A stretch of 64,000 bases of DNA, taken from the IMG/VR virus record IMGVR_UViG_3300022074_000002. One strand, written 5' to 3'. Shown piece after piece: positions 1 through 64,000 of this stretch (positions are counted from its first letter, which is position 1; every line of letters begins with the position of its first letter). The notes under the pieces were generated by a model. It searched no databases. It was given only the letters and a program-made list of their open reading frames with translations, and had not been told where the DNA came from. A program made the position numbers and the translations under genes. Source of the stretch: a virus.

Positions 1-61
1 AAGTATAAACAGATCTAATAAGAAAAAGGTAACACGAATAAAGAAAGAAAAGGACAGATAG

Positions 62-121
62 TGTGCCGATATTATTAGTGGCACACAAGTGGTTGAATTA
101 TGCATATATTATTGCAATAAT
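62..121 (+). promoter_or_regulatory. Early promoter: 24-bp palindromic element + sigma70-like -35/-10
   Basis: TGTGCCGAT-attatt-AGTGGCACA (62-85), TTGAAT 93-98, 17-bp spacer, TGc-AATAAT 116-121; same layout as 7 other copies. Confidence 0.7.
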
Positions 122-149
122 AGAGTATACACAAATTCAGAAACCATTT

Positions 150-335
150 ATGTCATTCTTCAAGCACGTAGCACTTCACAAATACGACTTAACAGATAAA
201 GGAGTATCTCAAGCATGCTACGACGAAATGAAAGCAGAGGGTTATGACCTCGTAATTTCAGAAAAGGAAATGCAAGTTCTTGCCAAGCACAGATGCGAGG
301 AATTCAAGAACTATATGAGACCTCTCTTCGCTTAG
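150..335 (+). CDS. Early hypothetical protein (61 aa)
   Basis: ORF track start (63) lies inside the promoter; ATG 150 (MSFFKHVALHKY...) follows the promoter and leader. Confidence 0.75.
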   Translation: MSFFKHVALHKYDLTDKGVSQACYDEMKAEGYDLVISEKEMQVLAKHRCEEFKNYMRPLFA

Positions 336-347
336 GGGTCTTTTTCA

Positions 348-572
348 ATGCCAGAAAATACATGGATCTACGACACTGTATGGGAAGAGTACAGAGAAGA
401 GCACGGTCATACTATAGACGAGATGAACGAATTCATCTGGCAAGGTAACCGAACCGTGATCCAAGATCTCGAACAGAGAGCAAACAAGATGATGTGGCAA
501 TTCGATCAGCGGAGTGCATGGATGTGTGGCGATGAACCACAATACAGAGTACCCGAAGATTGCCCATTCTAA
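348..572 (+). CDS. Early hypothetical protein (74 aa)
   Basis: ORF track; closely follows previous gene, ends at next promoter element. Confidence 0.7.
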   Translation: MPENTWIYDTVWEEYREEHGHTIDEMNEFIWQGNRTVIQDLEQRANKMMWQFDQRSAWMCGDEPQYRVPEDCPF

Positions 573-629
573 GACAGTTGACAAAGTGGCACACTCACCC
601 GTTGACACACTGCCACCAACTGCTATAAT
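570..629 (+). promoter_or_regulatory. Early promoter with palindromic element
   Basis: TAAGACAGT-tgacaa-AGTGGCACA (570-593), TTGACA 602-607, TGc-TATAAT 624-629. Confidence 0.85.
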
Positions 630-654
630 AAGTACATAACAATCAATCAGACAA

Positions 655-828
655 ATGCCTTTACACATCGCAACCGACCTCATCTCATTTCTACAAGACA
701 TGAGTTCAGACAACGACAACCTTGTACCTGACCTAGACCTAGCAACAGACTACTTAGAGTCACAAGGTGTAGAACTCACAGATGCAGTTATCAGACATGC
801 TGCTCGCCTTATCGACATCAACTTCTAA
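655..828 (+). CDS. Small acidic early protein (57 aa, MPLHIATDLISFLQD...), missed by ORF track
   Basis: Translated by hand; ATG 655 is 25 nt after the -10 box; stop TAA 826-828. Confidence 0.75.
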   Translation: MPLHIATDLISFLQDMSSDNDNLVPDLDLATDYLESQGVELTDAVIRHAARLIDINF

Positions 829-871
829 TCTATTGTACACTCTCTTATTCACCCTATTCTTTTTAATCACC

Positions 872-1186
872 ATGCGTAAAGTTGAAATGCAAATGAACAC
901 AGCGATCAGAAACAGAGTTAACTGGGCGGGATCCAATACAACTGTTATGATCAACGAGAATAACAACAAAGCAAGAGTATTCTTACACGGTAACTTAATT
1001 GCTGAAGTATGCAATGAGTTTGTAGCAATCTTCGACGGTGGTTGGCAGTCCAACACTACGAAGAGCAGACTTAACGCATTACTTACAGAGTTCAGACCAC
1101 AGGCGGGAGTATTTCAAAAAGACTGGACATGGTTCATTAGACATGGAAACTCAGTTTTCCCATTCAAATCAGGGTCGCTAGTTTAA
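872..1186 (+). CDS. Conserved cyanophage early hypothetical protein (104 aa, MRKVEMQMN...)
   Basis: C-terminal part of the 782..1186 ORF; ATG 872 preferred because the upstream part overlaps 655..828. Confidence 0.75.
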   Translation: MRKVEMQMNTAIRNRVNWAGSNTTVMINENNNKARVFLHGNLIAEVCNEFVAIFDGGWQSNTTKSRLNALLTEFRPQAGVFQKDWTWFIRHGNSVFPFKSGSLV

Positions 1187-1212
1187 GCGATCCTCTGGGC
1201 GTACATCTCGCA

Positions 1213-1312
1213 GTTTTCTGATTTATGCCAATTGTTGTAAGTCCCAGAAACGACAAAAAGTTAAAAACCTAGGTTTTCTGATTTTCTAGGTTTTTGACTT
1301 TTTTAGTTTTTT
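1213..1312. repeat. AT-rich intergenic tract with direct repeats and a palindrome
   Basis: GTTTTCTGATTT at 1213-1224 and 1273-1284; AAAACCTAGGTTTT palindrome at 1264-1277; CTAGGTTTT at 1269 and 1286; T-tracts to 1312. Confidence 0.6.
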
Positions 1313-1322
1313 ATATTATAAT
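1294..1322 (+). promoter_or_regulatory. sigma70-type promoter without the palindromic element
   Basis: TTGACT 1294-1299, 17-bp spacer, TATAAT 1317-1322. Confidence 0.7.
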
Positions 1323-1349
1323 TAGTTCTTACAAGCGGGGGTTATTCTA

Positions 1350-1520
1350 ATGTCTATGAGTATTGCGGATATGTATCAGGAGATGATAGATCAGTATACT
1401 GAACTGTATATGTATCAAAAGGCACAAAGAAGGGATGGCATCCGCAGGGACACCACAAAAGATATCCTCGACGACATGTCAGCCGTCGAGGTAGATGTAG
1501 AATATACTAGTGAGACCTAG
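1350..1520 (+). CDS. Small hypothetical protein (56 aa, MSMSIADMYQEM...)
   Basis: Translated by hand; follows the 1294-1322 promoter; stop overlaps the convergent stop of 1517..1726. Confidence 0.6.
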   Translation: MSMSIADMYQEMIDQYTELYMYQKAQRRDGIRRDTTKDILDDMSAVEVDVEYTSET

Positions 1521-1726
1521 TGATTACAGTTGTGGTCTCGATAGCAATCCTCGTTCCAATGTTCGTTATCATCTAGTACACCTAGGCGAGTCATGATCAT
1601 ATCATATATTTCCATACCACTGCGGGACATTCTACCCGCTGTGTAATCCCAACCTAAATCTGCTAGGTCGTTACATAGATCAGTTTTGTTCTTGTAACGA
1701 GGAAATTTGGTGTCTGTTTTAGGCAT
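1517..1726 (-). CDS. Early hypothetical protein (69 aa)
   Basis: ORF track; last gene of a three-gene minus-strand unit. Confidence 0.7.
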   Translation of the reverse strand: MPKTDTKFPRYKNKTDLCNDLADLGWDYTAGRMSRSGMEIYDMIMTRLGVLDDNEHWNEDCYRDHNCNH

Positions 1727-1892
1727 TGAGTTGATTCTCCCAGATTTGAGTTTTAAAACGTTTAACTGCCTTGTCTAACAGTTTGATGTCGCCATCGCAA
1801 ATATTTGCTTGCTCTTCATTATCATATTCTAAATGACAGAAGGCGTTATTGATGTCGCCTATGAGAGTGAGCAATGCATTGTAATTATTCAT
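1719..1892 (-). CDS. Small early protein (57 aa, MNNYNALLTLIGDINNAF...)
   Basis: Translated by hand; overlaps neighbours at start and stop. Confidence 0.7.
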   Translation of the reverse strand: MNNYNALLTLIGDINNAFCHLEYDNEEQANICDGDIKLLDKAVKRFKTQIWENQLNA

Positions 1893-2053
1893 TACGCTAC
1901 CTCGTACTCAGGGTACACAACTGGATTAGTTTCTTCAACTGCTACGACATAACCTGTCTCGTTGAAATAGTCATCTGCAATCTGACATGCTTCAGAAAAA
2001 TCATTAACGATCTTAACTGGCGATGTGTAGACGACATACTGATTAATTCTCAT
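1892..2053 (-). CDS. Small early protein (53 aa, MRINQYVVYTSPVK...)
   Basis: Translated by hand; TAATG overlap with the downstream gene; follows the minus-strand promoter and AAATCAG leader. Confidence 0.7.
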   Translation of the reverse strand: MRINQYVVYTSPVKIVNDFSEACQIADDYFNETGYVVAVEETNPVVYPEYEVA

Positions 2054-2078
2054 AATCTGATTTGTATATTACTCTTAC

Positions 2079-2173
2079 ATTATAATCAGACATATATTAA
2101 ATGCAACCACTCAGTGTGACAGTAATATTACTGGCACATCATGTATTGTATTCCTGCTCTTAACATATAGAAT
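2079..2173. promoter_or_regulatory. Divergent early promoter pair sharing one palindromic element
   Basis: TGTGACAGT-aatatt-ACTGGCACA (2115-2138); minus strand TTGCAT (2101-2106) and TATAAT (2079-2084); plus strand TTGTAT (2146-2151) and TAGAAT (2168-2173). Confidence 0.75.
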
Positions 2174-2193
2174 ACGTATAGTTACGCAAATCT

Positions 2194-2412
2194 ATGCATT
2201 ACTACAACGTTATTAGTTTTTTAAACGATGATGAACTGCACCAAGTGTGGGACATTTGTGCCGAAGCACTAGAACGCAAAGGATGGGACTGCGACAACTC
2301 AGAGTTGTCTATCCGTGCCTTTGATCAGAATCTAAAATCAAACATTGATTCAGACACGGTATGCGACCCAGAACCATGTGGCACATCTCACCCTTATTAT
2401 TATGAATATTAA
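2194..2412 (+). CDS. Early hypothetical protein (72 aa)
   Basis: ORF track; follows the plus-strand half of the divergent promoter. Confidence 0.7.
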   Translation: MHYYNVISFLNDDELHQVWDICAEALERKGWDCDNSELSIRAFDQNLKSNIDSDTVCDPEPCGTSHPYYYEY

Positions 2413-2431
2413 GACACGGATCGCCACAGAG

Positions 2432-2491
2432 TGTGACAATCTTTTTTGTGGCATACTCAAGGTTGCAGGATACGCACCCACCCTCTACAAT
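2432..2491 (+). promoter_or_regulatory. Early promoter with palindromic element
   Basis: TGTGACAAT-cttttt-TGTGGCATA (2432-2455), TTGCAG 2463-2468, 17 bp, TACAAT 2486-2491. Confidence 0.7.
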
Positions 2492-2518
2492 ACAACTAGT
2501 CAAACAAATCAGAACACT

Positions 2519-2773
2519 ATGACAACAGCAACTTATCAAGCGAACCTAACCGACACTGAGTATAACGGTTGGACTAACTACGAGACTTGGAATGTCGGTC
2601 TTTGGTTAGGCGGTGACGAAGGTTTATATGATATCGCTAGACGTGCCTTGGATTATGATCACCTAGTTGAGATGCTCACATGCATAGGATCCGAGACAAC
2701 TGGCGACGGTGTGCGATGGGATGACCCAAAGGTGAACACATGCGAAATAGATGAGATGCTGGAGGATATCTAA
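2519..2773 (+). CDS. Conserved phage hypothetical protein (84 aa; YNGWTNYETWNV motif)
   Basis: Start moved from 2345 to ATG 2519 after the promoter; motif is common in phage early proteins. Confidence 0.75.
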   Translation: MTTATYQANLTDTEYNGWTNYETWNVGLWLGGDEGLYDIARRALDYDHLVEMLTCIGSETTGDGVRWDDPKVNTCEIDEMLEDI

Positions 2774-2805
2774 ATGAGCAGCAACAACTTCCCGCACCAC
2801 GAAAA

Positions 2806-2839
2806 CTATAGCACAGTTGGATCACCCGCTGTGCTATGG
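2806..2839 (+). other. Strong intergenic hairpin
   Basis: ATAGCACAG (2808-2816) / CTGTGCTAT (2829-2837) perfect 9-bp stem; no U-tail. Confidence 0.5.
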
Positions 2840-2853
2840 GTACTCAGCCGCAT

Positions 2854-2912
2854 TGTGCCACTTATCAAACTGTCCATTACATGTAGCAGGAGTATATTCC
2901 ATGCTCTATAAT
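2854..2912 (+). promoter_or_regulatory. Early promoter with palindromic element and weak -35
   Basis: TGTGCCACT-tatcaa-ACTGTCCAT (2854-2877), TAGCAG 2884-2889, TATAAT 2907-2912. Confidence 0.7.
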
Positions 2913-2937
2913 TTAATCATAGCATACAACACACTTC

Positions 2938-3243
2938 ATGAAAAGACTCGAACTAATAATGGGAAGAAACATTCCCAACGCAGGAAAGGTTTCAGACAAC
3001 ATGATAAACGACTTTATTAAGTCAGAGATCATTCCTCATTTTGAGTATGGCACATTTATTGATGGCGAGGGGTTATGGAAAGGAGAATTTGAAAACACTA
3101 AGATTTTTTATATCGAGGTGCCTGATCATGAAGCAATCGCTACATCAGTTTTATTAAAGCACATTGCCGACAGATACCGCAAGGCATTTAGGCAAGAGAG
3201 TGTGCTAGTTTCAGAGGTGTCTACTCAAACAACATTTGTTTGA
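2938..3243 (+). CDS. DUF3574-like ferredoxin-fold protein; possible SAM lyase
   Basis: Motifs MGRNIP...VS..., GLWKG.FE.T and AFRQESVLV. Confidence 0.6.
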   Translation: MKRLELIMGRNIPNAGKVSDNMINDFIKSEIIPHFEYGTFIDGEGLWKGEFENTKIFYIEVPDHEAIATSVLLKHIADRYRKAFRQESVLVSEVSTQTTFV

Positions 3244-3246
3244 GTA
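3222..3246 (+). other. Hairpin spanning the stop codon of 2938..3243
   Basis: TACTCAAACA / TGTTTGAGTA 10-bp perfect stem with 5-nt loop. Confidence 0.45.
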
Positions 3247-3283
3247 CATGCCTTATAATGTAATTAATTAAACAAATCAGACT

Positions 3284-3760
3284 ATGCCAAATCATTGCTA
3301 CAACAGAGTGAGTGTCTATTCAGATAATGAGCAGGACATACAAACACTCTTCGACATATTCGAGAATGGAACTAACCCGAAGAATGATCTAACAGTATTT
3401 GGTCAGATCATTCCCGAACCAAATTGGAAAGAGATCCCAGTCGGGGGTAAACTGCCTGTAATGGATAAACGTGAATTTGGAATGGGTTTATCCTTTGAAT
3501 CTACAGACGAAGAAGGACGTCCGCAACTGACACAAGATGCCAGATGGTATGACTGGCGAATTCAAAACTGGGGTACTAAATGGGATTGCTACGACTTAAC
3601 CATTGACGAAAGCGAATTGCCTAATGGTTTTGAAGCATCATTTAATACTGCATGGTCACCGCCAGAAGACATTTATAATGCACTCAAAGAAAAATTTGAA
3701 GGCATGAGCATTAGTTGGTTCTATGACGAACCAGGTATGGAGATCGCTGGTTATCTGTAG
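3284..3760 (+). CDS. DUF1281/YubB ferredoxin-like domain protein
   Basis: MPNHCYN N-terminus, WYDWRIQNWGTKWD and F.TAWSPP motifs. Confidence 0.7.
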   Translation: MPNHCYNRVSVYSDNEQDIQTLFDIFENGTNPKNDLTVFGQIIPEPNWKEIPVGGKLPVMDKREFGMGLSFESTDEEGRPQLTQDARWYDWRIQNWGTKWDCYDLTIDESELPNGFEASFNTAWSPPEDIYNALKEKFEGMSISWFYDEPGMEIAGYL

Positions 3761-3815
3761 ACAATTTACAAACTGTCCACTACCTATTGCACAGTCAAAC
3801 GTAGTGGACTATAAT
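3757..3815 (+). promoter_or_regulatory. Early promoter with palindromic element
   Basis: GTAGACAAT-ttacaa-ACTGTCCAC (3757-3780), TTGCAC 3787-3792, 17 bp, TATAAT 3810-3815. Confidence 0.8.
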
Positions 3816-3838
3816 AAGAATATAAATCAAACAACATT

Positions 3839-3991
3839 ATGTCAACTCTACATCACGAATCAATCTTTGAAACAATCCTTGACGAAGTATGCGAGGAATT
3901 CGGTATCGAATACGATCCAATGGGCGACCCAGACGTTAACAACGTTATCGACGAAATGGTCATGGAAAAATTCTTAAGCATGGGAGGGTAA
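3839..3991 (+). CDS. Small acidic early protein (50 aa, MSTLHHESIFETILDEVCEEF...)
   Basis: Translated by hand; directly follows the promoter; N-terminus typical of a cyanophage small-protein family. Confidence 0.8.
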   Translation: MSTLHHESIFETILDEVCEEFGIEYDPMGDPDVNNVIDEMVMEKFLSMGG

Positions 3992-3996
3992 TATAT

Positions 3997-4146
3997 GGGC
4001 AGTAGGCAGGGGTTGCGTTAACTAATCGCATTTAAATCGAACCTCTACGTAAGACCCAATATCTTCACCTGACCCGTGAACAGTGCACAGACCTGTAACT
4101 CTGATAGGCATGGAATTTGCTAGGAGGGTCGGTCAATCCTCCGCCA
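3997..4146. ncRNA. Candidate structured non-coding RNA
   Basis: About 180-bp ORF-poor, GC-richer gap with several hand-identified stems; no family recognised. Confidence 0.3.
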
Positions 4147-4172
4147 ACCACACAACACGGCAGCTGGCACCT

Positions 4173-4231
4173 TGTGCCAGTTGTCAAACTGTCCACTAGA
4201 TTGTTGACATAAGCATCTAGTGGATTATACT
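4173..4231 (+). promoter_or_regulatory. Early promoter with palindromic element
   Basis: TGTGCCAGT-tgtcaa-ACTGTCCAC (4173-4196), TTGACA 4204-4209, TATACT 4226-4231. Confidence 0.85.
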
Positions 4232-4254
4232 TAAGTTAATCAGACAAAAGTATT

Positions 4255-4422
4255 ATGTTCGACAATCAACTAAGACCTTACTTCGACGGGCGAGTATTAG
4301 CAAACTCTTCAGCGATGCAAGACCCCGCAGTTAAGGCAGCACTTGCAGCAATGGCAGCAAGAAACTTTGAACCACTTCCAACACCTAACGAGGGAGTTTG
4401 GAATATATCCGATAGGCACTAA
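4255..4422 (+). CDS. Small early protein (55 aa, MFDNQLRPYFDGRVLAN...)
   Basis: Translated by hand; fills the space exactly between two promoter cassettes. Confidence 0.8.
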   Translation: MFDNQLRPYFDGRVLANSSAMQDPAVKAALAAMAARNFEPLPTPNEGVWNISDRH

Positions 4423-4482
4423 TGTGCCAGTTGGCAAACTGTCCACTGGGGTTGTTGACAACCAATCCCTAGGGACTATAAT
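4423..4482 (+). promoter_or_regulatory. Early promoter with palindromic element
   Basis: TGTGCCAGT-tggcaa-ACTGTCCAC (4423-4446), TTGACA 4455-4460, TATAAT 4477-4482. Confidence 0.85.
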
Positions 4483-4510
4483 AAAAACATAAATCAGAAA
4501 CAAACACATC

Positions 4511-5119
4511 ATGGGCAAAGGCAGAATCGAACTCAACACAGCAGGCGGTCTCTACATTATGTTCGCTACTGAGGAGCATTACGAGAGAGCAACTGGAAAC
4601 GGTAAAATCAAGATCGGTCTATCATACTCTTGTGAGTGGGGAACAATCCAGAGATACAAAGAGCATAGCACCTCATGTGCAGACAAGATACATAACATTG
4701 CTCTATGGGCATGTGATGAGGGAACAGACATTCCAACACCCGAAGGAACTAAAGGCGGTGTATTTGAAATGGAACAGTATCTCCACTCAGTGTGCAAGTC
4801 TTACGGATGGGAGCAGATCGGATCAGGCAAAGAGTGGTTCGCTGTACCTATGTCAGTCATCCAGATGATTAACGACATCACAGCAGGAGAGAGTTTTGAT
4901 TACACAGCATGTCCAGAGATCGCACGCAGCATGTACTATGCACCTAAATTTGAAGACATGCCAAGCATGGACGAGACACGCAGAAGGACATGGTGTAAGA
5001 AGAGCAGAGACAGAAAGATCAGCACATGCGACAGATCACCAATGCAGATGTCAAAGGACACAGCAGCAGAGAGAACATATGCCAGAGACTACATGTTAAA
5101 CAGGGGCGAGGTTAAATAA
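4511..5119 (+). CDS. T5orf172/MUG113-like (GIY-YIG superfamily) domain protein
   Basis: GLYIM...KIKIGLS...R...E..LH...G.EWF pattern. Confidence 0.6.
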   Translation: MGKGRIELNTAGGLYIMFATEEHYERATGNGKIKIGLSYSCEWGTIQRYKEHSTSCADKIHNIALWACDEGTDIPTPEGTKGGVFEMEQYLHSVCKSYGWEQIGSGKEWFAVPMSVIQMINDITAGESFDYTACPEIARSMYYAPKFEDMPSMDETRRRTWCKKSRDRKISTCDRSPMQMSKDTAAERTYARDYMLNRGEVK

Positions 5120-5146
5120 CCCCTGTTTACATTCCGTGACATATGG

Positions 5147-5175
5147 TTGACTTCCCTAGGGATATCCTTTATAAT
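5147..5175 (+). promoter_or_regulatory. sigma70-type promoter with no clear palindromic element
   Basis: TTGACT 5147-5152, 17 bp, TATAAT 5170-5175. Confidence 0.75.
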
Positions 5176-5203
5176 TAGAATATAAATCAGTTCAGTTTTT
5201 ATT

Positions 5204-5413
5204 ATGTTTACATACACAGTCACCGCTTATAACAAGTTCGGCAAACCAATGGCAACAGAGGTTGTAACAGACACTTGGGAAGCAACCGAGTTAAGTCTTA
5301 GCATGAGTGAGTGCTTCGGATACGCAGAGACCATTTGCGATAACTTCCAAACACATGAGGGTGAGTATGGTGAGAGACCAGCAGCACTAGGCGACAGACA
5401 GTATAACTTCTGA
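5204..5413 (+). CDS. Early hypothetical protein (69 aa)
   Basis: ORF track; follows the promoter and AAATCAG leader. Confidence 0.75.
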   Translation: MFTYTVTAYNKFGKPMATEVVTDTWEATELSLSMSECFGYAETICDNFQTHEGEYGERPAALGDRQYNF

Positions 5414-5427
5414 TCGCCCAGACAGCG

Positions 5428-5460
5428 ACCCCGCCCCTGACTGTATGTTGGGGGTTTTTT
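5428..5460 (+). terminator. Possible intrinsic terminator closing the early region
   Basis: C-rich/G-rich arms (ACCCC...GGGGT) followed by a T6 run; long loop makes it imperfect. Confidence 0.35.
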
Positions 5461-5529
5461 GATGGGGGGTTCGGTGCCAAGCAAAATTAGAAAACGCTAA
5501 CCTACAAAAGTATCCACTTGACCGAGAAA

Positions 5530-5535
5530 TAAATA
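5530..5535 (+). promoter_or_regulatory. T4-type late promoter
   Basis: TAAATA in the intergenic region upstream of 5597. Confidence 0.5.
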
Positions 5536-5596
5536 TTAAAAGGAAAATGAAAAACCAAAACCAAAAAAACCCAAAAAATTTTCCTGGTAAAAAAAC

Positions 5597-5863
5597 ATGA
5601 AAAAAGTCGCACACCAATTCTTTGAAGATGACGGACTAGATTACGAAGACATGCTGAATGACTTCGATACTTTCTGTGATCAGTTCGAGAAGAGGGCATC
5701 TGAATCATATAATGGAGGTGATCCAAACAATGGAAGAGTTATCAAAGAAATTGAACGAATTGGAGGAGACACTCCTATGGCAGTCCGAGAAGTTAAACAC
5801 CCTAGAGAAGACTTTGGAGAGACTGGCGAACCCGTCATTGATGTACAAGCGACCAACGGGTGA
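5597..5863 (+). CDS. Hypothetical protein (88 aa)
   Basis: ORF track; first ORF after the late promoter and A-tract leader. Confidence 0.6.
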   Translation: MKKVAHQFFEDDGLDYEDMLNDFDTFCDQFEKRASESYNGGDPNNGRVIKEIERIGGDTPMAVREVKHPREDFGETGEPVIDVQATNG

Positions 5864-5957
5864 GGATTATGAGACTGTCGCTCAGACACTCGACTATCTT
5901 CACAATAATATCGAAGGTCTCAAAGAAGATCTCACAAAAGTAGCGAGGGCAGTATAA
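5730..5957 (+). CDS. Coiled-coil hypothetical protein (75 aa, MEELSKKLNELEE...)
   Basis: GGAGGTG Shine-Dalgarno at 5714-5720 supports ATG 5730; heptad pattern; stop overlaps next start. Confidence 0.65.
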   Translation: MEELSKKLNELEETLLWQSEKLNTLEKTLERLANPSLMYKRPTGEDYETVAQTLDYLHNNIEGLKEDLTKVARAV

Positions 5958-6121
5958 TGTCACATTACACAGTAGGTTATCATGACCAACAAAGACATCA
6001 CTTTGAAATCTGCGAATATGCAGAGAGTACATTTGATGCAATTCAACATGCTAAGGAAGACGTTCCTTTTCTGAAAGAACATCCTCAGTATATTGATGAA
6101 GTACTATTAGAAAACATATGA
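5957..6121 (+). CDS. Small conserved protein (54 aa, MSHYTVGYHDQQRHHFEICEY...)
   Basis: Translated by hand; TAATG and ATGA overlaps with both neighbours. Confidence 0.75.
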   Translation: MSHYTVGYHDQQRHHFEICEYAESTFDAIQHAKEDVPFLKEHPQYIDEVLLENI

Positions 6122-6300
6122 GTATCAAAGCACCAGACAAATTACCTTATGATGAATGGTTTGATGACAATCCTCTGAAGGATTCAAAGTATATTGACAC
6201 ACCTTTATATGCATCATCTGATATATCGGTACATCAACAGATGTATGAATTTTGTACTAGAATGTTAAGTAAAATCGGTGGATCTGAAAATGCTTATTGA
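6118..6300 (+). CDS. Hypothetical protein (60 aa)
   Basis: ORF track; coupled to neighbours. Confidence 0.7.
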   Translation: MSIKAPDKLPYDEWFDDNPLKDSKYIDTPLYASSDISVHQQMYEFCTRMLSKIGGSENAY

Positions 6301-6430
6301 TGTAACTAAAGAAGAACTCGAAGTCATTGTACTACAGTTATGGAAGTCTCGGAAATCTGAAGAGAAAGTACGAGTGGTATATGAGAAGATGGAACCACTT
6401 CTAAATATTTGTAACTGTCAGGAGAAGTAA
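6290..6430 (+). CDS. Small hypothetical protein (46 aa, MLIDVTKEELEV...)
   Basis: Translated by hand; fills the gap, TAATG overlap with 6430. Confidence 0.65.
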   Translation: MLIDVTKEELEVIVLQLWKSRKSEEKVRVVYEKMEPLLNICNCQEK

Positions 6431-6807
6431 TGGCATTTCTAATTAAAAAGGAGACAATAGATACAGAGTCGGTAGGACCGTTCTGTGATTATCCTGCACA
6501 GACATTAGATGGTACTCCGTTCATGTCACCGAATGTGAAGGTTGGTCAGAGACCTGTACCGATATATGATGCAACAAGTTTACCAAGTATAGTGCCAGGC
6601 ATTAGGAGAGGTATACCACAGTGTACTAGCACAGGTCAACGGATTATTACTCCTGCTGTCAATACGACAGTTATGATTAATGGGAGACTACCCGCTGTTC
6701 AAGGTGATAATGCAACACTGGATGGAATTAGTACACCTAGACCCTTGACAGGACCATGGTTAAGTAGTACAATACAGATAGGAACTTCTGGAGGACAGAA
6801 TATTTAA
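6430..6807 (+). CDS. PAAR-like baseplate spike-tip protein (gp5.4-like)
   Basis: SPNVKVG and TTVMINGRLPAVQGD motifs; located ahead of baseplate genes. Confidence 0.6.
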   Translation: MAFLIKKETIDTESVGPFCDYPAQTLDGTPFMSPNVKVGQRPVPIYDATSLPSIVPGIRRGIPQCTSTGQRIITPAVNTTVMINGRLPAVQGDNATLDGISTPRPLTGPWLSSTIQIGTSGGQNI

Positions 6808-6953
6808 TGGCGAAAGCAAAAGGTGGTTTTGGTGTATCTCAGACTATAGAAGCAACACCAAAGAAAACAAGACAGGGTACAGGATCACATACAAAGTATT
6901 CTGCGACTAGTAGAAATAAAGCAAGGAAGAGATATAGAGGACAAGGAAAGTGA
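6807..6953 (+). CDS. Small basic conserved cyanophage protein (48 aa, ...KKTRQGTG...RNKARKRYRGQGK)
   Basis: Translated by hand; K/R-rich; coupled to both neighbours. Confidence 0.8.
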   Translation: MAKAKGGFGVSQTIEATPKKTRQGTGSHTKYSATSRNKARKRYRGQGK

Positions 6954-7171
6954 CTGAGAAGAACTATATTACTAAAGCGAAGAATCAATTCAAGTCATCT
7001 GCATATTACACATTCTGGGGTGTTGCTACAATTGCTGTAGTTGCAGGACAGGTGTATGTTGGCACTGGTTATAGAGCGATGAGCAGTAGTATTGAAGAAC
7101 TTATCGACGCTTATACAGATAGACCGAAGATAGCACCAGCAGACCTTTACTCCATGCCGATAATACGATGA
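6950..7171 (+). CDS. Small membrane protein (73 aa)
   Basis: GTG start; one hydrophobic segment FWGVATIAVVAGQVYVG. Confidence 0.65.
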   Translation: MTEKNYITKAKNQFKSSAYYTFWGVATIAVVAGQVYVGTGYRAMSSSIEELIDAYTDRPKIAPADLYSMPIIR

Positions 7172-7320
7172 AGTGTTGGCACTGTAATACTGAGTTGATT
7201 TGGGGTGGGGATAACTCCATGGAAGAGTTGAATGATGGCGATGAGTCTGAGTATGACTTCTGGTCTAACTTCACTTGTCCAAAATGTCAAGCATACGTTG
7301 AGGTATTTCATCACAAATGA
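7168..7320 (+). CDS. Zinc-ribbon protein (50 aa; CWHC...CPKC)
   Basis: Translated by hand; two CxxC motifs; ATGA overlaps on both sides. Confidence 0.75.
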   Translation: MKCWHCNTELIWGGDNSMEELNDGDESEYDFWSNFTCPKCQAYVEVFHHK

Positions 7321-7973
7321 ATTTGATTTGTAATTTGCCTTCTGAGAAGGTGTGGGTACGAAAAGAATATTTAACTGATCATCAAAGTGGATTTGGTGAG
7401 TTTGTCGAGGGCGTCTGGGTTGCTTGTAAGAGTATACCTGGTCGTGCTTTTTATTTTGAGACTTACTTACCTGAGTATGGTGCGATGTATGATAAACTTC
7501 CTATAAGTGCCTTTCTCCGAGCACCGAAAACGCCGACGCCCGATATGAGTCTAGAGAATCTGCAATTTTGGAATTGTATGGACTATGGTGTGATGGCAAT
7601 CAATAAAGGTTTCGTATCTTCTATGGATGCGGAGATACGGACAAGAGACCATGGTCTGATGAAAGGTCAGTATATCTTTACTCTTGATAACTACCATGCG
7701 AACCCTGATGTGATAGATAATAATGTAAGTGAAGTGCCACAAGAGCATAAGAGTCATAATTGTATCCAACTAGAGAATGGACAGTATGCATTGTATCCTA
7801 ATAATAGAATGCGTTTGTATGACCTCTCTATCACCCCTCAAGAACCGAAGACACCAGACTTTAAGGTTTCTACCATAGAGTACCAAGTCGAGAATGGGAC
7901 TGAGTGGGGACGGTTAGGAGATACCGATGATTATTTCTGGGAAACACCAAAGGAGAAAACAAATGGTAATTAA
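7317..7973 (+). CDS. Conserved T4-like cyanophage hypothetical protein (218 aa)
   Basis: ORF track; typical position upstream of g25. Confidence 0.8.
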   Translation: MNLICNLPSEKVWVRKEYLTDHQSGFGEFVEGVWVACKSIPGRAFYFETYLPEYGAMYDKLPISAFLRAPKTPTPDMSLENLQFWNCMDYGVMAINKGFVSSMDAEIRTRDHGLMKGQYIFTLDNYHANPDVIDNNVSEVPQEHKSHNCIQLENGQYALYPNNRMRLYDLSITPQEPKTPDFKVSTIEYQVENGTEWGRLGDTDDYFWETPKEKTNGN

Positions 7974-8142
7974 AGTAGACAAATCTGAGGAATTTATAAA
8001 AAGTGGGAAGAAACTCATCTCTGAGTACGATGCACAAGAATGGATAGACAAAATTGAAAAGAATGACGAAAGAGAATTGTTTGAGATGAAGAGAAAGAAG
8101 GAATTCCTTGACGAGTGCACTAAGTTCAGAAAAGATGGATAA
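7963..8142 (+). CDS. Small conserved protein (59 aa, MVIKVDKSEEF...)
   Basis: C-terminal part of 7927..8142 with GGAG upstream of ATG 7963. Confidence 0.7.
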   Translation: MVIKVDKSEEFIKSGKKLISEYDAQEWIDKIEKNDERELFEMKRKKEFLDECTKFRKDG

Positions 8143-8145
8143 ATA
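8139..8145 (+). promoter_or_regulatory. T4-type late promoter for g25-g6-g7
   Basis: ATAAATA 24 nt upstream of the g25 start. Confidence 0.65.
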
Positions 8146-8168
8146 AAAGCAGCCCATGCTGTCTTTAA

Positions 8169-8561
8169 ATGCCAGAAGTCTCAACCTTCAAAGATTTGAG
8201 TATTACATTCAAAAAACATCCTGTTACTAACGATTTGGTAACAGTGAAGGATAAGGCTGCTGTTGCACAATCAATAAAAGGATTATTACTTACTAGAAGA
8301 GGTGAAAGACCATTCCAACCAGAAATAGGAAGTGGTCTACAGGATCTATTGTTTGAACCATTAGATTATGGTACTGCTGGATTAATTAAAAAAGAAATTA
8401 AAGAAACTCTCAATAGGTACGAACCTAGAATATCAATTCAAGGACTTAACTGCTATCCACGAACTGACGAGAATGGATATGAAGTGCAATTAGAGTATAT
8501 GATCTTAGGTAGAGAAGACAGAGCAGTTGGGATAGATATATTTCTAGAGCGTACACGATAA
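8169..8561 (+). CDS. g25: Baseplate wedge subunit gp25
   Basis: SIKGLLLT..GERPFQP.IGS...LFEP...YEPRI pattern of the GPW/gp25 family; synteny. Confidence 0.92.
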   Translation: MPEVSTFKDLSITFKKHPVTNDLVTVKDKAAVAQSIKGLLLTRRGERPFQPEIGSGLQDLLFEPLDYGTAGLIKKEIKETLNRYEPRISIQGLNCYPRTDENGYEVQLEYMILGREDRAVGIDIFLERTR

Positions 8562-10357
8562 TGCCTTATACTCAGGTTGCCAATTTAGATTTTGATAATA
8601 TCAAAACTCAACTCAAAGAATATTTGAGGAGTCAGAATGATTTTACTGATTATGATTTTGAAGGGTCTGCACTAGCAACTCTGATAGACACTCTTGCTTA
8701 TAATACCTACTATACAGCGTTCAATACGAACATGGTAGTCAATGAACTGTTCCTTGATTCAGCAACGCTAAGAGACAACGTAGTAGCACTAGCAAAGCAA
8801 TTAGGATATAGACCAAAGAGTGCAACATCTCCTACAGCATATATTTCATTTACTGTTACCTATACTAATGCAACAACTGATAAAGAATTAAATTTAAAAC
8901 AAGGAACAGGATTTATTAGTAACTATGATAATGTCATTTACAATTATATTGTTACAAGTGATGTAAAGGCACAAGTAATAAATGGTGTTGCAACATTTAG
9001 TAACGTACCAATTAGAGAAGGAACACTATTAACAAACGAATTTGTAATAAACACTGCATCTAAGAGTCAAAGATTTATATTAGATAACCCTAACATTGAT
9101 ACTAATACAGTCTCAGTCACTGTATATCCTACTGGTGGATCTTTTAATGAACCATATTTACTTGCTGATAACATATTAGGAGTTGATGGTGCATCAAAAG
9201 TCTTCTTCTTAGATGAAATTGAGGACGGTAGGTATGAAATTTTAATGGGTGATGGTGTTCTAGGTAAGAAACTAGAGAACAATGCACGTATTGATGTATC
9301 ATATGTAACAACATCAGGTCCTGTAAGTAATGGTGTTAAGGCATTTGTATTTTCTGGTGTGATAGAAAACGAATTTGGAGTTTCTCCTAATGCGTTTACA
9401 ACAACAATTGTATCAAGCGTTGCTGCATCGGGCGGTGAAGAGATAGAAACAACTGCTAAGATAAAATACACTGCTCCAAAAGCATATGGCACACAAGACC
9501 GTGCAGTGACCGCTAACGACTACGAAACAATTGTAAGAAAAGTATATCCAGCAACAAGTGATATTATCATATTTGGTGGAGAGGATCAAGAACCACCAGA
9601 ATATGGAAAAGTATTCATTGTATTGAAACCAACTGATGCTAGTTACCTTACATCGTTGACTAAATCACAGATCATTGCTGATCTTAAAAAATATGTTGTT
9701 GCATCTGTAGAACCACAGATAGTAGATCCTTCTATTCTATTTGTTGAAATGACAAGTAAGATCTATTATAACGGAGGTATGACAGATCAGACTCCTTCTA
9801 ATATTAGAGATAGCGTAATCACTTCTATACAAGGTTATATTAATGAAAGTGATACTGAGAAATTTAATGGTAAGTTTAGGTATAGTAAGTTTGTGGGTGT
9901 TATAGATGATGCTGATGTTAGTATCAATTCTAATCTCACTAGTCTCATGATGAGAAAAGACTTCTATCCTCAGTTAAATTCTACCTTCTATTATGAGGTA
10001 TGTTTCCAGAATGCCTTTGATGAAGACTGTGACGATCCAGTCTTATCATCTACTGGTTTTAGAGTAACAGAATATCCTAATTTTGATGTCTATGTTGAAG
10101 ATAGAAATAAGAAAATTGTCCTATATAGACTAGATAGCGTAACTGGTGAGAAAGTTGTTCTAGACAGTGATATTGGCGACATAGATTATGTAAAAGGTGA
10201 GTTGAAGATGTATGCTTTGACAATTATTAAAGGTAGTTTCTTTGATAATCGTATTTCACTAAGAGTAAAACCACTATCAAACGACATTAAGGCAATGCGT
10301 GAGGTATACCTTGACGTTGACGTTCCTAATTCATCCTTCACTGCATATAAAGAGTAA
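8561..10357 (+). CDS. g6: Baseplate wedge subunit gp6
   Basis: LDFDNIK..LKEYL...FTDYDFEGS...LAYNTYY, AK.LGY.P and QDRAVTANDY motifs. Confidence 0.95.
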   Translation: MPYTQVANLDFDNIKTQLKEYLRSQNDFTDYDFEGSALATLIDTLAYNTYYTAFNTNMVVNELFLDSATLRDNVVALAKQLGYRPKSATSPTAYISFTVTYTNATTDKELNLKQGTGFISNYDNVIYNYIVTSDVKAQVINGVATFSNVPIREGTLLTNEFVINTASKSQRFILDNPNIDTNTVSVTVYPTGGSFNEPYLLADNILGVDGASKVFFLDEIEDGRYEILMGDGVLGKKLENNARIDVSYVTTSGPVSNGVKAFVFSGVIENEFGVSPNAFTTTIVSSVAASGGEEIETTAKIKYTAPKAYGTQDRAVTANDYETIVRKVYPATSDIIIFGGEDQEPPEYGKVFIVLKPTDASYLTSLTKSQIIADLKKYVVASVEPQIVDPSILFVEMTSKIYYNGGMTDQTPSNIRDSVITSIQGYINESDTEKFNGKFRYSKFVGVIDDADVSINSNLTSLMMRKDFYPQLNSTFYYEVCFQNAFDEDCDDPVLSSTGFRVTEYPNFDVYVEDRNKKIVLYRLDSVTGEKVVLDSDIGDIDYVKGELKMYALTIIKGSFFDNRISLRVKPLSNDIKAMREVYLDVDVPNSSFTAYKE

Positions 10358-10361
10358 GTAA

Positions 10362-13300
10362 ATGGTTGCTGTAAAAACAAAGAGAATATCTACTCTGATA
10401 GAGACACAGCTTCCTGAGTTCATTAGTACAGAATACGAACTTTTTAGTAAGTTTGTAACGAAGTATTATGAAGCACAGGAGGTACAGGGTGGTACTCTAG
10501 ACATTATTAATAATATTCAAAAATATGCAGACATTGATTACTATGAAAAGAACTTACTTAGACAACACGATACTTTGGATGTTAGTATCACTAATAGTAG
10601 CGACACAATTGTACTACAAGATGCAAGGAGTTTTCCAGAAAAAGACGGATATATTAGAATAGATGATGAGATAATATTTTACGCAACTAGAACTGATACA
10701 ACCTTAAGTGGATGTTCTAGAGGTGTTAGTGGTAATACAAAAATTGGTGATCTATACAGTAAAAGTAATTTTGTAAGTACAACTGCTACAGCACATGCTG
10801 CTGGTCAAACAGTTTACAATATTAGTAATCTTTTTCTTTATGCATTAGTAAAGAATTTTGAGAAACAATATCTAGGTTCATTCCCTGAGAAATATCTTAG
10901 AGGTAGTGTTGATAAAAGAACCTTAATAAAGAACATACAGAATTTCTATAAAGCGAAAGGAACTGATAGTTCTATTAAGTTTGTTTTCAATAGTATTATT
11001 GATAAGGACTTTGATCCTCTTGATCGTACTAACTTAGCACAGTTTGAGTGGTTTATAAAATCTGAGTTTGATAATATTGCCATAGATGTTACAAGTCCAA
11101 ATGGTCAATTTTTAGTTGGTGATAGAATCAAAACCACTACTGCTAGTGGAGAGATTGCTAAGATTGTTAGAAATGATCAGAACGTAATTACAAGAGTATA
11201 TTTAAGACAAGTATCCAGCACCTTCTCTCTTGGAGATAGTGTTACTGGCACTACAGGATCAACATTTACTGCTAGTACAGTATATACATTCCCTAATGGT
11301 ATTTTCTACATCAACTTTGGTAAATTGCCACAGTTATTTGGAGATTTTGAATATGGCAAATATTATTTTGCACCAGAAGGAATAAGGATCTTCCAAAACT
11401 GGCAAATTATATGGAATCAATCTGACCCTTCTAACTTACCGATGCCTATCCATCCAGATGGTCATCCTATGAAGTTTAGTACCACTAGAGAAGGTACATT
11501 ACTTGGTGGTCAACAATATTACAACAGCAAACCTGTTCTTGGTGTCAAGACAAACTACGATAATGAATTCCAACCAGAATTCATGATGAATGTTGATGAG
11601 TCTAATAAGATTTACTATTATTGTGCTTATCATCGTTACATGTCAGGTCTTGATGGTGATGAAGGTTACATGGAGTTGGTTGCTAATACAAGACCAAGAA
11701 AAATTGTAAAACCTGAGGTATACAAACCAAGAGATTTTACATATAAAGCATCTAATGCAGATTGGATAAACGTATATGCACTTAAGTGTAAAGTTATATC
11801 TGGTGATGTAAAAAGTTTAGTAGGAAAGAAAATAGTTCAATCTGATACAGAAGAGTATGACTATGCAGATGCTGTTGTAGACAATGTATATGCAGATGGA
11901 ACTAGAGATGATGAGGTAATCTATAATATAGTTTTAGCACCAGAGACAGTTAATGGTACATTTGGTGTCTCAACTAAGACTCAACTTGAGAAAGTGCTAA
12001 TAGGCACTAAGTCTAAAGGAGATAGGATTGATGTATTCTCTACTACTGGTTGGGATAATACAGGATCAGTATTGATTGGTGATGAGACAATTACATTTAG
12101 TGAAAAGACTGTAGGTCAATTTATTATTGACAATAGATTAGCACAGACTGCTGTGCAGCACGATGTTGGTACACCAGTATACAAACCTGTTACAATAGCA
12201 GGATCTGGTGTCACGTTGTTGACGATGGGTATTGTTTATAATTTACAACCATCAGATCCACAACCATACTCTTTTGTAGGAGATAAGATACAAGTATCTA
12301 ATCCTGGTTTTGAGACTTCTGATTCTAAGATTGTAAACGTAGGAACAAATCAGACTAGATGGATATTAGGAACTGGTGCAGCAGTTAATGTTCCTACATT
12401 ATCTGCAGTTGCTACATCATTAGATCAAGTACCAACAAATGTATCTGCTATACTTGCAGATGATCAGTATTATTATATTGCTAGTTCTAGTTTCCCATCA
12501 CATAAAATTTTAGATGGTTCTACTGTGACACAAACAGTATTGGATCAGAAACTTCTTCGTATTATTAGAAAACAAGCAACTAGAACTACAGAAACATATC
12601 CTACACCTAAGAGAGATATTGGTATTGGATTAAATGGTGTTCCTTTTTATGGTTATAAAGATGCAGAAAGTATTAGATATGGTAAGTTAGAACAAATCAA
12701 GGTTGATCTTCGTGGAACTGGATATGTAAGACCACCATTTGTATTGATTGATCAAGTACCTAATAAAGCAAGAGCAATATTAGCAGGACAAGTTGTAGAA
12801 AGCATAAGTGTGGATACTACTGATGTATTTCCTAGAACTCCAGACGTATTAATTACATCTGGTAGAAATGCTGCTGTTCGTGCTGTAGTAACTGGTGGTA
12901 AGGTCACAAGTCTTATACTTGATAATGCTGGTGAGTTCTATTCTTCACCTCCACAAGTTGTAATTAGAGATAATGCTGGTAGAGGTAGGTTTGCTGAGTT
13001 TGAAGCAGTTGTTAATACTGATGGACAGATTACTGGATTTAATAAGATTGCAGAGGGTAACTTCTATAATCAAAATACTGTAATAGTTGAAATAGTTCCA
13101 GTGGGCAGTGGTGCAACTGGTATACCTCTTCTTAAAGAATGGAATTTTAATAGATATAAAAAATTAGAAACTAAATTAGACACAGAGAATGGTTATGTAT
13201 TTGGAAACAGCAATAACGTATTGGAGTATGGTTATGGTTATGCTGCAAACCCGAAAGCACTTCGTGTTTCTCTTAGTGATAACCTAAACAGTGCTGGAAC

Positions 13301-16300
13301 AGAACCAGCATCTAAATCACACTCACCTATTATTGGTTTTGCTTATGATGGTAATCCAATCTATGGTGCGTTTGGTTATCAAGATCCTTTAGATTCTACG
13401 TCATCTATTACTAGAATGACATCTAGTTATTCTATTAATGGAAATCGTTCTGAAGGACCTGACTTGACAACCTATCCTATCGGAACTTTTGTCAATGACT
13501 ATACCTATACCCACAAAAGTGGCACACTAGATGAAAACAATGGAAGATTTTGCACCACCCCAGAATTTCCGCAAGGAACTTATGCTTATTTCATTACTAT
13601 TGATAGCAATCAAGTACCGCAGTATCCATACATTATAGGAGAGAATTTTTATTCTCTTCCTGTAGATAGTAATTACAATTCTGATATTAACCAGAACGAC
13701 ATTCCTAAAAAAGCAAGACGTTTTTACCAAGCAGGAATGCCACGTAATGGTGATGGTTTTATTGCACAAATAGAAGAAGTAAAACAAGGTAATGTTGAGA
13801 GTGTTAGTGTATTAGATACATCTGCTAACTTCTCTATCAACTCGCAGTTATATTTTGACAATACAGGAACACAAGGTTCAGAAGCAGAAGCAATCGTTAG
13901 TTCTGTAAAAGGTAAAGATGTATCTTACTTACAATCAAAAGAAAACAAGGTTGTTAAACTAACAATCATTCAAAGTGCATACTTATTTGCAGATGATACG
14001 TTATCACAACCGACGTCTGGTGCATCTGGAACTATTGTTGGAACAGTTAAGAATGATAGTACAATTGTATTGAAAAATGTAACTGGTACATTCAATAATA
14101 CTGGTACATTCTCTGCTGCTATTAAGACATTTGATATTTTATTAGATCAAAGAAGTTCTTACACTAAAGGTGCAATATTAAGTTTGACTGATGGTGTAAA
14201 TGCTCCTATTGCTACTGCCGAAGTATTAGAAGGAACGTCTGCCCAAAACGTAGTCCAGATCAAGGTTTTGACAGGTACATGGACTACTGATAACACATAT
14301 TTCATACAGTCTAATGATTTGTTCAATACATCTGGAACTAGAATAGTAACACTCACATCATTGAGTGATGGATTAGAACCATTTGAAGTAAATCAAAGTG
14401 TAGCACTAATAGAAACCACATCCAATCATGGATTGGGAATTGGAGACAATGTAACTATTGACATCAACCCTGATGATGCAACTAAAACAAAAACATACTA
14501 CATTAGAAAGAGATTATATCAAGAGGCAGTTCTAATACCTCCTAATGCAAAGACCAATATTAATTTTACAGGAATAGGAAGATATGAAATCCTTAATGGT
14601 GGTGCTGATTACACAGCTGGCACTTACACTAGCATTGCTCTTACTGGTGGATCGGGATCTGGAGCAACTGCTACCTTTACTGTATCTTCTGCAGGGGTAG
14701 TTTCTGGTATACAGATACAAGATGCTGGTGTAGGATATGCAAGAGGAGATTATCTTGGAGTTGCAGATGAGGATCTAGTAAGATCTGGTGCATCACAATC
14801 AACATCAAGGTTTACAATCTATGTTGGTCATGTAGGTGTTGCTGTTGGTGCAACAAAAGTTACTGTAGATAACGCACAAGGATTTGCAACAGATGACTTT
14901 ATACAAATAGGTCAAGAAGTTTTAAAGATTGCTGGTATTAATGGAAACGATCTTTCTGTAACTAGAGGACAAGAGGGAACTACAGATGTAGATCATTTTG
15001 ATGGACAGGAAGTATCTCTTTACAATGCTCAATATAACTTTACAAATAATTACCAGATCTTTAGTGGTTCACTATCAGGTTACATACAATCCTATGATCC
15101 TATAACACATAAGATAGTTGTTGTATATGATTATGCAACATTAAACACTAATGCAAATAAAGTTGTATTGAGTTCTAGTTTCTTTGATACTAGCACACCA
15201 CAAAGATTGGTTGCTGTTAGATCTGCTGAAGATGTAGTATACAAATTTGAATTCTCAGAAGATAATAGTACATTTGTACCTAACCCTAACATAGATCTAC
15301 AAGAATTTTACAAGTATAAGTTTGATACGTCTCATTCTAGTCTCACTGGGACTTACTTTGATATTAGTCCAAGTAGTAATTACAATTTAATTACAGTAGA
15401 GAAAATTGAATCAACTATATTACCTGGTAATGCTGGTGCATTTACAGATGTTAAGTTTGGATTTGGTTCTAGACTTACTACTAATACATATCAAACAAAA
15501 ACTGGAACAGATTTTACAAACTTCTATTACTTTGATAATAAGAATGTAGTAAACTCTGGAGGATCATACTTTAAACTTGTAACTGATCCTCTACAAGGAA
15601 CTAAGACTATCAATTATGTTACACCAAATCGTTTTGTTTATGATGTTACCAGTACTCCTCTTTGGGATGGTTCTGGATCCATTTCTTATACTACTAATGG
15701 TCAGTTCGCTATCGGTAAGATTAATACAGTCGGAATTATAAATTTAGGATTAAACTATAAGAAAGTTCCAGTTATCACTGGTGTTGATCCTGCAGAGTCT
15801 TACAGAGCAGCAGCAACTGTAACATTTGATGCAGCATCACAAACTATTACAGGAGTTGACATTACAAATGAAGGATCTAACTATGTAAATCCTAAAATTG
15901 TAATAACTAAGTCTGATGGATCAGATGTAAAATTCAATGTTCTTGTAAGAGAAGGTAAAGTCACATCTATTACTGTAGAAAAACCAGGCAGAGGTTATAC
16001 ATATGCACCTGAGATTCTTATTGTAGAAGGTGAGGTAGAAGCATTTGTTGAGAGTACATCTATAGGTGTACCACAGAGTGTAAGAATAACATCTAACGGT
16101 GGAGCATTCCATTTAGATGAAACTGTGTCATCTACATTCCGATCTAACTATGTTCTTGCATTGAAAAATTATAATGGCAACTTTAGAATTGGTGAACAAG
16201 TAGTTCAAAAAATTAATGGTGTAGAAGTATTCAGAGCAACAGTTGTAGATTGGAGATTTGGATCTAATTTACTTAAGGTAGAAAATTCTACTGGTATAGT

Positions 16301-19300
16301 TCGTGAAGATGTTTCTATAGAATCTACAATTATGCCAGTATCTGGTATAGTACAATCTATATTTGTAACTACATTTAGTGAAGAGATTTCTAGTTTTTAT
16401 GATAACTTAGGTTTCTATCAATCAGACAAAGGAAAACTAGGTGTACAAAATCAAAAGATAATAGACAGTTTATTCTATCAAGATTATTCTTATGTTATTA
16501 AGTCAGGAACATCTATTGAGCAATGGCGTGATCTTATCAAAGCAACTACACACCCTGCTGGTTTCAAATTATTTGGTCAAGTTGATATTGAAGCAACTGC
16601 TAATTTTGCAACAAGAGATCAAGGTTCATTAGTTGAGTTGCCTAAAGATCGTACACCTGATGCAACACACTTCACCGTTGTACAACTTTGGGATCCTGAG
16701 AAGAATAAGATTACAGTTGAGAACTCAAGTAGAATTGTTACACAGACTGTACAGAAAGTTGAGAACCAAAGAATACGTAAAGGATTTGGTACTGCTGCAA
16801 CAAGTGAGTTTAATTTTAACGAAGCAGAGGCATTTGAGTTTACATTAGGTGCAGTATTTGATGGAGCATTTGATAATGATGGTAGATTACAAGGAACTAC
16901 TGCATTTACAACTAAGAAAGATGGTGTGGCATTTAACTTAGCAGATAATAAGTTAAAAAATATGATTGTGACTCTTGATGGAGTTATACAAGAACCTGGC
17001 ATTGCATATACTATAAATTCTGGAAATATTACATTCTCACAACCACCTCTTGTTGGCGTTACATTCTATGGTAAGGTCTTTAAATTTAAAGATGAACAAT
17101 ACAATACAAAATACTTTAAAAAATTAAGAAATATATTCCAACGTGGTGGTACATGGATAGATTCTGCAAATCAAATTGAAAGAAATGTACAGTTTATTAT
17201 TGATGAGACTATTGGATATGGTAAAGCAACTCACCCATCATTAGACTGGAGTACCAAACAAGATGATTATGAGGCAAACATCAGAGCAATCTTAGATGCT
17301 TATCAACATGATATTAGATTTGGTGGAAATATCAAGACAATTGATTATGCATCAATCTTTAGTTCGGGTAGTGCTTATCTTTACATTAGGAATTATAAGA
17401 CACAATCTAATGATATATTTGAGTATGCAACTAGATTAGCAAAACTTGCAATTAGGAACTGGGACTTTGTTGATGTAAACATTGCATATGTTCAAGGTCA
17501 GAAAACAATGACTGTCAGCAGCACTAAGAATCTTGCTGTTGGTTTGTTTGTAAGTTCTGGTAAATCATATCCAACAGGAACTAAGATTGTATCTATTGAT
17601 AGTGATACACAGGTCACATTAAACAATGCTGCACTTGCAAACTCTGGTGGTGGCGGTGGTGCTCCATCTGGTACCACTCCTGTATCTGGCACAGGTAGTA
17701 CAACTACTATTGGCACTAGCACTGCACAAGTTCCATTAGGAAGCACATTCACTGTGCCACCTGGTGCAACTGTCACAGTACCTCTTTCTTTCTCAGGTAC
17801 AACACAAGCTAAGTTTGGTTGGAGTGCATTGAACAATGGTATGTTCTATAAAGCAGGAGAGTTGATAGAGAAGAATGAAACAGAAATTATTCAATTAGCA
17901 TTGAATGCAACTCAAACACAGTATCCAAACTTAGGTTGGGGTGGAGGTCCTGGTGTAGCACCATATTATCCTCTTCAAATGAGACCATTGATACAGGCGT
18001 ATGTTTATCATCTTAAGATGGGTGGTAATTTTAAAATTGTAGAGAATGCACAAGCATACTATAAACAAAATGATTATCCTTATGGTGAAGAGTTGTATTA
18101 CGATGCATCATCTTTAGGTGAAGTCCAGAAGGGAATTACTGGAACTGTGGAGTCAACAATTTTCATAATGAATGAAGTTAAAAATAATTGTATACAGGCA
18201 ATGAGAAATCAGTTGTCAATCACAGATCCTAATGTTCTTGTAGATTCTCTAAGTCCTGTATGTGCAGAAGTAGAGAGTACACTTAACACATACCATGATA
18301 TTACTGAGACTATTATTACAGAAGGGCGTGGACTTGTAGAGAAGACACCAGTTAATCAAAATAAGTCTGGTTATTGGACTGGTACAGTAACATATTCTAA
18401 TTACAATATACTTGGTGATCCTTTACTTCCTGTAGAGGAATGCACTACTGTCATCTCTGCAATGGATTCACTGTATGAAAATTTAAGTGATGTTGTAAAA
18501 GAAGAGTCTGTAACAAGAAGTCTACCTGATTATATTGATGGTGAGACCACAGACTTTGAATTATATTGGGATGATAATACTGAAGTAAACACAGAAGAAG
18601 ATGAAGATTTATTCCTTACAATCAATTCAGTATTACAAAGACCTAAGTTTACAGAAAACTATCCATTAAAAGATGCTTACTGGATTGATAGAACTGTTAT
18701 TCCTAACGTAATTAAATTTGATACTGCTCCTATATGGGATCAAGACTTAGGTGCTAAGAGTATTGGTGAACCAACTGCTGTAGAAAAAGTTGTAGGTATT
18801 GGTGTTTCTAATTACAAGAGATTGACAATTGATTTTGAATTGGTAGATGGTGTTAGAAACGGACCTTTCTTAATTCTTGATGTATTAGATGGAACTGTTC
18901 AAAGCATTGAATCCGAAGATAGTTTGTATGTATTCTTAGATGGTGTACTACAAGTAAATGGAAAGGCGTATACTGTTTCAGGTCCTAATATCACATTCCA
19001 TGATTCTATCAAGAAAGATATGCAGATTGACATGCGTTACATCTATGGTAGAGACGTAGGTCAAATATTAAACATATATGACTTTGCACCTGACACTTAT
19101 TTCAGTCAAGGAACTTTCTCATTTGTTGCTTCCCAACAAAACATGGATACTTTGTTAAGTTATACATGGATGGGTGAAAAGATAGGTAATCCTATACATG
19201 TGTGGCAAACAAGAGCAAATGGTACTAAGAATGTAATAGGTGAACTTTCAAACCCAATTAGAACTGGAAACACTGTAGTATTTGAATTAAAATCTCAAAA

Positions 19301-21392
19301 CTCAAATATCGAGTCGGGACTAGATTATACATTTGCATCAAAAGGAAATTACAATAATAGTTTTGTACTAACAGATGCAGATATAACAAATGAGATTTTA
19401 AATCTCAAGAAAGATAGTGATGGTAGAAATATATTAAAAGATCCTAACTCTGATTGGTTTGGAACAGTAGTTGGTAAAACATATGTTGCACCATTTGTAT
19501 ATTTGTCTAATGGAGACAATATTAAAGTAGAAGGTGAGACAGGTTTTAGAAAAATTAAAACTCTCCCTACTGAAACTACAAGTAAAGATGGAAGACCTAA
19601 CGAACAGACATCTGATGATATCTTTGGTTCAGTCTCAGTTGAGACTTATACTGGAATCACGAGAGGAGAAGGTCTTTCTGTCGTTGCAGAAATTCAGAAT
19701 GGATCTGTAATATCTCTTACATGGAACCAGCGTAGTTATGATCCAATTACACAACCAACTGCATATCAGTATTATACACCTCCTGTACTTAAGTTTGAGA
19801 CATTAGATGGTAATGGTGGTGGTGCTAAAGCAAATGTATTAGTAAGTAAGGGTCAGGTAATTAGTGTTGATCTACTTGATGGTGGTTCTGGATATACCAA
19901 AGCACCTAAGGTTATCACAACTAGAAGATTTGATATCTTAAGTGAAAGAGACGTTGGTGTTTCTCTAATCAATGTTGCTATCAATCCATTTGTGGAAACT
20001 GGTGGAATGACTGCTTTATCAGTTGTTACTGAGATTGATGAGTCTGGTCTTACAGGTATTACAGGTGTTAGTTCTCTATCAGTACAGGTAGCGGGTGATG
20101 CTGAGATTGTTCTCGAAAGAGAATTTACTCCTGACGAGATAGAGGTATTCTCTATTGGTGGAGCATTAGATCCACAAAGAGATTATCTAGAACTTAATAC
20201 TAACAGACCTACTCCTGCTAGTGAAGTTCAAGTATTTGAAGGTCCTACTTATGAAGCAACTGTTGTTTCTGCAGAGGTTCAAGATATTGTATCTCTCAAT
20301 TCTATATCTACTGTTTCTAAAGTAATCACACAGACTCAGCAGATTGAGATTCCTAATAATGCAATCAGCAATGTCAACTACTTTGAGAATGCTGCACTAT
20401 TGGATCTTGACTTCCTCATCGGTGATGTTATTGCTTACATTGCTGATACATCTAAGTTTGCTCCTAGTGGTAGATTGATGATTGGTGATGAGGTTATATA
20501 CTATGAGAAGAAGATTAATGATAGATTCTATCAAATCATTAGAGGATATCAAGGAACAACTGAACAAGATTGGGTTGCTGGAACTTACCTCAGACAGATT
20601 GAAGATGTAACAGTTATATCTGCTGGTCTTGTTGAAGTTGAGTCTGAAAGCGATGTTAGAATGGTTAACATTGGACTCGTCGGTTCTGGATTTGAAAGAC
20701 AAGTATTCAGACAAGTAACATCTCCTGATGACTTAGACATTACTAAGGAATCAACTGAAGTTCTTATTGTACCTCCACCTGGCGGTGCAGTTGATGGATA
20801 TGAAGAGACAGCGTTCATTAATGATCCTATACAACAGAGAAATCAGAACCAAGTTGATTTGATTGAAAATGCTCTTGGTAACTATACTGTTACTCAACGT
20901 GATGGAACAATCATTGAAGTAAGAAACGAACTATTTGGAACTAACGAATATATCGGTTCATATATAAAGACTACTGTAGGTTCTAATATAGGAAACTGGC
21001 AGTACATAGCATTTGATGATGGAACTGCTGACGTATCTAACCTAACAATCGCTGATATATCAACATACTATCCATCATTGACTCTTGGTGATTTTGTAGA
21101 TAGAGCAAACTCCTCCTTCACAAAGGCAGGAGATAAGTTCAATCTTGCATTACCATCAATACAAAATCCTGTCGCTATTAGTTCTACAGTAGGAACTATT
21201 GGTGGAAATATTGTTGTACAAGATACAACTTACTTCCCAACAACAGGGTATATTTTACATAACAATGGTACATATACAGGTATAATTAAGTATACTGGTA
21301 AGACTGCTAATACCTTCACTGGTTGTACTAGACATAATGGTGATAATCAGATTGCGTCTGGATCTGAGATAGTACCTATATCAATCGTATAA
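10362..21392 (+). CDS. g7: Baseplate wedge initiator gp7, giant modular form (3676 aa) with cupredoxin-like, YHYH and two phycobiliprotein-like domains
   Basis: LIETQLPEFI N-terminus, FYKAKGT..SIKF and YQDYSYVIKS...HPAGFKLFG motifs; lies between g6 and g8. Confidence 0.88.
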   Translation: MVAVKTKRISTLIETQLPEFISTEYELFSKFVTKYYEAQEVQGGTLDIINNIQKYADIDYYEKNLLRQHDTLDVSITNSSDTIVLQDARSFPEKDGYIRIDDEIIFYATRTDTTLSGCSRGVSGNTKIGDLYSKSNFVSTTATAHAAGQTVYNISNLFLYALVKNFEKQYLGSFPEKYLRGSVDKRTLIKNIQNFYKAKGTDSSIKFVFNSIIDKDFDPLDRTNLAQFEWFIKSEFDNIAIDVTSPNGQFLVGDRIKTTTASGEIAKIVRNDQNVITRVYLRQVSSTFSLGDSVTGTTGSTFTASTVYTFPNGIFYINFGKLPQLFGDFEYGKYYFAPEGIRIFQNWQIIWNQSDPSNLPMPIHPDGHPMKFSTTREGTLLGGQQYYNSKPVLGVKTNYDNEFQPEFMMNVDESNKIYYYCAYHRYMSGLDGDEGYMELVANTRPRKIVKPEVYKPRDFTYKASNADWINVYALKCKVISGDVKSLVGKKIVQSDTEEYDYADAVVDNVYADGTRDDEVIYNIVLAPETVNGTFGVSTKTQLEKVLIGTKSKGDRIDVFSTTGWDNTGSVLIGDETITFSEKTVGQFIIDNRLAQTAVQHDVGTPVYKPVTIAGSGVTLLTMGIVYNLQPSDPQPYSFVGDKIQVSNPGFETSDSKIVNVGTNQTRWILGTGAAVNVPTLSAVATSLDQVPTNVSAILADDQYYYIASSSFPSHKILDGSTVTQTVLDQKLLRIIRKQATRTTETYPTPKRDIGIGLNGVPFYGYKDAESIRYGKLEQIKVDLRGTGYVRPPFVLIDQVPNKARAILAGQVVESISVDTTDVFPRTPDVLITSGRNAAVRAVVTGGKVTSLILDNAGEFYSSPPQVVIRDNAGRGRFAEFEAVVNTDGQITGFNKIAEGNFYNQNTVIVEIVPVGSGATGIPLLKEWNFNRYKKLETKLDTENGYVFGNSNNVLEYGYGYAANPKALRVSLSDNLNSAGTEPASKSHSPIIGFAYDGNPIYGAFGYQDPLDSTSSITRMTSSYSINGNRSEGPDLTTYPIGTFVNDYTYTHKSGTLDENNGRFCTTPEFPQGTYAYFITIDSNQVPQYPYIIGENFYSLPVDSNYNSDINQNDIPKKARRFYQAGMPRNGDGFIAQIEEVKQGNVESVSVLDTSANFSINSQLYFDNTGTQGSEAEAIVSSVKGKDVSYLQSKENKVVKLTIIQSAYLFADDTLSQPTSGASGTIVGTVKNDSTIVLKNVTGTFNNTGTFSAAIKTFDILLDQRSSYTKGAILSLTDGVNAPIATAEVLEGTSAQNVVQIKVLTGTWTTDNTYFIQSNDLFNTSGTRIVTLTSLSDGLEPFEVNQSVALIETTSNHGLGIGDNVTIDINPDDATKTKTYYIRKRLYQEAVLIPPNAKTNINFTGIGRYEILNGGADYTAGTYTSIALTGGSGSGATATFTVSSAGVVSGIQIQDAGVGYARGDYLGVADEDLVRSGASQSTSRFTIYVGHVGVAVGATKVTVDNAQGFATDDFIQIGQEVLKIAGINGNDLSVTRGQEGTTDVDHFDGQEVSLYNAQYNFTNNYQIFSGSLSGYIQSYDPITHKIVVVYDYATLNTNANKVVLSSSFFDTSTPQRLVAVRSAEDVVYKFEFSEDNSTFVPNPNIDLQEFYKYKFDTSHSSLTGTYFDISPSSNYNLITVEKIESTILPGNAGAFTDVKFGFGSRLTTNTYQTKTGTDFTNFYYFDNKNVVNSGGSYFKLVTDPLQGTKTINYVTPNRFVYDVTSTPLWDGSGSISYTTNGQFAIGKINTVGIINLGLNYKKVPVITGVDPAESYRAAATVTFDAASQTITGVDITNEGSNYVNPKIVITKSDGSDVKFNVLVREGKVTSITVEKPGRGYTYAPEILIVEGEVEAFVESTSIGVPQSVRITSNGGAFHLDETVSSTFRSNYVLALKNYNGNFRIGEQVVQKINGVEVFRATVVDWRFGSNLLKVENSTGIVREDVSIESTIMPVSGIVQSIFVTTFSEEISSFYDNLGFYQSDKGKLGVQNQKIIDSLFYQDYSYVIKSGTSIEQWRDLIKATTHPAGFKLFGQVDIEATANFATRDQGSLVELPKDRTPDATHFTVVQLWDPEKNKITVENSSRIVTQTVQKVENQRIRKGFGTAATSEFNFNEAEAFEFTLGAVFDGAFDNDGRLQGTTAFTTKKDGVAFNLADNKLKNMIVTLDGVIQEPGIAYTINSGNITFSQPPLVGVTFYGKVFKFKDEQYNTKYFKKLRNIFQRGGTWIDSANQIERNVQFIIDETIGYGKATHPSLDWSTKQDDYEANIRAILDAYQHDIRFGGNIKTIDYASIFSSGSAYLYIRNYKTQSNDIFEYATRLAKLAIRNWDFVDVNIAYVQGQKTMTVSSTKNLAVGLFVSSGKSYPTGTKIVSIDSDTQVTLNNAALANSGGGGGAPSGTTPVSGTGSTTTIGTSTAQVPLGSTFTVPPGATVTVPLSFSGTTQAKFGWSALNNGMFYKAGELIEKNETEIIQLALNATQTQYPNLGWGGGPGVAPYYPLQMRPLIQAYVYHLKMGGNFKIVENAQAYYKQNDYPYGEELYYDASSLGEVQKGITGTVESTIFIMNEVKNNCIQAMRNQLSITDPNVLVDSLSPVCAEVESTLNTYHDITETIITEGRGLVEKTPVNQNKSGYWTGTVTYSNYNILGDPLLPVEECTTVISAMDSLYENLSDVVKEESVTRSLPDYIDGETTDFELYWDDNTEVNTEEDEDLFLTINSVLQRPKFTENYPLKDAYWIDRTVIPNVIKFDTAPIWDQDLGAKSIGEPTAVEKVVGIGVSNYKRLTIDFELVDGVRNGPFLILDVLDGTVQSIESEDSLYVFLDGVLQVNGKAYTVSGPNITFHDSIKKDMQIDMRYIYGRDVGQILNIYDFAPDTYFSQGTFSFVASQQNMDTLLSYTWMGEKIGNPIHVWQTRANGTKNVIGELSNPIRTGNTVVFELKSQNSNIESGLDYTFASKGNYNNSFVLTDADITNEILNLKKDSDGRNILKDPNSDWFGTVVGKTYVAPFVYLSNGDNIKVEGETGFRKIKTLPTETTSKDGRPNEQTSDDIFGSVSVETYTGITRGEGLSVVAEIQNGSVISLTWNQRSYDPITQPTAYQYYTPPVLKFETLDGNGGGAKANVLVSKGQVISVDLLDGGSGYTKAPKVITTRRFDILSERDVGVSLINVAINPFVETGGMTALSVVTEIDESGLTGITGVSSLSVQVAGDAEIVLEREFTPDEIEVFSIGGALDPQRDYLELNTNRPTPASEVQVFEGPTYEATVVSAEVQDIVSLNSISTVSKVITQTQQIEIPNNAISNVNYFENAALLDLDFLIGDVIAYIADTSKFAPSGRLMIGDEVIYYEKKINDRFYQIIRGYQGTTEQDWVAGTYLRQIEDVTVISAGLVEVESESDVRMVNIGLVGSGFERQVFRQVTSPDDLDITKESTEVLIVPPPGGAVDGYEETAFINDPIQQRNQNQVDLIENALGNYTVTQRDGTIIEVRNELFGTNEYIGSYIKTTVGSNIGNWQYIAFDDGTADVSNLTIADISTYYPSLTLGDFVDRANSSFTKAGDKFNLALPSIQNPVAISSTVGTIGGNIVVQDTTYFPTTGYILHNNGTYTGIIKYTGKTANTFTGCTRHNGDNQIASGSEIVPISIV
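11380..11680 (+). other. Cupredoxin-like module in gp7 (H...CxxHxxM)
   Basis: GHPMKFST...YYYCAYHRYMSG. Confidence 0.55.
12600..13680 (+). other. YHYH-like domain in gp7, split by inserted Gly-rich modules
   Basis: IGIGLNGVPFY...HSPIIGFAYDGNPIYG...GTLDENNGRFCTTPEFPQGTYAYF. Confidence 0.65.
17154..18500 (+). other. Two nested phycobiliprotein-like helical domains in gp7
   Basis: WIDSANQIERNVQFII...YEANIRAILDAYQHDIRFGGN...RNW [FYKAGELIEKN...MRPLIQAYVYHLKMGGN...VCAEVESTL] EECTTVISAM. Confidence 0.55.
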
Positions 21393-21407
21393 ATAAACGT
21401 ATAAATA
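21388..21407 (+). promoter_or_regulatory. Tandem perfect T4 late promoters upstream of g8
   Basis: TATAAATA at 21388-21395 and 21400-21407. Confidence 0.85.
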
Positions 21408-21448
21408 ACTCAGGCACTTAATACAATAACGTCGGAACAGGAAAAACA

Positions 21449-23263
21449 ATGGCTGCTATTATCTCTGATAAGTTTAGAATTTTTAACGCTAAACAATTTT
21501 TAGAATCTTTAACCGAAGGACCCAACGATACGAGTTCGGAAAGATCAAGAATGTATTTCTTTGTGGGAAGACCACAACCATGGAAGGCATATTTAGAAAT
21601 ACATACCAAGAACTCAACGGCTTTCGTAGTCGGAAATGAAGTTTATGTGGGTACATATGGATCGACTGCTTTTCGTGCCACAGTTGCAGCAGTATATGAC
21701 ACCGCTTTATTATTAACCGACGTTTTTGGAAGTTCTGGTGTTAACTCTGCTCCTCCTCTTGGATCTGCATTAAAAGGTAGAACAGGTGGTGCTGGCGGTT
21801 CTGACACAGGTGCTACAGCAGTCTCTGGTGTATATCGTTACGCTACTGAAGATGTTCCACCACTTCCTCTAGATAATCAGAGAGAAAAGATTACTCTATA
21901 CGACGAATTAATTGCTGCCAAACGTATTACTGATTCTTTTGCAAGAACAGTTATCCGCCGTTACAACTGGGATCTAGTTGCTAACCCTAAGTATGACATG
22001 TTCAAACCAGACTACTCTGCTACACCAGGTGGCGGTGGTCAAGTTGGTAAACAAGCAGCGACTGGTGCTACAAGCATCTCAGATGCTAAGTTCTATGTAA
22101 TGAACACATACTACGAAGTATTTAAGTGTCTCTATAACGGAGAGAACCCTAGCAACACTACAGGACAGAACGCAACCGAAGAACCATATACTGCTGGTGG
22201 TAACTATGATTCTGCAACTGGTCTTTATACAGAGACAACTGGTGCAGGATACATCTGGAAGTATATGTACACTATTCCTACTGATGATGTTCTTAAGTTC
22301 TTATCATCAGACTTTATGCCAATCGTTCTTCCTGCTAACGTAAGTAGAACCGCAGTTGCTGGTATTGCAGTTTCTGGTGCTATTGATGTAGCACTTATTG
22401 AGAATGCTGGATCAGGTCTTCCTGCTTCACAGACTCTATACACTGCTATTGTTGGTGATGGAACAGGTGGTAAGGTTAAGTTTGTAACAAACGGTGCTGG
22501 TACAATCACATCTGCTGAAATTGAAGCACGTGGATCAGGTTACACTTATGGTAACGTACTATTAGGAAATGGTAACTTATTCTCTAACGCTGGTTTATCA
22601 TCTGCTGTAACAACTGGTGCTTCTGCTGTTGGTGCTATCGAAGTTGTTCTACCTCCACAAGGTGGACATGGTTCTGATCAAGAAGTAGAACTTAATGGTA
22701 AGCGTGTTATGACTAACATTCGTCTTACATATTCAGAAGGTTCTGGAGACTTCCCTGTAGATAACGACTTCCGTAGAATTGGAATTATTCAAGACCCATT
22801 TAACTGGGGTACTACAACATTCTCTACTTCTGATACATTATCTGGATTAAAAGCAGTTAAGATTACTGGTGCTTCTGCAGACTTCTCTGTTGACGAGAAG
22901 ATTACACAGACTGTAACTGGTGGTACAGCATATGGTACAGTTGTATCATGGACATTAGACAGTGGTTCTACAACTGCTGGAGTTCTTAAGTACATCCAAA
23001 CAAACGATGCACACACAGACTCTGGTGTAGTAAGAGGATTTGAGTCTAATGGTTCTAACGCAATCACTGGAGAACTTTCTACTGCATCTGGTAACGTAGA
23101 TACTGCATATGGTTCTACATTATTAGGCGTTACATTCTCATCTGGACTTGCTGCTCCTGAGATCGAAAATAACTCAGGTGAGGTAATTTATGTTGAGAAC
23201 AGAAGACTAATCACTCGTGCACCTGACCAGATCGAAGATATCAAGTTAGTAATTGAATTCTAA
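21449..23263 (+). CDS. g8: Baseplate wedge subunit gp8
   Basis: MAAIISDKFRIFNAKQF N-terminus, GYIWKYMYTI and YVENRRLITRAPDQIEDIKLVIEF C-terminus. Confidence 0.92.
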   Translation: MAAIISDKFRIFNAKQFLESLTEGPNDTSSERSRMYFFVGRPQPWKAYLEIHTKNSTAFVVGNEVYVGTYGSTAFRATVAAVYDTALLLTDVFGSSGVNSAPPLGSALKGRTGGAGGSDTGATAVSGVYRYATEDVPPLPLDNQREKITLYDELIAAKRITDSFARTVIRRYNWDLVANPKYDMFKPDYSATPGGGGQVGKQAATGATSISDAKFYVMNTYYEVFKCLYNGENPSNTTGQNATEEPYTAGGNYDSATGLYTETTGAGYIWKYMYTIPTDDVLKFLSSDFMPIVLPANVSRTAVAGIAVSGAIDVALIENAGSGLPASQTLYTAIVGDGTGGKVKFVTNGAGTITSAEIEARGSGYTYGNVLLGNGNLFSNAGLSSAVTTGASAVGAIEVVLPPQGGHGSDQEVELNGKRVMTNIRLTYSEGSGDFPVDNDFRRIGIIQDPFNWGTTTFSTSDTLSGLKAVKITGASADFSVDEKITQTVTGGTAYGTVVSWTLDSGSTTAGVLKYIQTNDAHTDSGVVRGFESNGSNAITGELSTASGNVDTAYGSTLLGVTFSSGLAAPEIENNSGEVIYVENRRLITRAPDQIEDIKLVIEF

Positions 23264-23279
23264 GCATTATAAAACTTCG

Positions 23280-23286
23280 CTAAATA
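23280..23286 (+). promoter_or_regulatory. T4-type late promoter
   Basis: CTAAATA in the intergenic region upstream of 23323. Confidence 0.65.
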
Positions 23287-23322
23287 ATATGACGAGAATA
23301 CTAGTATTATTGGCGGAGTAAG

Positions 23323-26300
23323 ATGCCTCAGAAGACGAACCTAAACGTAAGCCCATATTACGAAGATTTTGATGCGAAAAAGAATTTTTATAAGATTCTT
23401 TTCAGACCTGGCTATTCTATCCAAGGTAGAGAACTAACACAGGTTCAATCAATTCTTCAAAACCAAGTAGAGAGCTTCGGTAAATATGCCTTCAAGCAAG
23501 GCGAACTTGTTATTCCTGGTGAAGTAGGACTTAACACAAAATTAGATTACGTAAAATTATCATCTGTTTCAGAAGTTGCAGTAAACGATGGTAATAATAA
23601 TATTGTTTATAAAAAATATGATATATCCCAATTAGTTGGAGAAGAACTACTTGGGTTAACTTCTGGTGTCAAGGGAAGAATAGTTTCTACGAAACTGGCA
23701 ACAGAAAGCACAGCAGATACTTTGTTTGTAAATTACGTCAATAGTGGTTCGTCTAACACTGAGACTACATTTAGACAAGGTGAGACTCTAGAAGTTGTTG
23801 ATGGTGTTAATACACCTTTACTCGTTGTAGGTACAGATGGTAGTGTTCTACCAACCAGTATTCAAGTAACTAATCCTGATACAAATGAGGTAACTTCATT
23901 AGAAAGTCCTGCTATGGGATTTGGTTCTGCTGTTAAGGTAGAAGAAGGTATTTACTTTGTCAATGGTTATTTTGTTCGTTGTGAATCAGAACTATTAGTT
24001 ATTGATGAGTATTATAATAAACCATCTGCAAAAGTTGGTTTTACAATTAAAGAAGAGATTGTTACTCCAGAAGAAGATCCATCATTATATGATAATGCAA
24101 TAGGATCATCTAACTATACTGCACCTGGTGGACATAGATTAAAAATATCTCTCATATTAAAAGAGTTTGCTCTTAATGCAATTACTGATAAGAACTTTAT
24201 ACAACTTCTTACAGTATCAAGAGGAGTAATCCAAAGAAAGGTTGAGTCTACAGACTTTAGTGTATTAGAACAAACACTTGCTCGTAGGACATTTGATGAG
24301 TCAGGTGATTATGTTGTAGATAATTTTTCTGTAGACATTAGAGAATGGGCACAGAAAGATGGTAACAGAGGTTTGTATGCTGTAGATGAATTTGGTTTAT
24401 ACAATGGATATAATGCAACTGAGTCTTCTAGAAAGATGGTTGCAAGTATAGGTCCTGGTAAAGCATATATTAAAGGTTATGAGATTGTCAATAAAGAGAC
24501 TAAGTATCTTGAGATTGATAAAGCAAGAGAGAGTCTTTCTACTGACAATGTAAATTTAAAATCTCAGGGTCTTCCATCATTTAGTGTTACCAATGTATTT
24601 GGTAGTGTTCCTTTAAACAAAGAGGGATCTGATCTTACTGCATATCCTGACGTATTTTTATACAATACATTTAATGATGGTTCTGTTGGATTAAACAATA
24701 CAGAATTATCTACAGATCATAGACAAACAATTAGTAGAAGAGGTCTTAACTTTACTCCCGATGATGGTATAAAGACCATAACACTTCAAATAACAAACAC
24801 TACAACTCTTATAGGTGCTGTAACAGATGCAACTTTCCAAAGTCAGTTTGGTGAATTGTTCTACATCAAAACTAGAAGTGATCTTGGCACACCAACAGCA
24901 ATTGGTTCTTTCAAAACATTATCTTTTGCCACTACTAATAAACCACTTATCAATCCATCAACATCTGTTCAATTTTTAGAAATCACAGTATTCGGTCCTA
25001 AAAATGAATTAGAACAGTTATTGTTAGAGTATGATTTATCTGATACTGAATTTAAGAGAAAGGTTTTCTTAACAGAAGCAAATGCACAGACAAACTCAGG
25101 GGATGAGTTTGGATTTGTGGTAGATTATTCTCCTACTATCACTCCTGTAATAGGTAAAGTAAAACCTAACAACTTCTTCTTGAAGCAAAGAGGTTCTGGT
25201 TTTAACTCAGACTCAGATATCATTCTTTCTAGAGGTCGTCTTGCTGCAGGAACTAATGCATACAATACAACATTTGGATTCTCTTACTTTGATCCACAGT
25301 TCTTTACTAAGATAGTTTTAGAATCTGTTCCTACAGGAACTAATGCATTTGATGAAGGTAAATATGTATTTGGTATTACAAGTGGTGCTTATGGTGTTGT
25401 AGAAGGAACTGCATCTGGTGTTTATAGTACAGGTGTACTACTATATGTGAAGACTCTATCTGGTAGATTCTTACCTGGTGAAACAATTAGAGATGAGGGT
25501 GGTGTAACTGTAAGAATTGCAAAAGAAAATACAATATCACATTTCATAATTCAAAATAGAGGACTAGGATATGCTGATGGTGCTACTCTATTAATTAATG
25601 GTCTAGAGTTTGATAGTTCTAAGATAGATCTTTCAAGAACTACAGATGGTAAACTTTATAAAGCATCTGTTGCTAATAGATCTGCTGTAGGTATTGAGTA
25701 TGCTCAACCTCCTGCTATCACTGTAAAAAATCCAGAGGGTTCATCTGCTCCTAATGCTGCTGCAAGTATTGTTCCTATCTTGTATAGAAACACAGTCACT
25801 ACATATACACCACAAAATGTTAAGTCTATTGGTTGTGCTTATGGTTCTGGAAATGCAAATGATTTCTCTGCTGATGTTGTCGTAGATAGTCAAAAGTATT
25901 CTGAGATTAAGACTGTAACTGACTATACATTTTTTGGTTCACAAGGATCTACATTTATTGAATCAACAAGTTTCAGTGCTGATGCATCAACTGCTGTACA
26001 GCAAGGTGACCTTGTACAATTCTCAGATGATGATAATAATCTTGTTAGATCTATTGTTCAGTATGCAACAGAACAAGAAGGAGCATACAAATCTAGAATT
26101 TACTTAGACACAGCTTTGCCTGGTGCAGTTACTAATGCTAGTATTGTAAGATTACGTCCAAAGGTAGACAATGCTGCAAAGGGCACATTACTATTTTCTA
26201 CTGGTAGTAAGCAAGTATCTCAAATATCTTCTGGTGGAGATGATACTAAAATTAAATATTACTTCCGTAGAGATTTTGTAACTACTGCAACTACAGGTGG

Positions 26301-29300
26301 TGGTACAATTACATTCGCTGCACAGTTACCATTTGGTACACAAAGATTTGCTGCATACAGTGAAGAGAATTATATCATTACTGTATTAGATCCTGGTGAT
26401 GCACCTGACATAATAAAAGGTGATATCATTTATGTTCCAACAGATGTTGTAGATATTTCATCTGCTACTGATACTGCTAGTGGACTAACATCAGGTAGTA
26501 TTAGTTTACAGTTATCATCAGCATATTTTGGAAATATACCATCTAATGGTACTTTCCCTAAACTTAAGTTAACCGCAACACTAGAAGTATCTAATGCAAA
26601 ACCAAGACTTAAGACTGTAGTAAAAAATAAGAGAATCACAGTTACATCTGCTGGTGATCGTGTTGTGCCATTAAGAGGTACAGACTATGATACAGAAGTT
26701 GTAGAAATTTTATCTTATGCAGATGCTTTTAAATTAAACTACGTTTATGAAGGAACATCATCACAACCTCCTGAGATTGATACTGCTGGTAATATAATTT
26801 CTGGTACTGATGTAACATCAAGATATACATTTGATGATGGACAAAGAGATACAATCTATGATGTATCACGTATTGTTTTAAAACCAGGTTTTGAAGAAAC
26901 AACTGGTCAACTTGTTATTTCTTTCGATTACTTCGAGCATTCACAAGGAGATTTCTGTACTATTGATAGTTACTTACATGAGGCAGGAGTTTCAGAAGAT
27001 GAGATTCCAACATTCGACTCATCTGTTCTTGGTATTACAGAACTCAAGAACGTAATTGACTTTAGACCAAAGGTTGATAGCACTGCTATTATACCAGGTT
27101 TCCTTGATACATCAACACTAGAAAGAACAGAAGGATCATTCTCTGGTGCTGGTGCTATTGTTGCAAGTAGTCCTGCTCCTGATAAGAATTTAGAATATAC
27201 ATTCTCATTCAGTCAAGTTCAATACTTAGATCGTATTGATGGTATCTTCTTAGATAAGAAAGGTAATTTTGTAGTTAATGAGGGTAACTCATCTCTTAAC
27301 CCAACTAAACCAGATCCAATAGAAGATGCAGTACCATTGTTCTATGCATATATTCCTGCATTTACCAAGACAAGTAAAGATGTAAGAATAACTCCAGTTG
27401 ATAATAAACGTTACACAATGCGTGACATTGGTAAATTAGAGAAACGTATTGAAAGATTAGAATACTACACAACACTTAGCATACTAGAACAGCAAGCACT
27501 TAACATGCAAGTTAAGGATGAGATAGGTCTTGACAGATTTAAGTCTGGTTTTGTTGTTGATAATTTTGAAGCACATAAAGTTGGTAATCTTAAATCATTA
27601 GATTATCGTTGTGCTGTTGATGCTCAACAATCTGTACTACGTCCACAATCTAAAGAAGATTCTGTAGGATTAGTAGAAGTTAATACAAGAGAAGATCAAA
27701 GAGCAGTTTCTGGATATAAGAAGACAGGACATATGGTTACACTACCATATTCTCCATTGTCTTTATTAGGAAATAGTTTTGCATCATCTACAGTAAATCC
27801 AAACCCATTTGTTGTACTTCAGTATGTTGGTGATAGTGATGTATCTCCATCAATAGATCAGTGGTATGATTCAAGTATAGAACCAGTTGTTGTAGATACA
27901 AATACAGATCTATTCAATATATTCTTGGCAAAAGAAAGTGTAAAAGAAAGTTTCTCTAGTTTACATAATTCATTTGTTATTAACTGGGTAGGTGCTACAT
28001 CATCATTTACTGCTATTAATTCATTAGGCAATGTCAATACACAAGTTGCTAATACATCAGTTCAAACTGCATCTGTTGGAAGTTCTTCTAACATCAGTCC
28101 ACAAAACAATGAAGTAGGTAAAGGTCTACAGACTAAATCTGTAGGTGATAGTATTGTTTCTACATCATTATCATTCTTTGCAAGAAGTGTACCTATCAAA
28201 TTTAAAGTTGGTAGGATGAAACCTAATACAAGATTATATGTTTTCTTAGAAGGTAGAGATATTAGTCGTTGGGTAAATCCTGACCTTAGATATACTGGTA
28301 TTGCAGGAAACTCTCTATCAGCATTTAATGGATCTATTACTACAGATGAGTATGGTAATGCTAGTGGTTTGATTATACTACCAGCAGGAACACCTCCTAA
28401 TGAAAATGCTATATGGGGTGGAGACATTGATACTGTTGGATATGATGCATCAGCAGAATCTTTAAACTTCACTGTAGGAACTCTAACATTTAGATTTACA
28501 TCTAGTGCTACTAATGCAGCAAAAACAGATGTTGATAGTTACACAGAAGTTAAGTATTATGCTACAGGTATTCTTCCAGAGAATCCTTCAAGTATTGTGT
28601 CTACAAAACCATCTGTCTTTAAATCTAATGAGGGTGTACAGTTAATCGAAAGTAATACTGACAATCCTGTAAGACCTAATCCTCTTGCACAAACATTTAA
28701 AGTAGAAAATCTAGATGGTGGTTGTTTTGTAACTGGTATTGATTTGTATTTCAGTAAGAAGAGTACAACAATTCCTATTAAAACATATATCACAAATGTG
28801 GATGCTGAAAAACCAGCAAAAAATATTGTACCTGGCAGTGAAAAAACATTAACACCCAACACATTCCTTAAGTGTTTTGCTAGTGGTAACATGTCAATAC
28901 TCAAGGGTGAAAATGTTACTGGTGCATCTTCTACTGCGTCAGGTCCTATACTCAAAGTGTTTGATAAGAATAATGTAGAATTAGTTGCAACTGCATCTGG
29001 TAGATATAGTCTTACTAACGAACAAGTTTATACTGTTGTTCTTAGCAATCATAATGGTAAATCATTCCTACCAAATGAAGATCTAATTATTCCATCTGTA
29101 ACTCTTGCTAATGATACAGGTGGCACAGATTTTGTTCTTGCTATTGCAAAAAATAGTGGTAAGTTATCAGGTATCAGAGTTACAAATCCTGGTCTTAATT
29201 ACGACAGTGCAATTCTAACAATAGAGAGTCCACAATTACCTGGCGGATCTACTGCTACAGCAAGCATAGAAGTTTCTGGTGGTAAGATTTACAATGCTGA

Positions 29301-31425
29301 GGTATCACTATCTGGATTTGGATATACAGAAGCACCATCAGTTGTTGTCAAAGGCGTCGGAAATGGTGCTGGAGGATGCGAAATCGTGACATCTATAGAA
29401 ATAGATACACCAGCAGTTAGAATGGGTGTAGCGGTTGATACGGATGGTGTTACACAATCAACAACTCCTACACATTTTGGATTTGATTATCCAGTGTATC
29501 TACAAAATGATACAGAATATGCTCTTGTAATTGAGACAGATTCTATTGACTATGAGTTATGGTCATCTAAGTTGGGAGAAACCGACATAGCAACAAGTAC
29601 GGTCATCACAACTCAACCAGGTTTAGGTTCGGTTTACCGTTCTCAAAACACTGAGAGTTGGACAGAGGATATATTTGAAGATCTTAAGTTTACAATGTAT
29701 CGTGCAGAGTTCAATACATCTAGACCAGCAGAACTTTTAGTTAAGAATGAAAATCTTGGTTATGAACTTCTAGAAACAAATCCATTTGAAACAAATGCTA
29801 GTGCTAACACTAACTCAACTTCTAAGTTATTCAAAAATAACAACTCTATTGTTAAAGTAAATCATAGAGATCATGGATTTGAGACCACTGGAAATTCTTA
29901 TGTGTTCTACAGATCTGCTAAAGAAATTGGTGGTGTTACTGCATCTATTTTAAACAGCACATTATTCCAAGTAAGTAATTCTGGTGTTGACACATATAAT
30001 ATACAGTCGAGTTCTCAAGCTGCTGGTAATGCTATTGGTGGTGGAGATATGGTATATGCTACTTTCAATAGAAAGTTTGAAACATTATATCCACAAGTAT
30101 CATACTTGTCATTTACAGGCACAACTTTAAACACAGAAGTTAAGACAACTAATGTAGTTCCTGTAGATTCTGGATCTGTAAATTATACATCATACGCACA
30201 AGCAAGTTATGAGAAAACATTTTTAAATGAACCACATTACTTTACTAATCAAAAATTCATTGCATCCAGTATCAATGAAACTTTGAACAATGTATCTGAG
30301 TCACTTACTTATAAAATGTCTATATCGTCTAGTGTGTCTCATTTAAGTCCAATAATAGACTTGTCAAGTGCTACTGTGAAAACAGTATCAAACAGAATTG
30401 AAAATGCTACTGGACAAGAAGATAGATTTGGTAGAAGAGATCAAGTTATTGAATTCTATCCTGTATATCAATTTAATCTTGCAGGAAATGGTGGTACACA
30501 ATTACAAGCAGATCAAACAATTAAGGGTGTAACTACAAAAACAACTGGTACTATTGCTAGAGTCAATGGTCAGGTTGTATATGTTAGAGTTAAGACAAGT
30601 CAGTTCTTCCAAAAAGGAGAGACAGTAACACTAGGAAATCAATTGGGTCTTAGTGCAGTTACAGTAGATTCAAATCCATCACAGGTATTTGCTTCTATTG
30701 ATGATGCTGCTACTGTCGTGGCACGTAATCCAAACATATTAAATGAGACTTATGACAACGTGATTACTGGTAAAGCAACTATATGGAATAGTCAAACTCA
30801 ACAGTTAACTTTGAGAAATGATGTACAACCAATAAACGATGACTTTACTGGTAGAATAATTGATAATGTTCTCTTCAATAGAAATGCAGTTACTGGTGAT
30901 CAACTTGCTGATATATTCCGTGTTGGTGATTTTGTTAAGTATCCAAATCAACCAGACGAAGAGAATGCATATCTTGAGGTTGGAAAGGTAATGTACACTA
31001 ATGGTTTAGACTTTGTTGCTGAAGATACATCTAAGAATGGTTCTTCTATTGCTAAGTATGTAACTAAAGAAGTTACTATTACAAATCCAGCAACTGCGAT
31101 TGATGTACACTTACTAGCAAATGTCAAAGACATTGGTGACCTTACAGTGTTCTTTAAATATAAGAAAGCATCTAGTCAAGAGAATTTTGAAGATATTGAT
31201 TGGATATACTTTAACACATCAGGTGAACCAGATTCATTTGAAATCGCAACAAGTGAAAATACAATATCAGGTATTGTAGAGAAACAATCTTCTTATCAAG
31301 ATTTAAAATATAGTGTTTCAGATCTTCCAGAATATTCATCATTTGCTATTAAAATTGTGATGTCTGGATCAGATCCTGCATTTGTTCCCAAGGTTCAAGA
31401 TATAAGAGCAGTCGCTGCGTTCTAA
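23323..31425 (+). CDS. VrlC-like / DUF4815 virion structural protein (2700 aa)
   Basis: MPQKTNLNVSPYYEDF...LFRPG..IQGRELTQ, RRTFDESGDY, RLEYYTTLSILEQ and RFKSGFVVDNF motifs. Confidence 0.85.
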   Translation: MPQKTNLNVSPYYEDFDAKKNFYKILFRPGYSIQGRELTQVQSILQNQVESFGKYAFKQGELVIPGEVGLNTKLDYVKLSSVSEVAVNDGNNNIVYKKYDISQLVGEELLGLTSGVKGRIVSTKLATESTADTLFVNYVNSGSSNTETTFRQGETLEVVDGVNTPLLVVGTDGSVLPTSIQVTNPDTNEVTSLESPAMGFGSAVKVEEGIYFVNGYFVRCESELLVIDEYYNKPSAKVGFTIKEEIVTPEEDPSLYDNAIGSSNYTAPGGHRLKISLILKEFALNAITDKNFIQLLTVSRGVIQRKVESTDFSVLEQTLARRTFDESGDYVVDNFSVDIREWAQKDGNRGLYAVDEFGLYNGYNATESSRKMVASIGPGKAYIKGYEIVNKETKYLEIDKARESLSTDNVNLKSQGLPSFSVTNVFGSVPLNKEGSDLTAYPDVFLYNTFNDGSVGLNNTELSTDHRQTISRRGLNFTPDDGIKTITLQITNTTTLIGAVTDATFQSQFGELFYIKTRSDLGTPTAIGSFKTLSFATTNKPLINPSTSVQFLEITVFGPKNELEQLLLEYDLSDTEFKRKVFLTEANAQTNSGDEFGFVVDYSPTITPVIGKVKPNNFFLKQRGSGFNSDSDIILSRGRLAAGTNAYNTTFGFSYFDPQFFTKIVLESVPTGTNAFDEGKYVFGITSGAYGVVEGTASGVYSTGVLLYVKTLSGRFLPGETIRDEGGVTVRIAKENTISHFIIQNRGLGYADGATLLINGLEFDSSKIDLSRTTDGKLYKASVANRSAVGIEYAQPPAITVKNPEGSSAPNAAASIVPILYRNTVTTYTPQNVKSIGCAYGSGNANDFSADVVVDSQKYSEIKTVTDYTFFGSQGSTFIESTSFSADASTAVQQGDLVQFSDDDNNLVRSIVQYATEQEGAYKSRIYLDTALPGAVTNASIVRLRPKVDNAAKGTLLFSTGSKQVSQISSGGDDTKIKYYFRRDFVTTATTGGGTITFAAQLPFGTQRFAAYSEENYIITVLDPGDAPDIIKGDIIYVPTDVVDISSATDTASGLTSGSISLQLSSAYFGNIPSNGTFPKLKLTATLEVSNAKPRLKTVVKNKRITVTSAGDRVVPLRGTDYDTEVVEILSYADAFKLNYVYEGTSSQPPEIDTAGNIISGTDVTSRYTFDDGQRDTIYDVSRIVLKPGFEETTGQLVISFDYFEHSQGDFCTIDSYLHEAGVSEDEIPTFDSSVLGITELKNVIDFRPKVDSTAIIPGFLDTSTLERTEGSFSGAGAIVASSPAPDKNLEYTFSFSQVQYLDRIDGIFLDKKGNFVVNEGNSSLNPTKPDPIEDAVPLFYAYIPAFTKTSKDVRITPVDNKRYTMRDIGKLEKRIERLEYYTTLSILEQQALNMQVKDEIGLDRFKSGFVVDNFEAHKVGNLKSLDYRCAVDAQQSVLRPQSKEDSVGLVEVNTREDQRAVSGYKKTGHMVTLPYSPLSLLGNSFASSTVNPNPFVVLQYVGDSDVSPSIDQWYDSSIEPVVVDTNTDLFNIFLAKESVKESFSSLHNSFVINWVGATSSFTAINSLGNVNTQVANTSVQTASVGSSSNISPQNNEVGKGLQTKSVGDSIVSTSLSFFARSVPIKFKVGRMKPNTRLYVFLEGRDISRWVNPDLRYTGIAGNSLSAFNGSITTDEYGNASGLIILPAGTPPNENAIWGGDIDTVGYDASAESLNFTVGTLTFRFTSSATNAAKTDVDSYTEVKYYATGILPENPSSIVSTKPSVFKSNEGVQLIESNTDNPVRPNPLAQTFKVENLDGGCFVTGIDLYFSKKSTTIPIKTYITNVDAEKPAKNIVPGSEKTLTPNTFLKCFASGNMSILKGENVTGASSTASGPILKVFDKNNVELVATASGRYSLTNEQVYTVVLSNHNGKSFLPNEDLIIPSVTLANDTGGTDFVLAIAKNSGKLSGIRVTNPGLNYDSAILTIESPQLPGGSTATASIEVSGGKIYNAEVSLSGFGYTEAPSVVVKGVGNGAGGCEIVTSIEIDTPAVRMGVAVDTDGVTQSTTPTHFGFDYPVYLQNDTEYALVIETDSIDYELWSSKLGETDIATSTVITTQPGLGSVYRSQNTESWTEDIFEDLKFTMYRAEFNTSRPAELLVKNENLGYELLETNPFETNASANTNSTSKLFKNNNSIVKVNHRDHGFETTGNSYVFYRSAKEIGGVTASILNSTLFQVSNSGVDTYNIQSSSQAAGNAIGGGDMVYATFNRKFETLYPQVSYLSFTGTTLNTEVKTTNVVPVDSGSVNYTSYAQASYEKTFLNEPHYFTNQKFIASSINETLNNVSESLTYKMSISSSVSHLSPIIDLSSATVKTVSNRIENATGQEDRFGRRDQVIEFYPVYQFNLAGNGGTQLQADQTIKGVTTKTTGTIARVNGQVVYVRVKTSQFFQKGETVTLGNQLGLSAVTVDSNPSQVFASIDDAATVVARNPNILNETYDNVITGKATIWNSQTQQLTLRNDVQPINDDFTGRIIDNVLFNRNAVTGDQLADIFRVGDFVKYPNQPDEENAYLEVGKVMYTNGLDFVAEDTSKNGSSIAKYVTKEVTITNPATAIDVHLLANVKDIGDLTVFFKYKKASSQENFEDIDWIYFNTSGEPDSFEIATSENTISGIVEKQSSYQDLKYSVSDLPEYSSFAIKIVMSGSDPAFVPKVQDIRAVAAF

Positions 31426-31434
31426 TTTCCGCAT

Positions 31435-31641
31435 ATGAAATTTGTCAAAGTGTCTGGACATGATGGTCTAGTGAGAGACCAAAAGACTGGTGCAATCATT
31501 AATCTTGATGATTCTGCCATAGAGTCTAGACGCAAATCAAAACAACTAGGTTCCGCACTGGACGACATAAATAAGTTGAAGAATGAAGTCTCTGAACTTA
31601 AGTCCTTATTAAGAGAGTTAATCCAAAATGCCAGCAGTTAA
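31435..31641 (+). CDS. Small conserved protein (68 aa)
   Basis: VSGHDGLVRD..TGAIIN motif plus coiled-coil tail; usual neighbour of the VrlC-like gene. Confidence 0.8.
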   Translation: MKFVKVSGHDGLVRDQKTGAIINLDDSAIESRRKSKQLGSALDDINKLKNEVSELKSLLRELIQNASS

Positions 31642-34600
31642 TGTAGCACGTACTGATACCTTTGAACAGCAAAGGGTCAAAATAAATGATATAAGTACCC
31701 AAATATTTACAGTTACCGCTGGAGGTTCAGACCTTTCAACAGGTAATTTAAAACTAGGAGATGGTTTAGTATCTGCTCCTAGTTTAGCATTTGTAAATGA
31801 TGTCTCGCTTGGAATATACCGTAATGGTACAGGTGTACTAGGTTTTGCTAGTGCAGGAAAGAAATTATCAGATCTTGCTGCGACAAGTGTCAAATATTAT
31901 AGAGACTTTATAATTGAGAAAAACAGTCTTGATACATTAGGTATTTCAATTACTAATACTGGTTCTAACTATGATGGAGGAACTTACTCTGAAATTCCTG
32001 TCATAGGTGGTACTGGTGATGGTGCAACTATAGGTGCAACTATAGATGGATTTGGTGGAAGTATAACTCAAGCAGGTAGTGCATATACACCTGGCGTTTA
32101 CTTAAACATTCCTGTTGTTAGTAATGGTAGTGGTACTGGTGCTACTATTGATTTCACTGTTGATCAGATATCTGGTGCAATTACAAACGGTGGTATTAAC
32201 TACTATCCTGGATCATATACAAACCTCAATGTAACAGGTGGTAGTGGTACACAGATGACTGCTGATGTGGTTGTATCTTCTTTTGCTGCTACTGTTACAT
32301 CTGGTTCAAACTATCCTAGTGGTATATTCAAAAGTATTCCATTAACAGGTGGTAATGGAACTGGTATGTTGGTTAACCTCAACGTACAGAATGGTGGTGT
32401 ACAACCTTTTGGTGGAGTTACCAGTAGTGAATTTGTATCTGTTACATCAAACTATACTGTAGGTGATGTATTAACAGGATCTATTCCTCTTGCAGGAACT
32501 CAAACATTTATAGTTAAATCTTCTTTAGGTAACAAATATTTCATTGATGGATTTTTAGGTGGAGATTTTAACCTACTAAAAGGAAAAACATATGTCTTTG
32601 ATTGTAGTGATAGTACAAACAATCAACACCCAATTTTCATATCTACTACACAAGATGATGCTAACACTATTCTTGATGCTGCAGATGGTGTTACATATGA
32701 ATTAGATGGATCTACTGTAACTGGTGCACAATTTCTTGCTGGTTACTTTGCTGCAGCAACAAAAGTAATAACATTTGCAGTCCCATCTAACCCAAATAAT
32801 TTAATTGTATATTATGGATGTAGTGTTCACCCACTTCAAGGTGGTTCATTAACTCTTACTGATCCAAATTCACAACAGAATGGATTCCAATTAGTTGTTG
32901 ATACTATTGGTGGTACAGTATCTGAATTTATTGTTAACGCACCTGGCGATGGAAGTTATGCAGTAGGTGATGTAATTAGTATTGCTGCTGCAGATTTATA
33001 TGATGTAAACGGTGCAGATGCTGCAACATTAGGTTCTGGTTTACAGATTACTCTTGGTGGTAACTTTGGTGCGATTGCTGCATTAGATCAGATATCTGAT
33101 TTTGGTAGTGGTTATACAACTGGTGATCTATTAACTCTTGCTACTGCAGTCAATAATGTTACAACATATGCTAGAGGAGAACTTTCGTTTTTAGGTGTTA
33201 CATTTAACTCTAACGCTGGTGTAACAGCAATACAATATAGTGGTATTGCAGCGGGTGGTGCTAATAATTATAATAATATTTTAGTTCAAAACTTAACTTC
33301 TGCTGGTTCTGGATTGCGTGTTAATGTCGAGGTTATATTTGCAGGAGGAAATAATTCATATAATGCTGTAACCATTGTTGCAGCGGGTCAGGGATACTTA
33401 CCAGGCGATACACTGTATATACCAGGTAATCAACTTGGTGGTGCTGCTGGTGTTCAACCAGGTTCTGGTGGTAATGACCTTGCAATTAGTGTTGATACTA
33501 TTGAGGCAGGAAGTCCACAAGTTACTGTTGCTAGTACAACAGGTGTTGAAGTTGGAGATAGTGTTGAACTAATTCAGAATATTAATAACACAGCACAAAT
33601 TCCTGCTAATGTTACTGTCGCTAGTGTTGACAGTGCAACACAGTTTACGATGTCTGCAGGACCTACACAACCAGGTCAGGCAGATATAAAAGTTGTTAAC
33701 CAAAATCAAACTTACCTAACAGTTGCAGATAGTTCTAATATCGTTGCTGGAATGGTTGTAGTAAAAGTAAGTGGTAATGGTGAAATTATTGCTGGATCTA
33801 CAGTTACACAAATTGTAGATGCTACAACTGTAGAGTTATCAATTCTACCAACCATAGCTGGTGCACTGGTTGTTAATTTTGAACCTGAGTATGGTGGTGG
33901 TAGTGGATTTGAGTATACTGTTGGAACTCTAGGTTTTGCTAGTGAAGTAACCATAGTAGATGGTGGTAATGGTTATACAATAGGAGATGTCTTAAATGTA
34001 AGTTCATTTGATCTTGTACAACCAGAAGTATATGCTGTCACTAATTTACAGGTTGATAAGATTGTATTTACAAGCACCTCTCTTCCAGCTAATACATTTA
34101 GTGTAGGAGATTTGGTTAGAGATGCTGGTGGTGGAATACTTGCAAGTAATATTACAACTTCAACAACTGTAGGTGGTGCTGCAAATCAAAACTATACTGG
34201 AGTGGCACCTAGTCAAACATCTGGAAATGGTAGTAGTGCAACGTTTGATGTTACTAGAGATGCGGTGGGTGATGTATTATCTGCAACTGTTACCACAGGA
34301 TCTGAAGGTTACTTCTATGCGGTGGGTGATACAGTTACACTACCAGGTGCATCTGTTGGTGGATCAACTCCTGCTGACAACATTACGTTATCAATTTCAG
34401 CAATTACTTCTGCTGGTACTCCAGTTAAAATTCAGAAAGTTAAGACCAATGCTAATAATAATATTTCCTATATTATTTGTGATACATTTGGTTTCCAAGA
34501 TGGGTTTACTCTTGTAAGAGATGCTGCACCAACAGTAGCATATGATATTAACACTGCTGTTACTGAATATCGTTACTTTTTAGATCTTAATGATGGTAAC

Positions 34601-37129
34601 GGAGCAGTAATGACTCCTTCTTGGACAGTGTATGCTGGTAACAGTTATACGTTTGATTTAAGTGATAACACAAATGGTAGTCATGTATTTGCTTTATCTC
34701 AATTCCCTGATGGTAGATGGGCACCTAGTAGAGTTGAAAATTTAAGTACAACATTAAGTGCTAATACACCAACTATTACAGTCGCTTCGACAACTGGTAT
34801 TCAAGCAGGATTTACTGTTGAGAAAGTATCTGGAGATGGTATTATTCCTGATGGTACAACTGTACTATCAGTCGTCAACGGAACCACACTTACGTTAAGT
34901 GCAAACCCAACTACTGCTGGAGCAGTTGTATTTAATTTCTTTGGTGCAACATACACAAATGGTGTAACTGTAGACGGAACAAATCATACAATTAAGATTG
35001 CTGATGATACACCTAATCTTTACTATTTCTGTGCTACAGAAAATGTAGACCATGTTAACGAGGGTGGTGATGATAATGATGAAGCATTAATTACTGTCAA
35101 CACAAACAACCCTAAGACATTTGGTAGTGGTCTAGAGATAACAGTTACTGATGTTGTTGTAGAAGAAGTTGTAAAAGGTAAAGTAGATGATGGTGAATTT
35201 AGTGTACAAAAATTAGTAACACCAGACGCAGATATAGTTGCTGCTGCGATTGCAAATGCGACTGTTAGTGCAACTGCAACTCTTGCTGCCACTGTAACGA
35301 GTTCTATTACTGCGGTTACAAATGAAAACCTATCTCTTGCGGTTACAGATCCATTAACAAATAGTGTTGCTATAGATGCTGCTGGTGTTAATGTAGGGTC
35401 TACAATTCAAATTGCAGCGACGAGTGGTAATATTACAGGATCTGGAGAGTTAAAAGGTGCTTCTGTAAGTGTTGGTGATTATCTTAAATTATTAAGTTCT
35501 AATAATAGTCTATCATCTTTGGGTGGATATGACGTTATAGTTGCTCCTGACACAGGAAGAATTGCTGACGTCTTAACTAATACTGCTCTTGCTATTCCTG
35601 TTGGTAACACAGCAGAAAGACCTACTGCTGGTATTGTAAAAGATGGTTGTATCAGATATAACACAGATACAAATCAGTATGAAGGATATAGTACTAACTC
35701 TTTATCATGGTCATCTTTGGGAGGTGTAAGAGACTTAGATGGAAATACTACAATATTAGCAGAAGAAACTGTTGGTGCCAATGATAATACTCTATGGTTT
35801 ATTAACGATAATATTAATACAATTAGAGTCACACCAAATCATCTTGAGTTTGTAAATATGAAGAAGGTACGTTCTGTAAGCGTATCTGCTCCTGCATATA
35901 CAAATTGGAATGCAAATACTCCTGTAACGTTAGGTGAATATGTTAAGTACAAAAATAACTTATATGAAGTAACAGGTGCTGGTACTACCGCTACAAGTGG
36001 TAATGAACCAGTTCACACATCTGGTGCATTACAAAATGGTTCTGCAGAACTTACATATTCACAATTAGCGGTTGCTCCTCTAACATTTGAAGATATTGAG
36101 GAATTAAGAATAGGACCTCTAGGAGATCTTCCATTAAGTATTAATGGTGACTTAAGATTATTTGACAATGTAATTAATACAGACGTTAGTGATTTATTAC
36201 TTAGACCTAACTCTGGTAAGAGAGTTATTATTGATGCTGAAACATCTCTTGTAATTCCAAATGGATCTACTGCTCAGAGAGGAACAGCTGAGCAAGGATC
36301 TATCAGATACAATACTACAACTCTAACTTACGAAGGTTATGATGGAACTAACTGGGGTTCACTTGGTGGAGTAAAAGACGTTGATCAAAACACTTATATA
36401 ATTCCAGAATTATCTGCTGGATCAAATGAAAACATCTTGTATTTCTACAATGATGGAAGTAATACAATGCAGTTAACAACAACTGCACTTGACTTCTTCT
36501 CAGTAGATACAATTAGATCTCAGACAAGTCAACAGTTTGAAATTACTGCAAACTTGATGACATTTAATAATGCAGATACTACATTTGATAATACAAATGC
36601 ACTAAGTACATTCCTACATACTTCAAAACAGTATTTTGATCTTGGTGTTTCTACAGGTGTTTATGTAGATCCTATTTTAAGATTGGATGATCAAGGTGAT
36701 GTGTATTTAAATACTGGTTTCGGAACTGGTAGTTATAATGGTGTTAAAGTTTTTGATGGAGATCTAAAAGAGTTTGAACTTGCTGATGTTAAAATCTTAT
36801 CAGAGGTTATAACATTAACTAAAGGATCATCAAACAACGGTGGATCTAACATATATTCTGTTGCAGCTGCTAAAGGTGCGAAGGTAGTTGTTGTTGCAGA
36901 AAACTTACAAGATGGTGAAAAAGAGTTTATTGAATTTGGTGTCACAGATGATGGCACAGATATATTCCATACCGAGTATGGAAACTTGAGAACAGATTAT
37001 CAACTCATTATTCCTTCGTTTGAATTTACCGCTGGTAATGAAGCAAGGTTAAATATATTGTTAGGAGCAAATGTTCCTGCTACTAACTCAGTGAAGATTA
37101 CCTTCTCATCAACAATCACTAAGAAATAA
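31628..37129 (+). CDS. Virion fibre-like structural protein (1833 aa)
   Basis: VARTDTFEQQRVKIN N-terminus; G/T/S-rich beta repeats; two cupredoxin-like modules; two IP.G.TA.R...G.IRYNT modules. Confidence 0.8.
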   Translation: MPAVNVARTDTFEQQRVKINDISTQIFTVTAGGSDLSTGNLKLGDGLVSAPSLAFVNDVSLGIYRNGTGVLGFASAGKKLSDLAATSVKYYRDFIIEKNSLDTLGISITNTGSNYDGGTYSEIPVIGGTGDGATIGATIDGFGGSITQAGSAYTPGVYLNIPVVSNGSGTGATIDFTVDQISGAITNGGINYYPGSYTNLNVTGGSGTQMTADVVVSSFAATVTSGSNYPSGIFKSIPLTGGNGTGMLVNLNVQNGGVQPFGGVTSSEFVSVTSNYTVGDVLTGSIPLAGTQTFIVKSSLGNKYFIDGFLGGDFNLLKGKTYVFDCSDSTNNQHPIFISTTQDDANTILDAADGVTYELDGSTVTGAQFLAGYFAAATKVITFAVPSNPNNLIVYYGCSVHPLQGGSLTLTDPNSQQNGFQLVVDTIGGTVSEFIVNAPGDGSYAVGDVISIAAADLYDVNGADAATLGSGLQITLGGNFGAIAALDQISDFGSGYTTGDLLTLATAVNNVTTYARGELSFLGVTFNSNAGVTAIQYSGIAAGGANNYNNILVQNLTSAGSGLRVNVEVIFAGGNNSYNAVTIVAAGQGYLPGDTLYIPGNQLGGAAGVQPGSGGNDLAISVDTIEAGSPQVTVASTTGVEVGDSVELIQNINNTAQIPANVTVASVDSATQFTMSAGPTQPGQADIKVVNQNQTYLTVADSSNIVAGMVVVKVSGNGEIIAGSTVTQIVDATTVELSILPTIAGALVVNFEPEYGGGSGFEYTVGTLGFASEVTIVDGGNGYTIGDVLNVSSFDLVQPEVYAVTNLQVDKIVFTSTSLPANTFSVGDLVRDAGGGILASNITTSTTVGGAANQNYTGVAPSQTSGNGSSATFDVTRDAVGDVLSATVTTGSEGYFYAVGDTVTLPGASVGGSTPADNITLSISAITSAGTPVKIQKVKTNANNNISYIICDTFGFQDGFTLVRDAAPTVAYDINTAVTEYRYFLDLNDGNGAVMTPSWTVYAGNSYTFDLSDNTNGSHVFALSQFPDGRWAPSRVENLSTTLSANTPTITVASTTGIQAGFTVEKVSGDGIIPDGTTVLSVVNGTTLTLSANPTTAGAVVFNFFGATYTNGVTVDGTNHTIKIADDTPNLYYFCATENVDHVNEGGDDNDEALITVNTNNPKTFGSGLEITVTDVVVEEVVKGKVDDGEFSVQKLVTPDADIVAAAIANATVSATATLAATVTSSITAVTNENLSLAVTDPLTNSVAIDAAGVNVGSTIQIAATSGNITGSGELKGASVSVGDYLKLLSSNNSLSSLGGYDVIVAPDTGRIADVLTNTALAIPVGNTAERPTAGIVKDGCIRYNTDTNQYEGYSTNSLSWSSLGGVRDLDGNTTILAEETVGANDNTLWFINDNINTIRVTPNHLEFVNMKKVRSVSVSAPAYTNWNANTPVTLGEYVKYKNNLYEVTGAGTTATSGNEPVHTSGALQNGSAELTYSQLAVAPLTFEDIEELRIGPLGDLPLSINGDLRLFDNVINTDVSDLLLRPNSGKRVIIDAETSLVIPNGSTAQRGTAEQGSIRYNTTTLTYEGYDGTNWGSLGGVKDVDQNTYIIPELSAGSNENILYFYNDGSNTMQLTTTALDFFSVDTIRSQTSQQFEITANLMTFNNADTTFDNTNALSTFLHTSKQYFDLGVSTGVYVDPILRLDDQGDVYLNTGFGTGSYNGVKVFDGDLKEFELADVKILSEVITLTKGSSNNGGSNIYSVAAAKGAKVVVVAENLQDGEKEFIEFGVTDDGTDIFHTEYGNLRTDYQLIIPSFEFTAGNEARLNILLGANVPATNSVKITFSSTITKK

Positions 37130-37131
37130 AA

Positions 37132-37632
37132 ATGGCAACTACTATAGACAAGTTTGATTCAACTGGTGGTTTTTCTATTGCTAGAACCTCAGTTATTGAT
37201 GAACTTAGGAATGGTAAAGATTTCAACACACTTGAAATTAAAAATTCACAATACGCAGATAGCAATACAACAACATATATTTTGAGAGGTGTTAATACTG
37301 CATCTCTGGCATTGGATGGTGTAGGTACACAAATTCCTATCGCTAATAATACTATGAATTTTGTGACTGGTCATATTATCGCAGTTAATGACACTGGAGT
37401 TGTTTTCACTAACAAACTAGAGTCTGCAGTCTATTGCGATGGTAGTGGCAACGTTTCTGTTATGTCTACAATGGAGACTGTGATTAAAGATGACATTCCC
37501 TCAGGTCAAACTTGGTCTATCGTTCCCGTAGGTGCTTCAAACAGATTTTCATACTCAACAGTTAGAGCTGGTACTACGTCCACAATTAAATGGGCAGCAT
37601 CTACCAGAGTTACTAGTCTAGCTTGGGTTTGA
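37132..37632 (+). CDS. Virion structural protein (166 aa)
   Basis: ORF track; beta-rich; between two fibre genes. Confidence 0.7.
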   Translation: MATTIDKFDSTGGFSIARTSVIDELRNGKDFNTLEIKNSQYADSNTTTYILRGVNTASLALDGVGTQIPIANNTMNFVTGHIIAVNDTGVVFTNKLESAVYCDGSGNVSVMSTMETVIKDDIPSGQTWSIVPVGASNRFSYSTVRAGTTSTIKWAASTRVTSLAWV

Positions 37633-37637
37633 TGATG

Positions 37638-37644
37638 CTAAATA
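37638..37644 (+). promoter_or_regulatory. T4-type late promoter
   Basis: CTAAATA upstream of 37685. Confidence 0.65.
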
Positions 37645-37684
37645 TAACTGAGGATAATACAGGTTCTGGGAGTTAAACTGCGAC

Positions 37685-40600
37685 ATGGCAATTCATATTA
37701 ATTCCGATAAAGAAAAGTTTAGGGGCGTCAACCCGAAACTTATCGGCGACAATGAACTTACAATTAGAAGTGGAACTGGTTCTGATGAGAAAGAAATTCT
37801 TAGAACACAGTTAGACGCTAGTACAGGATTGCCCCGTGTTGGTATAAACAGAACGGGTCAAAGAGTTAATGACGTTCAAATAGATTCTGGTGGTTCTGGA
37901 TACATATCACCACCAACTGTAACTATTGCTGCACCACCAGGTGGAGGTGTTCAAGCACAAGGTTCTGCTTTTATTTTTAACGGACAAGTTGTTTCTGTTG
38001 CTGTTAACGAACCAGGCAACGGATATACTACTGCTCCATTAGTTACTTTATCAGGCGGTGGTGGTGTTGGTGCTGCTGCAACAGCAGTTCTCGATACTGT
38101 AGACTTTGAACTTGATATTAACGGTGCGATTAGAACCTCAACTTCTATCATCTCTGACACTGCGAGAATCCTTAACCTTGATATTGATAACTTTGTTACT
38201 CCTAACGCAGCATTTAGAGCACCATCTTTAAAAACATTTGTTAATAACTCTGGTACTCTTTGGTCTCCAAATATTATTCTACAGACAAATGCTTACAGAT
38301 ATTTTGGAGCAAACGTATACCAAGCATTAAACTCAGGACAAACAGGATCTGATGCACCTGTTCATACAGATGGCGAAGCATTAAATGGCGAAGTTAATTT
38401 CAAACATATTGGTTTCCGTGTTGTAGATACAAATGCATATGGATATAGTGCAACAGGACCTGCTGGTGAGTTTCCAAAATCTATTACACCTTTACTAGGT
38501 GATAGATCCGACAAGATTGCAACTACAGAATACGTCCTCAACCTAGCAACGAATGACGTTGGTGGTCGTATCTACGTTTCACAGCAAATTGGTTCTGATC
38601 TTAACGATGGTCGTTCTGCTGTAAACCCAGTTAGAAGTATTAAAAAAGCAGCACAATTAGCATGGTCAACACCTGGCGTTAAAGAAACTATTATTGTATC
38701 TGGTGGAGACTATGTAGAAGATAACCCAATCTCACTACCTCCTGATGCATCAGTTGTTGGAGATAACTTACGTCTTGTTATCATTCGTCCTGCTAACCCA
38801 CAGAAACATATCTTTAAGTTTGGTGATAAGAACTATGTAATCGGTGTTACCTATAGAGATAAGATTGACTCTAATGGTGACGCAGTTGCTACTTGGGACT
38901 TTGCTATGGTCTTTGACGATAAGCAAAGAGTCATAATTGATAAAGAAGCAAATGGAGATTCTGGAACATCTTGGCCAATAGGTCATCAAATATTCGGACC
39001 TCAACAGTTCCGTGTTGGTTTCCAAGACAACACTGGTTTAGCAAATCTAACTACTGGTTTACAAGTTGTTGGTGTTAACACTGGTGCTAGAGCAGATATT
39101 ATTGCTGTCGCATTTGCTCAAACTACAGGTGCGAGTGCATATGTTGCTGGTAATATTGATGTTAAATTAGTCAGTGGTTCTTTTGTAGAAGGTGAACAAT
39201 TTAATTACGTAGTTTCAGTTCAGACTGGTGCTCAACAATCATTGAATACATCAGGAACGACAGCTGCTAATAAAATTACATACACACAAGATCCTACTTC
39301 TGCAATTCCTGCAGGAACATATGTGTATCTTTCTGATGCTGGTAATGCAGCATTTACTGCATCAACTGGATATTATGAAGTTGCTTTAATTGAACCTAAT
39401 GATATTAACACTCCCACAGCATGGGAAGTAACCTTTATACCTCTTCTAGGTTCTACTGGTTGGAACAATGTATTCACAGCACAAATAGAAACCTTTACAG
39501 GAAATGCTACCGTCAATACTTTAAATACAAATTCTCTTCAATCAATTAGAGCTGAGGGTGAAGTTGTATCTGTTGACGAAGATTACGTTACATCATTACC
39601 TATTGCTAGAATTGACTTCTCATTACAAGGTGATGCTAGTATTGCTCAAGATGGTTTCCAAAGTGCACAGTTTGGTAACGCAGAAGATCTAGGTGGTATC
39701 GTATTCTACACAAACGCATTAGTTGGTAGAAATAATACACACGAGTTTAAAGATGGTCAAGAAATATTAATAGAAGGACTACCAACTTCCAACCCTGATC
39801 TATCAGTATTAAATGGTAAGCAAAGAATTTACAAAGTAATTGAAGATGCTGATGGTCGTTGCAGAAGATTTGTAATTCCTAAAAAAATGCCAGCAATCAC
39901 AGATGCTAATCTGGATCCTGGTCAATTTGCTATTGTAAAAACTTTTTCAAAGTCTATTACACTTACACTTCTAAACTCTCCAAACACCTTCCCAATATCT
40001 ACACCAGTAGAAAGAAGATTCCAAGACGCTTGTACATTCCTTCGTAACAACAGAGAATTTATTGCAGAAGAAGTTCTTGGTGAGGTTAATAATCAGTTTG
40101 CAAGATATCATTATTCTGTTTATGATATTGGTGCTGGTGGTGGAAATGATTTTAAAATATTTGTTGGACTTACTGGACAAGAACACACATACGTTTCTGG
40201 TGGTACAGTAACATTTGGTGGAAGCACTGTTAATGTAACTAATTTTGTTTACGATAATATTGTTACAGGTAATGCTACTGTTACAACTGCATCTCCTATA
40301 GCAGGATTAGCAGAAGATGATGTAATAAAACTAGAGGGAATGACTCTATCCTGTAGTGCTGGTAATAAAGTATATCCTGCATACAGTGCTTATAGTGCAT
40401 CAGGAGATGATGGTGATACACAATGTAAGCAAGATGTTGTTCACTTTATCAATGCTCTTATAAGAGACTTAGAATTTGGTACAAACCATAACGTTCTTGA
40501 AGGTTCTCAGAAATATATTGTTGGTGGTAAGATAACATATATTGATGATGAAATTATAGAAAATGTTCGTGCTATTGAATATGCTAGACAGTTAGCAATA

Positions 40601-43600
40601 TATTGCATAAACAACTGGAGAACTGGAACTGGAACTCCTACAGAACCAATCTATACACCAAAATATTCTAGTCTACCAAGATACTTTGATGACACTGTAG
40701 TTACATCTACAGCTTTGTTAAATGCAGATGGTAGTTCTAATGGTAGTGGAAATGCTTGTAATGATGTAACATCTGCTATTGATACTCTATCATTCTTATG
40801 GAACGATGTTATTGCTAACAATGCTAGTGGAACATATCTAGATGCTGCATACCTAATTTCTAGAAACAAAGTTCTTATTGCAGATCAAGCATTACGTGAT
40901 ACAGAAGCATACTTCCCATTCTTAAATCTTGATGATACATCAGAAAGAAAATGTCGTAGAGATGTTAGAAAAATATTAGATGGTTTAATCAGAGACTTAG
41001 TATTAGGTGGTAACGATGGTATCTTAACTGCTGCTGAATCATACTTTACAGGAACACAATTAACTGGTGTTCAAGAAGCACAACGTGCACCAACTTTATA
41101 TGCTGTTGGAAGAGCAAAATTATATGCTATCGCAGCAATGCGTAACTGGACTGATGGTAATGTTCTTGAAGTCACACCAAGCAACGCAACATATAATTCA
41201 ACATCAGGTGAATTAACTGTTTCATTCCCTGCTCCTTTAATAGATGTTTCTATTGGAGATAGAATTGCATTCAAAGAAGAAGCACTTAATTTCTCTTGTA
41301 CATATAACGGTACAACAGCAAACCATCCTGGTCCTGCAAAAACAGATCCATCTTATGGAAAGAGTTTTAACATATCAAACCTTGTAAGTAACGGAGTTAC
41401 AACAACAATTACATGTAATGTTGGAGATGCAGGTCCTGCTGCTGGTGTTGCTCACACATATACAGGTTCTGTAACTAACGGAACAATCATAATTTATAAT
41501 CCAACACAACTATCATCACCTATTCCTAAGTTTGAAGATTGGAATATACTTCTTGATGCTACTTCAAGTGCTGCGTCTAACATATTATCTCCAACAAATG
41601 CTACTTATGAACCAGGAACTGGTTTACTAGAATTAACAGTTCCATCTGGACATAACGTATCAACATCTAATGAAGTTAGAATTGCTCCTGACTCATTAAC
41701 AATGACCTGTGCGATGGATAACAACATCACAGAGCACAAATATCCACAAGAAGGACAACCAGCATTTGGTAATAATAGACCTGTAACTGCAGTAACTGCA
41801 ACTACAATTACCGTTGATGTTGGTACAGCAGGAGCAAACTTAACATTTACTCCAACAGATGCAACATATGACCCTTCAACTGGTTTGTTGGTTCTAACTA
41901 TTGGTTCTCATAGTTTAACTGTAGGCGAAGGTGTTGTTATTGCTAGTGACTCACTCACATTCACATGTGCGATGGATGGCAACCAAAGTCAGAAAACTTA
42001 TCCTCGTGCATCTACAGATTATGCTGCTGAAAGATCTCTGCCAATTGCTGCAGTAACTGCTGAAACTATTACTGTTGACGTAGGAACTGCTGGTGCTAAC
42101 AGAACATTTACTGCTACTGATGCAACATATACACCTTCAACAGGAGTCATGGAACTTACTGTTGGTCAACATGGTTTAGGTGTTGGAAAGGGTATTGTAA
42201 TTCTTGATAACTCTCTTACATTTACATGTGCTCAAGACGGTAATGCTACAAACCATTCATATCCAAGATCCACTGACCCTGCATCAGGAACTTCTAGAAC
42301 TATCACTGCTGTAGGTGAAACACAGCATACAATTACAAATGCACCATATGATCCTGCTACAGGAATAATAACTGTAACTATTTCAAATCATAATTTCTCT
42401 AATGGTGATTACATTAAACTTGATGATGATTCATTAACTTATACTTGCACATTAGACAGTAATGCATCTAATCACACTTATCCTCGTGCTACAGATCGTG
42501 TTAGTGGACGTTGGTTGGCAATTTCTAATGTAACACAAAATACATTTGAGATTAATGTAGGTGCTAACTCAGAAGGTGGAGCACATACATTCGTCAGTGC
42601 ATCATCAAATGGTTTGAAGAGACAGACTGGAACATTGACTGTTAATGTTGGAACATCATCTAACACAACAAACCACACATTTGTAAGTGCTACTACTAAT
42701 GGTATTACACATTCTCCAACCACAACTCACACATTTGTATCTGCAGCAGCTGACGCTGTAAGTCATCAACCATCTGCTGTTCATACATTCAAGAGAATGG
42801 ATGCAAACTCTGTGTCGGTATATGCTGCAGGAGCTGCACCATTATGTGCTGGAGTTGCTACATCTATCAACACAATCATGAGTACATTGACTGATGTGTT
42901 GGATGGTACGACTTCTGCTGGTTCTACAGCAAGAACATATGGAACTCTATTTGATGCCTCACTACTCTTTACATATCCTGATAGTTTCTTATATGATGAA
43001 TTTAATAAGAGAGTATCAATTCGTGGTAACTATGATGATTATCCAATCATTGAAGCATCTCCATATACACAGAACGCATCTGTTATCTCTTTCTTAGGAG
43101 GTGGTGGTGCACTGGTTGATGGATCTAAAGTCAAACAACCCAACTGCCCATTTCCTGGTCTTGAACTAGATGGAACTGCATCCTTCCCTAATCAGGGTAA
43201 GTCGATGGTTGCATCTGCATTCACGATTGTATCTTTTGGTGGTACTGGTTATAAGGTTATTAATGATGGTTACACACAGTTGGTTTCTGTGTTCGTTATC
43301 TTCTGTCAAGATGGTGTGCTTGCTGAGTCAGGTGGTTATTGTTCTATTACTAACTCTGCTACTAACTTCGGTACATTTGCTTTAAGGGGTGTCGGATATA
43401 GAGAAGAGTGCTACACATTTGACCAAGGTATAGTCAGTAACGTATCTGCTACACCTACAGGTAGAACAATACTTACAATTAGTGGATTAGGAAGAGAACC
43501 ACTAGAGCATTATGTTGGTAAAATTGATGGGTATAGAAATACAAACGTAAACATAGAATACTTTGTTGATGTTGTTGCTGCTGTTACTGTAGGTCCTCCA

Positions 43601-46600
43601 TTCTCTGCACAGTTAACATTTGATGATGGTACTGGTGGTGGAATGGACTTGACCGATTTGTCTACTGGTAATCCAGTATCTACTGGTGCTCTTCTTGGTA
43701 AGAGTATTAAATTACATAGACCATCTATTGTTAACTCCTCATCACACACTTGGGAATTTGCTGGATCAGGTACTAACTACCTAGCACTACCTGAGAACGG
43801 TGGTACTAAGATTGAAGCATACGAACAGGTTTCTGAACTATATGGTCGTGTATATGTCTCTGGTACTGACGAACTTGGAGACTTCAAGGTTGGTACATTT
43901 GCTAGAATTGAAAACAGAACTGGTGCGATTACCTTTACTGGTACGGTTACAATCTCTGAAGTTGAATTCTTGAAACTAAAAGGTGGTGACGTTGTTGTTA
44001 CTGGTTTTGATGCATCTAACACATTGGGTGGTGCTAACGCTACTGACTCTAAACTACCTACTCAGAAAGCAGTTAGAGACTACATCACTAACTCCTTAGG
44101 ACCTTACATCAACAAACCATACTCTACTAACGCTGTTCCTAGAGCACTGGTTGAATTGACTGACTCTGGTAAGATATCTGTTGACCAGATTCCAGCACTT
44201 AGACCTTTCAGTGTATTTACTGTTCCTGATCAAGCATCAAGAACTTCTCTAGAAGGAGCACTTGCTGGTGACATCGCAATCCAACAGGATACATCACAGT
44301 CATTTATTCTAAACAATGACCTTGAGAGTTTATTCTTAGGATTTACAGTAGACACTAATTTAGCATTTACAATTGGAGATATCTTCGAGGGTAGTATATC
44401 TGGTGGTCGTATACAGGCAACAGAATATAGACAAGGTGTTGTATTCAGAGTTAATATCTCTAACGGTGGTTCTGGATACACTGTTGCACCAACTGTTAGT
44501 TTCTCAGGTGGTAACCCTGCAGCTGGTGCTGTGTCAGCAGCAGCAACTTGTACAATTGCAAACGGTCAAGTTGTTACTGTAACTATCCAGACGTTTAATG
44601 GATTTAAAGGTGGTAAAGGATATACCACACAACCTACTGTTACATTCTCTGCTCCTCCAGGTGCTGGTCAACAAGCACAGGGTAATCCTTTAATTGAAAG
44701 TAGATTATATGGTAGCATCGTTAACAATATTAAGATTGAAGATACTGATACTGTTAATGACAGCACAACACCAAGTGCAAATACAGTTAATATTAATAGA
44801 ACTATTAACACATCTTCATTCAATGTTAACAACTGGGTATCTCTATCATCTAACCAGATTGCTGCATCAGATATTACATCAGGTGTTATTGAAACAGATA
44901 GATTAGCATCAGGTGGTGCTGCTAACTCATTCACATTCTTAAGAGGTGACCAGAACTTTGCATTAGCAGTTCAGTCTATCAAAGGTGCTGAGACAAGATA
45001 CTTTGCTAAACTGGTATCACAGGTTAATACTGGATCATCATCTATGATCTTTAGCACGAACTCTGACGTTCTTATTGGTCACGATGTTCTTTCTGGTGTT
45101 GCTGGAATACAAAACAATACAAGTATTACTGGTGTTATTACTGCTGCTGGTTTAACAACTATATCATTAAATAATCCAGTTACTCAAAACATTCCATTAG
45201 GAACAATCATTGAGTTTGAGCGTGGTGAATCACCAATGACATTTGAGTCTACCTTCACACAGGGTGGATTTGTTGATGATGTCATCATCGCAAACGGCGG
45301 ATCAGGATTTACAAACGGACAATACTTTGATCAATCTCTAACAGGTGGTACAGGAACAGGATTAAAAGCAAACATTGTTGTTGCTGGTAACGCTGTTACA
45401 GAAATGACTGTTACTGATGGTGGTACTGGATACAATGCTGACTTCTCAATTACAGTTGCACCTTCAGCACTTGGTGGTGGATCTAGTTTAGTATTAAATG
45501 CTAAAGTAAGTACAGTTAATAGACAGTATGCAAACGTTTCTCTTGACATTAACAGAGTTACTGACCTAACAATTTCTGCTGACCTTTACGGAACAATTGG
45601 TGTTTCCAGATATAAGAAAGCACAATTTAATATTGGTCAGGCAGGAAACGGATCTGTTGAACTTAAGACTGGTGCTGACAGTGGACTTGATGCTGACTTA
45701 TTAGATGGACAGCAAGGTAATTACTATACCAATGCAAATCACTTGTTCGCTGGACAAGTTCCACAAGACAGATTGGGTGGTATATATGGTATTGACATTA
45801 GTGGATCTTCTGCTAACACAATTAGATTACAGTCTGGTACTAACAACCCAACCTCTAATCCAAATCCAAACAGTTTTGTTGAAGGTGTTATTTCTAATAC
45901 AGTATTCAACAGTTCTAATGGATTGGGAACTGCATATCCTTCAGTTAATACAGGTATTGGAACTGGAACATCTACCAAGCACTTAGTTCTAACCATAAGA
46001 AATGGTGCTGCTGGTTTTGACGCATCGTTTGGTGGTGTAAGACAACTTGCATTTGCTAATGATGACAATATGTACCTTCGTGGTTCTGGTAACGGAGTCA
46101 GCACATGGAACTCATGGGCGAAGGTATGGACATCATTAAGTGATGGTGTTGATTCTGGAATGGATGCTGACAGACTAGACAACAGACAAGGTAATTGGTA
46201 TCAGGATGCATTAAACATTAACTACGGAACATTATCTGATAATAGACTTCCTAGATTTATTAGTGAAACTAAGTTTAGAGATAAGATCACAATCAAAGCG
46301 TTTGCTGGTGATCCTAAGTTTAGAATATATGTCTCAGGTCAAATACTTAATCAGGCACCATTTATACCTGGCGATCCTAACAACCCATCTGTAAACCTTT
46401 ACAATGCTAACGCACAGGGTGTTGGTAGTTTTGTTATCGACAACGTTGTTACCAATGATGATGTTAATGATAACTTTAATGACTACACAATCCTAATTGG
46501 TAGACTTACATCTGGTAACTTTGCTGGTGCTCTAACAGTTGGTACTGCATCTAACAGAGTAGAGTTTGATGACTTTACTATTGAAGATGGTAACACACTA

Positions 46601-48100
46601 GAAGTTTGTAACTTACATAGTGATGGCGGTGTTGGACAGTTACAATTAGGTAGAAAAGATGGTAACGCAACTACACCTAGAATATTATTCAATTCATCTC
46701 AGCTCGCTTCTAGTTACAACGCTAAGATAGAAGCATCAGGTGGTAATGCATCTGCAGGATCTGGTTCTCTTAACGTTGATGTTGTAAATGCTGACGGATT
46801 TACAATTAAGAACCAAGTTGTTTGGAACCAAGGTAACATACAATTCTCAAGTTCTAACACACCAAACTATGCTGTACAACGTGATGGATCTGGTAACTTC
46901 TCTGCTGGAACAATCACAGCAAACTTAGTTGGTTCTGCATCACTTAACGTATTGAAGACTGGTGATACAATGACTGGTTCATTGAACATCACTGGTGGTA
47001 GTTCAACACTTACAGTTGCTGGTACTACAAATCTCAATAGCATAGTTAACATTGCAAATGATCTTAGTGTTGATAGTGGTGTATTATTTGTTGATGTATC
47101 CGCTAATGAGGTCGGAATAAACACTACATCTCCAGCTGCTCCTCTAGACGTTAGAGGTGATGGCGGTGTCATGATCCGCAGTACTACCAACAATGTTGGT
47201 GTAGGAATTAGATTCAGTGATCAAACTAGCGGATTTACTCAGCAAGGTAGATTCTTCTATCAGCATGGTGATGCTACTACTGGTTTTGGTTCTTACAACG
47301 AACAGTTCCAAGTTGAAGGTACAGAAACATTATTAGGTTTCAGAGTAGTTGGTGATATCCATGCATCCAGAAGAATGGGTGTTGGTATAAATCGTTTACC
47401 AAATTTCACATTTGAAGTTGGTGGAACTGGAATGTTCTCAGGTGCTCTTACTATTGACAGTGCTAATGATAACTCTGGTGCACCATTATACTTCTTAGGT
47501 TCTAACTCACAAAGGAACTTTAGAATTGGTAACCAGATTGGTCACAGTAATGCGTTTGAAATAACACCATCTACAAACAATGGTGGTCAGAACTGGGATG
47601 GCACTCCTGCAATTTATGTAAGAGGTGACAGAAGAGTTGGTATCAATACATCAGCAATATCTGGTGTTGACTCTGAATCAAACACAACTAGAAGTTACTA
47701 CTTGAATGTTCAAGGTGACATGAACATCAATGGTCAGTTGTTCCAGAATAACTCTGAATTCGTAACATCTAGATGGACAGAAGCATCTAACAATCTAGAT
47801 ATTTACAGACTATCCAGAGTTGGAATCAAGAAACAAGATCCTACATATGATCTACATGTTCTTGGTGGAGTTAACATTGAAGGTTCCACATTTAGTGGTG
47901 GACAGAACACATCTGTTCTTTATGCTAACGGTGTTAAGCAGTGGATTGACTCTTATGGAATATTCAAGGCAAACTCAAATACAGTTTCTGAAAACGTAAC
48001 TGTACCAGCAAATGTCAACTGTGTAAGTGCAGGACCTATCACTATTGCTAACGGTTATACAGTGACTATAAATAATAGTGGTAACTGGGCTATTGTATAA
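37685..48100 (+). CDS. Giant tail-fibre-like protein (3471 aa) with two phycobiliprotein-like domains and nested beta repeats
   Basis: IYVS...GSD.NDGRS...P.RSIKKA, KLPTQKAVRDYI, GLDADLLDG/GMDADRLD and GINT..P..PLDV motifs; cyanophage fibre-type C-terminus. Confidence 0.85.
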   Translation: MAIHINSDKEKFRGVNPKLIGDNELTIRSGTGSDEKEILRTQLDASTGLPRVGINRTGQRVNDVQIDSGGSGYISPPTVTIAAPPGGGVQAQGSAFIFNGQVVSVAVNEPGNGYTTAPLVTLSGGGGVGAAATAVLDTVDFELDINGAIRTSTSIISDTARILNLDIDNFVTPNAAFRAPSLKTFVNNSGTLWSPNIILQTNAYRYFGANVYQALNSGQTGSDAPVHTDGEALNGEVNFKHIGFRVVDTNAYGYSATGPAGEFPKSITPLLGDRSDKIATTEYVLNLATNDVGGRIYVSQQIGSDLNDGRSAVNPVRSIKKAAQLAWSTPGVKETIIVSGGDYVEDNPISLPPDASVVGDNLRLVIIRPANPQKHIFKFGDKNYVIGVTYRDKIDSNGDAVATWDFAMVFDDKQRVIIDKEANGDSGTSWPIGHQIFGPQQFRVGFQDNTGLANLTTGLQVVGVNTGARADIIAVAFAQTTGASAYVAGNIDVKLVSGSFVEGEQFNYVVSVQTGAQQSLNTSGTTAANKITYTQDPTSAIPAGTYVYLSDAGNAAFTASTGYYEVALIEPNDINTPTAWEVTFIPLLGSTGWNNVFTAQIETFTGNATVNTLNTNSLQSIRAEGEVVSVDEDYVTSLPIARIDFSLQGDASIAQDGFQSAQFGNAEDLGGIVFYTNALVGRNNTHEFKDGQEILIEGLPTSNPDLSVLNGKQRIYKVIEDADGRCRRFVIPKKMPAITDANLDPGQFAIVKTFSKSITLTLLNSPNTFPISTPVERRFQDACTFLRNNREFIAEEVLGEVNNQFARYHYSVYDIGAGGGNDFKIFVGLTGQEHTYVSGGTVTFGGSTVNVTNFVYDNIVTGNATVTTASPIAGLAEDDVIKLEGMTLSCSAGNKVYPAYSAYSASGDDGDTQCKQDVVHFINALIRDLEFGTNHNVLEGSQKYIVGGKITYIDDEIIENVRAIEYARQLAIYCINNWRTGTGTPTEPIYTPKYSSLPRYFDDTVVTSTALLNADGSSNGSGNACNDVTSAIDTLSFLWNDVIANNASGTYLDAAYLISRNKVLIADQALRDTEAYFPFLNLDDTSERKCRRDVRKILDGLIRDLVLGGNDGILTAAESYFTGTQLTGVQEAQRAPTLYAVGRAKLYAIAAMRNWTDGNVLEVTPSNATYNSTSGELTVSFPAPLIDVSIGDRIAFKEEALNFSCTYNGTTANHPGPAKTDPSYGKSFNISNLVSNGVTTTITCNVGDAGPAAGVAHTYTGSVTNGTIIIYNPTQLSSPIPKFEDWNILLDATSSAASNILSPTNATYEPGTGLLELTVPSGHNVSTSNEVRIAPDSLTMTCAMDNNITEHKYPQEGQPAFGNNRPVTAVTATTITVDVGTAGANLTFTPTDATYDPSTGLLVLTIGSHSLTVGEGVVIASDSLTFTCAMDGNQSQKTYPRASTDYAAERSLPIAAVTAETITVDVGTAGANRTFTATDATYTPSTGVMELTVGQHGLGVGKGIVILDNSLTFTCAQDGNATNHSYPRSTDPASGTSRTITAVGETQHTITNAPYDPATGIITVTISNHNFSNGDYIKLDDDSLTYTCTLDSNASNHTYPRATDRVSGRWLAISNVTQNTFEINVGANSEGGAHTFVSASSNGLKRQTGTLTVNVGTSSNTTNHTFVSATTNGITHSPTTTHTFVSAAADAVSHQPSAVHTFKRMDANSVSVYAAGAAPLCAGVATSINTIMSTLTDVLDGTTSAGSTARTYGTLFDASLLFTYPDSFLYDEFNKRVSIRGNYDDYPIIEASPYTQNASVISFLGGGGALVDGSKVKQPNCPFPGLELDGTASFPNQGKSMVASAFTIVSFGGTGYKVINDGYTQLVSVFVIFCQDGVLAESGGYCSITNSATNFGTFALRGVGYREECYTFDQGIVSNVSATPTGRTILTISGLGREPLEHYVGKIDGYRNTNVNIEYFVDVVAAVTVGPPFSAQLTFDDGTGGGMDLTDLSTGNPVSTGALLGKSIKLHRPSIVNSSSHTWEFAGSGTNYLALPENGGTKIEAYEQVSELYGRVYVSGTDELGDFKVGTFARIENRTGAITFTGTVTISEVEFLKLKGGDVVVTGFDASNTLGGANATDSKLPTQKAVRDYITNSLGPYINKPYSTNAVPRALVELTDSGKISVDQIPALRPFSVFTVPDQASRTSLEGALAGDIAIQQDTSQSFILNNDLESLFLGFTVDTNLAFTIGDIFEGSISGGRIQATEYRQGVVFRVNISNGGSGYTVAPTVSFSGGNPAAGAVSAAATCTIANGQVVTVTIQTFNGFKGGKGYTTQPTVTFSAPPGAGQQAQGNPLIESRLYGSIVNNIKIEDTDTVNDSTTPSANTVNINRTINTSSFNVNNWVSLSSNQIAASDITSGVIETDRLASGGAANSFTFLRGDQNFALAVQSIKGAETRYFAKLVSQVNTGSSSMIFSTNSDVLIGHDVLSGVAGIQNNTSITGVITAAGLTTISLNNPVTQNIPLGTIIEFERGESPMTFESTFTQGGFVDDVIIANGGSGFTNGQYFDQSLTGGTGTGLKANIVVAGNAVTEMTVTDGGTGYNADFSITVAPSALGGGSSLVLNAKVSTVNRQYANVSLDINRVTDLTISADLYGTIGVSRYKKAQFNIGQAGNGSVELKTGADSGLDADLLDGQQGNYYTNANHLFAGQVPQDRLGGIYGIDISGSSANTIRLQSGTNNPTSNPNPNSFVEGVISNTVFNSSNGLGTAYPSVNTGIGTGTSTKHLVLTIRNGAAGFDASFGGVRQLAFANDDNMYLRGSGNGVSTWNSWAKVWTSLSDGVDSGMDADRLDNRQGNWYQDALNINYGTLSDNRLPRFISETKFRDKITIKAFAGDPKFRIYVSGQILNQAPFIPGDPNNPSVNLYNANAQGVGSFVIDNVVTNDDVNDNFNDYTILIGRLTSGNFAGALTVGTASNRVEFDDFTIEDGNTLEVCNLHSDGGVGQLQLGRKDGNATTPRILFNSSQLASSYNAKIEASGGNASAGSGSLNVDVVNADGFTIKNQVVWNQGNIQFSSSNTPNYAVQRDGSGNFSAGTITANLVGSASLNVLKTGDTMTGSLNITGGSSTLTVAGTTNLNSIVNIANDLSVDSGVLFVDVSANEVGINTTSPAAPLDVRGDGGVMIRSTTNNVGVGIRFSDQTSGFTQQGRFFYQHGDATTGFGSYNEQFQVEGTETLLGFRVVGDIHASRRMGVGINRLPNFTFEVGGTGMFSGALTIDSANDNSGAPLYFLGSNSQRNFRIGNQIGHSNAFEITPSTNNGGQNWDGTPAIYVRGDRRVGINTSAISGVDSESNTTRSYYLNVQGDMNINGQLFQNNSEFVTSRWTEASNNLDIYRLSRVGIKKQDPTYDLHVLGGVNIEGSTFSGGQNTSVLYANGVKQWIDSYGIFKANSNTVSENVTVPANVNCVSAGPITIANGYTVTINNSGNWAIV
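40016..42906 (+). other. Two phycobiliprotein-like domains in the giant fibre (Cys914/Cys1025 and Cys1090/Cys1721)
   Basis: Hand alignment to beta-phycocyanin helices A/B, E (CxRD), G and H; see findings. Confidence 0.6.
41171..42830 (+). repeat. Five beta-rich protein repeats (T.ATY.P.TG...LTFTC..D....YP...TITV.VG...HTFVSA), four of them nested
   Basis: Read directly from the translation. Confidence 0.8.
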
Positions 48101-48112
48101 AGGAATCAAAAG

Positions 48113-48868
48113 ATGGCAGGTATTTTAAAAGTAGACCAGATCCAAAACACCGCTGGTGTTCAAATAATGGATCTGCAAAACGACAACTTGAGAATATGGA
48201 ATGGAAGTAGTTATGAACCTATGGCGACACCTGGTGCTTTGATAAGCATTCAAACATTTACTTCTCAAGATGGTACATGGAACTCTAAGTCAACCTCTGG
48301 TGGATCAGGAACTTGGACTAAACCAACTGGTTGTGCTCATGTTCTTGTCTATTGTACAGGTGGTGGCGGTGGAGCAAGAGTTAATGACAACTCTTACCGT
48401 GGTGCTGGTGGAGGTGGAGGTGGAACTGCTATCAAATATATTGATGTATCTACTGTAAACTCTGTAAACTACAGTTATGGTGGTGGTGGAGGTTATGCTC
48501 GTAACGGTGGTAGAGGTGGAACTGGAGGAACTTCATCCTTTGGTTCTTATGTAACTGCGACTGGTGGACAAGGTGGTCAGACTGATAACCCATATCAGGG
48601 AGGACCTGGTGGAAACGCTTCTGGTGGCGACATTAATTTACCTGGCGGTGGTGGTGAAATGGCACACGGAGCAGATAGAGAAGGTGGTTCTGGATCCAGT
48701 TTCTGGCACAAAGCTGGTGGTTCACATCACTATGCCAATAACCAAGAAGAGATTACTCATGGTCAGTGGGGATCTGGAGGCGGTTATGGTTACTATTCAC
48801 AAAACAGTTTTGCATATGGCAACTCCTATGGTGGTGCAGGATGCGTTATCGTTTATAATTACACATAA
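48113..48868 (+). CDS. Glycine-rich fibre-associated protein (251 aa)
   Basis: GTWTKPTG...V.VYCTGGGGG...GGAGCVIVY pattern; ILKVDQIQ N-terminus. Confidence 0.75.
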   Translation: MAGILKVDQIQNTAGVQIMDLQNDNLRIWNGSSYEPMATPGALISIQTFTSQDGTWNSKSTSGGSGTWTKPTGCAHVLVYCTGGGGGARVNDNSYRGAGGGGGGTAIKYIDVSTVNSVNYSYGGGGGYARNGGRGGTGGTSSFGSYVTATGGQGGQTDNPYQGGPGGNASGGDINLPGGGGEMAHGADREGGSGSSFWHKAGGSHHYANNQEEITHGQWGSGGGYGYYSQNSFAYGNSYGGAGCVIVYNYT

Positions 48869-48870
48869 TC

Positions 48871-49224
48871 ATGTATCAGTCACTAATCAATAAATACAAC
48901 GGAGAAGTTGTACAAATACTAAAAGGTGGTTCAGATGTAAGATTTGAAGTCCACGAAGATTTTATATGGGCAGACGGTCCTTATGAAATTGATGAAAAAC
49001 TTGGAGCAATTGACTACCACTATGATAGTGGTATTGGACAAGTTAAGAAAAAAGAATTACCAGAACCTCCATACGATCTTGCAAGAAGAGCAAATTTTAA
49101 TGTTTATGCAGATCAATTGGATATGCTTTGGCATGACATTGATGAGGGTCGTATACCAGGTAAAGAAACATCACTTTGGTATGCACATGTGAAGGATGTA
49201 AAAGAACAACATCCAAAACCATAA
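48871..49224 (+). CDS. Probable tail-fibre assembly/chaperone protein (117 aa)
   Basis: DQLDMLWHDID...W..HVK.VKEQHPKP C-terminus typical of proteins following cyanophage fibres. Confidence 0.6.
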   Translation: MYQSLINKYNGEVVQILKGGSDVRFEVHEDFIWADGPYEIDEKLGAIDYHYDSGIGQVKKKELPEPPYDLARRANFNVYADQLDMLWHDIDEGRIPGKETSLWYAHVKDVKEQHPKP

Positions 49225-49227
49225 ATA
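49221..49227 (+). promoter_or_regulatory. T4-type late promoter
   Basis: ATAAATA upstream of 49252. Confidence 0.65.
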
Positions 49228-49251
49228 AACTTATAGGAAAGTAGTGTAACC

Positions 49252-50538
49252 ATGTCTCAGTTAACAGTTGGAACAGTTTTAACAGGTAATGCGAGTTTAA
49301 CGACGCAAGGTCTTAAGCTGCCATCTTTTACAAACTCGAATAGACCAGGATCACCAAACGTAGGTCAATTAATCTTCAATACATCTGAAGGTAAGGCACA
49401 AATTTGGAATGGATCTGATTGGGACGAAGTTGGTGGTGGTATTCCAGAACCAGCTGATGTAACTAGAGGTTCGTATCTAGTATCTGATGGTAGTAACGGT
49501 GTTTTCTGGGCGTATCCTGGTCAAACAGTTGCGTCTGCACCTTTAACAGGATTCAGATATAGAAGTTTGATAACACACGGTTATCTGGTGGCGGGGTATA
49601 AAGGATCTAATCCTTGGAGAACGGTTAATAAAACATGGCATGCAAATGATATTACTTTCTATTGTGGAGAACAATTAACTAGAGCACTTACTTACGCTGA
49701 CTGTACATGGAGTGATTACTTCGGTTATGGTCATGGTTGCATTAACGCATTCACGGGATCTTCCAACTTTACAGATTCGATCAACCTACACACAGGTATG
49801 AGACGAATGTTTGGTACTACTGGATCAAACCCAGGCGGTGGTACTTACTCTCCAACCTCACCATATGGTTGGGAAGGAGACGATCCTAGAGGAGTCATGG
49901 GATATACAACTGTTGGTGGTTGGAATATGCCAGTTAACCGAGATAGAAACTCAACTGCTACTGCACAGGTACAACAGTTTGGTTATAACTTAGGTGGAGG
50001 TAACTCTGCTGTAGGTAAACTTCACTACTCATCTGAGATCATGTATCAGGTAGGTAACTCACCATCTGGTAGTGACCACACTGCATCTTGTGGTGATGAG
50101 AATAGATCTTGGGTATCCTTCCGTGGTAGTAGATACTACGTCGATCATTCCAACGATAATTGGTCTGGTTGGTCTTCCAACATGGCACCTGACGGAGTTT
50201 GTAAACCACTTCCTTCTAAGTGGGGTCACTTCTATTGTGGTACTGGTAACAATGTTACATCACCTTGGACTAAATACAGTGGATCATCTGGAGCTGGTCT
50301 TAAGAACGGAACTAAGGTTCGTGCTTATGGTGAAGAAAATATGATGATGGGTCAAGACAAAGGATACATGATGGGACAATACGACGGACAGCAGAACAAC
50401 CATACTACTAAATGGGATTACTCTACTGACGTTGAAACAAACATGCCAGCTGCTACTAGACCAAAAGGACATTATGGAACATCATCTGGTGGTTGCTGTT
50501 CAGCATCCGCTTCTGTAACTGCTAAACGAGCACAATAA
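49252..50538 (+). CDS. Fibre-tip-like protein with probable beta-propeller (428 aa)
   Basis: LKLPS....RP...GQLIFNT N-terminal fibre module; repeated GY..G/GG blades; candidate receptor-binding protein. Confidence 0.6.
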   Translation: MSQLTVGTVLTGNASLTTQGLKLPSFTNSNRPGSPNVGQLIFNTSEGKAQIWNGSDWDEVGGGIPEPADVTRGSYLVSDGSNGVFWAYPGQTVASAPLTGFRYRSLITHGYLVAGYKGSNPWRTVNKTWHANDITFYCGEQLTRALTYADCTWSDYFGYGHGCINAFTGSSNFTDSINLHTGMRRMFGTTGSNPGGGTYSPTSPYGWEGDDPRGVMGYTTVGGWNMPVNRDRNSTATAQVQQFGYNLGGGNSAVGKLHYSSEIMYQVGNSPSGSDHTASCGDENRSWVSFRGSRYYVDHSNDNWSGWSSNMAPDGVCKPLPSKWGHFYCGTGNNVTSPWTKYSGSSGAGLKNGTKVRAYGEENMMMGQDKGYMMGQYDGQQNNHTTKWDYSTDVETNMPAATRPKGHYGTSSGGCCSASASVTAKRAQ

Positions 50539-51347
50539 TGAGATACTTAATCGTCAACGAAAAAGAAATCAATCCAGAACAGTTTGTCAACATGGCAAGT
50601 GCTGGAGATACCAGACTGCACTACAGCGAAATGTTTTCGTTGATGCACTTCTCATGTGTAGAGGTCAGTGAAACAGTTTTCCAAACTATATCTAAAGAAT
50701 GGGAACACAAATACTTAGAGGTCACAAAAGCACAAGCGTATAACGGATCAAACTTCTTCTCAGAAATTAGACCATATGGTAAAGTTGCTGCATCAGTTGA
50801 TTCATCTGGTTATGCATGGACTCCTGCTAACCCAGTTTTAAAAGTTCCTATCGAACTTACAGATGCAATTAAAAAAGAAGTTATAGACTTCATGGTATAT
50901 TTTGCAAAAGAAATTATTGAAGATGAATTTAACACACGTCTTAAAAATCTTAAGAACACCACAGATCTAGAAGTAGCATCTTGGGAGATTCAAAAGCACG
51001 AAGCAAGAGAATGGTTAACGAATAAAGGACTAGGTGGTAGTAAAACTCCTTTCTTAGACTACCTATCTGCTGAAAGACATATTGACAAAGATACTCTTTC
51101 AAATAAGATACTTACAAATGCAGAAGCATGGGAAGATAAACTATCTACAATGCTAGTACAATACCAAACATTGATAAAGAAATTTGAAAATTGCACTTCT
51201 GTATGGGATATAAATATATTATATGAAGATCACATTGGTATCATGTTGCCTCAAAAGCAAGCAATTGAGATGGGCAGAACAATATCTGATACTGACTGGG
51301 ATCGTAAACCAGAGTATGAGGTAGAACCCTATGTCTTTAAATTCTGA
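50538..51347 (+). CDS. Tail-fibre assembly-like protein (269 aa)
   Basis: E..SWEIQ..EAREW...TPFLD...R.IDK..L..KIL.NA motif resembles phage fibre-assembly chaperones. Confidence 0.55.
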   Translation: MRYLIVNEKEINPEQFVNMASAGDTRLHYSEMFSLMHFSCVEVSETVFQTISKEWEHKYLEVTKAQAYNGSNFFSEIRPYGKVAASVDSSGYAWTPANPVLKVPIELTDAIKKEVIDFMVYFAKEIIEDEFNTRLKNLKNTTDLEVASWEIQKHEAREWLTNKGLGGSKTPFLDYLSAERHIDKDTLSNKILTNAEAWEDKLSTMLVQYQTLIKKFENCTSVWDINILYEDHIGIMLPQKQAIEMGRTISDTDWDRKPEYEVEPYVFKF

Positions 51348-52167
51348 CGCTAACTTTTCAGATATTATTGCAGACGTTAAAAATATAATAAGTTCAGATA
51401 CAAACGAAATACATTTAGCAAAGTCATTTGTAGATGAGTTCGCACTCACCAAGAAAGACTTTGATACTTTGTCTGCTTCTATGCGATTTGATAGTGGCAT
51501 GACAGAGTATGAGTGTGAGCATTTTGTTGCTGACCCACAATTAACTCCATGGAGAAAAGTCCGTCAAGCACTGATGGAACTTGAAACTAGGTATCATGCA
51601 TACATGGAGAATAGAAATAGTCTTAGAAAGGCAGAGATTCTTAGAAAAAGATTGAGTAGGGACATGCCATTGCTTCCTGACGAACTTGATAGAGAGTTGA
51701 TGCAAATTGATATGGAAAAAAATGATTATGATATTGGTATTTGGAAAAGGAAACTCAGGCAATCTGAACTAGAGTTAAAGTATTTCTTAAATATTGTTGA
51801 CAAGTATGTTGACGACGAGCATCCTTTAGAGTATTATTGTGCTGAACAACCACATGAAATAAGAGTATATTGGATTGCTCGTATGGGCAAGCAAGCAGCA
51901 ATGGACATCATTTCTTATGGTAGAATTGGTTCTGGTAACATGACTACAATTATGGATATGCCAGAGGAAGATCAAGTAGAAACACTTGGTGTTGCTGTTA
52001 AGTATTCTGGTATGATTGGTGGTGGTATTGACAAACTAAATAAAATGATCGCACCGCAACTGCAACATCAGTTAGCACAGGAAGGTATAGTAATGCCTAA
52101 ACTGTTAGATCATAAATATAGTGGACAGGGTGAAAACCAATACAAATTACAAGAGGAAAATGGATAG
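51331..52167 (+). CDS. Conserved coiled-coil protein (278 aa)
   Basis: TPWRKVRQALMEL...YWIARMGKQAA.D....GRIG.GN motifs; function unknown. Confidence 0.7.
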   Translation: MSLNSDANFSDIIADVKNIISSDTNEIHLAKSFVDEFALTKKDFDTLSASMRFDSGMTEYECEHFVADPQLTPWRKVRQALMELETRYHAYMENRNSLRKAEILRKRLSRDMPLLPDELDRELMQIDMEKNDYDIGIWKRKLRQSELELKYFLNIVDKYVDDEHPLEYYCAEQPHEIRVYWIARMGKQAAMDIISYGRIGSGNMTTIMDMPEEDQVETLGVAVKYSGMIGGGIDKLNKMIAPQLQHQLAQEGIVMPKLLDHKYSGQGENQYKLQEENG

Positions 52168-52408
52168 ATTTTTTAATCCAACAAGTAGACATCTTGATCT
52201 ATTGCCTGTAATTCATCACGCTATATGGCAAAGGTATGAATTAGGGGATACAAGTGGCGACACTATTACATACCCAACATTAAATGAAGAAAAGTTGGAA
52301 CAATTAGCAGAAGTACACAAGGGTATCTTAGTAGATAAACCTGGTGAAGAACATTTATATATGGAAGCAGTGATCGTAGATTATGGCAAGTTTCTCGCTA
52401 CCTCTTAA
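52160..52408 (+). CDS. Hypothetical protein (82 aa)
   Basis: Second Met of 52121..52408, preceded by GAGGA. Confidence 0.65.
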   Translation: MDRFFNPTSRHLDLLPVIHHAIWQRYELGDTSGDTITYPTLNEEKLEQLAEVHKGILVDKPGEEHLYMEAVIVDYGKFLATS

Positions 52409-54065
52409 TACAAAATTACCTGAAGATTTTGTAGTAAACCAATTTATTCCTTTTCTAAAAGAACACAAGGAATATATCTATGACATCTATTTTACCTGTC
52501 GTATGCCACCCTTCACGCAAGATGCGATGGGTGACGTAATTGATGGTGACATCAGAGAGACAACTTTAAATGCTTTGTTTGTATCACAGGAGACTGGGAT
52601 ACCTTTGTCTGCAACATTTAATAATATCCAAGTTCCTCCTACACAAGAGAACTTGGATATTTTTATTGAGAATTTTAGATTCTTATATGACAATGGTGTT
52701 CGTATAGTTACCTTACCACACACAACATGGATGCTGACTGGTCAAATTCAAAAAGAATTTCCAGAACTAAAAGTAAAGAATACTATTCTTAGAGAAGTTA
52801 CTAGACCTAATGAAATAGTAAATCTTGCAAAGGCAGGGTTCTATTATATTAATCTAGATAGAGACCTTATGCGTGATAGAGATTCTCTTCTTAGAATTAA
52901 AAAAGCAAAAGAATATTGTGCTTCTATAGGTAAACCTGTTAAGATATCATTACTTTCCAATGAGTGGTGTTGGGGCGGATGTCCGATCATGCCAGAACAT
53001 TATCATTATAATATGGTAAGAGGAAAAGATGATCCACAATATTTTAATGATAGTATTAGTAGAGTATCGTGTTCTACATGGGATGAGAAAGATCCTGCTG
53101 CGTCATTAAAGGCAGCAACTATTCCTCCATGGAGAAAAGACTGGGAAGAATTTGTTGATCTTGGTATAGATGTATTCAAGATGCATGGTAGAGAAAATGC
53201 TATGCGTCTCTATGAGAGTATGACCATCATTAATAGATGGAAAACTAATGAAGAACTTTTACATCCACAGTTTAATGAATATATTGAAGACGTTTCTTTA
53301 GAAGAAAGACCTATTGATATATGGCGTGAAAAGATTAAGACTTGTAAGTTTGATTGTTGGGATTGTAATTACTGTGATTCTGTTGTTCAGTCTAGAATGA
53401 AAAAGAATGATAGACATTTTGATGATGACATTAAATTAGTATTAGAATCTATTGACAAGGCAGCAAGAAGAGAAAGTAATTTTGTAGAAGAAGGATATAA
53501 GTATGAAGGTTTGTCATCAAATATAGTAAGACATTTTCTAAACAATCTATTATCTAAACCTGATGCAATCTACATGGAACTAGGAGTTCATGCTGGTAGT
53601 ACATTCTATGCTGCTACTATGAATAGAGATGTAGAATCATTTGCTATAGATAATTATTCTGAGAAAGAGATATCACCTTTTAGAGATGAAGTAGAGGTAG
53701 AAGGATACGAAGACCCTAAGAAAACATTCTGGGCAGGACTACAACAGAAGCAATATTTTTGTGCTAAGTCAATACAAGATCTGACTCCTAGAGATATACA
53801 CAAACAACCTAATGTAATCTTCTATGACGCAGACCACGACCCACAAGTTCAGTATGATAATCTTACATTCTTAATTCCTGCACTTGCGGACAAGTTTATT
53901 CTTGTTATTGATGATGCAAACTTTATGGGCGTTGTGCAATCGTCTGAGTTCTGGGTAAAAGAACACAAACTTAATTTATTATTTGAAAGAAAAATACTAA
54001 CTAAAATTCCAGAAGATCCTAATGGTTGGTGGAATGGCATACATGTTATGGTATTACAAAAATGA
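52383..54065 (+). CDS. Peptidase-U32-family (Fe-S hydroxylase-like) domain fused to a class I SAM-dependent methyltransferase
   Basis: U32: INLDRDL, NEWCWGGC, SC, FVDLGIDVFKMHGRE, CKFDCWDCNYC; MTase: YMELGVHAGST, AIDNY, IFYDADH, ILVIDD. Confidence 0.7.
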   Translation: MASFSLPLNTKLPEDFVVNQFIPFLKEHKEYIYDIYFTCRMPPFTQDAMGDVIDGDIRETTLNALFVSQETGIPLSATFNNIQVPPTQENLDIFIENFRFLYDNGVRIVTLPHTTWMLTGQIQKEFPELKVKNTILREVTRPNEIVNLAKAGFYYINLDRDLMRDRDSLLRIKKAKEYCASIGKPVKISLLSNEWCWGGCPIMPEHYHYNMVRGKDDPQYFNDSISRVSCSTWDEKDPAASLKAATIPPWRKDWEEFVDLGIDVFKMHGRENAMRLYESMTIINRWKTNEELLHPQFNEYIEDVSLEERPIDIWREKIKTCKFDCWDCNYCDSVVQSRMKKNDRHFDDDIKLVLESIDKAARRESNFVEEGYKYEGLSSNIVRHFLNNLLSKPDAIYMELGVHAGSTFYAATMNRDVESFAIDNYSEKEISPFRDEVEVEGYEDPKKTFWAGLQQKQYFCAKSIQDLTPRDIHKQPNVIFYDADHDPQVQYDNLTFLIPALADKFILVIDDANFMGVVQSSEFWVKEHKLNLLFERKILTKIPEDPNGWWNGIHVMVLQK

Positions 54066-54628
54066 ATTCATTCAAACATCAATATATGGTAGTCCATCTT
54101 GATGATGATTTCTATCCACAATTAGAAAAAGCAATAAAACCATATCAAGATTATGAATCATGTAAAACAGATCAATGGGATGGCAAGAAATATCAGGCAC
54201 AGGATCATAAAGATAGAAGTTCAAAAGCGTGTTGGATAGACAATGATGAAGTCTATGCAATGATGGATGGTCTTGTGCATTTTGCTAATACAAAATGTGA
54301 CTGGAATTTAGATGTAAATTTTATGGAACCTCTACAACGTACAAAATATGATGTGGGTGATTTTTATGATTGGCATTGTGATGAAATGGGTTGGACAAAA
54401 GGTAAGAGACCTAATAATAGGATACGTAAAATAAGTTTTACAGTTATGTTAAATGATGATTTTGAAGGTGGTGAATTTGAAATACAGACAACAGAAAAAA
54501 ATGTGGTAGAATTAAAGAAGAAGGATGTTATAATATTTCATGCTGATACTCCACACAGAGTTAAACCAGTGACTAAAGGTGTTAGACATTCTCTTGTTGG
54601 GTGGACACAAGGACCTGCATTTAAATGA
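54062..54628 (+). CDS. 2OG-Fe(II) oxygenase (PKHD-type)
   Basis: WHCD...RKISFTVML.DDFEGGEF...HRVKPVTKGVRHSLVGW; ATGA overlap sets start at 54062. Confidence 0.9.
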   Translation: MNSFKHQYMVVHLDDDFYPQLEKAIKPYQDYESCKTDQWDGKKYQAQDHKDRSSKACWIDNDEVYAMMDGLVHFANTKCDWNLDVNFMEPLQRTKYDVGDFYDWHCDEMGWTKGKRPNNRIRKISFTVMLNDDFEGGEFEIQTTEKNVVELKKKDVIIFHADTPHRVKPVTKGVRHSLVGWTQGPAFK

Positions 54629-55188
54629 GATTTATAAAAGAATATACATTGAGTGATCTTGGTATATGTGATCGTCTTATAGATCTATACAAAGACGCTG
54701 ACAAAAAAGATTTAACTTATGCTGGTCGTGTAGGTGGTGGTAGTGTCATGCCTGAGATAAAAAAGAGTAGAGATTTTTTTATTGAAGATGCTGCTCCACT
54801 AGGAGAACCTAATGATTATAAATTTGATTTATATCAAGACGAGTTGAATGGATTTATTGATAATTATTTAAACTCTTTGACTATTCATAATCAAGAATTT
54901 GTAATGCAAAGACTACCACAGATTCAATACTATAAACCAGGCGATGGTTTTTATACTTGGCATGTGGATGCATCAGGATCTGATGGTTGTGATAGAGCAT
55001 TCGTATACATCACATATCTAAATGATGTTCCTAATGCTGGAACTGAATTTTTTTATCAAGAGTATACTGTAGAGGCAAAGAAAGGTAACACAGTAATTTT
55101 TCCTGCTGGACTTACCCATAAACATAGAGGTGTGATATCAGAGGAACATGAGAAATATATTATAACTGGATGGCTTTGGTGGGTATGA
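54625..55188 (+). CDS. 2OG-Fe(II) oxygenase (prolyl-4-hydroxylase-like)
   Basis: Y.PGDGFYTWHVD...YITYLND...THKHRG...KYIITGW. Confidence 0.9.
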   Translation: MRFIKEYTLSDLGICDRLIDLYKDADKKDLTYAGRVGGGSVMPEIKKSRDFFIEDAAPLGEPNDYKFDLYQDELNGFIDNYLNSLTIHNQEFVMQRLPQIQYYKPGDGFYTWHVDASGSDGCDRAFVYITYLNDVPNAGTEFFYQEYTVEAKKGNTVIFPAGLTHKHRGVISEEHEKYIITGWLWWV

Positions 55189-55715
55189 AAATTATAAAAA
55201 ACTTTTTACCTAAACAATTACTTAATGCATGTGTAGACGACTTTAGATCTAAGTTGAATACTGATTGTTGGTCATCTAGTAACTTTGCATGGAAACCATT
55301 TTTAAGACAGGGTATTCATGGATCAACTATTGCCACTGATATTCCTAAAGTATTCAGCGATGAGATATCAACATATCTAAAACCACATGCACCTGAGTAT
55401 AAGGAGTTGACATGTAGATATAATGTATGGCAACCAGGTGCTGGTATTGGAGTACACTCAGACACTCATCATTTGTTTGGTGCAACAATATATCTGAATG
55501 AACATTGGCATCCAAATGCTGGTGGTTGGTTTGTATGGATGGATCATGCTGATCTAAATTTAGATGAAGATCAAAGTAAACCTGATGTATACAGAGCAGT
55601 TTTACCAGAACAAAATATGCTAGTATTAAATGACTGTAGTGAGAGTCATCTAGTAACTACTGTTGGACATGATGCACCTGAGTATAGATACACAATTCAA
55701 ATATGGGGTGATTGA
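55185..55715 (+). CDS. 2OG-Fe(II) oxygenase
   Basis: VHSD...ATIYLN..W....GGWF...HLVT...RYTIQIW. Confidence 0.85.
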   Translation: MKIIKNFLPKQLLNACVDDFRSKLNTDCWSSSNFAWKPFLRQGIHGSTIATDIPKVFSDEISTYLKPHAPEYKELTCRYNVWQPGAGIGVHSDTHHLFGATIYLNEHWHPNAGGWFVWMDHADLNLDEDQSKPDVYRAVLPEQNMLVLNDCSESHLVTTVGHDAPEYRYTIQIWGD

Positions 55716-56296
55716 TGAATAAACCTCACGTCATATACAATGTATTATCTGAAGAGGAGAGAATACCATTGTGGGATTACTTTAATCGTAGATCACCATC
55801 TATGAACTCACTTGCTACATGGACATTTAATAATGCATCTTATGGTAAAGGAGATCCAGTATCATGGCAGCATCCATTGAGAACTGATTTGATATTTACT
55901 AAGTGTGCTACTACAGTTAGATTGAAGATAATGAAATTTCTTAGAAGAGATATCAAACTCTGTAAGATACATGCTAATGGACAGACAGCAGGACAGAATA
56001 CAATGTTTCATAAAGATTGGGAAGAGCATAATGTCTGGACATTTATATACTTCAATCAACCACATTGGGATCAGGAATGGGGCGGTGAGTTTGTATGTCA
56101 AACACCAGATGACGAGTATCATCATACACCATATGTACCTAATACAGGTGCATTGATTCCTTCTAATTGGTTACACAAAGGACAACCACCTAATACATTA
56201 ATAGGTAATGAGATTAGAACTACTATTGCTTTCTCATTTTGTGATCCTGAGATTCACGATAATATAATTGCACAGAATACAAGAAAATGGTATTAG
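55715..56296 (+). CDS. 2OG-Fe(II) oxygenase
   Basis: FHKD...TFIYF...W..EWGGEF...LHKG...RTTIAF. Confidence 0.85.
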   Translation: MNKPHVIYNVLSEEERIPLWDYFNRRSPSMNSLATWTFNNASYGKGDPVSWQHPLRTDLIFTKCATTVRLKIMKFLRRDIKLCKIHANGQTAGQNTMFHKDWEEHNVWTFIYFNQPHWDQEWGGEFVCQTPDDEYHHTPYVPNTGALIPSNWLHKGQPPNTLIGNEIRTTIAFSFCDPEIHDNIIAQNTRKWY

Positions 56297-56802
56297 GAAT
56301 TAGACAATATCCAGTAGACATTGATGCAGATAAACTTGTAGAGTTTATTGATACTAATATTGAAAACAATTCTCTCACTAAAAACATAGCTCATGTATCT
56401 AAACTTACCTTTACTAATGGCAAAGATGACTTCTTAGAGTATGATGAACCTATTATTAAAAAATTAAAATGGACATTTCATGATGCTTGCTCTAGATATT
56501 GGGGTATGGATATATTTGATTTCCAAATAAATTCATGGGTGTATGTAGATTGGAATGATAATCCAATAGAACCATATATGCATTCACACAATCCAAACAA
56601 TCCTTTCACATTATCTGGTATAATGTATATAAAACTAGGTGAGTCTGGAACTACTATGTTTCCTATGCCAAAGAGAGATCCATATTTTTTACCTAAGAAA
56701 GAATTAACTTGGTTTATCTTTCCATCTAACTTACCACACATGCCTGGCAAAGGTATTCAAAATGAAAAACGATATAGTTTAAGTGCAGATTTATACGCAT
56801 GA
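56287..56802 (+). CDS. Putative 2OG-Fe(II) oxygenase (TIGR02466-like)
   Basis: HSH...LSGIMYI...IFPSNLPH...RYSLSAD. Confidence 0.8.
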   Translation: MVLGIRQYPVDIDADKLVEFIDTNIENNSLTKNIAHVSKLTFTNGKDDFLEYDEPIIKKLKWTFHDACSRYWGMDIFDFQINSWVYVDWNDNPIEPYMHSHNPNNPFTLSGIMYIKLGESGTTMFPMPKRDPYFLPKKELTWFIFPSNLPHMPGKGIQNEKRYSLSADLYA

Positions 56803-57395
56803 TGTACAGTCAAAATAGTTTCTCTTTTCTATCAGAGAAAATGCCACAAAATTTATATCAAGAATTACTTTCTTACACACAGAGAAGAAGGAAGGAAGAG
56901 ACTTGGAATTATAATCATAAACTTGCTGGTGCATTAGAACAACAGTCAAGTCTATCTGATTGGAGTCCACAGTTTGAAAAATATGTTGTTAGACTATCTA
57001 CAGAGTTATGGTCACAGGTGTATCAAACATGCCCGTGGGATTTTCAAGAAGCAAGAGACGTAACACCTTTTATAAGATTGAGAAACCTGTGGGTAAATTA
57101 CCAGCAACAGTATGAATACAATCCTATACATACACACACTGGTATTGTGAGTTTTGTAATCTTTACAGACATACCATATGGTTCTGAAGAAAGAGAATCA
57201 CATAATAGTAATGGTGCGTTTCAATTAGAAGCAGATGTATTACCAGTAGATAAAACTTGGAATGGTGTAATACTTATGTTTCCATCTACAACTAAGCATG
57301 CTGTATATCCTTTCAAGTCTACACAGAAAGAACGGGTAACAGTATCTGGTAACTTAATATGGAATGTGGAGGGTGTAGATGAAGAACATTATTAA
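56799..57395 (+). CDS. Putative 2OG-Fe(II) oxygenase (TIGR02466-like)
   Basis: WVNYQ..YEYNPIHTH...SFVIF...MFPS..KHAVYP...RVTVSGN. Confidence 0.85.
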   Translation: MMYSQNSFSFLSEKMPQNLYQELLSYTQRRRKEETWNYNHKLAGALEQQSSLSDWSPQFEKYVVRLSTELWSQVYQTCPWDFQEARDVTPFIRLRNLWVNYQQQYEYNPIHTHTGIVSFVIFTDIPYGSEERESHNSNGAFQLEADVLPVDKTWNGVILMFPSTTKHAVYPFKSTQKERVTVSGNLIWNVEGVDEEHY

Positions 57396-57921
57396 GGACA
57401 ACTGTATTAATCCTAACTATCAGAATCTTTTAGAGAGCACTATGAGATATGATACAGACTTTAGGTGGGTGTATCATGACAATCTTAGTGAAGATGGTGA
57501 GAGTCAGTTAGTAGGTTTCTCTCATATGTTTATATTGAATGGTAATTCTACAAGTAAATACTCTGGATTGTTTCTTCCATTAGTATTTGAAGCATGTTAT
57601 AATACAGGTATATCAATATCTAAAGTCATACGTGGTAGATGTTTTTTACAGACGCCAGGTGTGAGAACAAAAGAGTATGATTCTATGCATGTTGACTTAC
57701 CAGATCAACATTTGGTATGTCTATACTATGCATCAGACAGTGATGGTGACACGTATTTTAGTGAAAGAATGTACGGAGAACCGCTTGCTGAATACCCTAT
57801 AAATAGTACAGTATCTCCTGTAAAAGGTAGATGCGTTTTCTTTGATGGTCTGCGATATCATTCAAGTAGCGTACCCACAAAGAAACCTAGATTCGTAATA
57901 AACTTTAATTTTTTACCTTGA
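57379..57921 (+). CDS. Putative 2OG-Fe(II) oxygenase
   Basis: MHVD...LYY..DSDGDT...GRCVFFDG..YHSSS...RFVINFN. Confidence 0.85.
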   Translation: MKNIIKDNCINPNYQNLLESTMRYDTDFRWVYHDNLSEDGESQLVGFSHMFILNGNSTSKYSGLFLPLVFEACYNTGISISKVIRGRCFLQTPGVRTKEYDSMHVDLPDQHLVCLYYASDSDGDTYFSERMYGEPLAEYPINSTVSPVKGRCVFFDGLRYHSSSVPTKKPRFVINFNFLP

Positions 57922-57926
57922 TAACC

Positions 57927-58127
57927 ATGGATCCATCACAACTAAAAAATAACTTTGAAGAGCAAATAGGTAAGACTGATGCTCAGATAATAGAGTTAGA
58001 AAAGCAATTAGAAAAAGCAAAAGAATATAAATTAAAACTTGTGGGAGGACTAGAAACTCTAGGTCTTTTAGAGCAAGAAGAAGCACCAGCACCTGACTCA
58101 GCACCCGCAAGCGTTGATCCTTCCTAA
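57927..58127 (+). CDS. Small coiled-coil protein (66 aa)
   Basis: ORF track with first ATG at 57927. Confidence 0.7.
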   Translation: MDPSQLKNNFEEQIGKTDAQIIELEKQLEKAKEYKLKLVGGLETLGLLEQEEAPAPDSAPASVDPS

Positions 58128-58130
58128 ATA
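58124..58130 (+). promoter_or_regulatory. T4-type late promoter for g13
   Basis: CTAAATA upstream of 58155. Confidence 0.7.
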
Positions 58131-58154
58131 ACTAAGAAGGGATTATAGTGGGTA

Positions 58155-58967
58155 ATGGCATCTCCAAGTACAAAAACAGAATTGATTACATATGCCAAGA
58201 GGCAATTAGGTGAACCTGTCTTGCAAGTTAACGTAGATGATGAGCAAGTAAACAATGTAATTGACGACACATTTCAGTTCTTTCAAGAGAATTGTTACAA
58301 TGGTATGGAGAGATGTTATCTAGTACACGAGATAACTGCTGCTGATAAGACTCGTCTTGCAGCAACTGTTTCTACATCAAAAACAGATGGTGCTGATACT
58401 GTAACTTGGAATGAAGCAACAAATTATATACCCATACCAGCTCATGTAACTGGTATTAGTAAGGTATTTGGAATGGTAGGTAACTCTATTCGTTCTAACT
58501 TATTTGGTGTTGAGTATAGAATGTTCTTAAATGACTTATATGCTTTTGGATCCCTCGATATCTTAAACTACTATATGACTAAGCAATATCTAGAAACTCT
58601 AGATATGGTTTTAAACAACGGTTCATTCCAGCAGTTTAGATATACTCAGCGTCGTGATCGTTTGTATCTAGATATAGATAAAGACTTCTTACAAGAAGGA
58701 CAGAATCTATTGATAGAGGCTCATCGTATGATAGACCCAAATGATGCAACCGAAATGTATAATGATATATTTGTAAAAAGATATGCTACTTCATTGTTAA
58801 AAAAACAGTGGGGTCAGAACTTGATCAAGTATAACAATGTTCAACTACCTGGCGGTGTAACACTTAATGGTAGAGAACTTTACATGGACGCACTAGCAGA
58901 AATTGAGAAGATCGAAGGTGAGGTTCTCAGTAAGTATGCTATACCACCAATGGATATGATCGGATAA
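58155..58967 (+). CDS. g13: Neck protein gp13
   Basis: YAKRQLGEPVLQVNV...KKQWGQNLIKY..VQLPGGVTLNG. Confidence 0.95.
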   Translation: MASPSTKTELITYAKRQLGEPVLQVNVDDEQVNNVIDDTFQFFQENCYNGMERCYLVHEITAADKTRLAATVSTSKTDGADTVTWNEATNYIPIPAHVTGISKVFGMVGNSIRSNLFGVEYRMFLNDLYAFGSLDILNYYMTKQYLETLDMVLNNGSFQQFRYTQRRDRLYLDIDKDFLQEGQNLLIEAHRMIDPNDATEMYNDIFVKRYATSLLKKQWGQNLIKYNNVQLPGGVTLNGRELYMDALAEIEKIEGEVLSKYAIPPMDMIG

Positions 58968-58968
58968 A

Positions 58969-59859
58969 ATGCCTACAAGTCCCTACTTCCCAACTTATCA
59001 CCAAGGTCACAGTGGCGAACAAACTTTGGTTCAGAATCTTGTGGATGAGCAAATCAAACTCTTTGGTTCTGACATATACTATCTACCCAAAACAGTCTTA
59101 GCAGATAGCACATTGGATGAGGTCAGATACACTAAGTATCAAGATCAATTTCAAATTGAAATGTTGCTTGTAAATGTAATGGGTTTTGGAGACAATGCAG
59201 AATTTATAAGTAAATTTGGTTTACGTATTACAGACGAGATAATCTTTCGTGTGTCTACAAACAGATGGGACGAGGAAGTAGCAGAGCATAGTATGTCTGC
59301 GAAACTTACAGTTCCTAGTAGACCTAATGAAGGGGATTTATTATACTATCCTCTTACAGAAGATTTGTATGAAATTAAGTATGTTGGAAAGGAAGAACCA
59401 TTCTTCCAGTTTGGTAAGATACAATTTTATGCAATCACTGCAGAACTATACGAGGTTGGTTCAGACGATCTTGCTACAGGTGTTGCAGAGATAGATGCTA
59501 TAGAGGAGTTGTTCGATAGTGCTATTGCTTTGTCTATGGGAGTAGGTGGTACAGGAGACTTTACTACTGGTGAGACTGTTACTGGTGGTACTACTTCTAC
59601 AACTGCAGAAGTTAAGTCATGGGATAGTTCTACAAGAGTACTACAGGTAATCAATAGGACTGGAACATTTGCAGCAAACGAATCACTTACAGGTAATACC
59701 AGTGGTGCTGTATGGGTTGTATCAACCTTCGATACACTACAGGATACAAATAGTGAGTATGATGCAAATAGACAAATCGAAGATGCTGCTGACAATATAG
59801 TTGATTGGTCAGAAGGTAATCCATTCGGTGAGTTTGGTAATTTTACAGGTAGCATATAA
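58969..59859 (+). CDS. g14: Neck protein gp14
   Basis: LVDEQIKLFG.DIYYLP...RPNEGDLLYYPL...EEPFFQFGK; C-terminal NPFGEF. Confidence 0.95.
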   Translation: MPTSPYFPTYHQGHSGEQTLVQNLVDEQIKLFGSDIYYLPKTVLADSTLDEVRYTKYQDQFQIEMLLVNVMGFGDNAEFISKFGLRITDEIIFRVSTNRWDEEVAEHSMSAKLTVPSRPNEGDLLYYPLTEDLYEIKYVGKEEPFFQFGKIQFYAITAELYEVGSDDLATGVAEIDAIEELFDSAIALSMGVGGTGDFTTGETVTGGTTSTTAEVKSWDSSTRVLQVINRTGTFAANESLTGNTSGAVWVVSTFDTLQDTNSEYDANRQIEDAADNIVDWSEGNPFGEFGNFTGSI

Positions 59860-60659
59860 TGTTAGGTAATCACTTTTACAACCAGATAGTTCGTAAGAAC
59901 ATCATAGCATTTGGAACACTCTTCAATAATATTACACTGAAGAGCACAGATCCAAGCACTGGTGCTGTATTGGAAGAAATGAAAGTACCGTTAGCATACG
60001 GTCCTAAACAAAAATTTATTGTAAGACTAGAAGAAAACACTAGCAATAGAAAAGTAGCAATCACTCTACCGAGATTGTACTTTGAGATGACTAGCATTGA
60101 CTACGATCCTACTCGTAAGACATCTCCTATACAGAAATACAAAACTATTGTTGATGGTAATGGTGGTGAGGTAAGAGTGCAGTATGTTCCTGTACCATAC
60201 AATCTATCATTTGAACTTGGTGTCATGGCAAAGTCACAAGACGATGCTTTACAAATTACTGAGCAGATACTACCATACTTCCAACCATCTTTCAGTGTTA
60301 CTCTTAACATGATACCTGATATGAATGAGAAGAGAGACATTGCTGTTGTACTAAACAATGTATCATATGAGGATACATGGGATGATAGTTTCTATGAGCG
60401 TAGATATATTGTTTACACTCTTAACTTTCAAATGAAGACCTTTCTATACGGTCCTTATAACACTGCAGATGTTATTAAGAAAGCAATTATACACGAGACA
60501 CTTGGTGATGCAGCAACCAACCGTAGAACTATTACTAGAACATATACACCAAAAGCAAAAACTGATATCAATCAAGATGGTCAAATTGATGCAGCAGATG
60601 ATATATTAGTAGATGCTGGTGATGATTTTGGATTCAATGAAGGGATTAGTTACTTATGA
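59859..60659 (+). CDS. g15: Tail sheath stabiliser / tail terminator gp15
   Basis: FY...RK.IIAFGTLFNNI...KVPLAYGPKQKF...EQILPYFQP. Confidence 0.95.
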   Translation: MLGNHFYNQIVRKNIIAFGTLFNNITLKSTDPSTGAVLEEMKVPLAYGPKQKFIVRLEENTSNRKVAITLPRLYFEMTSIDYDPTRKTSPIQKYKTIVDGNGGEVRVQYVPVPYNLSFELGVMAKSQDDALQITEQILPYFQPSFSVTLNMIPDMNEKRDIAVVLNNVSYEDTWDDSFYERRYIVYTLNFQMKTFLYGPYNTADVIKKAIIHETLGDAATNRRTITRTYTPKAKTDINQDGQIDAADDILVDAGDDFGFNEGISYL

Positions 60660-61057
60660 ACCTAGAAGATAATATGGAGGAACTTCTTAACATGGACGTA
60701 GAACCTGTTGAGAAACCTAACTTGCCAAAAGTCAAATCAAAAGATGATGATCAACAAAAAGATTACGAATATACTCGTGGTGAATTGTATTCTTTGATTG
60801 ACCAAGGTCAAGAAGCAGTGAAGGGTGCATTAGAAGTAGCACAAGAGAGTGGTCATCCTAGAGCATATGAGGTTGCTGTAGCAGCAATGAAGCACGTTGC
60901 AGACATGACAGAAAAATTACAAGACTTACATAAGAAAATGAAAGACCTTGATGAAGAAGCGAAAGGTCCTAGTAAGGTTACTAACAATGCTATGTTTGTT
61001 GGTTCTACATCAGAACTACAGAAAATGTTAAAACAAATGGGTGGTGGCAAGAGGTAA
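60656..61057 (+). CDS. g16: Terminase small subunit gp16
   Basis: DYEYTRG.LY.LI..GQEA...HPRAYEV...NNAMFVGSTSELQKML. Confidence 0.95.
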   Translation: MNLEDNMEELLNMDVEPVEKPNLPKVKSKDDDQQKDYEYTRGELYSLIDQGQEAVKGALEVAQESGHPRAYEVAVAAMKHVADMTEKLQDLHKKMKDLDEEAKGPSKVTNNAMFVGSTSELQKMLKQMGGGKR

Positions 61058-61061
61058 CTGC

Positions 61062-61068
61062 ATAAATA
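61062..61068 (+). promoter_or_regulatory. T4-type late promoter
   Basis: ATAAATA upstream of 61093. Confidence 0.65.
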
Positions 61069-61092
61069 AATGCAGAGACCCTGACATGGTAC

Positions 61093-61404
61093 ATGAGATA
61101 CAAAGAATTTAAAAGACTCGCTGAGTCTGCCAATGTGCAGGATAACGGAATTTTAGAAGGTGCAGCCTGGACAAAGAAGGCTGGCAAATCAAAAGAAGGT
61201 GGACTTAACGAGAAAGGACGAAAGTCGTATGAGAAGGCTAATCCAGGATCTGACCTTAAAGCACCAAGCAAGAAGGTTGGAAATCCCCGTCGGTCATCAT
61301 TCTGTGCTAGAATGAAAGGAATGAAAAAGAAATTAACTTCAAAGAAAACTGCCAGCGATCCTGATAGCAGGATCAACAAATCACTAAGAGCTTGGAATTG
61401 CTAA
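61093..61404 (+). CDS. Basic conserved protein (DUF6321-like), possible internal head protein
   Basis: GGLNEKGR...RRSSFCARM.G...RINKSLRAWNC. Confidence 0.75.
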   Translation: MRYKEFKRLAESANVQDNGILEGAAWTKKAGKSKEGGLNEKGRKSYEKANPGSDLKAPSKKVGNPRRSSFCARMKGMKKKLTSKKTASDPDSRINKSLRAWNC

Positions 61405-61456
61405 CACAACGTGTAATGTGATATAATATTGAGTATAATTATAGTATGAATACCTA

Positions 61457-61618
61457 ATGAGAAAAATGCGTCTTAACAATGGCGATGTTCAATATCTAAT
61501 CAGAGCTTGTTTGGTCTATCAAGAGCAGACAGGATCGGAAGATCTATGGGAAAAATACGATGATTTAATTAATAAACTCAGAATTTATTCAGAGCAAAAC
61601 TTGACCCCATCAGAATAA
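61457..61618 (+). CDS. Small hypothetical protein (53 aa, MRKMRLNNGDVQYL...)
   Basis: Translated by hand; TAATG overlap with next gene. Confidence 0.7.
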   Translation: MRKMRLNNGDVQYLIRACLVYQEQTGSEDLWEKYDDLINKLRIYSEQNLTPSE

Positions 61619-61794
61619 TGAAACTTAAAACAAGATTTGAAACTTTCTCTATGGAAGAAAGGCAGATGCTTGCGGAAGCAATCTGGAGAAGACAAAGATG
61701 TTATATTGCTGGCGACAAACTCTTCAATCAGTATGGTAAGATGTTGTCAGAAGTCCTAGATAAAATGGACTATATGCCAGGCAGAGTAGTATAA
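61618..61794 (+). CDS. Small hypothetical protein (58 aa, MKLKTRFETFSMEERQML...)
   Basis: Translated by hand. Confidence 0.7.
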   Translation: MKLKTRFETFSMEERQMLAEAIWRRQRCYIAGDKLFNQYGKMLSEVLDKMDYMPGRVV

Positions 61795-61797
61795 ATA
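61790..61797 (+). promoter_or_regulatory. Perfect T4 late promoter directly upstream of ho1
   Basis: TATAAATA ending 12 nt before ATG 61810. Confidence 0.75.
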
Positions 61798-61809
61798 CCT
61801 ATTAATATT

Positions 61810-62505
61810 ATGTTCAGTAAAGAATTAAAAGAAGCAACTAAGGAATCTCATTCCGCAGCAGAAAATACAAAGTTTGTTGCAGGATTTCTTAGAGGTGTTG
61901 TTGACCCTGAGGAGTATCGTAAACTCATTGCCAATTTCTGGTATGTTTACAGTACTATGGAAAAACTAATTAGCGATGCTGATGACCCAACTGTAAGAGT
62001 ATTACAGGGATGGCAATCAGATCTTGATCGTAGTCAATCATTAGAAAAAGATCTAGCATATTACTACGGTCCTTATTGGAAAGAAGAGATAAAATCTTCA
62101 ACTGCATGTGATGCCTATTGTTCTAGACTAACTGAATTAGCACAGGAAGATCCATATCTTCTGCTTGCTCATCATTATACTAGGTACATAGGTGATCTAT
62201 CAGGTGGACAAATTCTATGTAAAATAGCAAAGAGTGCACTTAATCCTCCTGCGGGAGAAGGTCTTAATTTCTATGAGTTTCCTGAGATTCACAATGCAAA
62301 GGAATGGAAAACAAAATACAGAGCAATACTTGATGTATTGGATCTAGATCAATCACAGAAGAATGCTATATTTTCTGAAGCAAACTATGCATTTAGATTG
62401 AATATGTATATGTTTGATGAAATCAAATCTGAAGATCCTTATCCTGTAATGACAGCACTACAAGGTTTCTGGAAAGTAATTACTGGTTCAATTACAAACA
62501 AATAA
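61810..62505 (+). CDS. ho1: Heme oxygenase (ferredoxin-dependent, biliverdin-forming)
   Basis: LKEATKESHSAAEN (proximal His), AHHYTRYIGDLSGGQIL distal helix, EAN.AF.LN. Confidence 0.95.
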   Translation: MFSKELKEATKESHSAAENTKFVAGFLRGVVDPEEYRKLIANFWYVYSTMEKLISDADDPTVRVLQGWQSDLDRSQSLEKDLAYYYGPYWKEEIKSSTACDAYCSRLTELAQEDPYLLLAHHYTRYIGDLSGGQILCKIAKSALNPPAGEGLNFYEFPEIHNAKEWKTKYRAILDVLDLDQSQKNAIFSEANYAFRLNMYMFDEIKSEDPYPVMTALQGFWKVITGSITNK

Positions 62506-62507
62506 AA

Positions 62508-62612
62508 ATGAAAGACTTACCAATCAAATCATCATGTATTCTTTTTGGTATAATTATTGGAACAGGAACATTCCTCATACCAATAGCATGGGCACATCCT
62601 ATATTAGTATAA
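62508..62612 (+). CDS. Small hydrophobic peptide (34 aa)
   Basis: Translated by hand; fills the gap exactly; one transmembrane segment. Confidence 0.55.
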   Translation: MKDLPIKSSCILFGIIIGTGTFLIPIAWAHPILV

Positions 62613-63143
62613 ATGTTCAATACTTTATTATTTGGAGTTGGGTTATCTCAATTTCACCTTAGTGATATTGATAACGAAAAAATCTCAGATCTAGTTAGAT
62701 CAGGAGACGACCATAGAAACTTGGATATTTCTGATACATTATTATCAGAGTTAAATTGTCGCATCTTAAAAGAAGGCAAACATATCTTAAACTCAACTTG
62801 TAAAAGCAAGGAGTTAAAGATAAAAAAAGTCTGGTGTAATTACAATTTTAATAAAGATATAGAAGAACCACACAATCATAGAAATAGTTTTTTATCTGCT
62901 ATTTACTATCCACTATCAACTGACGGAGTAATACAATTTTTTTCTCCATTCTCTGATTATTTTCTATCACAAATACCCATCGAAGATGTATATGATATGA
63001 ACTGCTATAACTCTAGTTTTTATGAGTTGCCAGTTAGATCTGGAGACTTAGTAATATTCAACTCAATGCTATACCATAGAGCAAAACTATCTACAGATGA
63101 ACGTATATCTATAGCATACGATATTAATATCAAATCATGGTAG
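62613..63143 (+). CDS. Putative 2OG-Fe(II) oxygenase (TIGR02466-like)
   Basis: WCNYN...PHNH.NSFLSAIYY...GDLVIFNS.LYH...RISIAYD. Confidence 0.85.
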   Translation: MFNTLLFGVGLSQFHLSDIDNEKISDLVRSGDDHRNLDISDTLLSELNCRILKEGKHILNSTCKSKELKIKKVWCNYNFNKDIEEPHNHRNSFLSAIYYPLSTDGVIQFFSPFSDYFLSQIPIEDVYDMNCYNSSFYELPVRSGDLVIFNSMLYHRAKLSTDERISIAYDINIKSW

Positions 63144-63262
63144 TCTGGGGAGTCATATGGATGGTAGGAATACTGGTCGTAATAGTGACTTGGTATATCT
63201 ACTATATACTAAAGATGTCATTTATGGAGATGAAAGATGGGAGTGATGACACCACCAAGTAG
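63137..63262 (+). CDS. Small membrane protein (41 aa, MVVWGVIWMVGILVVIVTWYIYYILKM...)
   Basis: Translated by hand; single transmembrane helix. Confidence 0.65.
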   Translation: MVVWGVIWMVGILVVIVTWYIYYILKMSFMEMKDGSDDTTK

Positions 63263-63698
63263 GAAGTCCTGCTATAACTTTAGAGTAACGGAGATTAACC
63301 GTGTTGTTGACGGCGATACTATTGATGTCACCATTGATCTTGGGTTTGACTTATACAAGAAAGAAAGAGTTAGAATTGCAGGAGTTGATACGCCAGAGAA
63401 AAGAACAAGAGATTTGGAAGAGAAGGCATTGGGATTAGATGCTACTAACTGGATGAAAGAAAAATTAGAAGGTGCTATTGATGGAGATGATGAACTCACT
63501 ATACGAACTGAACTTAAAGGTGGGATGGGTAAGTATGGGCGTCTGCTTGGTTGGTTATATATTGGTGATGAAAATGTATCACTCAACGAACAAATGATTG
63601 ACGAAGGTTACGCTTGGGGGTATGATGGAGGAACTAAACAAAAAAACTTTGATGAACTTCGTGAAATACGAAGGTCTCTCGGTACACTTATTGAATAA
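63237..63698 (+). CDS. Staphylococcal-nuclease (SNase)-like endonuclease
   Basis: VVDGDTID...RIAGVDTPE...GKYGRLLG...NEQMIDEGYA. Confidence 0.9.
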   Translation: MGVMTPPSRKSCYNFRVTEINRVVDGDTIDVTIDLGFDLYKKERVRIAGVDTPEKRTRDLEEKALGLDATNWMKEKLEGAIDGDDELTIRTELKGGMGKYGRLLGWLYIGDENVSLNEQMIDEGYAWGYDGGTKQKNFDELREIRRSLGTLIE

Positions 63699-63703
63699 CT
63701 ATT

Positions 63704-63934
63704 ATGAAAAGCAGAATGATTGAAGCTCTCAAAGCAGAAGCAACTGGGAAAATTAAAAAGCATTTAGTAAACATTGATGTTTACTTACACAATCCTGTTG
63801 GTATTGGTGAGCACTCTAATATCATGGATGCAGTAATAACAGAACTTGATGCTATTGCTAAAGAAGATGATAGATTAGAAGCATTAGAAAAGTATGTAGA
63901 AGGTAGAGAAAAAAATAATTGCTTTAAAGTCTAA
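63704..63934 (+). CDS. Conserved hypothetical protein (76 aa)
   Basis: NIDVYL.NPVGIGEH..IMD motif. Confidence 0.75.
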   Translation: MKSRMIEALKAEATGKIKKHLVNIDVYLHNPVGIGEHSNIMDAVITELDAIAKEDDRLEALEKYVEGREKNNCFKV

Positions 63935-64000
63935 TGAATATAGAAGATCCTATTGATGATTGGAATATCCATTTAGAGATTGGTATCACTGATGCCAGAA
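63934..64000 (+). CDS. Start of a hypothetical protein, truncated by the window edge
   Basis: TAATG overlap; open to the end of the window (MNIEDPIDDW...). Confidence 0.5.
   Translation, partial: MNIEDPIDDWNIHLEIGITDAR

Follow-up and report, generated by a model that had tools for sequence, protein, structure and literature searches.

In the giant tail-fibre protein of a marine T4-like cyanomyovirus, two helical modules were identified which, by sequence profile and predicted fold, are distant relatives of the light-harvesting pigment proteins of the host, the phycobiliproteins (PBPs), with the attachment residues kept. The protein is encoded in a 64,000-nucleotide stretch of viral DNA (IMG/VR record IMGVR_UViG_3300022074_000002), here called the window, and the features discussed are collected in Table 1. 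The best explanation of the findings as a whole, a tentative one with a little under an even chance of being right, is that a captured PBP module was amplified in fibre and baseplate proteins, bears a bilin on its triad cysteine and serves light sensing by the virion. The fibre modules make a pigment-carrying, light-sensing virion a testable question. No published description of such PBP-like units in phage virion proteins was found in the literature.

The fibre ORF is that of a T4-like cyanomyovirus tail fibre. It is a full-length match to the profile of phrog_5342 (tail fiber protein; E 0, 4908 bits), the nearest named phage is S-RSM4, where the protein is annotated 'tail fiber protein', and its neighbours gp25, gp6, a gp13/14-like neck protein and gp15 constitute a baseplate/fibre gene block. 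The whole protein matched no Pfam family at E≤1. The original prediction, made from the sequence, had placed PBP-like domains with two bilin-attachment cysteines at positions 40016-42906, which correspond to residues 778-1740 of the fibre protein, and all strings that it quoted were found in the translation of 37685-48100. The two copies that it described are real (self-BLAST of residues 1021-1165 against 838-988, E 4e-11), and local HMM matches to the two units have E values of 3.6e-18 and 8.8e-26.

Table 1. Location of the tail-fibre ORF, the PBP-like units and related features in the window.
Feature	Position	Strand	Basis
Giant tail-fibre ORF, 3471 aa	37685..48100	+	ORF list, translation, phrog_5342
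PBP-like unit 1, aa 778-1044	40016..40816	+	AlphaFold model, fold searches, HMM
Beta-rich insert in B-E loop of unit 1, aa 809-897	40109..40375	+	Model strands E32-E120
C914-K-Q-D, Cys84-type motif of unit 1	40424..40435	+	Alignments, orthologues
Cys1025, N-terminus of helix H-like h5 of unit 1	40757..40759	+	28/28 orthologues
PBP-like unit 2, equivalents of helices B/E/F'/G, aa 1049-1152	40829..41140	+	Model helices H272-375, local HMM
C1090-R-R-D, complete Cys84/Arg86/Asp87-type triad of unit 2	40952..40963	+	Alignments, orthologues
Beta-repeat insertion of about 550 aa in unit 2, between helix G-like and putative helix H	41162..42820	+	Translation, phrog matches
Candidate displaced helix H of unit 2 with Cys1721, aa 1716-1742	42830..42910	+	Motif likeness to h5 of unit 1
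PBP-like unit in gp7-like giant baseplate ORF (10362-21392), aa 2262-2380	17145..17501	+	HMM E 1.5e-24, sequence, weak PF00502 match
Second PBP-like unit in gp7-like ORF, aa 2491-2655	17832..18326	+	HMM E 7.9e-13
Heme oxygenase gene	61810..62505	+	PF01126 E 2.1e-66, 224 bits

The predicted helices of unit 1 span residues 779-804 (B-like), 910-931 (E-like), 935-942 (short, F'-like), 954-975 (G-like) and 1023-1043 (H-like). The proposed correspondence with PBPs, with helix B on h1, helix E and its C-x-R-D on h2, helix G on h4 and helix H on the Cys-bearing h5, agrees with both hhalign and the fold searches, and the X/Y helices are missing as had been stated, the alignments starting at PBP residue ~34-36. 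The Cys84-x-Arg86-Asp87 triad of helix E is complete in C1090-R-R-D, which aligns to PBP Cys84 and is kept in 28 of 28 orthologues; in the C914-K-Q-D of unit 1, which lacks the Arg, the Cys and Asp are invariant, and 22 of the 28 have Gln in place of the Arg. The second cysteines (C1025 and C1721) had been equated with that of beta155; they begin the H-like helices and so lie close to beta155, but the equivalence is approximate, as hhalign places the beta155 Cys a few residues off, within an insert. The beta insert of unit 1 aligns weakly (Z ~7 in the wide fold search) with phage tail-tip/baseplate beta domains and contains Cys890, present in 28/28 orthologues. In unit 2, repeat matches to phrog_701, phrog_18802 and phrog_1276 lie at residues 1365-1632, inside the beta-repeat insertion. 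The segment beyond this insertion is probably the displaced last helix of unit 2, as was originally proposed: it carries the C-x-x-V-x-S/T-x-I/L helix motif of unit 1 h5, which is kept with Cys1721 in four close orthologues (L004, L006, L007 and L008), and in orthologue L023 the Cys-helix motif follows unit 2 after 212 residues (Cys to Cys) versus 631 here. The assignment remains approximate.

A profile built from 91 units was compared with 177,635 PDB sequences by hmmsearch. At E<10 there were 19 matches, 17 of them PBPs, in which the conserved Cys of the unit sits on Cys84; the matches span E 0.015-0.9, with CpcA the best (E 0.015). When the same profile was aligned by hhalign with 27 genuine PBPs, unit positions 20-152 fell onto PBP positions 45-173 over 120 columns (Prob 90.5%, E 1.3e-6). 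The Pfam family PF00502 was matched by 15 of the 91 units (best E 7e-5) and the next family by 3. The fibre units alone gave no PF00502 match at E≤10, that of the gp7-like unit is weak (13.6 bits, profile positions 17-60), and the gathering cut-off of PF00502 (22.2 bits) is not reached by the units of the window. Among PBP classes, the unit HMM ranks phycocyanin alpha top. An AlphaFold model from residue 778 onwards, covering units 1 and 2, had a pLDDT of 78 and displays the globin-like core of helices B, E, F', G and H. Model residues 1-267 superpose on PBP residues 36-177 with Z 14.2-15.8 and an rmsd of 2.0-2.6 A over 127-147 residues, Z 15.8 being reached by PBP beta chains. In an exhaustive, Foldseek-independent search of 48,161 chains, just 17 had Z≥8, and the top seven were PBP or ApcE bilin domains (Z 12-14.6). 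A Foldseek search with the model gave no match at E≤1e-3; this apart, the comparison with PBPs that had been suggested as a check came out in favour of PBP-like domains in both profile and predicted fold.

That this likeness is convergent or due to chance, a generic helical bundle with a short shared motif, is very improbable. The single statistics are weak (fibre units without a Pfam match, PDB profile E values of 0.015-0.9, no Foldseek match at E≤1e-3) and a best Z of about 14 is typical for helical models, but four independent lines (PDB profile, member-wise Pfam, hhalign and exhaustive fold search) point to one family in the same register, the entire globin core is covered by the alignment (rmsd about 2.2 A), and only phages whose hosts contain PBPs have the family. 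The units are thus homologous to PBPs in profile and predicted fold. As part of the joint explanation given above, and with its tentative standing, the two helical segments would be PBP-derived globin-fold modules with helices B, E, F', G and H and without the X/Y dimerization helices.

The units belong to a large repeat family. With unit 2 as phmmer seed, 593 representative proteins were recovered, the top 150 of which hold ~1,470 units, at up to 34 per protein. Two tblastn queries against 50,697 phage records matched 136 and 88 records, all from cyanophages except one unlabelled marine virus; no units were found in Microcystis phage Mel-JY01, Flavobacterium phage immuto, podovirus P-SSP7 or two Synechococcus genomes. 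The helix-H Cys is specific to cyanophage fibres, the position of Cys1025 being hydrophobic or missing in the tandem-array relatives. The original claim that the Cys84-type C-x-R-D site is kept proved right, and the site is under strong constraint: across the ~1,470 units, Cys is conserved in 97%, Arg(+2) in 94% and Asp(+3) in 99%. Of the 49 units without the Cys, 45% keep the Arg and 69% the Asp, against 96% and 99.9% of the others, while the fold residues Asp(+14) (92%) and Asn(+20) (78%) are retained. The comparison of these sequences shows the triad acting as one functional unit, apart from the residues that keep the fold; since it is lost as a block while fold residues stay, the fold does not need it. 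Both gp7-like units of the window have likewise lost all three residues together and kept the fold. In the orthologue of the second from record G001 the triad is intact, and this second unit is followed by two Cys-bearing h5-type helices.

Several features weigh against a bilin at this site. D13 and R91 are invariant in the alignment of the 27 PBPs, whereas the unit replaces R91 by Asp (position +9) and carries invariant residues without a PBP counterpart (Asp+14, Asn+20, Tyr+30 and a Thr); the site may therefore be remodelled for something else. The Arg of unit 1 is Gln in most orthologues, both the B-E and the G-H loop contain large inserted domains, near the location of the bilin in PBPs, and the 20-34-unit relatives would need very heavy chromophorylation. 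We know of no report of coloured or autofluorescent cyanophage particles. The PBP fold could instead have been exapted for structure, as a rigid helical spacer or decoration of fibres and baseplate that holds no tetrapyrrole, with C-x-R-D stabilizing the apo fold or the packing between units or chains. This is a substantial possibility, in keeping with the modular use of the unit (repeated in tandem 20-34 times per chain with periods of 108-170 aa, other domains nested in its loops), with the family-specific invariant residues, with minimal 108-aa units that have no helix H, with gp7-like units that work without the triad and with the lack of association with bilin-synthesis genes described below. 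A lone Cys that is so conserved, and that is partnerless in the 108-aa units, would however be odd in a passive extracellular scaffold; the block loss of the triad with persisting fold residues also speaks against such a role, as does the exact coincidence of the conserved residues with the triad that holds the chromophore in the parent family.

It is improbable that the site binds a ligand other than a bilin or forms cross-links, whether through a Cys/Asp metal site on the fibre axis or through inter-chain disulfides that staple the trimeric fibre, with the helix-H Cys pairing with, for example, Cys890. Metal sites on the fibre axis are common among phage fibres, and extra invariant oxygen ligands (Asp+14, Asn+20, Tyr+30, Thr) beside the triad, the invariant C890 and C1025 of the cyanophage fibre orthologues and the two consecutive Cys-bearing helices of the gp7-like ORF would suit such a role. 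An intradomain disulfide is nevertheless impossible in single-Cys units, no known metal-site motif was matched, and the Cys84 and beta155 sites of phycocyanin are probably too distant for a disulfide if the fold alignment holds.

The original interpretation, with bilins on the phage's own fibre and baseplate, is partly supported. In its favour is the heme oxygenase gene in the same window, which lies in the structural-gene block 14 kb downstream of the fibre ORF and whose enzyme makes biliverdin IXalpha. Co-occurrence of units with bilin genes, which had been predicted, was examined in 15 unit-bearing and 5 unit-less complete genomes and held for the T-type lyase gene cpeT alone. Neither HO (3/15 unit-bearing versus 2/5 unit-less) nor FDBR (6/15 versus 2/5) tracks the units, and P-SSM2 and S-SSM7 have both bilin-synthesis genes (ho1, pebS/pcyA) and zero units; this absence of co-occurrence counts against the bilin reading. 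cpeT was found in 13 of the 15 unit-bearing and none of the 5 unit-less genomes, an association that amounts to one or two independent contrasts because the unit-less phages form one clade and one long-branch outlier on the gp15 tree. The gene lies ~0.6-1.5 kb upstream of the unit-bearing giant fibre gene, on the same strand, in S-PM2 and S-RSM4, and 1.3 kb upstream of the first detected unit in Syn1. Cys84-type PBP sites are loaded by lyases of the E/F or S/U type, neither of which these phages are known to encode.

For the bilin-bearing virion, the following course is proposed. An ancestor of the marine T4-like cyanophages most likely took the module from a cyanobacterial phycocyanin-alpha-like gene, after which it would have been amplified and nested into virion fibre and baseplate proteins. 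In PBPs, Cys84 forms a thioether with the bilin, Asp87 contacts the pyrrole nitrogens and Arg86 a propionate; by analogy, while virions are assembled in the infected cell, every intact unit would have a linear tetrapyrrole joined to its triad Cys, either autocatalytically or by a host or phage lyase, and CpeT, the T-type lyase of the phage, may act on the additional helix-H Cys found in cyanophage fibres. If the triad Cys of intact units is loaded, the virion would therefore carry a few to dozens of bilins on fibres and baseplate. Their most plausible use would be light sensing that gates adsorption, photoprotection being less likely. The proposal in its most specific form, in which marine T4-like cyanophage virions would bear thioether bilins on the triad Cys and, through CpeT, on the helix-H Cys, with fibres and baseplate as a photoreceptor allowing adsorption in the light only, is rather unlikely. 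Were virions chromophorylated, phage cpeT, ho1, pebS and pcyA would gain a virion-directed purpose.

Adsorption of S-PM2, P-HM1 and P-HM2 takes place in the light only, independently of photosynthesis (PMC6628666), and P-SSM2 and P-SSP7 adsorb in the dark. The first three have 9, 5 and 5 units, respectively, and the latter two have none, an anecdotal match between phenotype and unit presence. One hypothesis makes three puzzles directly testable: why S-PM2 and P-HM1/2 require light for adsorption, independently of host photosynthesis (PMC6628666), why most cyanomyoviruses hold a lone T-type lyase gene without operon partners, and why some phages whose Prochlorococcus hosts lack phycobilisomes have bilin-synthesis genes (PMC3037559). 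Attached bilins would make this, as far as we know, the first virus particle with a photoreceptor pigment of its own, and this in the ocean's most abundant system of phototrophs and their viruses; even without bilins, the units clearly show an antenna fold taken over from the host and multiplied massively for use in building virions. They would also be a new, large and unannotated branch of the PBP superfamily.

Compared with known systems, the units come closest to light-harvesting PBPs (PF00502), the best sequence match being phycocyanin alpha and the best fold matches phycoerythrin and phycocyanin beta chains. They share the globin-like core and its helix order (B, E, F', G, H; rmsd 2.0-2.6 A over ~130-145 residues), the Lys-Cys-x-Arg-Asp-[Ile/Val]-Gly-Tyr start of helix E on Cys84 and its Gly-Gly end. 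They differ in the absence of X/Y (or A) helices, and therefore of an alpha-beta heterodimer interface, in the loss of the Asp13/Arg91 pair and in the added invariant Asp+14, Asn+20 and Tyr+30. They are tandem or nested repeats in virion proteins of 2,000-7,000 aa, whereas PBPs are free subunits of 160-170 aa known to carry chromophore. The bilin domain of ApcE (PDB 4xxi; phycobilisome entries 7eyd, 7sc7 and 9wg7), the third-best fold match (Z 13.3, rmsd 1.9 A), is likewise a PBP fold inside a large multidomain protein, with a loop insertion. ApcE needs no separate lyase to attach its bilin, which sets a precedent for loading without a lyase; unlike the phage proteins, it belongs to the cellular antenna and has a single domain of this kind, and its bilin Cys presumably lies elsewhere than at Cys84. 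Non-antenna globin-like ligand or sensor domains, namely photocobilins (8j2y, 8j2w), the RsbR/stressosome N-domain (3zta, 2bnl) and globin-coupled sensors (4zva, 4uiq), use the same broad fold in sensing, the photocobilins with a bilin, but score clearly below PBPs (Z 8-11.7), have no shared C-x-R-D motif that could be found, and are cellular signalling proteins rather than virion parts. The bilin genes of cyanophages (ho1, pebS, pcyA and cpeT) have so far been read as support for the host antenna, and we know of no proposal in print of a phage-encoded apoprotein target for them. The role of pebS/pcyA was called 'a mystery' and that of phage cpeT 'unresolved' (Sullivan et al., 2010; PMC3037559). 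These genes occur in the same phages and concern the same pigment chemistry, but they encode enzymes; the units would be the phage-encoded apoprotein target.

Two phycobiliprotein (PBP)-like helical modules, here termed units, are carried by the tail-fibre ORF: unit 1 (aa 778-1044) and unit 2 (aa 1049-1152 plus a putative last helix at 1716-1742). All strings quoted in the original prediction, which had aligned this region by hand to beta-phycocyanin, were found in the translation of the ORF, and the observation was borne out in nearly every detail. The whole fibre protein matched nothing in Pfam and, by phmmer, nothing in the PDB. The two copies are mutually related (aa 1021-1165 against 838-988, BLAST E 4e-11), and two stretches of the gp7-like ORF are related to them as well. 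When aa 1010-1175 were searched by phmmer against 1.84 billion representatives, 593 proteins were obtained at E<=1e-3, many of which span 2,000-7,000 aa and are matched in 10-34 stretches. The fibre segment is thus a single copy of a repeat that measures 108-170 aa. Five helices are the common form; the minimal form has four, with a period of 108 aa in the metagenomic relative P0004.

The window belongs to a T4-like cyanomyovirus. The nearest DNA to it is that of Synechococcus phage S-RSM4, and the window groups with S-RSM4, S-PM2 and Syn1 on a gp15 tree. Four giant ORFs lie in the region. The heme oxygenase gene is located within the late structural block and is preceded by gp15 and a terminase small-subunit-like gene.

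Coordinates of features in the window
Feature	Position	Strand	Details
gp25	8169-8561		
gp6	8561-10357		
gp7-like ORF	10362-21392		
Two units of the gp7-like ORF	17145-18520	+	
Tail-fibre ORF carrying the PBP-like units	37685-48100		3471 aa; phrog_5342 tail fibre, E 0
PBP-like region of the fibre	40016-42906		residues 778-1740 of the ORF
Beta insert of unit 1	40109-40375	+	contains C890, invariant in 28 orthologues
Long insertion with beta repeats	41162-42820	+	repeats of ~80-90 aa
Abutting ORFs in series	54026-57921	+	~180-200 aa each; downstream of the fibre genes
Neck protein	58969-59859		
gp15	59859-60659		
Heme oxygenase gene	61810-62505	+	PF01126, E 2e-66
2OG-Fe(II) oxygenase	62613-63143		3' of the heme oxygenase gene
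SNase-like nuclease	63237-63698		after the 2OG-Fe(II) oxygenase

Residues 778-1185 were modelled with AlphaFold, at pLDDT 39 from the single sequence and at pLDDT 78 and pTM 0.76 with a 73-row alignment. A Foldseek search of the PDB with the model returned nothing at E<=1e-3, PBP alpha chains appearing at E 0.03-0.1 (TM 0.38-0.45), and a shape search of the ESM Atlas returned only entries of TM<0.5, none of them relevant. VIA-align superposed model residues 1-267 onto PBP residues 36-177 in the Foldseek candidates (Z 14.2-15.8, rmsd 2.0-2.6 A over 127-147 residues), and all 50 of the 50 entries listed were PBPs. The start of this alignment at PBP residue 36 agrees with the earlier statement that the N-terminal X/Y helices are missing. 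In an exhaustive, Foldseek-independent search of 48,161 representative chains, only 17 chains reached Z>=8; the seven best, at Z 12.0-14.6, were PBPs or the bilin domain of ApcE, and photocobilins, RsbR and globin-coupled sensors ranked below them at Z 8-11.7. Since a Z of about 14 is often attained by helical models, the fold match is by itself insufficient for homology.

The 91 units aligned for sequence comparison came from the window, five metagenomic giants and one near relative. The profile built on them gave 19 matches at E<10 among all PDB sequences, 17 of which were PBPs. The best was phycocyanin alpha (E 0.015); the aligned stretch spans helices B to E and puts the conserved Cys opposite Cys84. 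Taken individually, 15 of the 91 units matched PF00502 in Pfam (best E 7e-5), and no other family was matched by more than three; a 'faint' PF00502 entry also stands in the precomputed Pfam lists of two giants. Against 27 genuine PBPs from three cyanobacterial genomes (alpha and beta chains of allophycocyanin, phycocyanin and phycoerythrin), hhalign aligned 120 columns with a probability of 90.5% and E 1.3e-6, matching unit positions 20-152 to PBP positions 45-173, C-x-R-D to C-x-R-D, and the fifth helix to helix H. Phycocyanin alpha was likewise the highest-scoring PBP class with the unit HMM. Predicted fold and sequence agree in one register, and on this joint basis homology of the units to PBPs can be taken as established with high confidence; convergence on a similar helical bundle is very unlikely.

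In the model, the B-E loop of unit 1 holds an 89-residue beta insert, which aligns weakly (Z about 7) to siphophage distal-tail or baseplate beta domains (8gtc_P, 8vjh_D, 8iyk_J). In unit 2, about 550 residues appear to be inserted ahead of the putative last helix, judging from a shared Cys-helix motif and a shorter insertion in an orthologue (L023). The repeated beta units of this long insertion each bear an S-L-T-[FM]-T-C-A-x-D motif and a conserved Cys, and have hits in the virion structural protein families PHROG 701, 18802 and 1276.

In PBPs, the C-x-R-D triad holds the bilin. Across about 1,470 HMM-defined units from 150 representative proteins, the Cys is conserved in 97%, Arg(+2) in 94%, Asp(+3) in 99% and Asp(+14) in 98% (positions counted from the Cys). 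In the 49 units lacking the Cys, Arg falls from 96% to 45% and Asp(+3) from 99.9% to 69%, while Asp(+14) and Asn(+20) are nearly unchanged. Since Arg and Asp decay with loss of the Cys and the other residues are kept, the triad is a functional module dispensable for the fold. The best explanation is that the triad Cys of intact units would bear a bilin, a reading favoured only tentatively. Joint decay of the triad is also seen within the window, where both units of the gp7-like ORF are without C, R and D but retain the remainder; the orthologue of this ORF in a related record (G001) still has the motif in its second unit. A purely structural exaptation of the PBP fold, in which the units serve as building blocks, is nearly as likely as the bilin reading. 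The second unit of the gp7-like ORF is followed by two consecutive Cys-bearing helix-H-type helices.

In the fibre, unit 2 has a complete triad (C1090-R-R-D) in 28 of 28 orthologues; unit 1 reads C914-K-Q-D, with Gln at the Arg position in 22 of 28. All fibre orthologues keep a second Cys (C1025 and probably C1721), which the tandem-array relatives lack. It had been equated with the beta155 bilin site of phycocyanin; it does lie at the start of helix H, near beta155, but hhalign does not demonstrably place it on that position. That the conserved site takes another ligand, or forms a cross-link, is possible though rather improbable.

When 50,697 phage records were searched with two distinct multi-unit queries, 136 and 88 records were matched, all from Synechococcus or Prochlorococcus cyanophages (S-PM2 included) except one unlabelled marine virus. 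The profile found no unit in podovirus P-SSP7 or in two marine Synechococcus genomes. Full-text literature searches found no published description of such cyanophage domains. The tandem-array giant genes, from uncultured phages, adjoin gp13- and gp15-like genes. Two metagenome contigs (L002 and L039, with P0004 and P0007) encode 19-23 tandem minimal units of 108 aa, four-helix and single-Cys. Their gp13 is closest to those of Microcystis phage Mel-JY01 (47%) and Flavobacterium phage immuto (40%), and in both of these the profile search found no units. The host of this lineage bears on the bilin hypothesis.

Units, CpeT, heme oxygenase (HO) and ferredoxin-dependent bilin reductases (FDBR) were scanned for in 20 complete cyanomyovirus genomes picked regardless of unit content, 15 with and five without units. 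Neither HO (3/15 vs 2/5) nor FDBR (6/15 vs 2/5) was associated with units; gene distribution thus lends no support to the proposal that the phages have bilin-synthesis genes in order to pigment their virions. CpeT was found in 13/15 vs 0/5. The expected co-occurrence was seen for cpeT, but the raw one-sided Fisher p of about 0.0014 (by hand, 13/2/0/5 table) ignores kinship, and only 1-2 independent contrasts underlie it. Four unit-less phages (P-SSM2, S-SSM7, S-SM2 and P-TIM68) form one clade on the gp15 tree; S-CRM01, the only other one, is an outlier on a long branch. With 1-2 contrasts the independent-pairs test has no power, and co-occurrence with cpeT was rejected as evidence of co-evolution; the data are compatible with a link but statistically weak. 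The unit-bearing genomes without CpeT, S-ShM2 and P-SSM7, both have sub-threshold candidates, and a CpeT-like gene for P-SSM7 is apparently listed in the table of Sullivan et al. (PMC3037559).

In S-PM2 and S-RSM4, cpeT lies roughly 0.6-1.5 kb upstream of a unit-bearing giant fibre gene on the same strand, and in Syn1 it precedes the first unit by 1.3 kb. The window and these three phages belong to one clade. In Syn9-type and P-HM-type phages, cpeT does not adjoin a unit-bearing gene. Directly upstream of the unit-bearing fibre gene of S-PM2 is a 2OG-Fe(II) oxygenase gene, and cpeT lies about 0.8 kb upstream of that. The S-PM2 record (NC_006820, 165928-177267) annotates 16 tRNA features inside a 3,779-aa 'short tail fiber' CDS with a tRNA-style locus tag, apparently an artefact of annotation or coordinates in this RefSeq entry.

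Liu et al. (2019; PMC6628666) report that adsorption in darkness fails for P-HM1 and P-HM2 but occurs for P-SSM2 and P-SSP7. The light-dependent P-HM1, P-HM2 and S-PM2 carry 5, 5 and 9 units, respectively, and both dark adsorbers carry 0, a match that is a lead rather than evidence, since it comprises five phages and is confounded by phylogeny.

At the Pfam cut-off, the units are not members of PF00502. PBPs possess the X/Y helices and an Asp13/Arg91 pair, whereas the phage units have neither; they are accordingly filed as a new PBP-derived family, not as phycobiliproteins.
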